The notes under the pieces were generated by a model. That model had not been told where the DNA came from. It searched no databases and saw only the letters and a list, made by a program, of their open reading frames with translations. A stretch of DNA of 64,000 nt, taken from the IMG/VR virus record IMGVR_UViG_3300010430_000007, positions 69,912-133,911 of that record; one strand, given 5' to 3'. Positions 1 through 64,000 of this stretch are shown here, piece by piece. The first letter of the stretch is position 1, and each line of letters begins with the position of its first letter. The DNA is from a virus. Both the position numbers and the translations under genes were made by a program.

Positions 1-37
1 GAAGAGAAATTATAGGGTTGAATAAGGAGGATTTGAG

Positions 38-205
38 ATGGAAAAGTACAACAAAGAAAGTGTAGTAACAAACTACTACACGGCACAAAATGCTATAATG
101 AATATAGGAATTATGGAAGACATTCCAGAGGAGCTACATGGTCTTTGTATTAATGCTTCTGTGGCTATCAGCAAGATTGTAGACTACATCAATAAAGATG
201 AATAG
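38..205 (+). CDS. hypothetical protein (55 aa, below ORF-track cutoff)
   Basis: AAGGAGG RBS, ATG at 38, open frame MEKYNKESVV...INKDE to TAG, followed by a terminator. Confidence 0.55.
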   Translation: MEKYNKESVVTNYYTAQNAIMNIGIMEDIPEELHGLCINASVAISKIVDYINKDE

Positions 206-230
206 ACCACTAGAAATAGTGGTTTTCTTC
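206..230 (+). terminator. intrinsic terminator
   Basis: ACCACTA-GAAA-TAGTGGT hairpin plus TTTCTTC. Confidence 0.7.
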
Positions 231-309
231 TACCGCAAACATAGACACATTTACATATGATGAAATAAAGATTTCATTCAATTAATTTGAATTAATTTGC
301 GTTTATGGG

Positions 310-337
310 TTGACACGGTATGTCAGTGTGATATAAT
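310..337 (+). promoter_or_regulatory. sigma-A-type promoter
   Basis: TTGACA-16nt-TATAAT with TG extended -10. Confidence 0.7.
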
Positions 338-368
338 TGTATTATCAAATAGATGAGGAGTGAGTTAA

Positions 369-584
369 ATGAATAATGAAACTAAAGATATATTAAACAA
401 CATGACACCATCGGAACAACTAGAATGGTTAAAGAATAATCAAAAAAAGTTTAGAGTAACATATTTACCACAAGATGGAAGTTTAGGAAAGAAGACTAAA
501 ACAGTGAAGAGTATCAATGCAACAATGGCACCAATGAGAGTTGGAGATTTACATACTGTGATTAGTGTAGAAGAAGTTAAATAA
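369..584 (+). CDS. hypothetical protein
   Basis: GAGGAG RBS, 71 aa ORF directly after the promoter. Confidence 0.6.
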   Translation: MNNETKDILNNMTPSEQLEWLKNNQKKFRVTYLPQDGSLGKKTKTVKSINATMAPMRVGDLHTVISVEEVK

Positions 585-601
585 TAAAAGGAGTGAGATA
601 A

Positions 602-949
602 ATGAGTAAGAATCTAGTAACTACATATACGATTACAAAGGATGATAGATTGTATTTTGTTGAAGTGATAATGACATCCCATGCACAGAAAAGACATTCA
701 GAACGTAAAATTAAGCTAAATGGATATGGTATAGCAGGTAATATTATGGCTATGGGTACGAAGATATTGAGCCGAGTTAATCATGATGTATGTATCATTG
801 ACCCAGTGAATGAAGTGACAATTATAGTGGCGATTGATAGAGAAGGGAAGAGCAATACTTTGACAGCTTCAGTGGTAACTGTGATTGATAAGAGTGATGT
901 GTTTGTGAAGAAACATACTGATGTTGTGAAAATTGATGAATTATTTTAG
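602..949 (+). CDS. hypothetical protein
   Basis: AAGGAG RBS, 115 aa ORF. Confidence 0.6.
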   Translation: MSKNLVTTYTITKDDRLYFVEVIMTSHAQKRHSERKIKLNGYGIAGNIMAMGTKILSRVNHDVCIIDPVNEVTIIVAIDREGKSNTLTASVVTVIDKSDVFVKKHTDVVKIDELF

Positions 950-1039
950 TGAATAGGCTTGACAGATGATAGGATAGTTGATATAATTAAGACAGTTAAA
1001 GAGTTATTGAAGGTTGAGAATATTGGAGGTATGGAGATT

Positions 1040-1552
1040 ATGGAATTAAAAAGATATTGTTATGAAAATTTAGTTGAGTATTGTGAAGAAAGTTTAAACA
1101 TGGACGAGTTGCAAGCTGATGAGTTTGTAAATGATTTATTTGAAGATTTATCAAAAGATGATAATTGTTGTTATTGTGACCAGACAGAAAGTTTAGTAGT
1201 GTTTGGATTGCCAAAATGTGGATTTGAAAAATATGCACAAATCATTGGATATATGAGAATAAACCAAAAATCACAAGACAAAGTGTTTGAACAAATGTAT
1301 ATGAATGGCTACGATTTGTATCATTTTGGAAGTATTGAAGTTGATTTGATGTGTCTAGAAGGTCAATTCGGTGAAGGTTCTAAGGATTATGATTTTATTG
1401 TCTCTGAATTGGAAGAATACTTTAAAACAAACAAGTGTTTAAGTGGATTCAATGTTGATAAAAAAATTGCTGTAAGGATTGCAAAAGAGAAGGTCGAGGA
1501 AATCAAGAAAGATATTATTGAGTTGGAGAAATATATTTCAATGATAGAATAG
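1040..1552 (+). CDS. hypothetical protein
   Basis: GGAGGT RBS 9 nt before ATG 1040 (track starts at TTG 959). Confidence 0.6.
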   Translation: MELKRYCYENLVEYCEESLNMDELQADEFVNDLFEDLSKDDNCCYCDQTESLVVFGLPKCGFEKYAQIIGYMRINQKSQDKVFEQMYMNGYDLYHFGSIEVDLMCLEGQFGEGSKDYDFIVSELEEYFKTNKCLSGFNVDKKIAVRIAKEKVEEIKKDIIELEKYISMIE

Positions 1553-1573
1553 AAAGTAAATAGATAATAAATC

Positions 1574-1606
1574 AACCTAGGACTCTACATCCTAGGTTTT
1601 TGTTTT
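1574..1606 (+). terminator. intrinsic terminator
   Basis: AACCTAGGA-ctctaca-TCCTAGGTT plus T-tract. Confidence 0.7.
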
Positions 1607-1650
1607 GGTTGGTTATAAGTTTTCTAAATATGGGTATAAAATTTTTCTAT

Positions 1651-1679
1651 TTGACTATTTGAGTTATGTATGATAGTAT
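1651..1679 (+). promoter_or_regulatory. sigma-A-type promoter
   Basis: TTGACT-17nt-TAGTAT with TG extension. Confidence 0.55.
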
Positions 1680-1720
1680 TAGTATGATGGAATAGGTAGA
1701 TGAGAAAGTGAGGTAAATTA

Positions 1721-2659
1721 TTGAGTGATGACAAGAAAGGAATGAGTCTTGTAGACCTTGAAACAGGGTTGATATTTGAGGACGTGAAGCATGTTGTAAC
1801 ATATAAGCAAGATGATTTTATACAACACCAGAGGCGAATGAGTGAGGACAACAAGAGTTTTGTAGATGAATATGGAAATTTTATATTTAAGGTTGATTCA
1901 AAGAAATCAAATAAACTAGATGAAAAGGTGAGTGATTCAGACATAGCAAAACTTATATATTGTGCAACGTATCTAGACTATGATAACATCTTACATCATG
2001 ACGATGGTAAACCAGTGAGTAAGTCAGATTTAAAAGATTTGATAGGTGTTAGTGAAAGGATATTCTATAAGTGGTATAATATTATGATTAAATCTAAGGT
2101 GTTGATAGAAAAAGATAATAAGCTAAGTATGAATAAAAACTACTGTATTAAAGGTAAATTATCAAAGAATAAAGAGTATAACAGAATATTTATAAATGCT
2201 ATCAGATATGTATATACTGAGAACAGAGGTAAAAGTTTGAAGTCATTAGGTGGTATTATGAGGATGCTCCCACACGTTAACTACAAGCATAACGTATTAT
2301 GTTGGAATCCAAACGAGGAAGACGAGGAGAAAGTTAAACCAATTGAAGTCGGTGAGTTAATGAAAGCGTTAGGATATTACAACAACAGAGATTCGAAAAA
2401 GTTTATCAATATGATGAGTAAGTTTAGAATTAATGACGGTCAGCCAGTTATGCTATTCTTTAATGACAATGCATATCTCACTGAAAACTATGTGATATTC
2501 AATCCGTTATTGACTTATAGTGGGAAAAATGAAGACCTACCAGAGATTTATAAGATGTTTGTATTACTAGCAAACAAGCAAAAATCAAAAAATAAGGGTC
2601 AAAATCAACTCAATCAAAGTGATACCAAGGGTTTGAGTGTGCCGAAAAAAGTGAAGTAA
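1721..2659 (+). CDS. winged-helix DNA-binding protein, RepL/replication-initiator-like
   Basis: 312 aa; central KSDLKDLIGVSERIFYKWYNIMIKSKVL HTH-like segment followed by MNKNY; iteron-like repeats overlap its 3' end. Confidence 0.5.
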   Translation: MSDDKKGMSLVDLETGLIFEDVKHVVTYKQDDFIQHQRRMSEDNKSFVDEYGNFIFKVDSKKSNKLDEKVSDSDIAKLIYCATYLDYDNILHHDDGKPVSKSDLKDLIGVSERIFYKWYNIMIKSKVLIEKDNKLSMNKNYCIKGKLSKNKEYNRIFINAIRYVYTENRGKSLKSLGGIMRMLPHVNYKHNVLCWNPNEEDEEKVKPIEVGELMKALGYYNNRDSKKFINMMSKFRINDGQPVMLFFNDNAYLTENYVIFNPLLTYSGKNEDLPEIYKMFVLLANKQKSKNKGQNQLNQSDTKGLSVPKKVK

Positions 2660-2680
2660 ATCGCCGAAAAAAGTGAAGTA
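2641..2680 (+). repeat. 18-bp direct repeat x2, iteron-like
   Basis: GCCGAAAAAAGTGAAGTA at 2641-2658 and 2663-2680 (22-bp period). Confidence 0.8.
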
Positions 2681-2863
2681 CCAAAATGGCTATAAGTATT
2701 GCAAATCCTACAAAGTTATTGAAATTTACTTATGTAATATATATACTATTGGATAGAAGAAAATTAATAGATAATATTAGATAGATTTAAATGTTTAGAT
2801 TCAATAATTAAAAATACAATCAAACGGCTTCTGTGTAGGAACGGAACAGAAACGGCTTGACAA

Positions 2864-2879
2864 GTGCAACGCGTTGCAC
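2864..2879. promoter_or_regulatory. perfect 16-bp palindrome, candidate protein-binding site
   Basis: GTGCAACGCGTTGCAC in a GC-richer patch that also has AAACGGCTT twice. Confidence 0.5.
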
Positions 2880-2922
2880 GGGCTGATGTGGTTGAAAATT
2901 CAATAGAGAAAGGCATAAAAAT

Positions 2923-2948
2923 AACCCTAGATTTAATCGTCTAGGGTT
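2923..2948. terminator. hairpin terminator between convergent units
   Basis: AACCCTAGA-tttaatcg-TCTAGGGTT with an A-tract on the left. Confidence 0.65.
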
Positions 2949-2954
2949 TGTTGG

Positions 2955-3122
2955 TTAATACTGTACATATTCTATTTCATTATCTTTTAGTGTCTGTATG
3001 ACTTCGTTATATTCGTTTAATGATGATAAATTAATAATGTCTGTTAATTGTTCAGATGTTAATGTGATTGCGTCTAGTGAGTCCTCTGGTTCTAATACTG
3101 TTAATTTTGATAATTCATTCAT
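2955..3122 (-). CDS. hypothetical protein (55 aa)
   Basis: GAGGAG RBS on the minus strand, MNELSKLTVLEPEDS...IEYVQY*. Confidence 0.5.
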   Translation of the reverse strand: MNELSKLTVLEPEDSLDAITLTSEQLTDIINLSSLNEYNEVIQTLKDNEIEYVQY

Positions 3123-3396
3123 TTTAAAAATCTCCTCTCATTGCTACTTTAGGCAACTGTTGTAGTTTTCTACTGTTATAGAATAAAAATTGTTACGCGG
3201 TCATTTTGAGGTGCTGTTCTAGGTGTTCTGTTCAGTGAGCTGTTATAGGACTCGTGCTGTTATAGAAAGTATAACATATCTCACTCTGATGTCAAGGATA
3301 TTTGATATAGATGATAATCAATATAGATAGTTGTCAATCTGAATGTATAGGTGATTATCTATGTAACCACCTATTGATGATTGTATATATTTGCTA

Positions 3397-3942
3397 TTAC
3401 TTATATTTTCTTTTAAGTTGTCCGACTATTCTATTTACTTTCGTTTTCCATGATTTATAATCCCCGTCTTCATTTTCGTTGTATTCTAAATCCATTTCGT
3501 AATATTCACAACTGTCATATAACACATTGATACCTTTTGATTTAAGATAGTTACCAATCATTTCTTGAGTATCTTCATCTTCAACACTCAATGTTAAAAC
3601 TGCTGTAGCGTATGGTGATAATGTCTCCCATAGTTCTTCTTCATTCCATTCTAATTCTGGTTCAATATGCTCAAGTTCAAAAGTGATTGATTGAGATTTC
3701 TCAATTTGTTTTTCTTCTTTAACTTCTTCAACCTTTTCAATTACTGCAACCTCTGCTGTGTCAGCTGTACATTCAAACATATCTAAATCGTTATTGTTTA
3801 AGTGTTCATATCCTTCTGTAGAAATCCATACTTTATTAAATTCATCTGATAGGTCGTAGATGATACCAGTAACTTTTCTTGAGTTGTTGTAAACTGCTGT
3901 AACCTCTTGTCCTATTGAAAACTTATCGTAAATATTTGTCAT
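3397..3942 (-). CDS. hypothetical acidic protein
   Basis: AAGGAGG RBS, 181 aa; divergent TTGGCA-17-TATAAT promoter near 3990-4020. Confidence 0.65.
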   Translation of the reverse strand: MTNIYDKFSIGQEVTAVYNNSRKVTGIIYDLSDEFNKVWISTEGYEHLNNNDLDMFECTADTAEVAVIEKVEEVKEEKQIEKSQSITFELEHIEPELEWNEEELWETLSPYATAVLTLSVEDEDTQEMIGNYLKSKGINVLYDSCEYYEMDLEYNENEDGDYKSWKTKVNRIVGQLKRKYK

Positions 3943-4140
3943 TTGAATGACCTCCTTGTATTTGTGTTTCTCTCTTAACTCTTAACTAATTATAACATAT
4001 AAAAGAGGTTTGTGCCAAAAAACTTTTAAAAATAATAAAAAACTTTTTAAAAAAATATCTAATTATTTTCAAAAAAATCAACTATTTTATATGAAAGTGT
4101 GGTATAATAAGTTAACGAATTAATTAAGGGAGATTTAAAA

Positions 4141-4575
4141 ATGGATTATAAAAATTACTTTAAAAATAAGAAGAGTCAAAGAGAAGACAAAATAGTGGAA
4201 ACGGTAGAAGAGTTTAACTTTGAACCAATGAATAGAGCTATTGAAGCTGTAAGAAATATACTTTCAGAGTATGAACTATGTGACTACGTTTTAAACGAAG
4301 ATATTAGAGAAGAAGCGAACGGTCAATATATTACACATTCTAAGACAATTGAAGTTAAGTCTACCACTACATACAGAGACTGTTTGCATGAAATAGGACA
4401 TCATATACACCATGTATATTTTAGAAATGAAGCTTTAAGAATACCAAGAACAACTGACTATAGCAGAACAAACCACAAAGAAGCTTTTGCTGAAGCATTT
4501 AAATTTTATGTATTAGGTATTGAATCAATGGCGTCACACAATAGAATGAGTAAATTGATGGAATCTATTAAATAG
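4141..4575 (+). CDS. small zincin metallopeptidase (HExxH; ATLF/ImmA-like)
   Basis: CLHEIGHHIH motif and downstream KEAFAEAF glutamate motif. Confidence 0.6.
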   Translation: MDYKNYFKNKKSQREDKIVETVEEFNFEPMNRAIEAVRNILSEYELCDYVLNEDIREEANGQYITHSKTIEVKSTTTYRDCLHEIGHHIHHVYFRNEALRIPRTTDYSRTNHKEAFAEAFKFYVLGIESMASHNRMSKLMESIK

Positions 4576-4586
4576 AATTAATGATT

Positions 4587-4613
4587 GAGGCTCTTGTGAG
4601 TCTCTTTTATTTT
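4587..4613 (+). terminator. intrinsic terminator
   Basis: GAGGCTC-TTGT-GAGTCTC plus TTTTATTTT. Confidence 0.65.
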
Positions 4614-5352
4614 TAGAGAACATATAGACAAATAGAGATATGTGAGTATATCGTTCAAACGCCACTAGGGCTTATAGACTGTCGTCTATATTTGTATTGG
4701 TGAATATATTTATGAATAGATGTGAATGAATATGATGTAGATTGATGAGGTTAGATATAAGAGGAGATAAATATATATGGTAGTCTATGTATGGTATATA
4801 GATAAGTATTGATGTGTAGTGTATAGAAGGCTGTCTATAGTTATATATGTATGTGTATGAATGTGAGTCAGATAGATATCAGTGAATATAGATAAGAGTA
4901 TATATTGGTAAGGGTAAATATAGGTGAATGTATATATGTATATATCTATGAGAGTCTATGTTGAACATATAGACAAGAATAGATATTTGAATATTAGTAT
5001 GTGTGAATGTGTATAGATATTGATACAATTATATATGTGCGTGTGTAGATATGTATGATGGTAAATATATAAAGATGTGAATGTTTGGATATTATAATAT
5101 AGATAGGATTGAATATAGATATGTTTAGATATAGATGATATATAATATGTAATGAGCACAATGTGAAATGATTATAAATAGATATATAGGTGAGTGTTGA
5201 TATTAGTATACATAGATAGCTATCCATTCAATCGCCATTCAGGCTTTTAGATATTTATATATTATGATATGTATATGTGAGTATTGTTAACTGTTCAGTG
5301 TGATTGGGTTAACATATGGATAGATAGATAATAATAGATGTGATAAGTAGGC

Positions 5353-5451
5353 TGTGGATAATGTGGATAGAATTGTGGATAAGTATATAGGTTGTGGATA
5401 TGTTAATATGTGGATAAGTGTGTGGATAACATGTTAGTAATATGTGGATAA
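5353..5451 (-). promoter_or_regulatory. DnaA-box cluster (5 perfect plus 2 single-mismatch boxes)
   Basis: TGTGGATAA (=TTATCCACA on minus) at 5353, 5374, 5409, 5421, 5443; TGTGGATAG at 5362; TGTGGATAT at 5393. Confidence 0.85.
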
Positions 5452-5512
5452 TAAAATAGGTGATAATGAATACATCTGAATGAAAATTCTTGTTACCAAT
5501 TCGATATGCAAA

Positions 5513-5528
5513 TGTTTCACGTGAAACA
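5513..5528. promoter_or_regulatory. parS site (Spo0J/ParB binding)
   Basis: perfect palindrome TGTTTCACGTGAAACA matching the Firmicute parS consensus. Confidence 0.9.
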
Positions 5529-6563
5529 TTAATCAGTATCAATATGAGACTAATATATCAATTAATTCAAATATATCTATATATCACACAAAATGTCACA
5601 CAATCCACCAGATTCTCACAGATTCTAGTAGATATTAGCAGATAATAATAGAATGGATTATGCAGTGAATATAGTTGTATGTATTGGTATAGCTTGATTG
5701 TAGGCTATTATAGTGTGATTGTATGTACTGTGTATAATATAGTATTATCTACAGTAGTATTATGGTACAAATAGTGGGTAAATGGCTGAGAGTGAGTGAC
5801 AGCAATGGTTAGAAGGGTAGGGGTACTTTTCAAATATAGATAGTTGTCTATTTGTGGAAATTTCAATGAGTAGTTCCACCTCTACACCTTAACTAAATCC
5901 AACTACGGTATCGGTATATTTACACTTAAATCTCAATTTATTCTATTTTCAACACTTATCACACACTCAACACTTAATCTGAGTTGATTTCAACTCACTT
6001 TTTCTATTCTCATGTACACAATTGTCCACTATCGTCCTATCATGTCCATTTCAACATACTCACAGGTTAGTCACTCAACTAACTAACCTCATTTATATCA
6101 TTTTTCATCGATTAAACATGTACTCACACAACTTTATTTTCTACCCTACTCATACTACCTTCAACAACATATATCCTCTCTAACCCTTTGTATAATCACA
6201 GAATTAACTCACAGAATTCATCTACACCTACATCATTCCCAACTCACCTAACCCATATCAACTTTTCATCATATTTAACATTTTTATATAAAACGACACT
6301 GTGATAATATAAAGAGGGGTTACTTTCAAATCTAACCACCCTTCCTATATCCATACACAACCATATACTTACGTATAACAAAACTTAATTTCTCACCATA
6401 CCATTATACCTAATCAACACTATCTCTTCTCTAACATGCTATTCCATCGACGTAATTAACCGTAGAATTGATTTTACACGCTACTACAATCCCACAAACA
6501 TTTCACCTGTTTCCTTTATAATAGAACACAGACAATCTTCATGAAACTATTTTCAAATATCTC

Positions 6564-6592
6564 TTGACAAACTGTATTTAATATGCTAGTAT
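6564..6592 (+). promoter_or_regulatory. sigma-A-type promoter
   Basis: TTGACA-17nt-TAGTAT with TG extension. Confidence 0.7.
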
Positions 6593-6623
6593 TAGTTGAT
6601 GATAAAAATAAGGAGGAATAATA

Positions 6624-6905
6624 ATGGAACAGCACAGAGAATTACATGATAAAACTGGCGAGCAGTTAAGAAGTATTCTAGGAGATTATACTCAACTAGG
6701 TTCAAAATCAGCATCAGCATATTGGGTTGGAGTAATTGAAACTTTTTTACTAAACGAAAAATCTATTCAAGAATTATATTCATACGCATCAAAACTATAT
6801 GAAGTTGAAGATGAATTTGCCAAATATAGAAATGATGCCAGAAGGGATGTTGGTGAAGATTTAAAGGAGAATGAACATGAATCAAATAACAATCATAGAC
6901 TTTAA
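6624..6905 (+). CDS. hypothetical protein
   Basis: AAGGAGG RBS, 93 aa. Confidence 0.6.
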   Translation: MEQHRELHDKTGEQLRSILGDYTQLGSKSASAYWVGVIETFLLNEKSIQELYSYASKLYEVEDEFAKYRNDARRDVGEDLKENEHESNNNHRL

Positions 6906-7197
6906 TTTAATAAGTGAAATAAGAACAAGAATCAGAGAATATTCAAAGATTAAAAATAGTGTCTCTATAAGAATGGAATCTTTACTGAGTTATGGTAATA
7001 AAGAATTATTATCACTAACAAACAATATTCCAGTTTTAATTGACGGAAATGTAGAAGGACATATACAAGATGGAAATATAATATTATATGACACATTATT
7101 AGAAGGTATACAAATTTCAGATTATAAATTTTATCCATACGTTGTAGTTGAGCAATGTCAAGAGTATATCAGTGCGGTCGAGTTTAGAAAGGAATAA
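6871..7197 (+). CDS. hypothetical protein
   Basis: AAGGAG RBS (start may be 6877), 108 aa. Confidence 0.55.
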   Translation: MNMNQITIIDFNLISEIRTRIREYSKIKNSVSIRMESLLSYGNKELLSLTNNIPVLIDGNVEGHIQDGNIILYDTLLEGIQISDYKFYPYVVVEQCQEYISAVEFRKE

Positions 7198-7203
7198 TAA
7201 ATA

Positions 7204-7647
7204 ATGAATAAATACAGAGGAGAATGCTTAAACTTAAACAAAACAGTGTATGGAGATTTAATAACGGTGCAGGATACGCATAGGATTAGAGAATATTCAA
7301 GATTTACTTCTAACGAATATCTAGTAGATTCAAATACTATATCTCAATACACAGGATTGGGTGACACCAATTGTAAAGATATTTTCAACAACGACAAAGT
7401 AGATTTCTTAGGGATGAAAGGTGAAATTTGCTTTGAGTGCGGTGCTTTTGGAATAGGCTTTGTTGACTCAATTGACTACGACCTAATTCAAAAAGAAATG
7501 GATTCTAGACATTGGTGTTGTGGAAACGAATATAGCGGAATATTTAATGATAACTTTATTTCACTATGGGAAATCTATTGGAATTTTAAATGTGAAGAAG
7601 GGGCTGTTGACGTAGTGGAAATTTTGGAGGAGAATAATAATGGTTAA
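7204..7647 (+). CDS. YopX-family protein
   Basis: KYRG...VYGDL...SQYTGL.D.N.KDIF..D pattern typical of YopX. Confidence 0.75.
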   Translation: MNKYRGECLNLNKTVYGDLITVQDTHRIREYSRFTSNEYLVDSNTISQYTGLGDTNCKDIFNNDKVDFLGMKGEICFECGAFGIGFVDSIDYDLIQKEMDSRHWCCGNEYSGIFNDNFISLWEIYWNFKCEEGAVDVVEILEENNNG

Positions 7648-8134
7648 AATCAAACTGAATAAAAAAGGATACGTATATAGACACTGCAATTTACTAGAAG
7701 ATAAAGACTCAGAAGTGACAATGTATTCATATGAAGAAGTAATGACTACAAAAGATTTAACAGAAAGACAAAAACAATTGCTTGAATTAGATAGAAGATG
7801 TGTGATTTTCTATGGTCTCGTAGAAACTACAGATGAAAGTAGACCTTATCACACCGTTGGTGTATATGACATTTATGAAGAACAGGTTAAAGAACTAAGT
7901 GAAGACTTGACCACTGAAAAAATAACTAAGCAATCAAATCTAGAATTAACAATTACAATTGATACTGATGGTGTGAAGAAAGAAATAATTGACGCACTTG
8001 AGAGAAATAAAATCAGATATGATTTAGAAAATGTTAGATTGGTTAATAGTTATAAGAAGCATTACGTAGATATTTACGTTGGAGACGATTGGATTACAGA
8101 TGCAGATATTTCCGACTATATCAAAATAAACTAA
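7640..8134 (+). CDS. hypothetical protein
   Basis: GGAGGAG RBS, 164 aa. Confidence 0.55.
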   Translation: MVKIKLNKKGYVYRHCNLLEDKDSEVTMYSYEEVMTTKDLTERQKQLLELDRRCVIFYGLVETTDESRPYHTVGVYDIYEEQVKELSEDLTTEKITKQSNLELTITIDTDGVKKEIIDALERNKIRYDLENVRLVNSYKKHYVDIYVGDDWITDADISDYIKIN

Positions 8135-8184
8135 CCCTCCCGGGGCGTACTTATGAAATTATAGGTGCGTCTTTTATTATGTGC

Positions 8185-8294
8185 TTGACAAATAGGTGAA
8201 AATATGATAGTATTAGTTGAGCTCAGAAATAATATAGAAAATCCATAAATATTTCAATAAAACACTTGACAAAACTATAAAAGTATGGTATGAT
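8185..8294 (+). promoter_or_regulatory. tandem sigma-A-type promoters
   Basis: TTGACA(8185)-17-TAGTAT and TTGACA(8266)-17-TATGAT, both with TG extension. Confidence 0.7.
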
Positions 8295-8336
8295 ATTATT
8301 GTAAGTGAGAATAATATAAAAGAAAAGAGGGAATAT

Positions 8337-8624
8337 ATGAGTTATACACCAGAAGAAAGAGAAGTTGTATTACAATGGGATGAAGAAAGCAAACAATGGG
8401 ATTTTTATAGTAGAGTTCGAACCTTCAACACTAAAGTGTCAAAACTTAAAGGATTTGAAGAATCGCATCGAGAAACTACCGAGTCTGGAGTAATTACTGA
8501 GTTAAGAGGTAAGCTACCTACCAAGTGCATCTCGTTTAGAAATCATCGAGAAAAAGTCGAGCTCTCAGATGAAGAAAGAGCAATTCGCTCTGAAAGAGCT
8601 AAGAAGAATTTTGCGAAGAAGTAA
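8337..8624 (+). CDS. conserved phage hypothetical protein upstream of the RNA polymerase
   Basis: GAGG RBS, 95 aa. Confidence 0.6.
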   Translation: MSYTPEEREVVLQWDEESKQWDFYSRVRTFNTKVSKLKGFEESHRETTESGVITELRGKLPTKCISFRNHREKVELSDEERAIRSERAKKNFAKK

Positions 8625-8961
8625 ATGTACAGCAATCTCACGTTAGCTGTGAGAAGAGATAATATAATTTTGGTATTAGACTATGGCGAGACAATTAAAT
8701 TGATTAGAGAAAGGACAAGGTAATGTAAAATGACAGAATATTATGATGTAGACAGAGTAGTAGGTTATGTAGAAAAGAGAGAAGGATACATAGCGATTGA
8801 GAATGGATTTAAGAAAGGTGTTGAGACCTGTGAGTGTGGTGGCAGTTCTGATAAATATGGACGATGCGACTGGTGTGGAAAAGTTGTAGAAGAATATTAA
8901 ACAAAACATTAATACATTCAAGTATGAATATACAAATAAAAGACAGAAAGGATGTTGAGTA

Positions 8962-11544
8962 TTGGCATTAAATAAACAAGTACACATTTATAGTGTAGAC
9001 ACAACAGCATTTTATACAGACGAGGAAAAAAGAATATCAGAACCGTTATCCATACTGTATCAGAAAAGATATGAGATTAAGAAGATTTCACAAGAAGAAA
9101 GAACTGAAGAACAAAAGAGAATATATAAGTTGATAAATAAAAGAATATCGACTATAAAAGAAAACCTTAGAAATGAGTTTAAAAGTAGCAGTGTGATTAG
9201 AGAGCTAAATGAAACTCATATGGTTGATAAGAATATTGTCTCTGTATTTGAGTCAGACTTAACAAGAACTGCACAATTCGAAACAAATGAAGTTACAGAC
9301 GATATTTTAATAGTTAGAGCGTTTTATTATGATGTTTTAGAAAGTTTGATTGTTGATGGATTCATCTATAAAAATGAAAAGTATAAAATTTTCACAGCAT
9401 CGGCTGGTCAAATAAGAACAAAAAAGACTGTATTTATAAAAGAATCACTGTGGAATAAATATGAGAAGACTTTAACTTGTGGACTTACTCTAGATATTAT
9501 CAATAGTCGTGGTGGAATGAATGTTAATAAATATTTAGCTTATTTAGCACTAACGAATAGTGCAACAGATTTGTGGCAAGATTTCGATATTGACAGATGC
9601 ATAGTTGTTGATGATTTTGAAACTACATTCAAAACAATGGTAGATTATATTGATGAGAAGACTTATAAAATAGATACTTTGGTCGAAAAAGATGTTACAA
9701 TTCCTCATATGGATGGATGCGGGATACACTTGCCAAAAGTGAATAGAAAGCCATTCATGGTAAGAATGCCTTGGGTAAAAGGTTTATTGGTTCCAATGCA
9801 GTTTAATTCATTCGTTAGAGAAAATTTGGAAGATAATCCTAGTTGTTCAAAAATAAAAGATATTTATGGAAAAGAGTATGATATATTCAAAGATGATATA
9901 CAAATCATTTTCACAAAATCTCAATTCAAGATGCACAAGTTTTACAATTCTTGGAATGAATATAAAGACAATTTTAAAAAATATAATTGTAGTGCTGGAG
10001 TTTGTAATGAGGAACCTGATAAGATTAAGAACGCTAAAATAAACTATCAGATGATGCAAACATTGGAAGATATGACAGAAGATGAATTAATAACCGTCTG
10101 TGAAAAAATTAATTTAGATATTCACAATATATCAAGAGACAGAGATACGATGCTTAAAGTTTTAGGAGTACACGAATATAATACCGAGAAAAATAGTTTG
10201 CAACAGGCACTTGAAATATACCCCGAGCTACTTCAAGATGAACATTGTAGACAAACACTTAGGGATATTAGGAAGAAAATAGTGAAAGAAGGTAAATCTG
10301 GAAGACTTCCAGTTGATGGGAAATATACATTTTTAATACCTGACTTAGTAGCATTTTGTGAATGGCTATTCTTAGGCATAGAAAATCCAAAAGGAATACT
10401 CGAAGACGGTGAGGTTAGCTGTAAAATGTATTCGGATGAAAAAGAATTAGATGTCTTAAGGGCTCCTCACTTATACATGGAGCATGCAATAAGAAAGAAC
10501 ATAATCAATAAAGATACAAAAAGATGGTTTATTTCCAAAGGAATATATACGAGTGCACATGACCCAATTTCTAGAATACTCCAATTTGATGTAGATGGTG
10601 ATAAATCATTGGTTGTGCAGGACGAAACCATTATTAATGTAGCCAAAAGAAATATAAAAAAACATAATATTGTGCCTCTTTATTATGATATGGGCAAAGC
10701 AAATCCAGAGAAATTGAGTAATAGTGTATTATACAAAGGTATGATTAACGCATATTCAGGAGGAAACATAGGAGCTATTTCAAATGATATCACTAAAATA
10801 TGGAATAGCGATGGAGACATAAAAGAAAAACTCACTGTGATTAGATACTTATGCATGGAGAATAATTTTGTAATTGATTACGCAAAAACATTGTATAAGC
10901 CAACTCGACCAGATGATATAAATGAGCTAATAAGAAGTTACACTAAATCAAAAACTCCAAAATTCTTTATGTATGCAAAAGATAAGAATGAACACCAAGT
11001 AGAATGCATAAATACATCTACAGTTAACAAGCTTGAGAACATAGTCAAAAACAAGCCATTTAAATTTAACAGTGAACAATTAGGAAAATTTGATTTTAAA
11101 AAATTAAAGAAGAACAAGATAAGAAAAATAAAAGACTCAGACAAAGATTTAATTGATGCTTATGTAAAGTTGAATAGAAACAAAAATAGATTTGACTACA
11201 ATACAAACACATACACTTATACTTATAATAAAATAAGGAATGAATTGTTAAATTTTAACAATGATGTTTATGATTTGCTTGATGTTTTAATTGAATATCT
11301 ATTTCCAAAAAAGTGCAGTAAGCTCTTATTATTTGAGTGTTTTGGGGATGAGATTGTTAATAATTTAAATAATAATATTGATAAGAAAATTGGAAAGAAT
11401 TATATAATGTGTAAGGAATGTGGAAAAAGAGTTGAAAAAGAAAACAATAGAACTATTTATTGCAAACTGTGTTCAGAAAAAATACAACAAGAACAAAAAA
11501 ACAGGTGGAAAAGAGAAAATTGGCTTGTTAAGGAAGAAAAATAG
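8962..11544 (+). CDS. yonO: YonO-like single-subunit DNA-dependent RNA polymerase (RdRP-like double-psi-beta-barrel)
   Basis: N-terminus LNKQVHIYSVDT like SPbeta YonO; catalytic FDVDGD motif; RAPH and MDG motifs; C-terminal CxxC...CxxC. Confidence 0.9.
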   Translation: MALNKQVHIYSVDTTAFYTDEEKRISEPLSILYQKRYEIKKISQEERTEEQKRIYKLINKRISTIKENLRNEFKSSSVIRELNETHMVDKNIVSVFESDLTRTAQFETNEVTDDILIVRAFYYDVLESLIVDGFIYKNEKYKIFTASAGQIRTKKTVFIKESLWNKYEKTLTCGLTLDIINSRGGMNVNKYLAYLALTNSATDLWQDFDIDRCIVVDDFETTFKTMVDYIDEKTYKIDTLVEKDVTIPHMDGCGIHLPKVNRKPFMVRMPWVKGLLVPMQFNSFVRENLEDNPSCSKIKDIYGKEYDIFKDDIQIIFTKSQFKMHKFYNSWNEYKDNFKKYNCSAGVCNEEPDKIKNAKINYQMMQTLEDMTEDELITVCEKINLDIHNISRDRDTMLKVLGVHEYNTEKNSLQQALEIYPELLQDEHCRQTLRDIRKKIVKEGKSGRLPVDGKYTFLIPDLVAFCEWLFLGIENPKGILEDGEVSCKMYSDEKELDVLRAPHLYMEHAIRKNIINKDTKRWFISKGIYTSAHDPISRILQFDVDGDKSLVVQDETIINVAKRNIKKHNIVPLYYDMGKANPEKLSNSVLYKGMINAYSGGNIGAISNDITKIWNSDGDIKEKLTVIRYLCMENNFVIDYAKTLYKPTRPDDINELIRSYTKSKTPKFFMYAKDKNEHQVECINTSTVNKLENIVKNKPFKFNSEQLGKFDFKKLKKNKIRKIKDSDKDLIDAYVKLNRNKNRFDYNTNTYTYTYNKIRNELLNFNNDVYDLLDVLIEYLFPKKCSKLLLFECFGDEIVNNLNNNIDKKIGKNYIMCKECGKRVEKENNRTIYCKLCSEKIQQEQKNRWKRENWLVKEEK

Positions 11545-11775
11545 AAATGCCTTTGAGTCATTGAAATCACTACAATCTTTACTTATTAAGAATCGTGCAA
11601 TTGCAATACATGTAGCCGAACCCATTGCAATTACTAAGTTCTTTATGAAATATTGATAAGAATCGATTGGAACTTAGGGAAGAAAGAGTCTACATTTGCT
11701 CCAATCTACAAATATATTCAGGAATTGTAGATTCGAGTATTCCTAAACAAAAATGGAGAGAAAGAGGTAAACAAT

Positions 11776-12048
11776 ATGAACAGAGCAGAATTAGTAAAAG
11801 AGTACGCAGAACGAATGGACATGAAACAAACAGAGTCAAAAGTAGCTATTGAAACTTTAGAGTCAATTATATTATCAGTGCAAGATTTAAAAGATGAAAA
11901 TGAGAGCGTTAAATTTGCTAATGCGACATTTAGTTCGAAGTTCGTTGAGGACAAATCTGGTGAGGTTAACGGTAAGCCATATCACACACCAGCACATCAC
12001 GAAGGAACCGTGAAGAGAACTGGTAAAATGAAAGATATGTATAAGTAG
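11776..12048 (+). CDS. HU-like DNA-binding protein (YonN position)
   Basis: MNRAELVKEYAERMDM...KVAIETL...SVKFANATF pattern; directly after yonO as in SPbeta. Confidence 0.75.
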   Translation: MNRAELVKEYAERMDMKQTESKVAIETLESIILSVQDLKDENESVKFANATFSSKFVEDKSGEVNGKPYHTPAHHEGTVKRTGKMKDMYK

Positions 12049-12180
12049 AAAACCAACGGAGAGTTGATTAATTTCGGCTCTCCTACAATAATATATTGAA
12101 ACATACTTTGGAGAGAGTGTGCGTTTGAGTATATTGTAGAAATACAAAATAAACAACCAATTATACAGAAATGAAAGGAA

Positions 12181-12585
12181 TTGGTGAAGAAAATGTGTAA
12201 TAAATATCAAGAACATTCAAAAACTAAAGACTATTCTAAAAAGGATTTGGTTGACAAATGCAATCTAATCAACACGGATTACACAGGAAAAATAAAAAAT
12301 AAGCAATGCTTAGTGTGCAGAAATGGTTGCCCAGATATGCAGTTTAAATTAACTGGAGAATGCAATAACTTCAATCCAAGAATGACACTCAGAGAATTAA
12401 ATAGAGAAATTTCAATTCAAAATGTTAATCTTAGAAAACTATGCAAAAAGCATGGGCTTAAATATGGAAAATTAAAAGACATGCTCTCAAATCGCAGAGC
12501 GTTATTATACGATTACTATACAATATTAGAAAATAGGCTTAATGAAAAGTATGAATTTATAGAATACATTCAGAAAGAGGCTTAG
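12181..12585 (+). CDS. hypothetical protein (Cys-containing N-part, HTH-like C-part)
   Basis: 134 aa ORF in the operon. Confidence 0.55.
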   Translation: MVKKMCNKYQEHSKTKDYSKKDLVDKCNLINTDYTGKIKNKQCLVCRNGCPDMQFKLTGECNNFNPRMTLRELNREISIQNVNLRKLCKKHGLKYGKLKDMLSNRRALLYDYYTILENRLNEKYEFIEYIQKEA

Positions 12586-14025
12586 ATGTGTAAGAATAAA
12601 ACTAAAAAGAAAATAGACAACAATTATATAAAAATGCTAGGAGAATCTTCCGAAGCAGTCACTGGAAGTCAATTCCTTGTTCAGTGGGCGGGATACAAAA
12701 TATTATTGGAGTGTGGTTTTTACCAAAGCAACTGCGTTGAAAAAGACTATATGGTGAACGCGTCTAACTTTAATTTTAAAGCGAAAGAAATTGATTTCGT
12801 GTTCTTACTCCACAATCATTGCGATCATGTGGGAAAAACTCCAAAGTTATACAAGGATGGATATGCTGGCAAAATATTAATGCCTGTTAAATCCAAGCCA
12901 ATTACAAAGATTATGCTTGAGGATTCTGCACATATAATAGAAAAAGACAGAACATTTCTAAACAAACGTTATAAAAAGAAATTAAATCCAATTTATACTA
13001 CAGAAGATGTAGATAGAACTATTAATAATATAGTTGAATATGATTTAGAAGTCGAGCATAAAATAAACGATAATATTAGTTTTATCATGTATCCAAGTCA
13101 GCATGTACTTGGCTCTGCACAATTACTATTAATATTAACTCAAGGTGGAAAAAGAAAGAAGATATTATATACATCTGATTTAGGAAACACTAAATTTGGT
13201 CATACACCGTACGCTTCTGATTTTGCACCTGTAAAGAACGCGAATATAGTTTTGGGTGAGAGCACCTACGGGTCGTCTAAAAAGTCATGTAGGTCTAAAA
13301 AAGACAGGGATAAAGATATAGAAAAGATTAAGTCAGCCGTAAATCAATTTGTTATTGATAATAAAGCGAAATTACTAATCCCAGCATTTAGTTTTCATAG
13401 AACTCAAATAATGCTTAAATATATCTATGACTTGTATCAAGACCACCCAGAAGATTTTGATGTCGTTATCGACTCACCAATGGCTATAAAAGTGACAAAA
13501 GAATTCTCTAATTTATTAGAAGGTCAAGAAAAAATAGAATTTGACAAAATGATGAGTTGGAAGAAGCTAAAATTTGTAGATGATTGGGAAGCAAGTGAAA
13601 TGTGTGCTAAAAGTGATAAACCAATGGTTATTATTTCGGCTTCAGGAATGATGTCGGCAGGTAGAGTGGTAAACCATACTGCTCATATTATAGAGGATGA
13701 GAAATCAGCTATAATGATTTGTGGATATGCATCTCCAAATACAATGGCGGGTGTTATCAGAGAAGGTAAAAAGAAATATATTAAAATTGGTGAAGAAACT
13801 TATAAAAACAAAGCACAATTGATTCAACTTAGAACAATGAGTTCGCATATGCAACACGGAGAATTATTAAAGTATTACAGTGGGATTAATTATGATTCAC
13901 TTTATCTTGTGCATGGAAATGGAGATAGAGCTGAATTCAGAGATGAAATAGAAGAAAAATTAAGAAGTAAGAATAAGACTTCATCTGTATTTTTAGGTGA
14001 AAAAGATTTGATAATAGAACTATAA
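12586..14025 (+). CDS. metallo-beta-lactamase/beta-CASP family nuclease
   Basis: LECG, HNHCDH, HVLGS, YTSDLG, GESTYG, SSH and LVHG motifs in canonical order. Confidence 0.85.
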   Translation: MCKNKTKKKIDNNYIKMLGESSEAVTGSQFLVQWAGYKILLECGFYQSNCVEKDYMVNASNFNFKAKEIDFVFLLHNHCDHVGKTPKLYKDGYAGKILMPVKSKPITKIMLEDSAHIIEKDRTFLNKRYKKKLNPIYTTEDVDRTINNIVEYDLEVEHKINDNISFIMYPSQHVLGSAQLLLILTQGGKRKKILYTSDLGNTKFGHTPYASDFAPVKNANIVLGESTYGSSKKSCRSKKDRDKDIEKIKSAVNQFVIDNKAKLLIPAFSFHRTQIMLKYIYDLYQDHPEDFDVVIDSPMAIKVTKEFSNLLEGQEKIEFDKMMSWKKLKFVDDWEASEMCAKSDKPMVIISASGMMSAGRVVNHTAHIIEDEKSAIMICGYASPNTMAGVIREGKKKYIKIGEETYKNKAQLIQLRTMSSHMQHGELLKYYSGINYDSLYLVHGNGDRAEFRDEIEEKLRSKNKTSSVFLGEKDLIIEL

Positions 14026-14092
14026 GAGGTTGTGCACCGTCGTGAGACAGGAGCTTCTAATCTCAAATAAATGCGAAGGAGAGAGCGTATAT

Positions 14093-14956
14093 ATGGATAG
14101 AAGAGATAGGATGACACTGTCTGCGATACAAAATAGAAAGAAAAACAAAGGTAGTTATAGAGAGGTATTTAACAACATTATTGGACTAGTTTTATCAAGA
14201 GACGAGAGTAGAAAGCAATTAAAAGGCGTTGAGAACTATCTAAATTACAAGCTAGAAAACGATGAAAAAGTAAAGGAAACTGATGATATTAAGCCAAGAT
14301 TAGTTGTGAGTGACTTGCATTTACCTTTCGCAGTGGACGGGTGGTTAGATTTTATCATCAATACTCATGAGAAATACAACTGCCACGAGGAATTAATTAT
14401 TAATGGCGATTTACTAGACCTTCACCAATATTCATTCCACGCTTCTGAAACAGATGCTATGAGTGGAATAGACGAATTCGAAAAAGCAAAAGAAGATATC
14501 CAGAAATTAGTAAGTGCATTCCCAAAAGTAAAATTAACTATGGGCAATCATGATTTCATAATTATTAGAAGAATGAAAGAAATTGGTATTGACCAAAGAT
14601 TCATGAAGACATTTCATGAGTTGTTAGACTTACCTGACACTTGGGAGATAGCTGATGATTTTATTGTAGATAATGTTTATTACAAGCACATTGGATGTTG
14701 TGGTGGTAAAACTGGACACATCAATAGCGCAATATCAAATAGAATGAGTACAGTTTCATCACATCTTCACGCAAACGGAGGAATTAGTTATGTAACTAGT
14801 CCGACAGGTGAAAGTATCTTTGGATTAAACACAGGTGCTTTGGTTGATGATAATGCATATGCTTTGAGATATGGAAAACATAGTAGATTCAAGAGTACAT
14901 TAGGATGCGGACTTGTTTATTCTAATAAAGAAGCATACTTCGTTCCAAAAATTTAA
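14093..14956 (+). CDS. calcineurin-like metallophosphoesterase
   Basis: SDLH, GDLLD, GNHD, HLH motifs; AAGGAG RBS before ATG 14093. Confidence 0.85.
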   Translation: MDRRDRMTLSAIQNRKKNKGSYREVFNNIIGLVLSRDESRKQLKGVENYLNYKLENDEKVKETDDIKPRLVVSDLHLPFAVDGWLDFIINTHEKYNCHEELIINGDLLDLHQYSFHASETDAMSGIDEFEKAKEDIQKLVSAFPKVKLTMGNHDFIIIRRMKEIGIDQRFMKTFHELLDLPDTWEIADDFIVDNVYYKHIGCCGGKTGHINSAISNRMSTVSSHLHANGGISYVTSPTGESIFGLNTGALVDDNAYALRYGKHSRFKSTLGCGLVYSNKEAYFVPKI

Positions 14957-15027
14957 TAAGATAAAACAAAGAGTGTATCAATTTAGGTACACTCTATTTA
15001 TATTTGCAAGAAAGGAGAGACTTGCAT

Positions 15028-15627
15028 ATGACACAATTTTTACAAACAAGAGACCCAATTATTCAAGATATTTTATTAAACGCACAGCAGTTTGAGCGAA
15101 AAGTTTATATCATTGAAGAATTTGATAGAGAGTCTATTTTTAAAGTTATTAGAGCCATTGAAAAGATAGTTGAAGTTGATTCTTTTGATGAGATTAAACC
15201 TGAAGACGCTGAACCGATTTGGCTAATGTTAGATTCGTATGGAGGATGCTTACATTCATGCTTTGGATTAATTTCTACAATTAGACGTTTTCAGAAAATT
15301 GGATATAAGTTTTATACTGTAGATATGGCTAGAAGTATGTCTGCTTCGTTTTATGTAGCTATGACTGGTGATAAAAGATTTGCATATGAATTGTCTAGTT
15401 TAATGGTTCATGACCAAAGAGCGTTTGAATATGGATATAAAACAGTAAGAGATAAGAGAGTTGAACTTAAGGAATGGGAAAAAGAATGGAATATACTAAT
15501 TGAACTAGTTGAAGAATACACTTTAATCACAAGAGAACAACTTGAATGGTATGTTGAGCGTGGATTAGACTGGAATATGACTTCACAAGAGGCAATAGAG
15601 CTTGGAGTCATCGACGAAATTCTATAG
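15028..15627 (+). CDS. ClpP-like serine protease
   Basis: DSYGG, ARSMSA (Ser), LMVHD (His), DWNMTSQEA..LGVIDEI (Asp). Confidence 0.8.
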   Translation: MTQFLQTRDPIIQDILLNAQQFERKVYIIEEFDRESIFKVIRAIEKIVEVDSFDEIKPEDAEPIWLMLDSYGGCLHSCFGLISTIRRFQKIGYKFYTVDMARSMSASFYVAMTGDKRFAYELSSLMVHDQRAFEYGYKTVRDKRVELKEWEKEWNILIELVEEYTLITREQLEWYVERGLDWNMTSQEAIELGVIDEIL

Positions 15628-15638
15628 GAGGAGAGACT

Positions 15639-16007
15639 ATGGAAGATAGATTACAAAATAAAGAAATCGAAGCACAACAAGTGGAAATGACTGAAGAAGA
15701 TTTGATGAAGTTGTTAGCTGGCGGAGATTCAACTCAACAGCAGACTGAGTTTATTTTTCAACCAGTAGAGTTTGATGATGAGCAGTTAAATGAAATTGTT
15801 AATACCAAAGAATTTATTGAAGGTTCTGCTATTGGAGCAAGATTAGCGGGAATCTACTGCACAATGACAAACTTGGGTGTTGATGTCAGAACAGTATCAG
15901 ATTTATTAATTAATCTTCAAACGCTTGAGAAAAATCAAGAGTTACAGAAGGTGGTAAATGAAGGGTATAGATATCAATCGCAAGTAGGAAAACAACAGCA
16001 ATTATAG
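15639..16007 (+). CDS. hypothetical protein
   Basis: GGAGGAG RBS, 122 aa. Confidence 0.6.
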   Translation: MEDRLQNKEIEAQQVEMTEEDLMKLLAGGDSTQQQTEFIFQPVEFDDEQLNEIVNTKEFIEGSAIGARLAGIYCTMTNLGVDVRTVSDLLINLQTLEKNQELQKVVNEGYRYQSQVGKQQQL

Positions 16008-16259
16008 TTAACAACATGTGGGAGACTAACCATCTCCCACTTACAATGAAATACGAATTTTATCGTACTTTTATACATATCTCAGGGAGGCTTTTACCGT
16101 TGTGTGAACTCTCTCTCCGACATTTCGGTGAGGGTAGCTTTGGGGTATGTATATGAGTATGATTGTAACACAGGATAGAGAATGCAACTCGAAAGCATAG
16201 CAACCTACTATGTTTCCTGTGTTTATTATAATAGGGGATTATCTGAGGAGATGATTGGG

Positions 16260-17243
16260 ATGAAGAAGAAAACGGAAGAAGAGTTTGTAACTGAATCTAA
16301 AAATATTCATGATGATTTTTATACTTATGACAAAGTAGAGTATATAAACACAAGAACCAAAGTTATAATAACATGTCCAGAGCATGGAGATTTTAAACAA
16401 ACTCCATCAAGCCACTTAAGTGGAAGTGGGTGCTCTGAATGTAGAAAGTCTAAACTTAGTAATAGATTTCGATTGAAAAAAGAAGATGTAATTGAAAATA
16501 TAAAAACAGCGAATAGCAATATAGGTATAAAAGAGTTTGATTATTTAAATTGCAAAGTTAAAATACCTGTGTTTTGCAAAAAGTGTGGTTACGAATGGAG
16601 CACACAATATGGGGTATTATTAAATGGTCATGGCTGTCCAAAGTGTGCAGGGAATGTTAAAACCGAGTTTAAAGATTTGGAAGAGATTATTAAAAATACA
16701 AAATTAAATGCAATTATATTAAGCAAAGAAAATGAATATAAAAATTCTTCAACCAAAGTTTTATTAAGTTGTAATATTTGTAACGAGTCTTGGAGCACTA
16801 CATATTCAAAAATAAAATATGGATACGGCTGTCCAAAATGTTCATTAATAGGAAGAAGTGGCAAGAGGCACTATAACTACAATGAAAATTTAACAAGAGA
16901 GCATAGAGAAGGAAAAAGACTTGGAGATGGTTCTGACAACCAAGATAAATGGAGAAGGAAAGTTTTTAAAAGAGATAAATACACTTGTTTTATTACAGGA
17001 AGAGCGGGAGGTTCGTTAAGAGCTCATCATTTAGACGGATACAATTGGAATGAAAATGGTAGATTTGACATAAATAATGGAATAACTTTAACATGTGAAA
17101 TTCATAATGACTTCCATAGAATATATAAAAAAGGAAACAATACGAAGGAACAATTTGCAGAATATTGTAAAATATATCACAATATAAATTTTGAAGAAAA
17201 ATATAATGAGCTATTGAGTCAATATGAGAGAGGTGATTTATAA
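16260..17243 (+). CDS. free-standing HNH homing endonuclease with Zn-finger (DUF723-like) repeats
   Basis: three CxxC..H/C-G-C-xx-C repeats; C-terminal LRAHHLD...NGITL...HNDFH; GAGGAG RBS before ATG 16260. Confidence 0.8.
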   Translation: MKKKTEEEFVTESKNIHDDFYTYDKVEYINTRTKVIITCPEHGDFKQTPSSHLSGSGCSECRKSKLSNRFRLKKEDVIENIKTANSNIGIKEFDYLNCKVKIPVFCKKCGYEWSTQYGVLLNGHGCPKCAGNVKTEFKDLEEIIKNTKLNAIILSKENEYKNSSTKVLLSCNICNESWSTTYSKIKYGYGCPKCSLIGRSGKRHYNYNENLTREHREGKRLGDGSDNQDKWRRKVFKRDKYTCFITGRAGGSLRAHHLDGYNWNENGRFDINNGITLTCEIHNDFHRIYKKGNNTKEQFAEYCKIYHNINFEEKYNELLSQYERGDL

Positions 17244-18247
17244 TGGCTACTAAAGCACAAATAGATAAAGCAAAACAAACATTATTATTAGAAGACTATC
17301 AAATAATGAAACCAAATGAATTAAAGTGCATTTGCTGTGGTAAGACACGTAGCGTTTGGGAATCTTCAAATTGGATAATGTCAAATTCTCCTTTGCATAA
17401 AGGAAATGAAGCATTATACAAATGGAAGCCAAAAGACAAAGACCCAGAGACTAGAATGCAATCGTTTGCACCAACTTGTAGAAGATGTATAGAAGGAATA
17501 TATTTAAAAGACGCAGATTTGCCAGATTTAATAGAATCACTTAGAATACTTGATAAGCCATATAAAAAAGATATATGGGATAAAATAGTATCTGAAAAAG
17601 GACATAGAATGAAGCCTATAAGTATGTTAGGTGAGTATAATAGCAATCTAATGATGAATCATAGGGATGAAACATTTAAAGATAGTGATGACTATTCAGA
17701 TGAAAACTCAAAAGTAGAAAGTTTTGATACAGACGGAACATTCCTTAAAAAACGTGAAAAAAAAGAAGCTGTAATGAGATGGGGAGTCAATTGGACTGAA
17801 TTTGAACTTATGAAACTTGAAGAATTTTATCATAACATGAAAAGAGCTAATAAGATAGAGACACCACAAGATGAGGATTATCTAAAAAAACTAGCAAGAC
17901 TATCGGTTAAAATCGATAATGCGTTAGATGGAGGAGACGGAAACCCAAAACAATTGGGAGACTTGTATTCTAAGTTTATGACAGATTCGAAATTTAGAGC
18001 AATGGATATGACAGACGCAGATAAACAGGGTGGAATTAGAACCTTTAGTCAAATATACGCAGAAGTAGAGTCTCCTGACTTTATTCCTCCTTGGGAAAAG
18101 TATGCTAAATTTTTAAATGTAGGTCAGGATTTAATAGACAAGACAATAATGCATATAGAAAACTTTACTCTAAGGTTTAATAATGCTGAAAGAATGGCGA
18201 TGCCACCTGACAATACTCCTAAAAATGGAGATGATTTAGATGAGTAG
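17243..18247 (+). CDS. Zn-finger protein upstream of terminase (YonG-like, possible small terminase)
   Basis: CICCG...CRRC; overlaps the terminase start; SPbeta-like synteny. Confidence 0.5.
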   Translation: MATKAQIDKAKQTLLLEDYQIMKPNELKCICCGKTRSVWESSNWIMSNSPLHKGNEALYKWKPKDKDPETRMQSFAPTCRRCIEGIYLKDADLPDLIESLRILDKPYKKDIWDKIVSEKGHRMKPISMLGEYNSNLMMNHRDETFKDSDDYSDENSKVESFDTDGTFLKKREKKEAVMRWGVNWTEFELMKLEEFYHNMKRANKIETPQDEDYLKKLARLSVKIDNALDGGDGNPKQLGDLYSKFMTDSKFRAMDMTDADKQGGIRTFSQIYAEVESPDFIPPWEKYAKFLNVGQDLIDKTIMHIENFTLRFNNAERMAMPPDNTPKNGDDLDE

Positions 18248-20027
18248 TTTTTTAAACTTTTCAAAAAAAGACAGAAGTAAAAAAGACAGTGATTATAGTT
18301 ATAATCCACAGAATATAGAAAATAGAAAAGTAAACGAACAACAACTAGAGGGATTTGAAAAAGTAAGAGATAAGTGGACTATGCTTTGTAGTTATTTCAG
18401 AAGATATCCAGACCATTTTTTAGATATGATACAGCCAGAAGACGCAAAAATAAAATTATATTGGTATCAAAGGATTTATCTTAGAATAATATTTAGATAT
18501 AGAAAAGTTTTTCTGACCGCAACACGTGGTACTTCTAAATCTTTTTTATTGAACTTAGCATTTGTGTTGCTGTGTATAATGTTCCCACGGACTAAATTGT
18601 TCACTACCGCCGTCGGAAAAGAGCAAGCCGCAAAAATAACCCAAGAATGTTTAGATGACATTTTTGAATTCTATCCTCTGTTGAGAAAAGAAATTAAAAC
18701 ATATACTGCAAGTAAAGATTACACCAAATTGGTATTCTATAATGGAAGTAAGTATGATGTTGTACAAATGAGGGATTCTACTCGTGGTGGTAGAAGAAAC
18801 GGTGGTTCAATAGAAGAAATTTGCGATAAGAAATTTGATGGGGATATGTTGAATGCAGTAGTTATTCCATTAATGGCTAATGATAGAGTTGCAATGTGTG
18901 GTAAAGTAGACCCAAATGAAGTACACAAGAGAGAAATATATATAACAACCGCATCAACAAAACAACAGTTTGCTTATGAAAAAGTATGCGAGATAATGTC
19001 TGATATGATAAATGGCTCTTCCGCATTTTGCTTTGGAAACTCATATGAATTGCCTTGTCTGTATGGGCAGTTGGACATAGATTTTATAGAGGAAAAAAGA
19101 GAGTCTCCAACTTATAGTATACTAGATTTTATGAGAGAATATGAGTCAATTTATACTGGTTCGAACTCAGACAGTTTGGTTTCAGATGACAAGCTTAGAA
19201 AATGCAGAATTGTAAAGAATGCTGAATGGGAGCATTGTGGAGACAAGAATGTAGATTATGTATTAGCTTATGACGTATCTCGTAACGAAGGCGATGAAAA
19301 TGCATTATCTGCCCTTGTTGTAATAAAAATAACTAGAAGTGGCAATAAGTATATAAAAGAAGTTGTTAATATATTTTCAATGGAAGGTCAACATGATACT
19401 TGGCAAGCAAAATTTTTAAAAGATAAAGTAAGAGACTTTGAGGCTAGGATACTTGTAATTGACGCAAACGGCATAGGTTCGGGAGTTGTTGACCAGCTTG
19501 TATTAGATTTAGATGATGGGAATCCACCTTATAAAGTAGTAAATGACGAAAAAGAACAGTGGAAAAGATATGAATCACCAGATGGAATTCCGGTGGTGTT
19601 TGCATTAAAAGCCCAAAATAAAGAAACTAAAAACAGCGACATGATTAACCATTTTATGAAGTTATTTAATAAACTAGATGTTGGATTGTTAATTTCACCA
19701 CATGAAGGAATCAAAGAGTTAGAAAAGAAAAGAAGAAAGAGATTTTCAGAAGATGAATCTGAAGAACGAGCTATAGCTGAAATTCCGTATATATTAACAA
19801 ACCTGCTATCAGAAGAGATAATGAACTTAAGATATAAACAAAAAGGAAATTCAACAGAAGTGGAGAGAGTGTCTAGGAGAATTCCTAAAGATAAGTTTTC
19901 TGCACTGCTATATGGTTTATTTTGGATTCATTTGCAGGAAAGAGAATTTAGAATAGCAAAAAAATCATCATTTGATGTATCAAAATTAGTAGGTGTAATG
20001 AAAACACCTAACTTAAGAAAAAGATAA
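18240..20027 (+). CDS. terL: terminase large subunit
   Basis: ATRGTSKS Walker A, GGSIEE Walker B, nuclease LAYDVSR, DANGIG and KDKFSAL. Confidence 0.88.
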   Translation: MSSFLNFSKKDRSKKDSDYSYNPQNIENRKVNEQQLEGFEKVRDKWTMLCSYFRRYPDHFLDMIQPEDAKIKLYWYQRIYLRIIFRYRKVFLTATRGTSKSFLLNLAFVLLCIMFPRTKLFTTAVGKEQAAKITQECLDDIFEFYPLLRKEIKTYTASKDYTKLVFYNGSKYDVVQMRDSTRGGRRNGGSIEEICDKKFDGDMLNAVVIPLMANDRVAMCGKVDPNEVHKREIYITTASTKQQFAYEKVCEIMSDMINGSSAFCFGNSYELPCLYGQLDIDFIEEKRESPTYSILDFMREYESIYTGSNSDSLVSDDKLRKCRIVKNAEWEHCGDKNVDYVLAYDVSRNEGDENALSALVVIKITRSGNKYIKEVVNIFSMEGQHDTWQAKFLKDKVRDFEARILVIDANGIGSGVVDQLVLDLDDGNPPYKVVNDEKEQWKRYESPDGIPVVFALKAQNKETKNSDMINHFMKLFNKLDVGLLISPHEGIKELEKKRRKRFSEDESEERAIAEIPYILTNLLSEEIMNLRYKQKGNSTEVERVSRRIPKDKFSALLYGLFWIHLQEREFRIAKKSSFDVSKLVGVMKTPNLRKR

Positions 20028-20052
20028 TATTTAATTATAAGGAGGTGAGGTT

Positions 20053-21603
20053 ATGGTAGACCTCGATAGATTCAGGTCTCAATTCCGAACCACTGAAGAA
20101 TATGATGAGTTCTGCGATAAGGTAAGCAATAAATTTGTAAAGCTTGCAAAAATGATAAAGTCAGATATGGCTATCAGAAAAGATACTAAAACTTACTTTA
20201 CAAAAGTTAAAAAAGAAGAAGTAATCAAATGGATTCAAAAGCCTGAGAATTACGAAAAACAACTTCGTGACCTATTCATTGGAATGTACACTCAAAGTAC
20301 ACACTTTAGAAGATTGGTAAATTATTTTGCACATATGGGAGTTGACTCCGCATACTCACTAGAACAATACAAGGTTTCATTGGACACTTCTAAAATAAAC
20401 AAAAGGACTTTCAAAAAGGTTTATGAAGACCACTTATCACTTTTAGATGTGATGAGTATAGAACATGAGTATAAAAAAATAAAAGAACAGCTTTGGATTA
20501 CTGGTATCTATTATGGATACGAAAGAAAGACAGAGAACTCGTATTTTATAAAAATGCTTGACCCAGATTATTGTAGAATAAATGGTATAATTGATGGTTG
20601 TTATGTGTATCAATTTAACTTCGCATATTTTGATTCAAGACTAGAAGAACTAGAGAGTTTTCCAATTGAATTTAAGACAAAATACGACAATTACAGAAAA
20701 GGTAAGGACACTACTTCAAGAGGTAGAAATAAATCAGTAGATGATTACCAGTGGCAAGATGTTAGTCCAGAAAACTCTATTTGTATGAAGCTAGACGAAA
20801 CTATTGATTATATTGCACCTCCATTCACTGGATTGATTTTAGATATTTATGATATCCAAGATTATAAAGAACTTAAAAAAGCTAAAGAAGAGTTGCAAAA
20901 TTACGGATTGTTCATTGGTAAAATACCATTGAATGATAAGTCTGGAAACCCCGATGAGTTTTTACTTTCTCTTGATACGGCTATTGAGTTTGGAAATAAG
21001 TTTTCATCATCATTGCCAGACCAAGTTGGGTTTGCACTTTCTGTATATAGCGATGTAACATATGAGAAAATGGCTGATAGTGCGTCACAAGACAAAAACT
21101 CTGTATCTGAAGCTGAAAAGGCGTTATGGGATGCGGCAGGTGTAAATCAAAATATGTTCAGTGGGGAAGCTAAAACAGAAGGCACACTAGCATTTAGTGT
21201 TAAGACGGACGAATCTGATACATTCTCAATCAATAGGCAGTTTGAACGTTGGGTTAATAGAAAGTTTAAATATGAGTTTGAGAACAGAAAATGGCTATTT
21301 GCTTTTAAATTCTTAGATGTAACTATCTATAACTACAAAGAGAAGTTTGCTCAATATAAACAAGCTGTGGAAAAAGGAGCTCCATATAAAATTGAATTAA
21401 TGGGATGTTTGGGTCACACACCTTCTTCTGTAATTGGGAAGTCGTTCTTAGAATCAGAAGTTTTAGACTTAAATAGTTTATGGATTCCGCCTATGCAATC
21501 ATCTGTAATGAGTGGGAGTTCAGATAATGTTCCAAATAGACCAACGAAAGAAGATACTGATAATGGAACAGCACCAAGCTCTGGCACGGACGGTGGTGAA
21601 TAA
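20053..21603 (+). CDS. portal protein (YonE-like)
   Basis: 516 aa directly after the terminase, acidic flexible C-tail, SPbeta-like synteny. Confidence 0.75.
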   Translation: MVDLDRFRSQFRTTEEYDEFCDKVSNKFVKLAKMIKSDMAIRKDTKTYFTKVKKEEVIKWIQKPENYEKQLRDLFIGMYTQSTHFRRLVNYFAHMGVDSAYSLEQYKVSLDTSKINKRTFKKVYEDHLSLLDVMSIEHEYKKIKEQLWITGIYYGYERKTENSYFIKMLDPDYCRINGIIDGCYVYQFNFAYFDSRLEELESFPIEFKTKYDNYRKGKDTTSRGRNKSVDDYQWQDVSPENSICMKLDETIDYIAPPFTGLILDIYDIQDYKELKKAKEELQNYGLFIGKIPLNDKSGNPDEFLLSLDTAIEFGNKFSSSLPDQVGFALSVYSDVTYEKMADSASQDKNSVSEAEKALWDAAGVNQNMFSGEAKTEGTLAFSVKTDESDTFSINRQFERWVNRKFKYEFENRKWLFAFKFLDVTIYNYKEKFAQYKQAVEKGAPYKIELMGCLGHTPSSVIGKSFLESEVLDLNSLWIPPMQSSVMSGSSDNVPNRPTKEDTDNGTAPSSGTDGGE

Positions 21604-21604
21604 T

Positions 21605-21781
21605 ATGATTATTATGTGTAGTGATAAAGACACTATTAAAAAATTAGAAGCTATGGGATATAAGTCTTTTAATAAAAATAGTGACATTGTTCAATTTATG
21701 GTTCCGGAAAGTATAGATAAAATGAGTTTTGATAACGAAATCTCTTCCAAGATTTTGTTTACAAATAAAATGAAGTTTTAA
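21605..21781 (+). CDS. small hypothetical protein
   Basis: ATG immediately after the portal stop; 58 aa. Confidence 0.5.
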   Translation: MIIMCSDKDTIKKLEAMGYKSFNKNSDIVQFMVPESIDKMSFDNEISSKILFTNKMKF

Positions 21782-21858
21782 TAAATAGAGGTTATGGCTT
21801 GTCGTGATGATAACCCCTCTAACCTCTCATTATTTTTACAATGAGAGGTATTAAATAT

Positions 21859-22803
21859 ATGAATAAAACAGAAGAATTTAAATTAAAACTACAAGCAGAG
21901 CAGGGTGAATTATATAAAAAAATAAAAATATGCGGTGAATATTTAAACATAAAAACAAAAATTCCAGTTACCACAAAATATGGCGAGTGCTTGAGCACTC
22001 CTGATAATTTATTAAAAGGCAAGTTTCCAAGTATAAGTAGTGCACTTGATAAAAATTTTTATTTTTTAAATCAAGCAATTGAAGTTCATGGAAATTTATA
22101 CGACTATTCCAAAGTAAAATATATAGATGCACATACAAAAATTAAGATTATATGCCATAAACATGGCGAATTCAGTCAATCTCCAACAAGCCACTTGAGC
22201 GGTAATGGGTGCAGTCGTTGTGCAAATGAGTTGTTATCTGAAAGATTGAAGAGTAATAGTGATGATTTTATAAAAAAAGCTAAGTTAATTCATGGTGATA
22301 AATATGACTATTCAAAAGTTAACTACACAAAAAGTAATAAAAAAGTTTGTATAATCTGTTCTATACATGGAGAGTTTTGGCAAACTCCAGACAATCATTT
22401 ATCTGGATATAATTGTAAAAAATGTGGGTCGGAAACTTATAACAAAGGAATGTTTGGCGGATATAATATAAAAATAGCAAACAGAAACAAAGAAGAAATG
22501 TCTAATCTTGAATCAACAATCTATATTATAAAATGTTTTAATGAGAATGAAAATTTTTATAAAATTGGAATAACGACAAAGCCTATATCCGTTAGGTTTG
22601 ACAGTAAACACGCTATGCCTTATGATTATACAATTATTATGATGTATAATAAAAACCTTTATGATGCTATAAAAATTGAAGATATTCTTCATAGTATTCA
22701 TAGTTCATATTCATATAAGCCACAAAATAAATTTAGTGGATGGACAGAATGTTTTTTACAGATAAATAAGAAGAAAATAGAGGAGGTGATTCGTGTTGGA
22801 TAA
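21859..22803 (+). CDS. free-standing homing endonuclease (DUF723-like repeats plus GIY-YIG-like C-terminus)
   Basis: HG.KYDYSKV...IIC..HGEF.Q.P..HLSG..C..C repeats; IYIIK...FYKIGIT...RF motif. Confidence 0.75.
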   Translation: MNKTEEFKLKLQAEQGELYKKIKICGEYLNIKTKIPVTTKYGECLSTPDNLLKGKFPSISSALDKNFYFLNQAIEVHGNLYDYSKVKYIDAHTKIKIICHKHGEFSQSPTSHLSGNGCSRCANELLSERLKSNSDDFIKKAKLIHGDKYDYSKVNYTKSNKKVCIICSIHGEFWQTPDNHLSGYNCKKCGSETYNKGMFGGYNIKIANRNKEEMSNLESTIYIIKCFNENENFYKIGITTKPISVRFDSKHAMPYDYTIIMMYNKNLYDAIKIEDILHSIHSSYSYKPQNKFSGWTECFLQINKKKIEEVIRVG

Positions 22804-24028
22804 AATAAAATTTGAAGCAAATATAGATGTAAAATCTATCGAGAAATTAAACAGTGAATTTTCTATAGCAAAAGCTTATATTATGTATCATGGAGATAAC
22901 AGAAATAATAGCAGTATGTCAAAAGAAGTTGTTGAAAAAGCTTTACCTACAATCTATAACGTTCCAGTTATCGGAGAGTTTATAGAAAAGAAAGAAGATT
23001 TTGGTGGACATGGCGGAAAAATTATTATCTCAGGTGAAGGGATAGAATACGTACAGACTACAGTTCCATTTGGAGTATTGCCTGAATCTGCGAATCCAAG
23101 ATGGGAAATGATTACACATGAAGATGGTGAAGAAAAAGAATATTTAGTTGCAGACATCATTCTTTGGTCTGGAAGATACAAAGAGTTAGATGTGACTATA
23201 GAAGAATATTCTCAGCAAAGCATGGAAATAAACATTGGAAAAGGCGACTTTAATCAAGATGGAGTATTTGTCATTGACGAATTTGAATTCTCAGCACTAT
23301 GTTTATTAGGGTTAGATGTGGAGCCATGTTTCGAAGAAAGTAAAATTGTTACTTATTCAATAGATGAATTCAAAACTGAAATGGATTTATTTATGAGTAG
23401 ATATAAAGAATTTAAAAATGAAAGAAAGGAGCTTGTTATGGAAGACTTGAAAGAGTTCGAAGTTGAAACATCTGATGAAGTTGTAGAATCACAAGAAACT
23501 GAAGAAACAGTTGCTGATGTTGAAACTGAAGAAAAATTTGAAGAAAATTCTAACACAGAAGAAACAGTGGAAGTTGCTGAAGAAACTGTAGAGGAAACTA
23601 CTGAAGAAGTCTTCGAAGAAACTGTAGAATCAGATACTAACGAGGAAACTCAAGTAGAGGAAGACTACAAGGTTCTTTATGAAGATTTAAAATTAGAGTT
23701 TGACACACTAAAAGCTGATAATGAAAAAGTAGTTGAAGAATTAAATTCTTACAAATTAAAAGAAAGAGAAGAAGCTGAATCTGAAATTTTCAGTCAGTAC
23801 GAAGAATCATTAAGCGGAAATGCTGAATTTGATGCATTAAAAGAGAAATCAAGTGATTATTCATTAGTTGACTTAGAAAAAGAATTAGCTTTAATCTATG
23901 TGAAATCTAACAATGCATTCACTAAAAAGGATAGCAAAAAAGATTCACTTGTTGTTGAAAAATTCAGTAAAAAAGAAGAGAAGTCTGAATCACGTTACGG
24001 TGATTTATTCGAAAAACATGGAAAATAA
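22793..24028 (+). CDS. prohead protease/scaffold protein (YonD-like)
   Basis: MYHGDNRNNS, GH, QSMEI, FSALCLLG..VEPCFE, then an acidic EETVE-rich coiled coil; sits before the capsid genes. Confidence 0.75.
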   Translation: MLDKIKFEANIDVKSIEKLNSEFSIAKAYIMYHGDNRNNSSMSKEVVEKALPTIYNVPVIGEFIEKKEDFGGHGGKIIISGEGIEYVQTTVPFGVLPESANPRWEMITHEDGEEKEYLVADIILWSGRYKELDVTIEEYSQQSMEINIGKGDFNQDGVFVIDEFEFSALCLLGLDVEPCFEESKIVTYSIDEFKTEMDLFMSRYKEFKNERKELVMEDLKEFEVETSDEVVESQETEETVADVETEEKFEENSNTEETVEVAEETVEETTEEVFEETVESDTNEETQVEEDYKVLYEDLKLEFDTLKADNEKVVEELNSYKLKEREEAESEIFSQYEESLSGNAEFDALKEKSSDYSLVDLEKELALIYVKSNNAFTKKDSKKDSLVVEKFSKKEEKSESRYGDLFEKHGK

Positions 24029-24043
24029 TAGGAGGAATATATT

Positions 24044-24586
24044 ATGGCAACATATCCAATTTTTGTAGCAGAGAGTATGGAGTCTACGCATGACGCAAAT
24101 TTACTTCGTGCAGGTAGATATCAAGTAACAGGTACTGATACTGTAGTTAACAACGGTGGTTTAGCTAAACTTAATGGCTTTGCAACTGGCGAACGTGACC
24201 TTTATAAATGCATCGCACCTGCGGCAATTACAGATGTAAATCTTTACATCATTGACGCGGCTGAAGTTATTTATTCAGAAGAAGTAACAAGAGGTCTTGA
24301 TGAGTTTCAAGTACAAGCAGGTCAAAACACTAGATTAAGAAGACCTCGTGTCGGAGACAGATTTTCTCTTTCTTCAGCAGGAATTACGCCACTAACAACT
24401 GAAGCGGCAATCGCAGTTGGTTCATTCTTAATCCCACAGGCTGGCTCAACTGAAATGGAAGAAGTTGCGGCGGCTGGCGGTACTGAATCATTTGTAGCAG
24501 AAATCGTAGATACTTACGTTATGGGCTATGATTTGGGCGGTAGAGCAATTAAGATGTTCGGTTGTGAAGTAACGAAAGTATTATAA
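24044..24586 (+). CDS. head decoration/capsid-stabilising protein (YonC-like)
   Basis: 180 aa, Ala/Gly/Thr-rich, between scaffold and major capsid genes. Confidence 0.55.
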   Translation: MATYPIFVAESMESTHDANLLRAGRYQVTGTDTVVNNGGLAKLNGFATGERDLYKCIAPAAITDVNLYIIDAAEVIYSEEVTRGLDEFQVQAGQNTRLRRPRVGDRFSLSSAGITPLTTEAAIAVGSFLIPQAGSTEMEEVAAAGGTESFVAEIVDTYVMGYDLGGRAIKMFGCEVTKVL

Positions 24587-24616
24587 TTATAACATTAGAA
24601 TTAGGAGGAAGATTAT

Positions 24617-25618
24617 ATGTCTGATAAAAACTATATTGTACAACTTGCCAACGACATTTATACTGGCAAAGTTTCTAGTAAATTTGAGAACCAAGACCCT
24701 AACGAGGTTTTAAGAAAAGCACTTATTGAAGCCAACGGTGGTTCTGATAAGTTAGATTACAAACAATTAAGAAAAGGTCATGTTACTGGCTTATTCGAAA
24801 TCATCGAAGAAATCTTATCTAACAACACTCAACAAGGTTTGTTAAGTAATCCATTCTTCCAGCAATTTGGTGAGTTTAGAGACTTATCAGCTGGTGATGA
24901 AGGTACATTCCATGTGCCAGACAATTCTTTATTCTTAGTATCTGAAACTGCTCATGGCATCAGAACTTCAAGAAGACAAAGAATTAACAAAGGTAAAAAT
25001 GTTCCAGTTGATACAAATCCACATTTTGTAGATACTTATGAAGAGATGCGTAGATTGCTTGCTGGACGTATTGACATTGTTGAATTTATTGACAAAATGC
25101 AACGTTCGATGATTGAAGATAAACTTGCATTAGTTTATGATACGTTCTATGATGGTCTTTCTGAGTTACCTTCTGCATTTGTTGTAAATGGTGCTTACGT
25201 TGAAGACAAGTTAGTTGACATCGTACAACACGTTCAAGCGGCTACTGAACAACAACCTATTATCGTTGGTACTATGAAAGCTCTTCGTAAAGTTACAACT
25301 GCTGTTGTTTCTGACGAACAGAAAGAATCTGTATATAACTTAGGTTACTACGGTAAGTTTAACGGTACTCCAATGATGATGATTCCTCAATCTCATACAT
25401 TAGACGGAACTTACACATTCAGAATTTCTGATGATGATTTATGGGTTGTAGCTTCTGATACTAAGCCTGTTAAGTTCGTAACTGAAGGCGATGTAATTAT
25501 GGAGACTTCTGACATGATGAAAAATGCAGACGGAACTGTTGACATGACAGTTATGGAAGATTATGGTGCTGGTATTGTAATCAACAAACTTTACGGTCAA
25601 TATAGAATTTCGTCGTAA
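24617..25618 (+). CDS. major capsid protein (YonB-like, HK97 fold)
   Basis: 333 aa, strong RBS, highly biased codons, GKFNGTPMMMIP motif, followed by a terminator. Confidence 0.8.
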   Translation: MSDKNYIVQLANDIYTGKVSSKFENQDPNEVLRKALIEANGGSDKLDYKQLRKGHVTGLFEIIEEILSNNTQQGLLSNPFFQQFGEFRDLSAGDEGTFHVPDNSLFLVSETAHGIRTSRRQRINKGKNVPVDTNPHFVDTYEEMRRLLAGRIDIVEFIDKMQRSMIEDKLALVYDTFYDGLSELPSAFVVNGAYVEDKLVDIVQHVQAATEQQPIIVGTMKALRKVTTAVVSDEQKESVYNLGYYGKFNGTPMMMIPQSHTLDGTYTFRISDDDLWVVASDTKPVKFVTEGDVIMETSDMMKNADGTVDMTVMEDYGAGIVINKLYGQYRISS

Positions 25619-25627
25619 TACAAATAT

Positions 25628-25662
25628 GATGGAGCAGGGTGAAATATCTCTGCTCTTGTTTT
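25628..25662 (+). terminator. terminator after the capsid gene
   Basis: GAGCAG...CTGCTC stem plus TTGTTTT. Confidence 0.6.
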
Positions 25663-25689
25663 AAATGGAGATAAAAGGAGATTAATGAT

Positions 25690-26319
25690 ATGGCAAAAGT
25701 AAAATGTCCAAAGTGTAGCACAATGAACGAAAAAGAAGAATCGGTTTTAATTGGAAAAAGATATTTCTGTCCAGACTGTGTAGGAGAAAAGAAGACTGAA
25801 GAAATCAAAACAGTCGAAAAGGTAAAAGAAGAACCTAAGACTAGAACGATTAAAAAGTTTGAAATGCACGAAGAAGTTCAAGTTGTTTCACTTGTAAAAA
25901 GAGGAAGTCTTGTATTTGTAGACCATGAAGGAATTATTTATGAATGGAATGATTTCAAAGATGAAAACTGGATTAGTATTAAATCTCTTACTCATATGAG
26001 AAACAGACACAAAAAATTCTTTACAGAACCTTGGGTCAGAGTGGATGATGATGTTGCAGAATTCTTGAAGATTAAAGTAAATGATAATATTGACATTGAA
26101 AACATTGATGCTTTCTTTGAGCTTGACAATGAAGAATTTGAAGAAAAATTATTGTCCGCTTCAAATGGAATTAGGAATATCGTGGTTGATGCCGCATTAA
26201 CAAAGATTAATAATGACGAACTAGATTCAAGACAAAAGATAAGAATCATTGAAAATGTCTGTAAAGTTGAACTTGAAGAAAAGGCTTATAGAGAGTTTAG
26301 CGAAGAAGTTAAGAAATAA
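25690..26319 (+). CDS. virion morphogenesis protein with N-terminal Zn ribbon (YonA-like)
   Basis: CPKC...CPDC N-terminus; position after the capsid gene. Confidence 0.5.
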   Translation: MAKVKCPKCSTMNEKEESVLIGKRYFCPDCVGEKKTEEIKTVEKVKEEPKTRTIKKFEMHEEVQVVSLVKRGSLVFVDHEGIIYEWNDFKDENWISIKSLTHMRNRHKKFFTEPWVRVDDDVAEFLKIKVNDNIDIENIDAFFELDNEEFEEKLLSASNGIRNIVVDAALTKINNDELDSRQKIRIIENVCKVELEEKAYREFSEEVKK

Positions 26320-26333
26320 GGAGGTGAGTCTTA

Positions 26334-26759
26334 ATGGCTACACCTTATGATAATATTCATAATAGGGTAATAAGAAAGATATCTGATAGAGATTTGCTAG
26401 AACTACTTCAGTTAGATGCGACTTATCTAGATGATTTCTTATATTCTGCATTGGTCAATTTTAGGACAAGTAAAGTTGATTTATCTGATAGAAACGAAAC
26501 AAATAGAGAGTTTAATGACACACTTTCCGAAATAGAAGAAGAAATATTGGGACTGTTCGAAGTAATTGAATGGCTGACACCACAAATTTACTCTATCGAC
26601 TTATTAAAACAAAACATGTCTACGAAGGATTACAAATTAACATCTCAAGCGAACCATTTGGAAAAACTAAAGATTTTATTAGAGGAATCACAAATAAGAG
26701 CTGAGAGACTAAGAATAATTTATAATTTTGAGACAACAAGTTTGGATGATTTATTATGA
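26334..26759 (+). CDS. head-tail adaptor candidate
   Basis: MATPY..I...., helical 141 aa; synteny. Confidence 0.55.
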   Translation: MATPYDNIHNRVIRKISDRDLLELLQLDATYLDDFLYSALVNFRTSKVDLSDRNETNREFNDTLSEIEEEILGLFEVIEWLTPQIYSIDLLKQNMSTKDYKLTSQANHLEKLKILLEESQIRAERLRIIYNFETTSLDDLL

Positions 26760-27076
26760 TTATTAAATATGGAATGATGTCAGATGAGCATCTTTTAAAT
26801 TACATGAAATATTTAATCTCAAGAATATACAAGATACTTCCTATGCAAGAAGAAGGTTGCGAAACTTTAATTGAATACATGGAAGACTTGTGTCACGAAT
26901 TAATTGGAAATAGTGAAATGATTGAAGAGTTAAAATGGGATGGTAATTTTCTTATTTTAATGGGGAATATTCAGTATTTGATAAAAGATGAAAACTACAA
27001 AGAGCACAAAACTTGTAAAAGTAAAGTTTTTAGTAGTATAGACGCTATAAATAAAATAATTGATAATTTTAAATAA
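26756..27076 (+). CDS. hypothetical structural protein
   Basis: ATGA overlap with the upstream gene. Confidence 0.5.
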   Translation: MIIKYGMMSDEHLLNYMKYLISRIYKILPMQEEGCETLIEYMEDLCHELIGNSEMIEELKWDGNFLILMGNIQYLIKDENYKEHKTCKSKVFSSIDAINKIIDNFK

Positions 27077-27088
27077 GGAGGTGGGTGC

Positions 27089-28324
27089 GTGACTTTAAAC
27101 TTGGCTAGATTTGAAGAAAGATTAAATGTTTACGATTATGGCAAGAAAGATTATTACATTGAACAAAACAAACAATTGATATTGAACAATTTTAATACGC
27201 ATCCGTCCTATCAGTTGGTAGAAATAAATGATTTAGATAGAGACGTTCACGTAATAGACGACAATACTCTAACAAAGAATCCAAATAGAAAAGTTCTTCT
27301 TTCAAAACCAAACGAAACTATTGACTATGGTGATTATGTATTATGGAATGGATACAACTGGCTTGTTATAAATATAGATGACAACACTGATATACAATAC
27401 AGATGTGAGATGTATAAGTGCAATGTTAATCTAAATTTCTTAGACAAGCAAGGTTCAATCAGAACGTATCCATGCGTATACAGAATATCATCTAGAACAG
27501 AAAAAGATACTACTGAAAATAAATATATAGAAGTAGTAACTGGAGATGCATATGTAATAGTGAATCGGAATGAATTTACTGATGAGCTGTCAAACTATGA
27601 TGGAACTAGATTTATATTTAGTAAAAATGAATGCTACACTCTTAAGAATTCTTACAATGAATTAGAGAATGGCTTAGTATATATTAAACTTGAACAATCA
27701 GAAATAAACTTTGACACGGACAAACTTGTAGATTTAGGTGACGGAACTTTTGGTTGGATTGCAGATTATGAGAATAGAGACGTGTTTGAAGTAGTAATTA
27801 ATCAATCAGATAGTGAAGTAGTTACTGGAAATACATTGCAGTTGACAGCAGAAGTGTTGAAAAATGGTCAAGTTGTCGATGAAGAAGTTTCTTGGTCTAG
27901 TGATAATGAAAATGTTGCAACTGTTGATGAAGACGGATTAGTGACAACTATAATTGACGGAGTTGCGAATATTACTGCATTGCTTGTGAATAATGCGAGT
28001 GTTAGTGATAGCGTACAAATTACAGCTACAACAAGCGTTGTTGACAATTATTCGATTCAATTTACACCAGATGCAGTAGATATATTACTAGGTTCAACTT
28101 TAGAAGTAAATACAAAATTATTAAATAACGGTGTTGATACAACAGATGCATTTACTTATAGTGTGGTCGGAGGTACAGCGCTAATTTCCGACTATAGTTT
28201 CAACATAGTTGATGGAAATAATTTTACTATTGAAAATAATAATCATGGTGGAACTGTAATAATTAGATGTATCAGTGGAATTCATAGTGTAGATAGAACT
28301 TATAATCTTAAATATTTATGGTAG
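27089..28324 (+). CDS. head-closure protein with Ig-like (Big_2) domains
   Basis: TLQLTAEV...VSWSSDNENVATVDEDGLVT...G.ANITA Ig-like motif. Confidence 0.7.
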   Translation: MTLNLARFEERLNVYDYGKKDYYIEQNKQLILNNFNTHPSYQLVEINDLDRDVHVIDDNTLTKNPNRKVLLSKPNETIDYGDYVLWNGYNWLVINIDDNTDIQYRCEMYKCNVNLNFLDKQGSIRTYPCVYRISSRTEKDTTENKYIEVVTGDAYVIVNRNEFTDELSNYDGTRFIFSKNECYTLKNSYNELENGLVYIKLEQSEINFDTDKLVDLGDGTFGWIADYENRDVFEVVINQSDSEVVTGNTLQLTAEVLKNGQVVDEEVSWSSDNENVATVDEDGLVTTIIDGVANITALLVNNASVSDSVQITATTSVVDNYSIQFTPDAVDILLGSTLEVNTKLLNNGVDTTDAFTYSVVGGTALISDYSFNIVDGNNFTIENNNHGGTVIIRCISGIHSVDRTYNLKYLW

Positions 28325-28327
28325 GAG

Positions 28328-28834
28328 GTGTTTGTTATTGCTAGTGTATTTGAAACTATAGACAAAAACATAGATGATATTTTTATTTTTATACTACAAA
28401 ATGACGATATAAAGAAGCTATTGGGTAATAACTTAAAAAATGCACTTTCTCCATCAGAGCCCGTTCCAGAAAAAGATTGGATAAATGATTATTTATTTGA
28501 TACTCCTAGGGTTCCAGATACTCAGAGCGAAGTAAAGTCTTTCATTATGATTGAAATGAACGAAACTAGAAAAGCTGGAGCTAACAATACTTACCAATTA
28601 GAAGTAATTTTATCAATGGATGTAATATGTCATGAAGACGTTACAAGACTTGATGAGGGTAGGAGAATTTATAGGTTATTGGGCTTGATAGAGTCCGAAA
28701 TGAGAAATCTTAAAACTGAAAGTATAAGAGGAAGTTTTGCATACGACAGATGTAGTAAAATGGTTTACTCTAATGAATTTCAAGGATATAGGCTAAAGTA
28801 CACGATTACAAACAACTCCCAGAATTGTAGGTGA
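28328..28834 (+). CDS. tail-completion/terminator candidate
   Basis: size and position in the neck cluster. Confidence 0.45.
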   Translation: MFVIASVFETIDKNIDDIFIFILQNDDIKKLLGNNLKNALSPSEPVPEKDWINDYLFDTPRVPDTQSEVKSFIMIEMNETRKAGANNTYQLEVILSMDVICHEDVTRLDEGRRIYRLLGLIESEMRNLKTESIRGSFAYDRCSKMVYSNEFQGYRLKYTITNNSQNCR

Positions 28835-28838
28835 TTGT

Positions 28839-29555
28839 ATGGAAAATGTTAATACAGACTATGCATTCATTTCAAAAGAGCCAATAGTATTAGAATGTGG
28901 AATAAAGATAAAACAGTATAGCATTGATGAGATTGAACATCTAATAGGATATCAAAAGTATGAAAGAATACTTTGGAGTTTGAGTAGAGAACCATATGAG
29001 TTCAAGTTTGATTTAGAAGATAATGGAATAGACTTTAAAGATATGGATAGCTATGATATTTTCTTGATTTTAAATGCAGGAAGAAATATAGAAGATATTA
29101 TTAGTGATTTCAATTTCATTTTTGAAAATCGTTTTACCACGTTTGTAAAAGACGAAAAAGTTATATTTATAGCTAGTAACAATGTTGAAATAAGTGGTAA
29201 GACAATAAATTCATTAAAAGAAGTTATACGAAAAATGTTTTTCTTTGATAAGCCAAGAGAAAGAAAACCAGCAAACGAGGATGCAAAAAAGCTTATTAAA
29301 AAACAAATAGCATTACAGTCAAAGAATAGGGTTAAGTATGATATATATTCAATAATAGAAGGAATAGTTTGGCATGAAAATTCTAGTTACAGATATGAAG
29401 ATATAATAAAATTAACCCCAAGACAAGTGTATGCTGGATACAAGAACATAAAGAAAATAAAAGAGTTTAATAACACTATAGATGGTATTTATTCAGGTGT
29501 TATAAATAGTAAGGATGTTAATTTTGATAAGATTAACTGGATAAACAAAGAGTAA
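28839..29555 (+). CDS. tail-associated protein (possible assembly chaperone)
   Basis: 238 aa before the tail tube gene. Confidence 0.45.
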   Translation: MENVNTDYAFISKEPIVLECGIKIKQYSIDEIEHLIGYQKYERILWSLSREPYEFKFDLEDNGIDFKDMDSYDIFLILNAGRNIEDIISDFNFIFENRFTTFVKDEKVIFIASNNVEISGKTINSLKEVIRKMFFFDKPRERKPANEDAKKLIKKQIALQSKNRVKYDIYSIIEGIVWHENSSYRYEDIIKLTPRQVYAGYKNIKKIKEFNNTIDGIYSGVINSKDVNFDKINWINKE

Positions 29556-29570
29556 GGAAGGTGGAAATAT

Positions 29571-30377
29571 ATGGCGGCACCTAAAAGATGGGCAATTCAA
29601 CAAATCTTTAGTCAAACCTATAAAAACGTTACTAATACACAAGTTTACGGAACACTAGATGACTTAAAGACATGCAATGTTGAAAATGCACAAGAAAACG
29701 TATACAGTTCAGGTGGAGTTGGTAATGTATACATTACTTCTCACTCTCACTCAAAGAGAGCAACTGGTACAGCAACTGCGGCTACATTTAAAAATGCAAT
29801 TGTAGGATTAGTAACAGGAACAGATGTTGCTACTGGAACAGCTACAGTTCCAGTTAATGGCGAGACTCAAGTAGTAACAACAAATGCATCTGTGACAACA
29901 TACACTGGTGTTGGAACTGCCGATGCAGAAATCGTAGGTTTATTTGAAGTAAATTCAGACGGTACTTTAGGCACAGAATATGCTCAAGTAGCCGGAGCTC
30001 CCGCTACTGGAGAATTCCAATATGATTCTGGAACAAAAGCATTGACTTTCTTTGCTGGTGACCTAGTTGACGGAACAGAAATCTCATTATTCTACGAAGC
30101 TACTGCTGACGCAACTTCTCATACAATCACAAATGATTCTGGTACATTCTCTAAGATTGTAAGAATTGAAATGGAAACATTAGTTCAAGACGTTTGTACT
30201 GGTGATGAATACATGGCTACACTTATTGTTTATAAAGCAAAATTACAAGGTAGCTGGATGATTGACGTTGCGGCAGATGGTGAACCTGCAACATTAGACG
30301 TTTCGTTCGAATCGCTTAAAGCTGGATGTACTTCTAGCAAGCTTTGGGACTTAATTATTATTGGTTCTTTAACTTAA
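29571..30377 (+). CDS. major tail (tube) protein
   Basis: 268 aa Thr/Gly/Ala-rich; GG.GN motif; AADGEPATLDVSFE C-terminal pattern; biased codons. Confidence 0.7.
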   Translation: MAAPKRWAIQQIFSQTYKNVTNTQVYGTLDDLKTCNVENAQENVYSSGGVGNVYITSHSHSKRATGTATAATFKNAIVGLVTGTDVATGTATVPVNGETQVVTTNASVTTYTGVGTADAEIVGLFEVNSDGTLGTEYAQVAGAPATGEFQYDSGTKALTFFAGDLVDGTEISLFYEATADATSHTITNDSGTFSKIVRIEMETLVQDVCTGDEYMATLIVYKAKLQGSWMIDVAADGEPATLDVSFESLKAGCTSSKLWDLIIIGSLT

Positions 30378-30393
30378 TCAATTGGGGTGAATT

Positions 30394-30633
30394 ATGAGAA
30401 TTCAATATCAATCAAAAATGTATAGTGTGAAAAAGTATGATTTGGAGAATGATATCTTCTTGACAGATAATGATATTGAACTTACTTCAAAAGACATACG
30501 TGCAATTGTTTTAAACTCAGATGAGTTCAACCTATTAGAGAGTCTGAATCCTTCAAAAGAAGAGATGGAAGAAGTTGTAATGGTTGATGAAAAAGATGTA
30601 AAAACAGTTGACAAGAAGAGTAAAAAGTCTTGA
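30394..30633 (+). CDS. hypothetical protein
   Basis: GGGGTG RBS, 79 aa. Confidence 0.5.
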   Translation: MRIQYQSKMYSVKKYDLENDIFLTDNDIELTSKDIRAIVLNSDEFNLLESLNPSKEEMEEVVMVDEKDVKTVDKKSKKS

Positions 30634-30781
30634 TGTTAGATAGTAAATGTAGTTAACATTTAAACAAAATAAAGGAGGACATAACATGCATTAGCACAAT
30701 GTATATTGTGTTCTCCTATTTTTTTCAATAATTAGAGAAGTATCTCTTTTTATATATTATATAAACTAATGAAAAGAAAGG

Positions 30782-31090
30782 ATGAATAAAATGATTGTAA
30801 AACCTTATGTACAGACAATTACAACAACAACTACGGGGGAATCTACAGTACTGCCTACTGGATTAAAGTTATTAAAAATCACTAATGATGATGCAACTAA
30901 CTTTACTACAATTTCGTTTAATGCGGCAATTGGAACAGCAGACAACCCAGAAGGTGTGTTATTAGCAGGTGCTCCAGTAGATTTTACGAACTCTGCACAA
31001 TTAATTGGTACACCAATTGAAGGAATGACGTTACATTCTAAGTCGGACACAGCAGATGTAAATATCACAATTGTAGGATACATTTCGTAA
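30782..31090 (+). CDS. small beta-rich structural protein
   Basis: AAGGA RBS, 102 aa, Thr-rich. Confidence 0.5.
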   Translation: MNKMIVKPYVQTITTTTTGESTVLPTGLKLLKITNDDATNFTTISFNAAIGTADNPEGVLLAGAPVDFTNSAQLIGTPIEGMTLHSKSDTADVNITIVGYIS

Positions 31091-31206
31091 TGATTAATTG
31101 GGGGATTGAAATATATCTCCCTTTAATTTAAATAAGCGAATCATTTGGTTGATTCGTTTTATTATTGTATAAATAAGACCAAATAATGAAAGGGATGAAT
31201 TAAATA

Positions 31207-31545
31207 ATGGCAACATATGATAGTTATAGTAATATTAAATTTTCAACTACAGCGATAGAAGAAGATATACTATTAAATTCTGATATAAAAGCATCAATAA
31301 TGAGAAAAAGAGCAATAACTACGGATGAACAGTACACAGATTTATTAACAAAAGGAATACCAGATATGGACTTCATGATATTTGCATCTGACACTAGAAT
31401 ATCAGCAAATGATATAGATTATTCAGAGGGAGAGCTGTTAAATAATAAGATATATGTGTCTGGTGACTACTTGAGAAAAAGTATCAAATCAATAAAATCA
31501 GAAGCTATTATAACTGATGCAATTTTCAGTTATAATTTATTGTAA
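31207..31545 (+). CDS. hypothetical protein
   Basis: 112 aa ORF. Confidence 0.5.
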   Translation: MATYDSYSNIKFSTTAIEEDILLNSDIKASIMRKRAITTDEQYTDLLTKGIPDMDFMIFASDTRISANDIDYSEGELLNNKIYVSGDYLRKSIKSIKSEAIITDAIFSYNLL

Positions 31546-31554
31546 GGTGATATT

Positions 31555-34500
31555 ATGAATACATCTAAAACAATAGGGCTAATATTAGCATTTTTAGAAG
31601 CAAATGGAGTGCCATCGAATATTCTAATAGAAGTTTCAGAATATCTAGGAGACGGGAATACGCAATCTCTAGAAGATGGAAACTGGAAAATAGAAATAGT
31701 AGGAGATTTTTTAAAATTCTTTAGAAGAGAGACTGGAACATGGGTAGAAAGAGCAAGCTTTGGTTCTTCTGTAACAACAGATAGATTTATTATAGAAGAT
31801 ACAGCAGGTTCTGTAGTATTTATTGACTCACTTGGTGGCACAAACACATTATTAAAACCATCAATTGACGAAGTGGGAGCGGTATTAGGTAATCCGACTG
31901 GTCGAGTAGCATTAATTCATAATGGAGAGCTTTTTAGTGTCGAATTTGATGATACAACTATACTTGAAGACCAAGTACAAACCAGTACAGCACAGTTCGA
32001 AACTGGAACTGATTTTGAATATGAATTCGTAACAACTCGTGTTGAGTCGCTTATAACAGGTGAGATATCTTTGGCAAATATACCAGTTGGAACAACTGCT
32101 AGAGTTTCATTATTGTCAACCGATGATGTTCTTTTAACAGAGAATGTAAGTGAATTTGATTTCAATCAAGGAAATGGAGAGCCAGTTTCTAATGGACTTA
32201 ATGAAATACCATTGAGAGAAAGTTTAGCATTATCTCAAGGATTTAATTTTAAAGTTAGATTGCAATTAAGCAATTCGGGTGATATACAGGGTGATATCGT
32301 TGACTTAGGAGACGGACTTGGAACAAGATTTGTCTCTTATTTGGTTATTGATTATTATCTTGGTGAACAACAAAATATAATTACGAATAAGGATGATAAT
32401 ACAAGTGGTTTTGATTTCGTGTTAGATGAGGATAATTTGGGTTCTAATTCAGACACTAAAGTTGCAACCCAACAATCAATTAAAGCTTACGTTGACAACA
32501 AAGTAACGTCTGGAATGACATACAAAGGTGGTTATGATGCTTCTACAAACACGCCAAATCTTGAAATAGCACCTACTGGAGTTGTGATAGGAGATTTCTA
32601 TACTGTAACTGTAGCTGGTACGTTTTTCTCTAAGGATGTTGAAATAGGTGATGCATTGATTGCAGAAATTGATGACCCTTCGGTTGAGGGTGACTGGACT
32701 ATATTGCTCAGACATTTAGATGCCGTATCAATTAAGAATTTATATGAATCAAATCCAGATACTAATGCTTTTACAGATTCTTATCAATCTCAAGTCGATG
32801 CAAATACTCTGAAGGTTACTAATGCAACTCATACAGGAGAGGTAACAGGAGCTACTGGATTAACGGTAAATCCTACAGCAATTAGCAATAAACCATTGGC
32901 TGAAGCAAGTGGAGATATGGAAATATTAGTTAATGATGCTGGAACTTTAAAGAAAATAAATGCTAGCGAGTTTACAGACGGAGATGATGAGACAAAAGAA
33001 CCCACTGGTTTCTTGTTAGACTCAACCACTGGTGAAATTGATTTAACTAGTTCAGAATTGCTATTTGTGAATGGGACTAGAACTTTTACAATACAGCCAA
33101 AAGCACCAGAAACAGAATTTTCTGTTATTCAAAATGGTAAGAAGTATACATTCAGTAGTGCTCAGAATATTGTAATTGATGATACAGAAGGAATGCACTT
33201 TTTATACTTTGACGATGGAGTTTTAACAAAAACAACTATGTTCGATGCAAATATTATATATTCAAAAGTATTTATCACTGCGATTTATTGGGACAAAACT
33301 AATCAGCAACAAATTTACTTTGGCGAAGAACGGCATGGATGCAAGATGGACGGACACACTCATGCTAGAATACATCAAGGCGATGGCACATTGTATCTAT
33401 TTGGCTTGGGATTGAATGCGTTCAATATTGGTAATGGTGACTTAAATATACATGCTCAATTTGGAGCAGATTCTGGACAAATTAAAGATGAAGATATATT
33501 GTTAGATTTAAGTTCAATAGCTAGTACAGTCGGATTGCCAGTTTATTACAAGTTAGGTGCGTCAGGTGATTGGAGAAGAGAATTTAATTCAGGATATAGT
33601 GTATTAAATAGTGGAACTGTAGATGATAGATTAGTATGGAATGAATTTACAGGCGGAGCATGGCAAAAGACTGAGGTTACTCAGGGTGATTTTGTTTTAT
33701 GTCATATATTTGCAACTAATGACATAGACTATCCGTTTATTTCTGTAATGGGTCAAAATGAGTATGGCAACGTTAGTTCAGCTAGACAAGGGGCAATTGA
33801 TGAGATCAATACATTGATAACTGAAGGTTTGCCTTTTGCTGAATTTGTGGCAGTTGGTACAGTTATATTTCAAACTAGAACAACATATGCGAATGCTATA
33901 AATGCCAGAATTGTACAGACTGATACTGGTGAAGACTATGTTGACTGGAGAGGAAGGGGAATCTCTCCTAGTGGTGGATTAAATGTAAATCATAATTCTT
34001 TAGCTGGATTACAAGGTGGTGCAGTTGATGAATATTATCATTTAACTTTAGCTCAACAGACAGGATTAACAGATGGAGGAGAAACTACACTCCACTCACA
34101 TCCGAATGGAGATGCAGGCGGATTCACATTACACTTTGATGCTAATGATGCGATATATAATATTAACCATAGAGCAACTGCTAGTTCTAGAAATGGTCAT
34201 CCTATTATTAAATTTAGTGATGCTGATGCTGATGGAGTAACGTTTGGTGATACTATTCCTAATGCTTATGGTGCAGAAACTATCACAGTTGATATTGATT
34301 GGGTAGCTGAAACCGCTACATCCGGTGCTGTTAGCTGGTTCGTATCATTTGAGCACAATGCTCCTAATGACAATGATATAGATTCAGATTCATACGCCAC
34401 TGCTAAGAGTGGAACAAGTACAACTAATGTGACTAACGGCAAAATCACTAGAACTTCTATTACATTTACTCAAGTAGAAGCTGATGGAGTAACTGCTAAT

Positions 34501-34596
34501 GACCACTTTAGATTAAAGCTGATTCGTGACCCTGCTGATGTTGGAGATACCATGAGTGGAGATGCAGAGTTGCTCAAAATAAGTGTTAGGGTGTGA
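31555..34596 (+). CDS. large fibre/appendage-like structural protein (1013 aa)
   Basis: DEDNLGSNSDTKVATQQSIKAYVD and YKGGYDASTNTP segments typical of phage fibre proteins; Gly/Thr/Asp-rich. Confidence 0.6.
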   Translation: MNTSKTIGLILAFLEANGVPSNILIEVSEYLGDGNTQSLEDGNWKIEIVGDFLKFFRRETGTWVERASFGSSVTTDRFIIEDTAGSVVFIDSLGGTNTLLKPSIDEVGAVLGNPTGRVALIHNGELFSVEFDDTTILEDQVQTSTAQFETGTDFEYEFVTTRVESLITGEISLANIPVGTTARVSLLSTDDVLLTENVSEFDFNQGNGEPVSNGLNEIPLRESLALSQGFNFKVRLQLSNSGDIQGDIVDLGDGLGTRFVSYLVIDYYLGEQQNIITNKDDNTSGFDFVLDEDNLGSNSDTKVATQQSIKAYVDNKVTSGMTYKGGYDASTNTPNLEIAPTGVVIGDFYTVTVAGTFFSKDVEIGDALIAEIDDPSVEGDWTILLRHLDAVSIKNLYESNPDTNAFTDSYQSQVDANTLKVTNATHTGEVTGATGLTVNPTAISNKPLAEASGDMEILVNDAGTLKKINASEFTDGDDETKEPTGFLLDSTTGEIDLTSSELLFVNGTRTFTIQPKAPETEFSVIQNGKKYTFSSAQNIVIDDTEGMHFLYFDDGVLTKTTMFDANIIYSKVFITAIYWDKTNQQQIYFGEERHGCKMDGHTHARIHQGDGTLYLFGLGLNAFNIGNGDLNIHAQFGADSGQIKDEDILLDLSSIASTVGLPVYYKLGASGDWRREFNSGYSVLNSGTVDDRLVWNEFTGGAWQKTEVTQGDFVLCHIFATNDIDYPFISVMGQNEYGNVSSARQGAIDEINTLITEGLPFAEFVAVGTVIFQTRTTYANAINARIVQTDTGEDYVDWRGRGISPSGGLNVNHNSLAGLQGGAVDEYYHLTLAQQTGLTDGGETTLHSHPNGDAGGFTLHFDANDAIYNINHRATASSRNGHPIIKFSDADADGVTFGDTIPNAYGAETITVDIDWVAETATSGAVSWFVSFEHNAPNDNDIDSDSYATAKSGTSTTNVTNGKITRTSITFTQVEADGVTANDHFRLKLIRDPADVGDTMSGDAELLKISVRV

Positions 34597-34600
34597 TACT

Positions 34601-35254
34601 ATGTCTAGAAATTTTAATGGTACTACATCTGATTATTTAAACGCTGGTACTTCACCATACTTAAATTTTACAGCTCATATGACTGCATCTATTTGGGTAA
34701 GAAAACAAACTAGTGCAGGTTCAAAAATATTTGGCAAATGGCATGACAGTATAGGACAACAATGGCTTATACAATTAGGTAGTTCCGACTTATTATACGC
34801 ATTGTATATAGATGGAGCTGGAGTAAAGATTTTAAACTCAAATCCCAATGTATTATCTCTTAATGTATGGCAACATATAGCAGTAACATATGATGGTTTA
34901 GCTATGAAAATTTATGTAGATGGAGCACTACAGGGAACACGTTCTCAATCCGGAGACATTATCAGCAGACCATCAACTAATCTCACATTTGGAATAGGTT
35001 CAAATTTGGATTCGCCATTTGAGGGAGACCTTGGACATTCTGCTTTATGGGATGTTAGTCTAAGTGATTATGAGATTGTGTCACTATCTAATGGAATAAA
35101 TCCATTACAAATAAGAACAAATAATTTATTAGAATACTGGGCTATTAACGGGCGAAGCCCAGAGCCGGGGATTGTGCATGAGTGTGATGCCGTTGTAAAT
35201 GGAACAATTGTATCAAACGAACCACCAATACCAAACAGTATAAAGAGTCCATAA
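34601..35254 (+). CDS. LamG/concanavalin A-like domain protein
   Basis: MTASIWVR...WQHIAVTYDG..MKIYVDG...F.GDL...ALW...LS..EI pattern. Confidence 0.8.
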   Translation: MSRNFNGTTSDYLNAGTSPYLNFTAHMTASIWVRKQTSAGSKIFGKWHDSIGQQWLIQLGSSDLLYALYIDGAGVKILNSNPNVLSLNVWQHIAVTYDGLAMKIYVDGALQGTRSQSGDIISRPSTNLTFGIGSNLDSPFEGDLGHSALWDVSLSDYEIVSLSNGINPLQIRTNNLLEYWAINGRSPEPGIVHECDAVVNGTIVSNEPPIPNSIKSP

Positions 35255-35292
35255 AGGAACAATTAAAATGAAATAAAATTTTAAATAAATGC

Positions 35293-35321
35293 TTGACAAA
35301 TCTCAATTCCTATGATATATT
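35293..35321 (+). promoter_or_regulatory. sigma-A-type promoter inside the late region
   Basis: TTGACA-17-TATATT with TG extension. Confidence 0.7.
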
Positions 35322-35363
35322 ATGTATAAACGAATATGTTTTATATTATAGGAGGAGAGATTT

Positions 35364-35759
35364 ATGAAAATCAATAAGGAAAGAAATGCAGTTTCAAATA
35401 CATTAATGTTTATATTTGGAACCATAGTATTAGTAGCAATGGTAGTAGTTGGTAATGTTTATTCTAAAAATGGTGTTTTTGAAATCAATAGTAGTATTGA
35501 AAAATTATCATCATTCATTGCGTTGTCTATACTGTTAGTAATTGTGCTTGGAGTATACCAATCTATTGTATCAACAGTATTGTTGAATAGAGTAGAGGCA
35601 TCAGCAAGAAGAAGTGAAAACTTAGTAGAGGCATTGAGCGATACGGTTAATATTTTCTTTAAGACATATCTTAGAAAAGAGAAAAGTGTCCAAGAATCTA
35701 TCAAAGAAATCAAAGAGACTTTAGACAAAGTCGGAATCGAGGATGATAGGTTATGTTAG
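35364..35759 (+). CDS. two-TM membrane protein
   Basis: GGAGGAG RBS; two hydrophobic segments then a helical tail. Confidence 0.65.
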   Translation: MKINKERNAVSNTLMFIFGTIVLVAMVVVGNVYSKNGVFEINSSIEKLSSFIALSILLVIVLGVYQSIVSTVLLNRVEASARRSENLVEALSDTVNIFFKTYLRKEKSVQESIKEIKETLDKVGIEDDRLC

Positions 35760-36250
35760 AGATGTTTTTAACTTGGTTGCTACTCAATGTTCCAGAAGGT
35801 GCCTTGGTTACTAATTTAATGTTTAGAGAATACGGATATAAAGAAAATAGAATTGATTATTTAATTGCAACTATATTTTCATCAGCTATAATCTTTATAG
35901 TTCCAGAGGTTATAACAAATGACATGCTTTATATGCCAGTATTAATTGTAATGATTAGCTTTATGTTTTATAATGGATATAAAATTTCAATTAAACGCTC
36001 AATTTATTCAAGTATACAACTAATGATTATTACAGGTATTGCTCAAATTCCATTGATGTATGTTTTAAATTGTACAATTGGATTAAATGAATATTTTCAA
36101 TTAGATACGATATCTAAGTTTATTATAATGATGCCGTCTAGATTTGTTGAATTTGTAATATTAAAAAAACTATTAAAAGGGGAAATTAAAATGAAAAAAG
36201 TATGGTTACTAGGAAAATCAACAAGAAGAAACAGAGGAGAGAAGGCATAA
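35753..36250 (+). CDS. polytopic membrane protein, reminiscent of an AgrC-type sensor input domain without kinase
   Basis: about five hydrophobic segments; basic C-terminal tail. Confidence 0.45.
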   Translation: MLEMFLTWLLLNVPEGALVTNLMFREYGYKENRIDYLIATIFSSAIIFIVPEVITNDMLYMPVLIVMISFMFYNGYKISIKRSIYSSIQLMIITGIAQIPLMYVLNCTIGLNEYFQLDTISKFIIMMPSRFVEFVILKKLLKGEIKMKKVWLLGKSTRRNRGEKA

Positions 36251-36263
36251 GCCTTCTTTTCTT

Positions 36264-36689
36264 ATGTATTGGAGAATTTCAGATGCTATATTAAATTGCC
36301 TAAACATAGCCGATGATGAAAAAGGAAAAGATATGGATGAAATTATTAGACTGGTATTGCATATATTTGTATCGTCTTTAATGATATTGTTTATATCTTT
36401 TAAATTAAATTGTATATACACAACAATATTTAGTGTGATTATATACCAGTTCACAAGATTTGCGATTGAAGAAGATATATTCTTTGACTTTAGTTCATAT
36501 GAGAAATGTGGATTGTTTTCAACACTAATATTCTGCACAATTGGATTTGTTTCCAATTTACCAATAGGTGATTTTTACACATGTCTAGCTACGAGTGGAA
36601 TTTTAACAATTGGGTTCATATGTATGTCTACGACAAATATTGGAAAAAATATTTTGAAATTTATGGATAATCTCTTGACAATTAAGTAA
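36264..36689 (+). CDS. AgrB-like membrane protein (divergent)
   Basis: TM segments with R...SS..KC...ST.IF pattern resembling the AgrB R..GG.H..S...C motif; His not conserved. Confidence 0.45.
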   Translation: MYWRISDAILNCLNIADDEKGKDMDEIIRLVLHIFVSSLMILFISFKLNCIYTTIFSVIIYQFTRFAIEEDIFFDFSSYEKCGLFSTLIFCTIGFVSNLPIGDFYTCLATSGILTIGFICMSTTNIGKNILKFMDNLLTIK

Positions 36690-36703
36690 TATTATGCTAA
36701 CAT
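36675..36703 (+). promoter_or_regulatory. sigma-A-type promoter
   Basis: TTGACA-17-TAACAT with TG extension. Confidence 0.6.
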
Positions 36704-36731
36704 TGTCTTATAAGATGATGGGAGGGATAAT

Positions 36732-37127
36732 ATGAAAAAGAATTTTGTTAGGTTGTTATTCGTATTCACAATACTGTCTTCTGTGTTTATATTCTTTAAC
36801 ATAGGCATAGAAGCAGGTATTGATGTTGAGTTTTGGAAACACGAGACGCAAACTTTAGAAAGAGTAGGGGAGGTTTTGTCGTCAAGGGTTATTGAACACA
36901 TGGACTCTACTGGAAGGATTGTAAATAAGACAGAAGCTGAACTGTATGCAATAAAGAAATCTATGTGCGTATTTATATTTATGTTAAGTATACAATTTTT
37001 AGTAATATACGAAGTAAAAGTAAGTGGCAAAAAACTTTCAAGAGAAATTGCCGATGGTGCGGATAGCACAAATAAAATCATGTTTAATTTATTTAAAAGA
37101 ATCGGCGGTGGTCGTGATGAGAGATAG
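36732..37127 (+). CDS. two-TM membrane protein
   Basis: GGGAGG RBS; same 131 aa length and layout as 35364..35759. Confidence 0.65.
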   Translation: MKKNFVRLLFVFTILSSVFIFFNIGIEAGIDVEFWKHETQTLERVGEVLSSRVIEHMDSTGRIVNKTEAELYAIKKSMCVFIFMLSIQFLVIYEVKVSGKKLSREIADGADSTNKIMFNLFKRIGGGRDER

Positions 37128-37569
37128 AGAGAGTAGAGTGATGAGAAAAATATCAAACAATCTTGAATACATTACAGACTTATTTGAAAGTGTACACGAA
37201 AAACATTCAATCGAAATAACAGAGCAAAATGAGATAAAGTGGGGAGAAGATTTGGGGATATCGTTATTTAGAGCTGGCGAATCTGTTGTGTTGTGTTATA
37301 ATGAAATCAGTGATGAATATGAAATATACCATCAAAATAAAGCAAGTAATAAAGGTGGTACGAAGCAACACTATCACCTACAATTTAAAAATCCTCAACT
37401 TCCTAAAGTGATATCAAACATGATAACATTACATTTTGACTATTCTAAACAAATTAAGAAAAAGAAGAAAAAGTTGAGTGGTTTCGACATATTAAAACAG
37501 GAAAAAGAGAAGGAATTAGAAAGAAAAAGAGAGAAGAGGAAACTTAAAGAGTGGAAGAACAAGACGTAG
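37117..37569 (+). CDS. hypothetical protein with Lys-rich C-terminus
   Basis: ATG at 37117 overlapping the upstream gene. Confidence 0.55.
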   Translation: MRDRESRVMRKISNNLEYITDLFESVHEKHSIEITEQNEIKWGEDLGISLFRAGESVVLCYNEISDEYEIYHQNKASNKGGTKQHYHLQFKNPQLPKVISNMITLHFDYSKQIKKKKKKLSGFDILKQEKEKELERKREKRKLKEWKNKT

Positions 37570-37690
37570 TTAACTCTGCGTCTTTTACTATATATTGATA
37601 AACACCATGAAATGGGTATTTTATTGTAAAGGAGGAATTGCGAATGACAGATTTTATGTCAGAAATTAAAACATAGGAGGAATTTGATAT

Positions 37691-38713
37691 ATGAGCAAAG
37701 ATTATGATAAGCATATGTTGAGAGAAAGAGCAGAGAGAGCACCTGATATCACTGATGAAATGTGGTCGCAGGTATCAGAACACAATAGAATGATTGTAGA
37801 CGAATTCTTTGAATCTAGTTCTCATCTATCTAAAACAAGTATCTCACAATATAAATCAGCATTGAGAATATTCTTTTGGTGGGTACATGTAAAACTAAAA
37901 GACAAACCAATGTATAATATTAAAAAGAGGGATTTCTTAAAATATGTTTCTCATTTAAAAGATAAAGGATTTTCATCAAGTGGATTAAAACTAAAGAAGT
38001 CTGCTGTAAGTAGTTTATGTAACTTTATAGAAAATGTATTATCTGATGACGAGGAATTTAAAGAGTATGAAAAGTTTAGAAATTTCTGTAGAGGCTTACC
38101 AGCTCAGTCTTCAAATGTAGTTTATGAAAAGATTCCAATGACAAGAGAAGAATATGATAAAGTTATGGAGTACTTAAAAGAAAAAGAAGACTATTTAGGA
38201 ATGGCTTTTCACGCTACATCATTTAATGTTGGTGGTAGAAGAAATGAGATTAGAAACCTCAAGAGTGAAATCGCAACTTATGAAAATGAAAAAGATAGTG
38301 AAGGAAATGAATTGCCGTTTGTATTATCTCATATAGTTTATGGCAAAGGTAGAGATGGCGGAAAGCCATTAAAGTTTATGATTAATAATGAGGCTATGGA
38401 ATACATTAGACTATGGTTAGAACAACGTAGGTATGAGAATGAGTATATATTTACAGTTAAATATGCAGGAAACAATAGTCAGATTGGACTTAGTTGGGCA
38501 AATAATTTCTGTCAGAATATAGTCTCGATTGTACTAGACCGTAGATTTACAATGCATAACTACAAAGCATCTGCAATTACTCACTTACTTGAACAAGGTG
38601 TTGACATGAAAGCCGTATCTAAATATGTGGCCCACCACGAAAACTCTGCAACCACTGAGAAATTCTACGACCTTCGAAGTGACGAAGAAGAAAAGAATAG
38701 TATTTTTAAATAA
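37691..38713 (+). CDS. tyrosine recombinase (YomM-like)
   Basis: N-terminal SAM-like region (YKSALR.FF); GGRRNE (R), GKG (K), HNYK, VAHH...TTEKFY (Y). Confidence 0.85.
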   Translation: MSKDYDKHMLRERAERAPDITDEMWSQVSEHNRMIVDEFFESSSHLSKTSISQYKSALRIFFWWVHVKLKDKPMYNIKKRDFLKYVSHLKDKGFSSSGLKLKKSAVSSLCNFIENVLSDDEEFKEYEKFRNFCRGLPAQSSNVVYEKIPMTREEYDKVMEYLKEKEDYLGMAFHATSFNVGGRRNEIRNLKSEIATYENEKDSEGNELPFVLSHIVYGKGRDGGKPLKFMINNEAMEYIRLWLEQRRYENEYIFTVKYAGNNSQIGLSWANNFCQNIVSIVLDRRFTMHNYKASAITHLLEQGVDMKAVSKYVAHHENSATTEKFYDLRSDEEEKNSIFK

Positions 38714-38717
38714 ACGC

Positions 38718-38841
38718 TTGACAACTTCAATAAAATATGCTAATATAATATTGTACTTAAAACACCGCTTGAAGAGCCACGAAAATTAATTAAAATAATT
38801 TTGATAAAAGTGTTGACAAGTGGAAATAAGTATGATATAGT
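38718..38841 (+). promoter_or_regulatory. tandem sigma-A-type promoters feeding the RNA region
   Basis: TTGACA(38718)-17-TAATAT and TTGACA(38813)-17-TATAGT, both with TG extension. Confidence 0.7.
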
Positions 38842-39071
38842 ATAAGAGAGTTAAATATGAGCCTAACTGGTGGGCGATTAAATGCACGAGTCTGACTTGA
38901 CTGAATCAAGAGTAGGAGTTTATAGTGGTGTCTCTGAAAATAAAAACCACTTACCAAGTAGACACCGACACCTCTCAACGAAGTGCAACAAGGGTACACT
39001 TAACATTCTAGAAAGTGGAGTGCGGTTGTTATGACTTTCCAACTAGGTCTTTTAGTAAAGTCGAAATATAT

Positions 39072-39191
39072 GTAAGTGACGCAACGTGTGTTCGATTCAC
39101 ATGGGTATGAGAATACAACTGGAGTAAATTGCAAGGGTGACGTAAGCAGATATGCGATATAGGTGAGTTCGATTCTCATCCACTTACACCA
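39072..39191 (+). ncRNA. tRNA-like element with two T-loop hairpins and 3' CCA
   Basis: GTAAGTG/CACTTAC acceptor-like stem plus A-CCA; two TTCGATT loops; no canonical anticodon arm. Confidence 0.5.
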
Positions 39192-39259
39192 ATCCGAGAG
39201 GATAAAGTTTACGTAGACAGATAGACAATTAGAAAGATAGTAGAAAAGGAGAATGAATT

Positions 39260-39658
39260 ATGATTATTAAGTATTACAATAACGGATGGAATTACATTGA
39301 CAATGTTGAAGATGTGAAATGGATTAATAAGACAGTTGAGTTAACTGAAGAGCTGAGTGGTCAAAAACAAGTTCAAGGTAGAATTTATGTGACTAAAGGC
39401 GATATGGATGCATTCGAGAACAGAATCCACGGAGACGTTGAGTTTCAGTTGGAGAAGTATAATAAAATTGTAGTACCGTTTCATCATGTAAATATGCAAA
39501 TTGATTATGATGATTTGAAAAGAGTATTGAAACAAGATAAACATGCGTACATTAGACTATTAGTATATAGAAAAGGTATGGACACTTTTGTATTGGCTTT
39601 TAGTCATGCAGGATATTTACTGAATGATAATGGTAAAACTGTAGAAACGATAAAATAG
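39260..39658 (+). CDS. hypothetical protein (132 aa) inside the candidate ncRNA
   Basis: AAGGAG RBS; MIIKY...GW.YID.V...YLLNDNGKTVETI. Confidence 0.7.
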   Translation: MIIKYYNNGWNYIDNVEDVKWINKTVELTEELSGQKQVQGRIYVTKGDMDAFENRIHGDVEFQLEKYNKIVVPFHHVNMQIDYDDLKRVLKQDKHAYIRLLVYRKGMDTFVLAFSHAGYLLNDNGKTVETIK

Positions 39659-39920
39659 TCATTTCATCCAAAACTCCGCTTTGATTATGTGTGAGTGGTA
39701 AGATGGGAAATAGGGTGTCAAGTAGTTTTAATGCTTGTGTAATTCCCAACCAGTGCTGATACTTAAATGGACGGCTGAAAAACTGGTCTATAAGTTTATT
39801 TCTACAGGACAGAAAATGTAGCCGTGGAAAGTTTAGAGTAGACTTGTTGTCTGTAGCGAACAAAACAGACAGGTGAGGCACTTCATCTAGATGGGGAGAA
39901 ATCTCAAGTGCCGTTTATAT

Positions 39921-39997
39921 GCAGGATTAGCATAGTTGGTTAATGCAGACGGCTTATATCCGTAAGAGGAGTGGTTCAATTCCACTATCCTGTACCA
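39921..39997 (+). tRNA. tRNA-Ile (anticodon UAU)
   Basis: 77-nt cloverleaf: GCAGGAT/ATCCTGT, GCAT/ATGC, loop CT-TAT-AT, AGTGG-TTCAATT-CCACT, A73, encoded CCA; one G-A mismatch in the anticodon stem. Confidence 0.85.
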
Positions 39998-40236
39998 AAT
40001 TTTACAGTATATCATAGACCAACAGTTATAATGGTGTTATACCATACCTCCTCTAAACCAGTCAGTCTCATAGCTGACTGGGACTGTTGGGTAATCGCTT
40101 AAGGTTGTGACTTGGTGGAGTTGTGAGTTTAGGTGTGTATATGAATAGGGTAGCTCCCGACAAGAATAGTAAACCTTAACTATTCTTTCATATGCGTTTT
40201 AAATAAGGTGAATACTGAAAAGGTGAGTGATTAATC

Positions 40237-42888
40237 ATGGGAAAGAAAAGAAAAACCAAAGAAGAATGGGAGTGTCTGTATGGAAAAGATATTGTATTTG
40301 ATTTACATACAATGGATGATAGGCAATTATCTAAAAAATATCATATATCCAACTCTGATGTTACTATTCTAAGAAGACAGTTCGAACTTCGCTCGTGTCA
40401 AGTAGTTAAACAATTAAATGAAGAGCATATAAAAAAGATTACCGATTATGTACTTTCTTGAGATAGAAAAGGTGGTTTTACTAATGGTCTATTCAAAGGA
40501 AGTATTGAAAATGCGTCTGTAGTATTTAAATATATTTTAGATGAAAAGTATAAATATAATAGAGAAGATATATGCAGCAATTTGTGTTCTAAATTTATGA
40601 AAGACAATAAATTGGCTGGGATGTTAATCTCAGTTCCTGCGTCCTTGTATGAAGTGATAGAATATACTTATCCCGACTACAACATTAAAAAATGGGAATT
40701 AACAAAATCAACTGTTGGTGGGATGTGGAAAGACGAAAGTTTTGTGTTAGATGCATTAGATTGGGCAAAAGAAAAGCTTCATCATAAATATAACTGTAAA
40801 AATATTTATGATGTATATTTAATTAAAAACAAGACAATTAAAGGTTTGGTAAAAGAGATAAGATTGTCTGGACTTACAACTCAGAAATTCGAGGGCTCTG
40901 AACTTAAGCTTTTCGAATTTATGTATGGAGAGAAATTAGATAAAAAGGTTTTGAATGAAAAAATGTTTTCTTTTGAACTAAACCCAATTATAAATATAGA
41001 GAGTTTGAAAAACATTGGCTCAGTATATGTTATAAATGATTCATATTATGAATTATGTGATATTGGGAAAACTCTTTGTAATGATATAATAAGATATTGT
41101 GAGGAAAACAACAAGTACCCATTAGAAAAAGAAATCAGAGGCACAAATGGATTTATATCAATAACTCAATTTGAGAAGTATTTTGGTAGCCGAGAGCCAG
41201 ACAAAAGCTATAGAAAACATATAAATGAAGTGAAATATTTAGAACCTCAATGTAAAAACAACTTGGCTAAAAATAATCCGAATTTAGTAATTAAATATAT
41301 AAATAACAAAGAGTGTGATGTATGTAATAAGTTACTATCCATATCAAAATTTAAATATGGCTCAAACAGATGCAGAGATTGTTCAAATAAAATATCAAGC
41401 CAATTATCAAAAATAAGAAATTATAATAAAAAGTATAATTTACAAATTTCAAATATGAATGATTTGTCTCCAATTGAATGGCATGATTTATATATTAGTC
41501 AAAAGATGAAGCAAATGCCATTTCATTTGTACAACAAAGAGTCCATGATGGCAATAGTTAGGCATTGTATATTGGTAAAAGAAGGCATGTCAATAGACGA
41601 TATAGCATGGAATAAATTAAAAACAAGCACCCTTGGTAAACATAGATTAAAAATGGGTGTCAACACTGTTTTTGGAAACAAAGCTGAAATGATGAATTAT
41701 TGTTTCCCAGAAATGCCATATAAAATAGAGGATGACAAGTGTAGGAATATAATGTATTCGTCAGACATTGGGATAAATATGATAATAGAAGATTATATAC
41801 AAAGAAAAGAAATATCAATAGACGACATAATATCAAAACAAGTCATAGAAGTTGATGATTTTGACTTACTATCATTAATAAGCTCAAAAGATTATTTTTC
41901 TTCGTATTCAGATATTTGGAATTGGTATTTTAAATATAATGGAATAAACAAAAGAAAAGAGACCTCTATAAATTCAACTAGAACCTATCCAATTGGGTAT
42001 ATGGATATAAGAGAGAATAGAATCAACGTTATAAAAAATTATTGTGAAGACATAGCTAAAACAAGTATATTAGATGTTATAAATAATGAAGATAAATTAA
42101 TAGAGTGGACTAATTTATTCTACAAGTCTAATTGTTTAAAGGGAATATTTTCATATTCACATCACTACAATTCCCTATATGAATCTCTTACAGACGCATA
42201 CCCATCAATACTGAAAAACAAGACTATGTTTGATTGGGAATGATTGCAATGCTCAAGAAATGATAGAGATTTTTTAATAAAAGCAATGAGAGAGTTTATT
42301 TTATATAGGTGTGATTTTAAATGTCTATTAAAAGATATTCCTAGACATATAAATAGAGTTTTTATAAAAGAAAACTGTTCTAAATTTCAGAAACAGATTG
42401 ATAAAAATAGATTCAATAATTATTATGAATGGTGTTGCTTATCATTTCCAGAATACTCAAGTGATTGGAAATTGTCAGATTTTGAAACATGTGTTGCTTT
42501 TGATAATACAGTTTGTGACAGCTTAGAGGAGATGGGAGTATATGAAAAACTAAAGAGATTTGAGCCAAAGATTCAGTATATAGGTTCAAAAATAAATAGT
42601 CGCCATACTTTTATAGGAAAATACAATAATAAAAAGTGTAGATTTTGTCCAGATTTTGTAATTGAAGAGATTTCAGATAAACCAATATATATAGAGTATT
42701 ATGGAATGTATGAAGAAAATAGTAAGTCTGAAATATTTATAAATTATAAAAATAAAACCATAGCAAAAAATAATTTTTATAAAAACAACAATGATATATA
42801 TTTTATAGATATATATAGAGAAGACTTGAAAAATATGGATAAAATTTATAGTTGGATAGATTCTTTAAGGAGAGAAAATAATGATTAA
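40237..42888 (+). CDS. large repeat-containing PD-(D/E)XK nuclease; one frame of 883 codons broken by two in-frame TGA (40459-61, 42241-43)
   Basis: track ORFs 40237..40461, 40582..42243 and 42244..42888 share one frame, and the gap 40462-40581 is open; C-terminal PDF...IYIEYYG motif; W-rich DUF4046-like repeats. Confidence 0.65.
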
Positions 42889-43096
42889 TGAAAAAGAAAT
42901 CAGAGAAAAAGCTAGAAACCAACAGAAACAACTAGGTAAATTTTGGCTGTTTATTATAGTTACAATCTTATCTTTGTCATGTCCAGTATTATTGGGACTG
43001 ATAGTCTTTATAATTGTAGTCAAACTTATTATAGATTACAGTGCGAAGAAAAATGCAACGGAGATTAAAAATGCATTGGAAAACGAGGAGGAATAG
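42881..43096 (+). CDS. small membrane protein
   Basis: hydrophobic core, 71 aa. Confidence 0.55.
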   Translation: MINEKEIREKARNQQKQLGKFWLFIIVTILSLSCPVLLGLIVFIIVVKLIIDYSAKKNATEIKNALENEEE

Positions 43097-43097
43097 T

Positions 43098-43556
43098 ATG
43101 AAAAAATATTTAGAAATTACAGAAAAAATGAGAATGGTTGATGATATTATTGATGCATGCATTACAGACGGTAAGTTGGATGTTGTTCAACTAGAAGAAT
43201 CTAGAGTTCTCTATATCACACTATATTATGACGGAGACGATAGATTTATTAAAGACGGATTTGGTAAAATTCTAGGCATAGAAACATATGATAAGCTTAT
43301 GAAAAATGGTGAGTTCGATAAACACATAAAGAGAAAAATACCAAAAAAAGAATATCAATTGCTAATGACATTAATAGAAGAGTCCGTGAAGGAAAAATTA
43401 AGACAATCAAACACAGTTGCGGGTATCTTCAATCATATTTCTCAATTAGACTTAGAGGGAATTATGAAAGAATTCAAGGATTTAGACTTAGACAAATTCA
43501 AACAAGTGTCAAAGCTTATTAAAGCAAATAATGGAATATCAGAAAAGGTGAAGTAG
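43098..43556 (+). CDS. tail assembly protein candidate
   Basis: GAGGAGG RBS before ATG 43098; precedes the tape-measure cluster. Confidence 0.5.
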   Translation: MKKYLEITEKMRMVDDIIDACITDGKLDVVQLEESRVLYITLYYDGDDRFIKDGFGKILGIETYDKLMKNGEFDKHIKRKIPKKEYQLLMTLIEESVKEKLRQSNTVAGIFNHISQLDLEGIMKEFKDLDLDKFKQVSKLIKANNGISEKVK

Positions 43557-44018
43557 ATGGCATCGGTTGATTTTGTTATTTCTAATAAAGTAAAAAAACT
43601 AGAAAAGGACATGAAAACCATCCCGACAAAACTACAATCTTTGTTTGAAAAAGAATGGGAAAAATCAATAAATGATACAATATATTCAACACCAGAGGGC
43701 AATTCATACGAACGTACTATGGGAATGATAAGTTCAATAACTTCTGAAACATATTCAGACTCTTCTGGAATTTATGTTTCCGTGTTTAATGATTATTTAA
43801 AATTACCATACGTTGCTTTTGAATCTCATAGTAGCTGGGTGACAGGAGAAGATGTCCGCGGTTTAATACCAGAATTTCTAGCGAGAGGACATAAGGGTAT
43901 AGTGCATTATTCACCTACAAATTATGATGAATTGACGTATCTTAGATTGGTTTCACAAAAGAAGTATTTGAAAATAATAAAGAGAGAATTGAAGTCAAAA
44001 GGGTATAGAGTTAAATAA
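43557..44018 (+). CDS. neck/tail-completion protein (HK97 gp10-like candidate)
   Basis: YERTMGMISSI motif; position. Confidence 0.5.
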   Translation: MASVDFVISNKVKKLEKDMKTIPTKLQSLFEKEWEKSINDTIYSTPEGNSYERTMGMISSITSETYSDSSGIYVSVFNDYLKLPYVAFESHSSWVTGEDVRGLIPEFLARGHKGIVHYSPTNYDELTYLRLVSQKKYLKIIKRELKSKGYRVK

Positions 44019-44061
44019 CTCATATCCTTTTTTCGTGTAGAATGAAGGAAGGTGATGTTAT

Positions 44062-47000
44062 TTGGCTAATGATAGAATAGACGTTGGGTTACGATTGTAT
44101 GTAGACAAATCCAGTGAAACATCTGTAAAGAAAAAAATAGAGACATTAAAGAAACAACTAGAGTCTGTAAAAAGAAATGAGACAAAGTTAACCGCTGATG
44201 AGTTGAATATTCAAAAAAAGATTTTACAGAATGAAAATCAGTTGCTCAAAAATAAAAAAGAAGAAATAAATTTAGCTATACAGAAACAAAAGCTGGAGTC
44301 GGCTACATTAACAACAAAGACAAAAGAATTTAATTTACAGAAAAAAACTACATCAGAAACTGAGAAAGCAGTAATTGCCGAAAAGAAAAAAACAGATGAA
44401 TTAAATGCACAAATATTAAAATTAGACCTATTCAAGCAAAAACAAGCTAGAAATGTTCTTGGATTAGAAAGCGGAGGTTTGAGTGAGTCGGTAGACCAAA
44501 CTTCATTGAGTCAGTTTAAAACCGATGTGTCTAATTTAACAGCGGACATGCCAAACTTAGATTCTGAAATGAAGAAGTTAGATTCTAATTTTAAAAATAT
44601 AAAAGTAAGTGCTTCAGCAAGTAATAATGCTTTAAAACAAACGAAAGATACTACAAAATCTTTGGGTCAAGAATTCAAAGATGGATTTGAAAAGTTTTCC
44701 CTAAACATAACATGGGGCTTCGTAGCATAATTCATAAACTACGTTGAAAAATCTCTTCTGATTAATTGGGGAACTCCATTGTATGGACAATCCACAACAA
44801 GCAGGAAATATCCGTGCAGTTGCAACGACTGAGTGAAGAGAATGTCATTTATTATGACAATGCGACAGTCTGAACTATATGGTAACATATAGAGGTTAAG
44901 TCAAGTGTAAAGACACTTTTGGAAGAACTTAGCCCGCTACATCCACATGTAGTCAGTAACCTTTGAGGTGAAAGTAACAGAAAATGATGGCTTGGCATTT
45001 CCACAGTATTTTTCGGTATAGCAAAAGCCGTAAAAAGCTCATATGAAACAGTTAAACTCCTCGACTCGGCAATGTTAGAATTAGCAAAAGTAACAGATTT
45101 AACCAACTCAGAAATGAAGGAATTTCAAGAAACAGCATATGATTTAGCAGATGCGACTGGAAGGACAGTAGACCAGAGTATATTGGCGGTTTCTGAATTT
45201 CGCAAGATGGGATTTTCACTAAGTGAAGCTACTGATTTGGCGAAAGATGCGTTGATTTTTCAGAATATAGCCGATGGGATTGACTCATCATCAGAATCTG
45301 CATCCGTAATAATATCAACATTAAAAGGATTTAACCTAGAGGCTAGTGAAAGTACAAAAATAATCGATTCGTTAAATGAAATTTCAAATAAATATAGTGT
45401 CTCGACCTCTCAGCTTGCAGAAGGCGTAAAAAGAAGTGCAGGAGTTTTAGCTCAAAATAATACAAATTTAGACGAAACAATAGGACTTCTAGAGGGAGGC
45501 ATTTCTGTACTTCGTAATGCAGAAAAAGTAAGTTCAGGGTTGATAACTATTTCACAAAGATTACGTGGAATTTCGGAAGATGGAGAAGATTTAACTCCGA
45601 AATTACAAGGTTTATTTGACAAAGTAAGTATATCTATTACAGACGCAAATGGAGAACTTCGTTCTACTTTTGACATATTACAAGATTTATCAAAAGTAGA
45701 TTTCTCTGAATTCGAGCAGGGGTCGTTATTGCAGGCACAGATATTCGAGGCTGTATCTGGAAAACGTCAAGCACCAGTATTGTCTGCAATAATTTCTCAA
45801 TTTGAGGAAATAGAGAATGTCGTTGTTGATAGCGCTAATAGTTTAAATTCAGCAGAAGAAGAGCAATCTAGATATTTAGAAAGTATAGAAGGTAAACTAA
45901 ATGACTTGACAAACAGTGCACAAGAGTTTTGGGCAACCTTTCTAAGTACAGAATTTGTAAAAGGAACAATAGATTTTCTAACAATTTTCGTAGATGCATT
46001 GACAGAGGTGAACAAGGCTTTTGGTTCTATGCCTACATTAATATTTGCGGTATCCCAAGCATTATTAGTATTCAAGGGCGAAGCTACAATAATAGGTTTG
46101 GCTTCAATAGCAGAAGGAATTGGTGCTGTTGGAACTGCTTCTGTTATAGCGGAAGCATCTGTTCTCGGATTGTCAGTGGCATTGGGTGGATTGGCTCTCG
46201 GTGTAGTTATAATAGCTGACATAATAAACGACCTAGAAGAAGCTGAAAAAAGAGTAGAGGGACTTGGACAAGCGTCTTTCTCAGAGTTAACAGCAAAACT
46301 TAACGAACTAGAAGAAGCACAAAAGAAAGCCACAACTACTGGTCAATGGTCTGTTCTTGAAAAGCAAATTCAAGAAGTTAAAAATGCCATGAACGAATTA
46401 AAGATGGTTGGTAGCGATACAGCAGACCAAATCTACGACGACCTCTTACGTGAAAAAGGTGCTCGTGAAGAAGTTGCAGAATCAGCTGGATATCAAATCA
46501 ACAAACAAAAAGCACTTGAAGCTATGCAAGCAAAAGAAGATGAACGTATTCAATTTTTAATTGACAATTACGACCTTCTTTCAGACCGCAAAAAAGCAGA
46601 AGCTGATAATCATATTAATAATGAGATTGACAAAACAAACGCAACTATTGAAGCAGTTAAAAAACGTATAAAAGCATATCAGGCTGAATTGTCAGCAATA
46701 ATAGCAACGGCAACTGGCGAGGATGCACTCAGGGCAGAAAAACAATTTCTTAAATTAATTCCACACCTAGAAGAGTCTATAGATGATTTAACGTTTAAAA
46801 GAAATGAGTTGCTTCAAACAAAAGAAAAGATGCATAGTGCGGACAAAAAAGAAAAGAAAGCTAAAGAAGACCTAACTAAAGCACAACGAGAACTTTTAGC
46901 AATCAATCATCAACTAGCCTTAACTCAAGAAGACCTTTCACAAGCATCAGATGACTCGACTTCAAAAATACCAATCCTCAACGCTCTTATCGACCTACAA

Positions 47001-48305
47001 AAAGATAAATTCCACGCACTAGCAAACTCAATTGCAGAAGTTGAAGAGCAATATAAAAAAGGTGACATCTCTCTTGATGAATACAATGAGCAAATGCGTG
47101 ATTTTGAATTACAACAAGAGAAAACTACGACTGCCATAAAAGGATTTATTAGAGAGGCAGAAGGTTTAATTTTAGATGAGCAAAAAGAATCACTCAAAGA
47201 ATACAACGATCAATTAGAAGAACTCACCGACACTCTAGACACCGCACTATCAGAAGCAATGGATAAACTCCAAGATAAACGTGATAACGCACTCGACTCA
47301 ATCCAATCTGAAATTGATGCACTTAAAGATGAAAAAGAAGCAATCAAAGATGAAAATGACGAACGTGAGCGTGCAATTAGATTACGTGACTTAGAACAAA
47401 ACCAACGTGAGGCATTAGAACGTCTAACTAGTCGTCAAAAAGAATTAGATGTTAAAATGGTTGTAGGCGATAAGATTGTGAATGTTGCAGACCCTAGAGC
47501 AGTGGCACAAGCTCAAGAAGATTTGGCAGATGCAACTAAGGCTCTCGAAGATGAACGCAGACAACAACGTGAAGACGCTCGTATCCGTGAACTTGAAGCA
47601 GAAATTTCCAAACTTGAAAAAGAAAAAGATGAAACTAAAAAATCTTATGACACTAGAATTTCCGACCTTAAAAAATTCCAAGATGAGTATAAAACTCAAA
47701 TTGAGAAAGACGGCAAGATTCAAGAGTCACTAATGGAAACCATAACCAATGCTCTACGTTCTATAAACGCTTCTTATTTCGAAGATACTATCGCAGGGTA
47801 TAAAGATATGGTCTCTGAAATAAATGGCGTTCTAGGTAACATACAAGACGTACAAGGGTTAATTGAAAGTGGAGATACTGGAGCACCATCGGGTAGTAGA
47901 AAAACTTCAAATGGCGGAGTAGTTCCTTCTAGCACAACTGGAACAGTTAAAAAAGGCTCAACCTACACATACACGAACCCGGCTACAGGAAAGAAAACTA
48001 CCTACCGAGTTAAACATGACGGGCTTCGTTCTGGTGACGTAATGGGAAACAATCTACTAGGCTCTCGTGAAGTAGCAGGAATACTTGAAAATAATGAATC
48101 AGTATTAACAGGTTCGCAAACTAACGGTCTATTCAATATAATTGACGCAATTAAAAATTTACCAACAATGTTGCCACAATCACAAACAGCAGGTGGAGTC
48201 ACTATACAAGGTGATATCATCATGCCTGATACAGTAACAGACGCACCTTCATTCGCACGTGAACTACAAAATTTAACAAGAGTCATGAATAACAAATCAA
48301 TCTAG
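44062..48305 (+). CDS. tail tape-measure protein, spliced: join(44062..44702,44987..48305), 1319 aa
   Basis: removing 44703-44986 restores EKFSLWLGISTVFFG and fuses two ORFs; TP901-type core LELAKVT...GRT...SEF.KMGFS; long coiled coils. Confidence 0.85.
44703..44986 (+). mobile_element. group I intron (284 nt, no ORF)
   Basis: 5' exon ends in U, intron ends in G; P1 CCCU/GGGG with a U-G pair at the splice site; P7-like GACTG/CAGTC (AACGACTGAG...GACAGTCTGAAC); reading frame restored. Confidence 0.88.
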
Positions 48306-48315
48306 GAGGGATTAT

Positions 48316-49380
48316 ATGGCTGTAAGAATACCAAATGTAACCTCTCCTATTGATGGAGTAGGTGTAGATGCAACAAATCCAATTGATGTAGCTTGGGAGT
48401 TTCAAGCTGATGCAGGAGAAACCCAAGATAGCTATCAAGTAATTATATATTTAATGACAGATGGTTCGATTTCACACGATAGTGGAGTTGTATCATCTTC
48501 ATCTGAAATTTACACAATACCATCGAGTACATTAATAAATGGGAATACTTATTTTGGAACTGTATCCACAACATCAGGAGCAGTAACTAAAACTACTCGT
48601 ATTCCATTCACATTCAACACTTTAACAACTCCAACGTTAACCATTGACCCATTGGGTGCAGTAGGACAATTTGTAATACCTACAGCTACTTATACTCAAG
48701 CAGAAGGAGTTCCTGTTAAAACTTTCCAATGGAGATTATATGACAATAGTGACGTATTGATTGTAGAGAATCCAATTAAATTTGGTCAAGTAATTACAGA
48801 TGTATTTATAGGACTAGCAAACGGAGTAACTTATAAACTTGAAGTTGAAGTAGTAAATCAGAATGAAGTAATAACAATTAGTGCTAGAGAATCGTTCGTG
48901 CCAAGTTATACTATACCAGAAGACGCACCTTCAATTGTAGTGGAAGGACTTCCTGAGAAATCAGGTATATCAGTCAACTACGAAGATATCGTTGTAATCG
49001 ATGGACAAGTGACAGGAACAACATCATTTGTTGCAGGTAAATTCAACAAGAGTTTAAAACTTGATGATGGATGTTTATTATGGGATTTAGCTGACCATTT
49101 AATTCCTAGAAATTTCACATCATCATTCTGGGCTAAAATTGACCCAACACACGATGGAGATTTATGGTTAGTTAAAAAAGGTGGAGCAAGTGGTGACACG
49201 AAGTATAGAGTAGGATATGATTTATCATATGGTAGATTTTATTTAGAACGTGATTATAGATTTACAATGAGTCAACCTATAACTTTACCTACAGGTTATT
49301 TTCAAATTGGAATTACACCAACAACAGTATATTTTATCTCAACAGAGCTAGGGAATAGTTTTGAATTCACATTAAGATAG
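48316..49380 (+). CDS. distal tail/baseplate protein with Ig/FnIII- and LamG-like parts
   Basis: follows the tape measure; beta-rich; FTSSFWAK LamG-like segment. Confidence 0.55.
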   Translation: MAVRIPNVTSPIDGVGVDATNPIDVAWEFQADAGETQDSYQVIIYLMTDGSISHDSGVVSSSSEIYTIPSSTLINGNTYFGTVSTTSGAVTKTTRIPFTFNTLTTPTLTIDPLGAVGQFVIPTATYTQAEGVPVKTFQWRLYDNSDVLIVENPIKFGQVITDVFIGLANGVTYKLEVEVVNQNEVITISARESFVPSYTIPEDAPSIVVEGLPEKSGISVNYEDIVVIDGQVTGTTSFVAGKFNKSLKLDDGCLLWDLADHLIPRNFTSSFWAKIDPTHDGDLWLVKKGGASGDTKYRVGYDLSYGRFYLERDYRFTMSQPITLPTGYFQIGITPTTVYFISTELGNSFEFTLR

Positions 49381-49390
49381 GGAGGTATTT

Positions 49391-50278
49391 ATGGCAATAG
49401 TAGGAAGAACAATAATTAATGGAAACTCTATAATAGTGACAGCGATACCTCCTGCTGATGAAAATTTTGATTACTTAGAAATGTGTGGAAATTTTACAGT
49501 AGATGAATTACAGATATTAAATAAAGTATTGACAATTGAAGAATTAAAAGACCAAACTGGAGAGCAAGTATTCGGAACATTCCATATATTATTAGCCCAC
49601 TTTGAAGATAACTTAAAAGGAGGTAACTTTGACAGTGGTGGCTTAACTATCACAAGCTGGAATATATTAAGAAAAAAAGAAGGCGAAGCAAGTTACACAT
49701 TAATAGCAAATGTATCGGCTACTGCTCCTAGTGAATATTTAGATATTAGAGCGGCTAGTGGACAAGATTATAGATATGCAGTACAGGCAGTGGCAAGTGG
49801 AACAGCAGGTGACTTAGTAGAGAGTGAGGTGGTAAGTATGAGTTTCCACGGATGGAGTTTACAATCATTAGATTATGACGGATTAGGAAACGGTACAATT
49901 TATGTATTTGATACTGAAATATCTTCAGACAGTTTAAAAGTGAATATGGATAGAACAAGAGTAGAGACACATTTCAAATATCCTAAAACATATTATGGAG
50001 AATTAGAATATATCAATGGCGGATTAAAAACTATGCCAATCTCTTGCAATGAAGAACAAATAGTTGAGCCAAACAGTGCTATACTTGGAGCTATTAAATC
50101 ATTCATTAATGATAAAAACGAAAAAATTCTAAAGAATGGTAGTGGAGAAGTTTATAGAGTGTCTACTCATGAATTCTCATGGAAATATAGAGATATACTT
50201 ACGAATCACAATGACGCAAATCCAAACTCTCAGCCATTTGATATAAACTTTAAATTCGATGAGGTAGGTGCTGTATAA
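49391..50278 (+). CDS. distal tail protein candidate (FnIII-like)
   Basis: WNILRK...YLD..A.SG.DYRYAVQAV. Confidence 0.55.
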   Translation: MAIVGRTIINGNSIIVTAIPPADENFDYLEMCGNFTVDELQILNKVLTIEELKDQTGEQVFGTFHILLAHFEDNLKGGNFDSGGLTITSWNILRKKEGEASYTLIANVSATAPSEYLDIRAASGQDYRYAVQAVASGTAGDLVESEVVSMSFHGWSLQSLDYDGLGNGTIYVFDTEISSDSLKVNMDRTRVETHFKYPKTYYGELEYINGGLKTMPISCNEEQIVEPNSAILGAIKSFINDKNEKILKNGSGEVYRVSTHEFSWKYRDILTNHNDANPNSQPFDINFKFDEVGAV

Positions 50279-51423
50279 TGAGTGACTACTTAATAGAAGC
50301 AAGAAGTTCAATAAGTACTTTTGTAATTAAAGTAGAGTTATTAGACAAAGATGAAAATGTAATAAGAGAAATAACAGACGCAATAATAGGTGGAGATGTA
50401 AGCAGAGACTTTCAAATTGGGTCAAGAGCCAGTGCGAATTTGACAATTGATAATGGAGAAGGGGATTACTCATTAGACCCAAATACAACTGCCACTAGCA
50501 AGGTGTGGTTGGATAATAAATTTAGAGTATATACAGGATTAGAAATAAATGGAGTATCAACATTTTTTAGTCAAGGAATATTTGTGATAGGTGAATATAA
50601 TGAAGTCACAAGCACATCAACCACATCAACTGCATCTTACACACTATGGGATAAATTTTCATTATTAGACGGAACAAGGTCTGGAGTGATTGTAAATTCA
50701 TTTATAATTCCAAATGGAACAAATGCATCTCAAGCAGTCAGAATAGTTTTACAGCATGCACAAGATGAAAAGATACCAATTGCGTATGATGTAAAAGGGC
50801 TAATAGGTGTGAATACAACTGAAACAATCCAAAAGGAAATCTATGTCGATGCAGGTAGGACATACTTTGATGTTTTAAATGAAATATGTAGATTTATAAA
50901 CTATACAATATTCTTTGATAAAAATGGGTATCCTAATTTTGTTCCTGTCAGCGTTCCAGAGGATGAAGCGTCAATTCTAGAGCTTGGAGAAGATGATATC
51001 TTAGTAGCAAATGTAGATAAAAGATTTCTAGTTAAAGATATTAGAAACTCAGTAAGAACGACAAGTGATGATTGGGGAAATGGAGTTATATATGACTTCA
51101 CCGCTGAAAATAATGAACCAACTAGTGAATTAAGAATAGATAGAATTGGATTAATATCAGAATATCTTTATAACGATTTGCTTTCTACCGAAACACAAGC
51201 TGAAGATACCGCAGAGTATTTTTTAGATTTACACAGTAGAGTTTTAGAATCAGCAAATCTCACTATATTGCCACTTGACAACATAGATGAGGGAGAAATA
51301 ATAGAAGTAACAAAATCTGCTGTAGGGTTGGATGCCGCTAGAATGCAAATAAATCAGATAAATATACCTCTATTCAAAAGAGGAACTGCAACTATTAATG
51401 CAAGTAGAACTGTAAAACTATAG
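50278..51423 (+). CDS. baseplate hub/Tal-like protein
   Basis: IFFDKNGYPNF and IRNSVR pattern of hub proteins; position. Confidence 0.6.
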   Translation: MSDYLIEARSSISTFVIKVELLDKDENVIREITDAIIGGDVSRDFQIGSRASANLTIDNGEGDYSLDPNTTATSKVWLDNKFRVYTGLEINGVSTFFSQGIFVIGEYNEVTSTSTTSTASYTLWDKFSLLDGTRSGVIVNSFIIPNGTNASQAVRIVLQHAQDEKIPIAYDVKGLIGVNTTETIQKEIYVDAGRTYFDVLNEICRFINYTIFFDKNGYPNFVPVSVPEDEASILELGEDDILVANVDKRFLVKDIRNSVRTTSDDWGNGVIYDFTAENNEPTSELRIDRIGLISEYLYNDLLSTETQAEDTAEYFLDLHSRVLESANLTILPLDNIDEGEIIEVTKSAVGLDAARMQINQINIPLFKRGTATINASRTVKL

Positions 51424-51434
51424 GAGGTGGAATT

Positions 51435-51719
51435 ATGATAGATGAGTTTTTGAGAAAGTTTAATAATGATGTGATTTCTCAAAATGCACAAGTAACAAAA
51501 AGAAATAATAGGTCTGCTAAATATGCACTTGCAACAGTTCAAAGTATACAAACTGGAACGATTACTGTTCAATTTTTAAGAGACGCTTCTGGGACAGTAG
51601 AAGTATCAGGAGTAATTTTACCCCCTTCTATCAGTGTAATAGTCGGAGATACGGTAAAAATAGTTAACGCAAATAATTCCCTTCAATCATCAGCATGGGA
51701 AGTTACAAATAAAATATAA
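51435..51719 (+). CDS. small tail-tip protein (OB-fold spike-like)
   Basis: ATV..I..GTITVQF...VGDTVKI. Confidence 0.45.
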   Translation: MIDEFLRKFNNDVISQNAQVTKRNNRSAKYALATVQSIQTGTITVQFLRDASGTVEVSGVILPPSISVIVGDTVKIVNANNSLQSSAWEVTNKI

Positions 51720-51731
51720 AGGAGGGATTTT

Positions 51732-54700
51732 ATGGCAATACAAACAAAAGCAGATATACCGTATATTTACTACGCAGAGGCTACAGAATTTCTTGAGCTA
51801 TCTATGAAGTTTAATCCTGATAGAACTACGACTGGAGCAGAGTCATTTAATTCATTCACTAGTGGTACAACATATACTACAGCAGATGGTGGAGAAGAAG
51901 ACATATTCGACCAGTTACAAGTTGTGCTAGAGCCATATAATATAGACGCCCAATACCTAAACAGTATTAGGGCAGAAATTATAAAAATATTTGACAATCC
52001 AGAAATTCCAATCGTTTTATCACCATCCACGCCAATCGTTTCAACAACAGAAACAGAGTTTGGCGCACCGCTTAAAGGTGTTATTACAGGTAGAACTATA
52101 GCACTTACTAATTCTATTAAAGGAGATTTTAGCGATTTATCAGAGTGGAATGTTCTTAACTCAACTTTAGATAATTCAGATGCTCAATATATCAAGGTTA
52201 TAAATCCAACGGGGAACATATTTGGCTTTTATACTGATAGTGTAATTGAATTAAGCAGCCCATCAGATAAATTGTTCGTCTACTCAAAAGCAAAAGCAAT
52301 ACACGGTTCACAAACGTTTTCTAGAATTTTCATGGAAGTAGATGACCCAGATGAAGAAATAGGAACTGTAACAAATCCTGTAAATAATCAAGAATATGAG
52401 TTATATGGAGTTACAACTAGAACGGACTTTATAAGCCCAGTTAGAGCTAAAATTTACGGGAGAACTAATGTAACTGATGCTAATGCCGAATTATGGGTAG
52501 ATAAAGAAGTTGGGGTATTTGCATTAAATGTAACTCAATTAGATGCAGAATTAGCGTCCGAAGGTTACACGGAACAAGAAAGAGAAGATGTATATCTATC
52601 GATTGCAAGAAATGGTTATTTCGAATCATACTTCCAATCAACCAACTTTGTAGAAATATCGACTAATAATAAGAATTTGTTTGAAATAAATAAAGAAATA
52701 TCAGTATACAATCCAAGTGAAAGTGGTGTGGGTATAGAGCGATTAGATACTGGTATAAGGGTTTTTTCAAAAACTGCCGGAACATTTAGAACAGTTAGGA
52801 TGATTTATCAATTAAAACCAAATACTAGTTATGATATGAGTAGAATTGTGAATGTACTATCGGGAGCGACAGCGGCAGGAGCTGGTCAGATATTTATATC
52901 AAACATACCAGTTCCAGTAGTATTTTCAAAAACAGAAACAGACACAACTTTTATCACTGGCTCAGACGGAATAACATACGTTACCTTTTACGCAACTCAC
53001 AGTACAACAGAAGATGGAGATGTAGAATTTAAGGATGTTATTATTAACGAAAGTATCACTGATTCTGATTATGTAAAAAACGAACAATCGCGTTTAAGCC
53101 TAGGCAACAACCCACTAGGTTCGTCGCCAAGAGGAACACTGGACAAATACGATATAGAAGCCGATGTATTTCTCGAAAACACAAATATCGGTCGTGATGG
53201 TTCAGTCGAACATCTTAGCGGAACTTTAACTAATTACATTAACGGACAAGGTTTTAACAACGATTTATCAGGTGCTAGATTGGCAGGAGTTGCAAATGGA
53301 GCTTTAACTGAAACTTTAGATAGTGGGTTTGGTTATGATAATTTAAACATTTATAGAGTTATTAGAACCACCAATACTTTGCTAACTGAACATGGTATAT
53401 ATATTAGCCCTAGTGGTTTTATTGTTATATACGTACCAACATCGTTATTGGCAACCGATGATTTAGCGGGCATTCAAGCTTATTTTGATGAAAATCAAAT
53501 TGATATAGTTTACGAATTAGAAACACAATCAAGACGTAAGCTAGGTATAAACTCACAAGCATTATCGTTTGCTGATTATACACAAGTTAGTGTCGAAACT
53601 GGCAAAGTACCAAAAGAATTAGCAAAAGCACTATTGAGCACTGGATATGTATATATCAACTTCCTGAACTTAGCGGCAGGAGATACACGTTTAAAGCTTG
53701 AATGCGACGTTATTGAAAATGTATATTTTGAAGGTAAAAACATAACTGGCTTAGGAACTATTTTAGAATCTCCTGGTTGGGATGTTTATGGAAACCAAGG
53801 GTGGAGAATAGAAGAATCGGTTGTTGAAGAAAATAACATTGATATCAATAAAATTCGTGTCGATTACAAAACACTAGAAACCAACAACCAAGCAAGTGTA
53901 ACGGGCGAGTTTAACAATTCATTGGCAGAAGCACAAGCAGACGAAGCTAAGAAACTTGCTGATGTTGGCAATAATGTAGATGAAGTAACCGCTAGATTTA
54001 ATGACTCTGTTGGGAATTTGGGTGGTGCAGGCGTAGATGATTTTGCAATAACGCCAGCCGGTCTTTGTTCTTGGTCTAATCCAACTTCTAGTGATTTTGA
54101 GGATGTTACAATTTACCAAGCTAAATTTGATATTAGTACGATTGATAGAATATTACTTGAAAATGACGATGCAGTAACAAAATATGTAACATCAGGAACT
54201 TCTCAAGGTACATTGATAGACCCATTGACAGACTACACATATGTTATAACACCTAGGTATGCAGTTGGTGGTAAAAGCTATTATGGAAGACGCTCTATTC
54301 AAACATTAAGCACCCCAGACATTGCAACTTATTACGATGCGCCGGATAATCCTGGCGGCATGGTTGTAACCGGTACGGCGGTTATTAATCCTGAGGGTAT
54401 TGTTATTAGACAGGACCCGACACCTAGCATATTCGGAACGACAAACACGCCAAGCGCTGAAGATTTAAGCGCATACAGCAGAATACAATGTGACTTTACA
54501 AAAGAAGGTTCAGGAACAACTTCCGGGTTTTCTGTAATATGTAGAGTGGTTTCCAGTATAGGTGGTACTGTTTTAGCTTCTCAAAGTATAACAGCCAATT
54601 TATCTCCTGGTGATTATGTTTTGAATGTAGACGTTACCGCAGTAAGCACTGGTTATATCGAATTTGTATATGAAGGTTCAGGGGATCAATTTTTCCCATT

Positions 54701-54740
54701 GAAATACTTCATGACTAAATTAGAAGCTCACGTAAGTTAG
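51732..54740 (+). CDS. tail fibre/receptor-binding protein (1002 aa)
   Basis: beta-rich, NKNLF carbohydrate-binding-module-like segment, end of the tail operon. Confidence 0.65.
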   Translation: MAIQTKADIPYIYYAEATEFLELSMKFNPDRTTTGAESFNSFTSGTTYTTADGGEEDIFDQLQVVLEPYNIDAQYLNSIRAEIIKIFDNPEIPIVLSPSTPIVSTTETEFGAPLKGVITGRTIALTNSIKGDFSDLSEWNVLNSTLDNSDAQYIKVINPTGNIFGFYTDSVIELSSPSDKLFVYSKAKAIHGSQTFSRIFMEVDDPDEEIGTVTNPVNNQEYELYGVTTRTDFISPVRAKIYGRTNVTDANAELWVDKEVGVFALNVTQLDAELASEGYTEQEREDVYLSIARNGYFESYFQSTNFVEISTNNKNLFEINKEISVYNPSESGVGIERLDTGIRVFSKTAGTFRTVRMIYQLKPNTSYDMSRIVNVLSGATAAGAGQIFISNIPVPVVFSKTETDTTFITGSDGITYVTFYATHSTTEDGDVEFKDVIINESITDSDYVKNEQSRLSLGNNPLGSSPRGTLDKYDIEADVFLENTNIGRDGSVEHLSGTLTNYINGQGFNNDLSGARLAGVANGALTETLDSGFGYDNLNIYRVIRTTNTLLTEHGIYISPSGFIVIYVPTSLLATDDLAGIQAYFDENQIDIVYELETQSRRKLGINSQALSFADYTQVSVETGKVPKELAKALLSTGYVYINFLNLAAGDTRLKLECDVIENVYFEGKNITGLGTILESPGWDVYGNQGWRIEESVVEENNIDINKIRVDYKTLETNNQASVTGEFNNSLAEAQADEAKKLADVGNNVDEVTARFNDSVGNLGGAGVDDFAITPAGLCSWSNPTSSDFEDVTIYQAKFDISTIDRILLENDDAVTKYVTSGTSQGTLIDPLTDYTYVITPRYAVGGKSYYGRRSIQTLSTPDIATYYDAPDNPGGMVVTGTAVINPEGIVIRQDPTPSIFGTTNTPSAEDLSAYSRIQCDFTKEGSGTTSGFSVICRVVSSIGGTVLASQSITANLSPGDYVLNVDVTAVSTGYIEFVYEGSGDQFFPLKYFMTKLEAHVS

Positions 54741-54750
54741 GAGGTTTAAT

Positions 54751-55311
54751 GTGAAAATTTATTGTAAACCATATATGGGGCCGGGAGATTCAATAACCGG
54801 CTCTGTAGTAGATATTGAATCGAATACAACAAATTTGCCAACTGTTTCTATTGATGATATTTATGAAGATTATCCCGTAGAAATTGAGCGATTGATGGAA
54901 AAATCGGATGAAGATTTGCAAGTTGTTCTTGATGAAGATAATAACCCGGTAATGGTGCAAGCTATTGACGAAGAAACCGGTGAACCTATCTATGATACAA
55001 TTTACGAACAAAGATTAAAAGATTGTGTTGTTGAATTTGATGTGACGGATAAATATTTTTTAAAGAGAACAGTAAAAGAGAAGTTGTGTTCTATATATTG
55101 GAATAAGACATTTTCAATCTTGTCTGGATACGAAACGTGCAATAGTGAATATAGCGTTAAAGCAAATGAAATTGAGGCTAAAATAAAAGCTATTGAGCTA
55201 GAAAGAAACCTAGAAAAAACAAAAGAGTCTTCAGATTTAATCAACGCTATGAATTTTGATATAATTGAAAAAATAATGCAAGACATAGACGAATTAAAGG
55301 CAGGTGTATAG
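54751..55311 (+). CDS. tail fibre-associated protein/chaperone
   Basis: GGAGG RBS; position. Confidence 0.45.
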   Translation: MKIYCKPYMGPGDSITGSVVDIESNTTNLPTVSIDDIYEDYPVEIERLMEKSDEDLQVVLDEDNNPVMVQAIDEETGEPIYDTIYEQRLKDCVVEFDVTDKYFLKRTVKEKLCSIYWNKTFSILSGYETCNSEYSVKANEIEAKIKAIELERNLEKTKESSDLINAMNFDIIEKIMQDIDELKAGV

Positions 55312-55633
55312 TATGAGTGCAAGCAAAAAAACAGACTTACTTAACAGAAAAAACAATGCTTCTTTAAACGATTACGCTATATTGTTTTTATGCGATGCAT
55401 ATTGGAGGTCTTCTTCTGTGGACTTTAACGACGAAGATAAAGCAGAAGTTATAGCATATCTAGGAGCAGACCCAAATTATGACATAGTTGAACTAATACG
55501 CACCATGCTGACTAATTATTATAGCACAGACTCTTTAGGTGAGGTCGATGTTAGAACAACATTAAGAAATTATAAAATTTTTGGATATATAACTACAGCA
55601 CAATACAATGAGTTTATTGGTCTGTTAAATTAA
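55304..55633 (+). CDS. hypothetical protein
   Basis: 109 aa ORF. Confidence 0.5.
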   Translation: MYSMSASKKTDLLNRKNNASLNDYAILFLCDAYWRSSSVDFNDEDKAEVIAYLGADPNYDIVELIRTMLTNYYSTDSLGEVDVRTTLRNYKIFGYITTAQYNEFIGLLN

Positions 55634-55669
55634 ATCAAAACACTTCCTATTTGAAAGGAGGTGAACTAA

Positions 55670-55915
55670 ATGAAAACAAATTATTTTAAGAGAGGGATTT
55701 TATTATGTATTATCTCTCTCTTTCTTGCAACTCTATCATCATTCTTACTTAAGATATATTCTATGGAAATTTTTATACCAATGTTATTGATATTAATAAG
55801 TGAATGGGGATTTTTCGTAGGGTTAATGTACATGTGGAACAGAGTAAGTATTGAAATGAGATGCAAGCAAACAATGGAGAATTTATTTGAAATAACTAGA
55901 AAATTAAAGAAATAG
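55670..55915 (+). CDS. small two-TM membrane protein
   Basis: AAGGAGGTG RBS; hydrophobic. Confidence 0.6.
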   Translation: MKTNYFKRGILLCIISLFLATLSSFLLKIYSMEIFIPMLLILISEWGFFVGLMYMWNRVSIEMRCKQTMENLFEITRKLKK

Positions 55916-56109
55916 GGCGAATTAGTAAAGGGACGAACAAACAAATTAAATAAGAAGGAATGATTATAAAATGCGTATGATAAGATATTTGAACGCTGTC
56001 TTTGACACTTGACAAAATAAGTACATATGATTGTACTTTATATGAGACTAAAGGAGAGAACATATAATGATAGATATAAAATACAATGAATTAGAGGAGT
56101 GGAATTATT

Positions 56110-56574
56110 ATGTCCCTAGAAAATACAAAAAGCCCTCAAAATAAATATGGAGGCGAAGATGTAATGGAAGCTGTAAAAGAGCTTAGTGGAAGAGTTTTTG
56201 ATGTCGAAGAAATAGTAAAAGAACATATTAAGTCAGACTATGAAAACATGAAAATAATGACTAACACAATGACAAAAATGTCTGTGGCGGTTGAATTTAT
56301 ATCAAAGTCATTAGAGAAACAAGAGAAATCAAACGAAGCTACAAAAGAATTAATATTAGCAATTAGAGATGAAAGCAAGGACAGAGACCATGAATTGCAA
56401 ATGAAGATTATGGACGCAGAGCATAGTGCTGAAAAGGCAGATATGCAACAAGACTTAAATATAAAATCTAAAAATAGTGGGTTGTTCGATAAATATAAAT
56501 ATTGGGTTATCACACTAATTGGCAGTACGGTATTTGGATATTTGTTCCATTTGGCAACAAGCGTACCAAAATAA
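56110..56574 (+). CDS. coiled-coil protein with C-terminal TM (XhlA/BhlA-like lysis accessory)
   Basis: coiled coil plus YWVITLIGSTVFGYLF TM; upstream of the endolysin. Confidence 0.55.
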   Translation: MSLENTKSPQNKYGGEDVMEAVKELSGRVFDVEEIVKEHIKSDYENMKIMTNTMTKMSVAVEFISKSLEKQEKSNEATKELILAIRDESKDRDHELQMKIMDAEHSAEKADMQQDLNIKSKNSGLFDKYKYWVITLIGSTVFGYLFHLATSVPK

Positions 56575-56577
56575 AAT

Positions 56578-56606
56578 TTGACAATTCAGAATATTTGTAG
56601 TAAAAT
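56578..56606 (+). promoter_or_regulatory. sigma-A-type promoter upstream of the endolysin
   Basis: TTGACA-17-TAAAAT. Confidence 0.5.
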
Positions 56607-56673
56607 ATGAGTATGATGAGTAAGAGAGACTTGTCGTACTAAATTTTATTATAAGTAGAAAGGAGAGAGAGTT

Positions 56674-58356
56674 ATGGGATTTAAGATGAAGTATGAGATT
56701 ATAGAAGATTTCTTACCAATTGAAAAAGATTCAGGTAAAAGACGTAGACAGGGTAGAATCTCAACCTGTGAATGTGGAGCTGTGCATGATACTGGAGTCT
56801 CCGACCAAACAGACCAAGGAAATATTAATTGGGCTAAACGCACATTGAATGACTCTTACGCATGGGCAAACTTCTTTACAGATTATGACTCAATTAGAAT
56901 ATCAATACCATGTTTGATAGACGTTAATAAAATTGAGAGAGCATGTAGTGTTAACTCGTCAGCTACACTTGATAACGAACTGTTTGGTGGCAATTGTAAC
57001 GATATAGCAGTTAGTGGAGAAATGTGTTATTACACAGACAAATCTAAGACATGGAGTTCGTATAGTAGATTCGTATTTATGTGGAGTTACCTTGGATATT
57101 TTCACAAATGGAAAGAAAGATTCGGCACAGTCAGTGGTAGATTAATCGGACACTTTCAATTACAGCCACACAATAGAACTGACCCTATGAATGCATTTAA
57201 AACCATTGGTGTAACGTGGGAACAGTTCTTGAATGATGTAGACCGAATATATGATGAATGTTTAATGGAGGATAATATGGTATTAAATAGTAAGCAAAAA
57301 TATTACTGTAGATATAAAAAAGAATTGACAGGCAAAGGTGAAAAATTAGCATTCATTGAATTCTCTGCCACTCAAGCATTGATGGATAATCCTGATTGTA
57401 TAACTCCATTACCTATGATTATATGGAATCCTAATACAGCTTATGGAAAACATCCTGAGATGACTTATGGAATATTAAGAGATGGTCTGCCTGATGCAGA
57501 AATTTATTTATTACCAAATACGAGTGAAGGTCTTAGATATGCTAAAGAACATGGAATCACAATCATAAACGCAAGTATTAATAACATATTAGCAAGTGAT
57601 GATTTAGAGTTGGAAATAGCAAAAGACATTTTATTTGTAGTAGCGACTGGTAATGATGGAATGAAAGAACATCATGAAGAAACGGTTAGTTGTCAGAATG
57701 AATGGACTTTAGGGGCTGCTGGATGTTATTATTGGACTAATAAGCCAGAGTTATATAAACATAGCTCATACGGAAGTAATAGTGTATTTAATTGTGGAAT
57801 GACGTACTTATCTTATGATAGAGAAAATCCATCATTAAAATACTCAGGCACGAGTTGTGCGACCCCGTGGAATTCCGTATTATATAATCAGATAAATCAG
57901 GCATTTAAATTAGAATATGGATTTAATGCTCCAGTTGAATTAATCAAATCATTTGCTATAGACCACAGTGAAGATTTTGGTGAGGATGACATAAGATGTG
58001 GACACGGAATACTCAGACTACCTAAAGAATTCGACTTCAGTAAGTATGTGAATAGAATTTCATTAGTGGATGAAAGTGTTGTTTCATTGGGAGTGCTATG
58101 TGAGAAATTAAGGATAGATATTAATCGTGTGCCGTTGTATGATGGTTCAGAGAAATTGATATTGAGTAAAGATAGTAAGAAGCTAGAGCTATTCGCCCAC
58201 ACGGGACTATATACAATGTTTAATGACAATAAATTGTATCATGGGACTATGTTTGGGATTAAGAATGGCGAGGTAGAAATAGATGTAAATTTTGCAAGTG
58301 AGTTGTTAGGATTTAAGTATTCGCTTGACAAAGATGATATTATAGTATATGGTTAA
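56674..58356 (+). CDS. endolysin: Amidase_2 domain fused to a subtilisin-like (S8) domain and a C-terminal cell-binding-like domain
   Basis: amidase VHDTG...EMC...GHF...TDP; S8-like IINAS...VVATGNDG...GTSCATP...GHG. Confidence 0.75.
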   Translation: MGFKMKYEIIEDFLPIEKDSGKRRRQGRISTCECGAVHDTGVSDQTDQGNINWAKRTLNDSYAWANFFTDYDSIRISIPCLIDVNKIERACSVNSSATLDNELFGGNCNDIAVSGEMCYYTDKSKTWSSYSRFVFMWSYLGYFHKWKERFGTVSGRLIGHFQLQPHNRTDPMNAFKTIGVTWEQFLNDVDRIYDECLMEDNMVLNSKQKYYCRYKKELTGKGEKLAFIEFSATQALMDNPDCITPLPMIIWNPNTAYGKHPEMTYGILRDGLPDAEIYLLPNTSEGLRYAKEHGITIINASINNILASDDLELEIAKDILFVVATGNDGMKEHHEETVSCQNEWTLGAAGCYYWTNKPELYKHSSYGSNSVFNCGMTYLSYDRENPSLKYSGTSCATPWNSVLYNQINQAFKLEYGFNAPVELIKSFAIDHSEDFGEDDIRCGHGILRLPKEFDFSKYVNRISLVDESVVSLGVLCEKLRIDINRVPLYDGSEKLILSKDSKKLELFAHTGLYTMFNDNKLYHGTMFGIKNGEVEIDVNFASELLGFKYSLDKDDIIVYG

Positions 58357-58375
58357 TAAAAAGGAGAGATGATTT

Positions 58376-58726
58376 GTGATTAATTTATTAGTATTGATTT
58401 TAGTTAGTATTATTGTATCGCAAGACGTGGAAGTTCTTAAGGGATTGAAAGATTGGGCAATTAATAAACAATGGACTGAAGGTAAGATTGCAATTCCATT
58501 ATCAATTTTAATTGGTATTATCGCAGGACTTACATTAGAGTTAGGTATTACAGATGCCATTTTAAAAGCAGTAGATGTTGAATATACGTTTCCAGTTGCA
58601 TTCACTTATTTTGATTTAGGTAGCTCATGCTTATTCCTATCAAAAGGTGCAGGGTTTATTATTGACACATTGGAAAAGTTTAAAGAAGCAAGAGTCTCTG
58701 TAGCAGGAGATAAAGTTAAGAAGTAA
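58376..58726 (+). CDS. holin candidate
   Basis: small, three hydrophobic segments, charged C-terminus, next to the endolysin. Confidence 0.65.
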   Translation: MINLLVLILVSIIVSQDVEVLKGLKDWAINKQWTEGKIAIPLSILIGIIAGLTLELGITDAILKAVDVEYTFPVAFTYFDLGSSCLFLSKGAGFIIDTLEKFKEARVSVAGDKVKK

Positions 58727-58732
58727 TACACT

Positions 58733-58784
58733 AAGAGGATATCTTAGATTGATTAATTTCAGTCTTTGATATCCTCTTTTTTTA
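58733..58784. terminator. terminator between convergent operons
   Basis: AAGAGGATATC...GATATCCTCTT plus long T-tract. Confidence 0.7.
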
Positions 58785-59504
58785 TTTTTTTGAGCTATAT
58801 TTAATTTTATTCAGCCCACCTTCTACGGCAGTTTTATATGCCCTCTTGATAGGTATATTTCCTTCAAATGTATAAAACATGTTTGCTACATTGTCGAGCT
58901 CAAAGAAGTATTCCCATTCTTTTTCGGGAGTCCACTTAGTCTTATTTTTACTATCCTGTTTGCCATGTATTTTTAAATGCTTTGCTTTGATTTTGTTTAA
59001 TAGTTTCGAACCGCTAGACATTTCTACCCAAGGAGAGAATATTGATATTCTATAAAACTCCTTATCATCATCTGATAAACTCTTCCATTTTTGTGACTTC
59101 TTATTAATAGATTGCTCTGTGTATTCTGCACCAAGATAAAGATCATCAACCTGACAGATGAAGTAGTAAGGTATATTTTCATGTTGACTCATCCATAGCT
59201 TTCTCTTTAAAACACTCTCTTTTTCCGCATAGTCACCGCTGTCTTTTGTATCTACAAGAATAAAATCAGAGCCTAGATGCGGTTCATTTAGATATAACTT
59301 AAAATCAATATCGTGATTAGTTGGTCTAGATTTGCCTTCTTTAAAGTCAATAAACTCTGGAATAATTTCATATCTGACTTGAATTTCAAAGTCTCTTATC
59401 CATCCGTTTTCCTTGGCATGCTTACAGAGGCAATAAAATCTTGCCTCTGGTATGCTATCAAATTTATGGTTGTCTATTGTGTATTTTGTACTAGTTCTAG
59501 CCAT
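58782..59504 (-). CDS. DUF1064-like PD-(D/E)XK nuclease
   Basis: TIDNHKFDS..EA.FY...FEIQ..YEIIP...DF...VDTK. Confidence 0.7.
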   Translation of the reverse strand: MARTSTKYTIDNHKFDSIPEARFYCLCKHAKENGWIRDFEIQVRYEIIPEFIDFKEGKSRPTNHDIDFKLYLNEPHLGSDFILVDTKDSGDYAEKESVLKRKLWMSQHENIPYYFICQVDDLYLGAEYTEQSINKKSQKWKSLSDDDKEFYRISIFSPWVEMSSGSKLLNKIKAKHLKIHGKQDSKNKTKWTPEKEWEYFFELDNVANMFYTFEGNIPIKRAYKTAVEGGLNKIKYSSKK

Positions 59505-60182
59505 CTACTCAACTCCAGTCAATTCTTTAAAGTAAGGAAGTTCTAAAATCCAATCACAAATTTTATGCCATTCTGATAATCTATGGTTCTTTCTTTGATG
59601 CAGTATATTTAATAATTCTGCATAAGATGTATCAACAGTTCTTTTTTGAAGAAAACTTTCAGGTAAATTTGACTTAAATTCTCCAATAAATGTATCTGAA
59701 GTAATCTCTTTATTCTTCTTTTTCTCAATGAGATTATTTAGGTAATCTAACTGTGAATACTGGATTGGTCTTTCGAAATCATCCTCTTTTAAAAATCTTC
59801 TATGTGCCGTATGCATTGTGCTACAACTATTTTTTGTATTGAATTTGTAAGTGTCGAATTCAGACCAAATATATCTTGGAAGTGTTAAGTCAGCCCATAC
59901 ATGAATTTGTCTTAGGAATTTACAATGCTCACTCCCAGATTTGGTTAGTTTTTGTGCTAACTTCTTGTCTTCTTCTCCTAGAAAAAATCCTTCTTCATTA
60001 TAATTGTTGTAAAAATATCTTTGCTGAAAAGGACTCAATTCTTCCTTGCTTGGATAAAAAATAAGTTCATCATAGTGTTCATATGCTTCTTTGCTATCAC
60101 TTTTCTCCCAACTATCTAGTGGATTTCTCATACCTCTCATTGATGCATTAAATCCATAAACTTCTGTATATTCAATATTCAT
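59505..60182 (-). CDS. ThyX-like (flavin-dependent thymidylate synthase-related) phage protein
   Basis: EHCKFLRQI...DLTLPRY.WSEFDTYK...SCSTMH; lacks the canonical RHR motif; GAGGTGG RBS before ATG 60182. Confidence 0.45.
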   Translation of the reverse strand: MNIEYTEVYGFNASMRGMRNPLDSWEKSDSKEAYEHYDELIFYPSKEELSPFQQRYFYNNYNEEGFFLGEEDKKLAQKLTKSGSEHCKFLRQIHVWADLTLPRYIWSEFDTYKFNTKNSCSTMHTAHRRFLKEDDFERPIQYSQLDYLNNLIEKKKNKEITSDTFIGEFKSNLPESFLQKRTVDTSYAELLNILHQRKNHRLSEWHKICDWILELPYFKELTGVE

Positions 60183-60183
60183 A

Positions 60184-60831
60184 TTACGCCACCTCTCTAT
60201 TCTTAGCATATCCAACAATATTCTCTGTTAATTTCTTACCTAATTTTCTGTAATCGAAATAAATATCAATATCATCCACTTTGTGTGATAAATTGTTTCC
60301 GATATCAAATACAGTTCTTGATTTCTTAAATCCATATAGGTCTACGATTAATGGAGTATCGAATGGAATGGCTGAGACTATAATATCCGCAACCTTAAGT
60401 GCTTCTGCAATATCATAGGGATGAGTTTTAGAACTGATTAGCGTAACTGATTCGATATCCAAGTCCTCTACATCTTCTTTTAATGCATCATGAATACGTG
60501 TGGCAATATGACCTGAACCACCGAAGATGACTATATTTGATTTCTCGTTGTAGACTAGTTCGTTATATTGTGATACTTTGTAGATTCCATTTAATGCTAG
60601 GTTTGACATGTTGTGATAGTACTCACAGTTGTTTAAATTATTGCTCAGTAGCTCTATTTCTTTGTCACAGAGGTCGTTAGGTGTCGGTATGACATACGGC
60701 ATGTCAGTATTAATAACTCCCGTTACAGTGTACTCTGTGCGTTGTGAGACACATTCATTTATTAAAGCTTTTGTAAATAGTTGAGCATCTTTTGATGATT
60801 GTATTTTAGAGTCCGTGTATATTTGTAACAT
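60184..60831 (-). CDS. FolD-like NAD(P)-binding protein (truncated)
   Basis: VIFGGSGHIA...VTLISSKT...ADIIVSAI...VFDIG.N matches the FolD C-terminal domain pattern. Confidence 0.6.
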   Translation of the reverse strand: MLQIYTDSKIQSSKDAQLFTKALINECVSQRTEYTVTGVINTDMPYVIPTPNDLCDKEIELLSNNLNNCEYYHNMSNLALNGIYKVSQYNELVYNEKSNIVIFGGSGHIATRIHDALKEDVEDLDIESVTLISSKTHPYDIAEALKVADIIVSAIPFDTPLIVDLYGFKKSRTVFDIGNNLSHKVDDIDIYFDYRKLGKKLTENIVGYAKNREVA

Positions 60832-60974
60832 GATATTCCTCCTTATGCTCTTTGTGTTGTTTTAATTTTTCTTCAAGTGACCATTTAAGGTCTATAGAAT
60901 TAGACTTTAGGGTATGTGATTTATCCACACACCCTAAGTATTCTATTATTTGTTTAAGTTCTGATTCTGATAGT

Positions 60975-61328
60975 TTAATCATTTTTCATATCTTTTTTAA
61001 TTTGATTTTCTACAATTTCAGAAAAGCAAGTTCCGCCATTATAGAATAATGCGTGACAATAATATGTGTCGTCATCAATCTTATTAAATTCACAGAAATC
61101 ATAACTATCTCTAATTTCTTCATGGTCTTCATATTTTCCCAAGAAACTATCTCCAATCACATAGTCGTCGTAATACATATCTCTAAAATATTCTTTGGTT
61201 CCATAAGTTAAATATTTATCTTCAGATACTCCATTGTTATTTAGGATATTACGCATCTCTTCTAATACTTTTTCTGAGCCTTTTGCAATAATTTTAATCT
61301 TGGCTTTTTCTCTTACGTAGTCGCTCAT
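60975..61328 (-). CDS. hypothetical protein
   Basis: AAGGAGG RBS, 117 aa. Confidence 0.6.
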   Translation of the reverse strand: MSDYVREKAKIKIIAKGSEKVLEEMRNILNNNGVSEDKYLTYGTKEYFRDMYYDDYVIGDSFLGKYEDHEEIRDSYDFCEFNKIDDDTYYCHALFYNGGTCFSEIVENQIKKDMKND

Positions 61329-61398
61329 AAATACCTCCTTATTATTTTTCTTTCGATGAAATGATGGTTTTGCACATTTCTATTTCTAGACTTTCTTC

Positions 61399-62690
61399 GT
61401 CAACTTCCCGAAGCTACATGCTTAAAGCGTGGCTGTGTGCATCAACATTTACTACTCATACTATAAAGTAATTTGTAGATACTCTAATTTATTATATCTT
61501 TCAATCTTAAAATCTGTCTCATTAAAATTTAGTATATTGATTGCTCCTACAATATCTCTATGATTTACATATCCACATTTACACTCATAATTTCTACTAC
61601 TTGGCTTGTGTCTTTCGCCACATCTCGGACATGTTTGACTTGTGTAAGCTTCATTTACTTTAACAAATTTAACCCCATGTTTTTCCAGTTTATTTTGTAG
61701 CAGTCTCATCAATTCACCATAATTCCATTGATTCAGTTTCTGTCCAACAAATCTTCCGATTCTCTTTTTAGTATTTCTAGTAGCACTATCTACATCACCA
61801 TAATAAATAACCTTTACTTGGTTCACTATACACCAATTTGCGTATAGTCTCGAAACTTTATGAGTTGCATTTAGTATCTTCTTATCATACTTCCAGGTTA
61901 AATTTTGGATTGCTTTGTTGTATTTGTTCCATCTTTTGCTATTCTTTTTACATTTGGAACGCTTGCTTTTCAATCTACTTAAATGTCTATTTCTTTCATG
62001 TTTGATGCTTCTTAATTCTCTACCTGTAACAATGCATGCATTACCTAGCTTGTCAATAGATGTTATAGAATGGATTTCTCCCAAATCAATAGAAGCAGAA
62101 TTGTTTGAATCTATTTGTGCAATTGATTCATCGAGTTTATACTTGACTGCTAAATAGAAATTATTTCCTTTATGGATTAATTCAACTTCTGCTATGTTTT
62201 GTGGAGGGTTTTTAATATAGCATTTATAAGGCTTTTGAACTGATTTTTTGCCATTTATATACTGTATGGGTTTTGATAATAAAATATAGTTATTTGCTCT
62301 TTTCACTGATTGCCCATCCCATCCGGTAGTATAATATTTCTTATCTTTATATGGAACTCGTACTTTGTTGCTATATTTGTGATTTGCAAAATATGATTTC
62401 CACATATCATCCCTGTTTTGACAATACTTTTTAATAACATGTTGTCTATTTTTACTCATCAAACCATTTTTTATCGGCTTCAACAATCGTTGCAAATCCC
62501 ATCTAGAGAGTCTATGATTAGCTACGTCTAGATAAATATTATCCAATCTAATGCATTCATTCCAAATTTCTGCCGAAAGTGAATTTAAATTGACTATTTG
62601 AGAATAATGTGTTTTATTGCATTTTAGAGGATAAATTGTTGTGTAATATTGTTTTATAAAATCACCTCCTTTCATATGGTTTCATTGTGT
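61399..62690 (-). mobile_element. IS200/IS605-family element carrying only tnpB
   Basis: tnpB ORF plus a ~60-nt 3' region ending ...CTTCGGGAAGTTGAC (right-end-like); left end not resolved. Confidence 0.6.
61461..62675 (-). CDS. tnpB: TnpB RNA-guided endonuclease
   Basis: SIDLG (RuvC-I), YYGDV, VNEAYTSQTCPRCG...CKCG..NHRDIVGAINI (Zn finger plus RuvC-III). Confidence 0.88.
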   Translation of the reverse strand: MKGGDFIKQYYTTIYPLKCNKTHYSQIVNLNSLSAEIWNECIRLDNIYLDVANHRLSRWDLQRLLKPIKNGLMSKNRQHVIKKYCQNRDDMWKSYFANHKYSNKVRVPYKDKKYYTTGWDGQSVKRANNYILLSKPIQYINGKKSVQKPYKCYIKNPPQNIAEVELIHKGNNFYLAVKYKLDESIAQIDSNNSASIDLGEIHSITSIDKLGNACIVTGRELRSIKHERNRHLSRLKSKRSKCKKNSKRWNKYNKAIQNLTWKYDKKILNATHKVSRLYANWCIVNQVKVIYYGDVDSATRNTKKRIGRFVGQKLNQWNYGELMRLLQNKLEKHGVKFVKVNEAYTSQTCPRCGERHKPSSRNYECKCGYVNHRDIVGAINILNFNETDFKIERYNKLEYLQITL

Positions 62691-62692
62691 TT

Positions 62693-63145
62693 CTATTTTA
62701 CACCCGTTGAACCAATTCCGCCTCTATCTTCCTTTTCTAAGTTATCCACCTCTACAAAATTAATTGTTGGTTGTTTTTTAACAATTCTAAATTGACAAAT
62801 TCTATCACCTTTATTAATTTTTCTAAATCCAAAGCCTAAAGCTGGGAATTTCCAGATGTCGTTATTTCCTGCATACGAATTATCAATGACACCCATATGG
62901 TTTGCTTGAATAACTCTCCACTTTTTGTAAGTAGATGAACGTGGAACTGCGTGAGCTTCATATCCGTCCGGCAATTCCATAGCAAACCCCAAATCAATTA
63001 ATTTAAACTTGAACGGGTGGAATCTAATTGTTTCTTGTGAGCGTAAATCAATCCAATCACCTAATGCAATCTTTTCGATTTTACACTCATCATCTACATA
63101 TCTAATTTTAACTTCTACTGTTTCTTGTTCTTTGCATTTGCACAT
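62693..63145 (-). CDS. dut: trimeric dUTPase
   Basis: IDLRS, PRSS, GVIDNSYAG, GDRICQ, DRGGIGSTG motifs I-V. Confidence 0.92.
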   Translation of the reverse strand: MCKCKEQETVEVKIRYVDDECKIEKIALGDWIDLRSQETIRFHPFKFKLIDLGFAMELPDGYEAHAVPRSSTYKKWRVIQANHMGVIDNSYAGNNDIWKFPALGFGFRKINKGDRICQFRIVKKQPTINFVEVDNLEKEDRGGIGSTGVK

Positions 63146-63205
63146 ATTTACCTCCGATTGTTTTTAATTTTAATATCAAAAGAGGGAAATTAATCCCTCA
63201 ATGTG

Positions 63206-64000
63206 CTATTTCATCTCATCTCTTGTATATCTTTGTCTTTCACCTAGCTCTTGCTTTCTTTCGCTTTTGTACGAGTCTTGTTTTACTAAATAGCCAACAA
63301 TTTTAATTCCTTTTGATACGCTCTTACCATTGCAGATAGGACATGTATTTCCAAAGAAACTATGGTCGTTTTCGCAAATATCAATTAAAGAAATATAAGA
63401 AAAGTATTTTACTCCAGCCTTAGCCAATCCTAGTGTGAATTGTTTTGCATCTTCAAATGTTTGGAAATTTTCGCCTAAATTGATGTGCAAGATTACTCCT
63501 CCACCACAGGCTTCATCAAGTTTACTCGCTTTGATTCTATTAAACACAGAAGTGGGTTCTTTTAGTGGAATCCATTGATTTCCATATAGATAGCAATCGC
63601 TACCTAGTTTTTCGTTAACTAGTGCGTTTCCAAAATACAGTCTATCCTTTTTGTTTAATTTTACACTGCCAGATTCCATTGGCGCCTGTTCTACGTTAGC
63701 AATAAAGCCATACTTTGATTCTGTTTCGTTATTTACAGACTCAATTAAATTAAACATACTCTCTACAAAATTAAATCCGTCCTCTGTGTATTTAGCACCA
63801 TTTAATTTATCAATTCCACCAAATAAGTCCGTAGCTTCGAAGACCCCATTTATTCCCGTGGTCGCAAACATATCTGACATTTGCATTAGCTTGTGTGTGA
63901 ATAACGGTAGTAATCCTTTATCAATTAGTTTCTGTAGAGCCTTTCTGTGACAGTAATGGAATTTATTTAATAATTCAACATGCTCTTTTACTAATGATAA
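63206..64000 (-). CDS. nrdD: anaerobic (class III) ribonucleotide reductase, C-terminal part; runs off the window
   Basis: ATTGING..E, GG.ILHIN, C...H...CPIC Zn site, KIVGYL glycyl-radical motif; frame open to 64000. Confidence 0.85.
   Translation of the reverse strand, partial: LSLVKEHVELLNKFHYCHRKALQKLIDKGLLPLFTHKLMQMSDMFATTGINGVFEATDLFGGIDKLNGAKYTEDGFNFVESMFNLIESVNNETESKYGFIANVEQAPMESGSVKLNKKDRLYFGNALVNEKLGSDCYLYGNQWIPLKEPTSVFNRIKASKLDEACGGGVILHINLGENFQTFEDAKQFTLGLAKAGVKYFSYISLIDICENDHSFFGNTCPICNGKSVSKGIKIVGYLVKQDSYKSERKQELGERQRYTRDEMK

Follow-up and report, generated by a model that had tools for sequence, protein, structure and literature searches.

Why would a large phage with no recognisable gene for DnaA or ParB carry a tight row of DnaA boxes and, close by, a perfect parS site, and what might the corresponding proteins of its bacterial host do there? 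The sites lie in virus record IMGVR_UViG_3300010430_000007, a 133,911-bp genome that is rated complete and has a 123-bp terminal overlap; the window referred to throughout is the stretch of 64,000 nucleotides that we analysed (bases 69912-133911 of the record), and positions are those of the window unless given as genome positions. The description of the phage as SPbeta-like is borne out by two of its products, an 860-aa YonO protein (8962-11544) with 45-51% identity to proteins of the SPbeta group and of Clostridium phage D-1873, and a 595-aa YonF-type terminase (18240-20027). The relatives of this phage are phages of Bacillota. To our knowledge, no replication origin has been mapped and no initiator is known in the SPbeta-like phages, and the use of host ParB by phages has so far rested on the phi29 family.

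The box array, the parS site and the surrounding non-coding region

The features of the region are as follows.

4610-5352, + strand: C-poor arm with 5% C and 22% G on the + strand, many TAGATA/ATAGAT words and 16-nt periodic repeats
5245-5284, no strand: AT-rich 40-mer, in the top 0.1% of the genome for instability and on the side where the trio-like stretch lies; candidate unwinding element
5320-5352, - strand: trio-like stretch beside box 1, TTATCCACA-GC-CTA-CTT-ATC on the - strand, i.e. 3'-GAT-GAA-TAG-5' on the + strand
5353-5451, - strand: seven co-oriented DnaA boxes in 99 bp, TTATCCACA on the - strand and TGTGGATAA on the + strand
5513-5528, no strand: perfect chromosomal-type parS, TGTTTCACGTGAAACA, starting 61 bp past the last DnaA box
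5546-5585, no strand: second AT-rich 40-mer with instability in the top 0.1% of the genome, right of parS by 18 bp
5729-5753, both strands: two DnaA boxes in inverted orientation, each with one mismatch, TTATACACA (- strand) and TTATCTACA (+ strand)
5861-6560, + strand: G-poor arm with 6% G and 26% C on the + strand, preceding the late operon
6564-6592, + strand: sigma-A-like promoter, TTGACA-17-TAGTAT with TG, opening the operon that runs to a yopX-like gene and yonO

An earlier sequence-only reading had reported five exact and two one-mismatch boxes within 99 bp on one strand, with a perfect parS 61 bp further on, and we recovered all of these at exactly the same coordinates. The exact boxes start at 5353, 5374, 5409, 5421 and 5443, and the one-mismatch boxes are CTATCCACA at 5362 and ATATCCACA at 5393; start-to-start spacings are 9, 12, 19, 16, 12 and 22 bp, and the boxes at 5353, 5362 and 5374 are separated by only 0 and 3 bp. 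The parS site matches the consensus TGTTNCACGTGAAACA at 16 of 16 positions and forms the core of a perfect 20-bp palindrome (5511-5530). With five of the seven boxes exact, array and parS alike are consensus sites of the host type, as had been proposed.

Elsewhere the genome is poor in both elements, with a single further exact DnaA box (genome 130832) and no second parS with fewer than two mismatches in the whole genome. When 300 sequences of 20 kb were generated by a Markov model with the local C-poor composition, the biggest same-strand box cluster contained four boxes, and this was seen once, versus the seven observed; parS matches with up to two mismatches are expected 0.15 times per window. 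We regard it as fairly likely, judging from the sequence, that selection has shaped both as sites for binding host DnaA and ParB.

The sites had been placed in non-coding DNA, and this also stands: the segment 4610-6560 has no family-supported ORF and is bounded by a terminator (4587-4604) and by a promoter plus ribosome-binding site (6564-6623). Rfam gave no match at E<=1 across 3900-7000, blastn found no similar DNA in cultured phages, and the plasmids of PLSDB include no similar origin, with matches that are short and at the level of single boxes. The segment comprises two arms of opposite composition flanking the sites. Within the C-poor arm, a motif common to the relative L013 is present twice (4655-4680 and 5225-5250), and the 16-nt periodic repeats (4872-4937 and 5088-5148) are loose, at 65-80% matches. 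The G-poor arm includes a 20-mer (6142-6161) that is identical in L013, and a further motif, GGGGTACTTT, has one copy at 5819-5832, just left of this arm, and another inside it at 6315-6334. The two AT-rich 40-mers are the two least stable near the module, one on each side.

Three independent assemblies from other samples (L142, L143 and L144) are 99.99-100% identical to the window. L142 (ENA ERZ27250939) spans window positions 3081-18643 with one mismatch, at 17978, and L143 and L144 cover 5427-14156 and 7321-13932 respectively. Samples containing the phage include ERZ27250939, ERZ27250982 and SRR5579861. Because these further assemblies agree so closely, the locus is not a chimeric host fragment; misassembly of a piece of host chromosome, which had been named as a possible refutation, was checked, and the outcome was in favour of the locus. 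Misassembly and host contamination are ruled out by the three assemblies together with the phage genes on both flanks.

A genuine phage sequence could nevertheless be a non-functional remnant, either of recently captured host origin-proximal DNA or of chance sites in biased sequence, and the region is indeed repeat-rich and strongly biased in composition, with the sites lacking from the closest relatives (see below). However, chance is excluded by the Markov control and the parS expectation, neither dnaA/dnaN nor other host genes were found flanking the sites, and the consensus is still present in five of seven boxes and all parS positions. Moreover, the + strand of the array is nearly free of C (1%), as in the surrounding C-poor arm, and the orientation of the boxes follows the C-free strand of this arm; that all of the boxes keep the + strand C-free favours evolution in place over a recent host insert. 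Given also the reproduction of the sequence at 99.99-100% in three further assemblies and the independent appearance of the same pairing in at least nine unrelated phage groups, we consider a remnant very improbable.

Neither dnaA nor parB had been seen in the window; this held and extends to the whole phage, with ParA absent too. Six-frame family searches of the whole 133.9-kb genome gave zero matches to Bac_DnaA, ParB_N or the AAA_31/CbiA ParA families, although control genomes did match, so that no cognate parB or parA was found on the same replicon as parS. PolIII-alpha, a DnaB-type helicase and a RecJ-like exonuclease are encoded on the - strand in the other half of the genome, and the phage thus has a replisome but lacks a recognisable initiator. 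Since there is no dnaA, parA or parB, yet there are seven boxes and a perfect parS, the most likely interpretation of the sequence is that the phage would recruit the replication initiator and the chromosome-segregation protein of its host onto its own DNA.

Comparison with bacterial and plasmid origins

How such recruitment would serve the phage is a separate question. The explanation that we tentatively prefer, while giving it somewhat less than even chances, is that the locus would combine an origin dependent on host DnaA with a loading site for ParB, within the main non-coding control region of the phage. Host DnaA-ATP would bind the seven co-oriented, closely spaced, high-affinity boxes, oligomerise in one direction, and open the DNA to the left of the array, through the GC spacer and the A-centred triplets to the AT-rich tract at 5245-5284. 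The opened DNA would be the entry point for the phage DnaB-type helicase, primase and PolIII-alpha, such that the array could act as the phage origin, or as one of several, with no need for an initiator of its own. Host ParB might load at the single parS as a CTP clamp, spread over the region, and tie the phage DNA to the origin-proximal ParB/SMC domain of the host; the phage DNA would then be positioned and inherited with the chromosome, and would pass into forespores too if the host sporulates, as shown for phi29.

The array had been described as an oriC signature, and we compared it with the oriC of Paenibacillus, in the dnaA-dnaN spacer (L139:2590-2630). Here TTATCCACA is followed by a degenerate box, CGC, the triplets CTA-TTA-CTA-TTA-CTA and AT-rich DNA, an order that agrees with the basal unwinding system described for Bacillota oriC (PMC8287927, PMC6669920). 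In the window the GC spacer, the triplets and the unstable tract are on the correct strand and side relative to L139, and there is a degenerate box, TGTGATAAG, at 5339-5347 within the trio-like stretch. The window and Bacillota oriC regions thus have in common tandem consensus boxes that are co-oriented and close, with a GC spacer, A-centred triplets and AT-rich DNA on the expected side. Unlike in those regions, the array in the window is not beside dnaA/dnaN, has all seven boxes on one strand and sits on a virus; it has only three consecutive triplets, and its AT-rich tract, at a distance of 69 bp, does not adjoin the box at 5353. A DnaA-trio element is defined by at least three trios (3'-NAN-5', consensus GAT) no more than 16 nt from a box, on the right strand and side (PMC8287927). 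The window has three, the minimum, after a 2-nt GC spacer, and we estimate that chance would provide these about as often as not. What stands of the oriC signature is therefore the anatomy (co-orientation, tight spacing, and flanks with the same polarity as in L139), whereas the triplets are easily met by chance.

Two features of the locus count against this reading. The local GC skew is positive and then negative, which is the reverse of the trace expected of bidirectional replication from the centre. A single parS is also fewer than phi29 or bacterial chromosomes carry.

Iteron-plasmid and P1 origins (i.e. RK2 oriV, R6K and P1 oriR) offer a second comparison, since they likewise have a box cluster beside AT-rich DNA and short direct repeats, and the window encodes a candidate for the protein component 2.7 kb from the cluster:

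1721-2659, + strand: tandem winged-helix protein of 312 aa (phrog_9501; model pLDDT 80)

This ORF has no sequence match in Pfam, including the Rep family, or in the PDB, and Foldseek returned nothing at E<=0.001. Its whole-length fold matches are to pi of R6K (2nra; Z 5.3, the best, by VIA), RctB (Z 4.2) and RepE54 (TM 0.30-0.38), all of them below the noise level stated for the tool; these three iteron-plasmid initiators are nonetheless the only matches that span both domains. Among its language-model look-alikes (Atlas) are some clusters in which RepL is found in 10-36% of members. We consider the protein a weak candidate for a plasmid-type Rep initiator on the basis of its modelled fold. 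The window differs from the plasmid origins in that the fold matches are weak (Z no higher than 5.3) and there is no Pfam Rep, the 16-nt repeats are only 65-80% alike, PLSDB contains no similar origin, and the phage is without partition genes of its own.

The proposition that the phage is maintained as a phage-plasmid found no direct support, there being no partition genes, no similar plasmid origin and, in the whole genome, two tyrosine recombinases; the same six-frame family searches revealed no large serine recombinase or serine integrase. One tyrosine recombinase (37691-38713) is located within the late region, and a tRNA-Ile(TAT) gene (39921-39997) and a 580-bp non-coding gap lie about 1.2 kb downstream of it; the recombinase and the tRNA gene may form an integration module or have a dimer-resolution function. 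The other is at genome 23427-24290.

SPbeta and the closest relatives

In SPbeta, the yonR-yonP interval immediately upstream of yonO contains the opening point of the genome and the pac site (bioRxiv 10.1101/2021.11.22.469490). The yonR-yonP gap of SPbeta resembles the gap in the window in that it precedes the yonO operon and separates two gene blocks of opposite orientation, and in its skew flip, which is the same but weaker, G-rich and then C-rich. It differs in length (about 950 bp versus 2 kb) and contains neither a DnaA-box cluster nor a parS. From its position we infer that the 2-kb gap in the window serves this type of phage as its pac and early-late control region.

Across SPbeta-like phages, the DNA upstream of the yonO operon keeps the mirror-image asymmetry, with almost no C on the left and almost no G on the right (window 4610-5352 and 5861-6560; L013:3990-5330; L016:2250-4700; SPbeta, L141:7797-8748). 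The asymmetry has the polarity of convergent transcription or of G-rich transcripts directed inward, and not that of a bidirectional origin. Several YonO-encoding phages also share, in non-coding DNA preceding their late genes, the motif (A/G)GGGGTACTTT(T)CA, which occurs at L013:4656 and 5097, L016:3801 and L014:1499, and which in the genome studied here is confined to the 2-kb gap. The copy in L016 takes the form of a stem-loop followed by a T-run, and the motif may act as a promoter element for YonO or as a terminator.

The relatives that we compared were YonO-anchored loci (L003-L006 and L012-L017) drawn from IMG/VR, GTDB genomes, JGI metagenomes and Logan/ENA. A box cluster is present in none of these, and a parS only in L016. 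The closest relative found is L013, a 124-kb Logan contig (YonO 70%); L014 has a YonO of 70% too. The gap in L013 is homologous to that of the window, with the same skew flip, the shared blocks ACGCCNTTCAGGCTT and GGGGTACTTT, and the identical 20-mer, and between the same anchors the boxes and parS are replaced by an array of GATAT units with 13/26-bp spacing (L013:4175-4248). It is possible that this is a binding array for a different protein, and a different repeat array at the same place is what would be expected if the specificity of an origin or an operator had been swapped. Global alignment of the central part with L013 gives 64% identity versus 60% for shuffled sequence and is hence uninformative.

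In L016 (YonO 56%), the identical 20-bp parS palindrome is positioned just upstream of the start of a - strand gene, beside a skew-flip gap of the same kind, and there is no DnaA-box cluster. Because the relatives other than L016 are without the sites, the module is lineage-specific among SPbeta-like phages, with parS seen twice; and because SPbeta and the closest relatives lack both sites, it is dispensable for this type of phage. Conservation in relatives, the lack of which the sequence-only reading had named as a refutation, gave a divided answer: the sites are missing from the nearest relatives, but the same parS is found in L016 and the pairing of box and parS recurs in unrelated phages.

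Recurrence in other phages and the roles it suggests

A perfect parS is present in at least 119 IMG/VR contigs. ParB_N is absent from 48 of the 50 parS-bearing IMG/VR contigs tested (from 14 of 15 among those with a completeness of 90% or more), and together with phi29 these provide a precedent for an orphan host parS. Of the contigs with parS, five large ones do not belong to YonO phages. At least 120 viral contigs have three or more exact DnaA boxes in the same orientation, and an exact box lies no more than 30 bp from a perfect parS in 25 IMG/VR contigs that fall into at least nine sequence-unrelated groups. By our own estimate (25 specified bases, and a collection assumed to hold ~1e11 bases) the number of such pairs expected by chance is far below one. 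The geometry of parS relative to the box array varies between phage groups. Group A has six to nine co-oriented boxes and a parS between an arm encoding a T7-type primase-helicase and SSB and an arm encoding terminase, portal and capsid. The members of group E are phi29-like, encoding a terminal protein and a protein-primed polymerase, and in them DnaA boxes flank a perfect parS; at L279:1170-1300, and also in L268, L272, L276 and L277, parS and boxes are just upstream of a consensus TTGACA-17-TATACT promoter. As replication in phi29-like phages is protein-primed and starts from the ends, and these phages nonetheless pair both sites, the pairing needs no origin function.

This makes a non-replicative role for the locus nearly as likely as an origin, although we consider it, too, rather unlikely when taken alone. 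Bound ParB and DnaA would either tether the phage DNA to the origin-proximal domain of the host, for hitch-hiking or spore entrapment, or sense and regulate early/late transcription or packaging according to the replication and sporulation state of the host. Besides the phi29-like phages, which need no DnaA origin, several arrangements fit such a role: parS is about 20-65 bp upstream of gene starts in L016 and L007, as an operator would be; the module of the window occupies the position of the SPbeta pac site and early-late control gap; and that of group A is flanked by divergent early and late operons and precedes the terminase. The precedent is phi29 itself, which has five host-type parS sites and undergoes Spo0J-dependent entrapment in spores (PMC2731898). 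Like phi29, the phage studied here carries an orphan parS of the chromosomal consensus, has no ParB and probably has a host in the Bacillota. It is, however, a 134-kb SPbeta-like phage and not a 19-kb protein-primed podovirus, has one parS rather than five, and has a seven-box DnaA array beside the parS and no accompanying Spo0A boxes. Spo0A boxes (TGTCGAA), the partner element in phi29, are not enriched, with 9 in the genome versus 12.4 +/- 3.3 expected and none in 4600-6600. It also counts against a regulatory or tethering role that 0.8-1.0 kb separates the sites from the closest recognisable promoters, and that a typical DnaA operator has fewer than seven co-oriented high-affinity boxes.

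The origin interpretation is given some weight by the lactococcal phages of the 949 group, which have a YonF-type terminase in common with the window phage. Lactococcus phage WRP3 (L265, NC_027341.1 21446-23998) contains an unannotated, divergent non-coding region of 2.55 kb with seven DnaA boxes, of which four share an orientation and are about two turns apart; AT-rich DNA and ~60-bp repeats come next. This type of box region is conserved in 21 records of the group and is probably their replication origin; in the 949-group literature that we searched, neither DnaA nor the box region is mentioned. An origin is thus favoured for the window by four lines of evidence: a replisome that is without an initiator, co-orientation, spacing and flanks of the unwinding type, the different array at the same place in L013, and the origin-like region of the 949 group.

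Box arrays of this density could also serve to titrate DnaA, as datA does in E. coli. In such a scheme the array, multiplied by the number of phage copies, would withdraw DnaA and stop new rounds of host replication, and parS would titrate or misdirect ParB/SMC. Multicopy box clusters in B. subtilis are known to titrate DnaA, and the phage would carry seven high-affinity boxes on a genome replicating to high copy number; dense arrays are common (the contigs with three or more exact co-oriented boxes noted above) and are present in the virulent 949-group phages too. Known DnaA sinks, on the other hand, have boxes in mixed orientation. The window shares with datA and the B. subtilis clusters a high-affinity cluster outside oriC that could hold many DnaA molecules, but its boxes are strictly co-oriented at 9-22 bp spacing, have an unstable flank, and are paired with parS on a replicating virus; co-orientation, tight spacing and an AT-rich flank are typical of arrays that unwind DNA. 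One parS would make a poor ParB sink, and the nearest relatives manage without the array. We therefore regard titration as improbable.

The seven-box array in the central control region is a concrete and testable candidate origin for SPbeta-like phages. The consensus parS known from the phi29 family is here present beside DnaA boxes in a 134-kb phage of another type, and uncultured phages of at least nine unrelated groups show the pairing too. A bolder generalisation, which we put forward as a fairly unlikely one, is that box arrays with host-type parS sites constitute a widespread and undescribed class of phage cis-modules that mimic the origin-proximal chromatin of the host. By means of these a phage with neither an initiator nor a partition protein would be replicated, positioned and inherited, or carried in spores, under the cell-cycle control of host DnaA and Soj-Spo0J; the module would double as the origin in the SPbeta-like phage, and SPbeta-like, T7-like-replisome, phi29-like and other phages would have evolved it independently. 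If the sites are functional, phages would commonly plug into the initiation and segregation circuit of the host via short cis sites alone, which would bear on carrier states, persistence in spores, shut-off of host replication, and the prediction of phage origins in metagenomes.

The right end of the window contains three further genes on the - strand. A fragment of an anaerobic ribonucleotide reductase gene (NrdD; 63206-64000) and a dUTPase gene (62693-63145) provide hints of an anaerobic or facultative host. Inside the phage there is also a TnpB of the IS605 family (61461-62675), with OrfB_IS605 and Cas12f1-like TNB domains, whose nearest homologues are only about 60% identical and have mixed Bacillota names.
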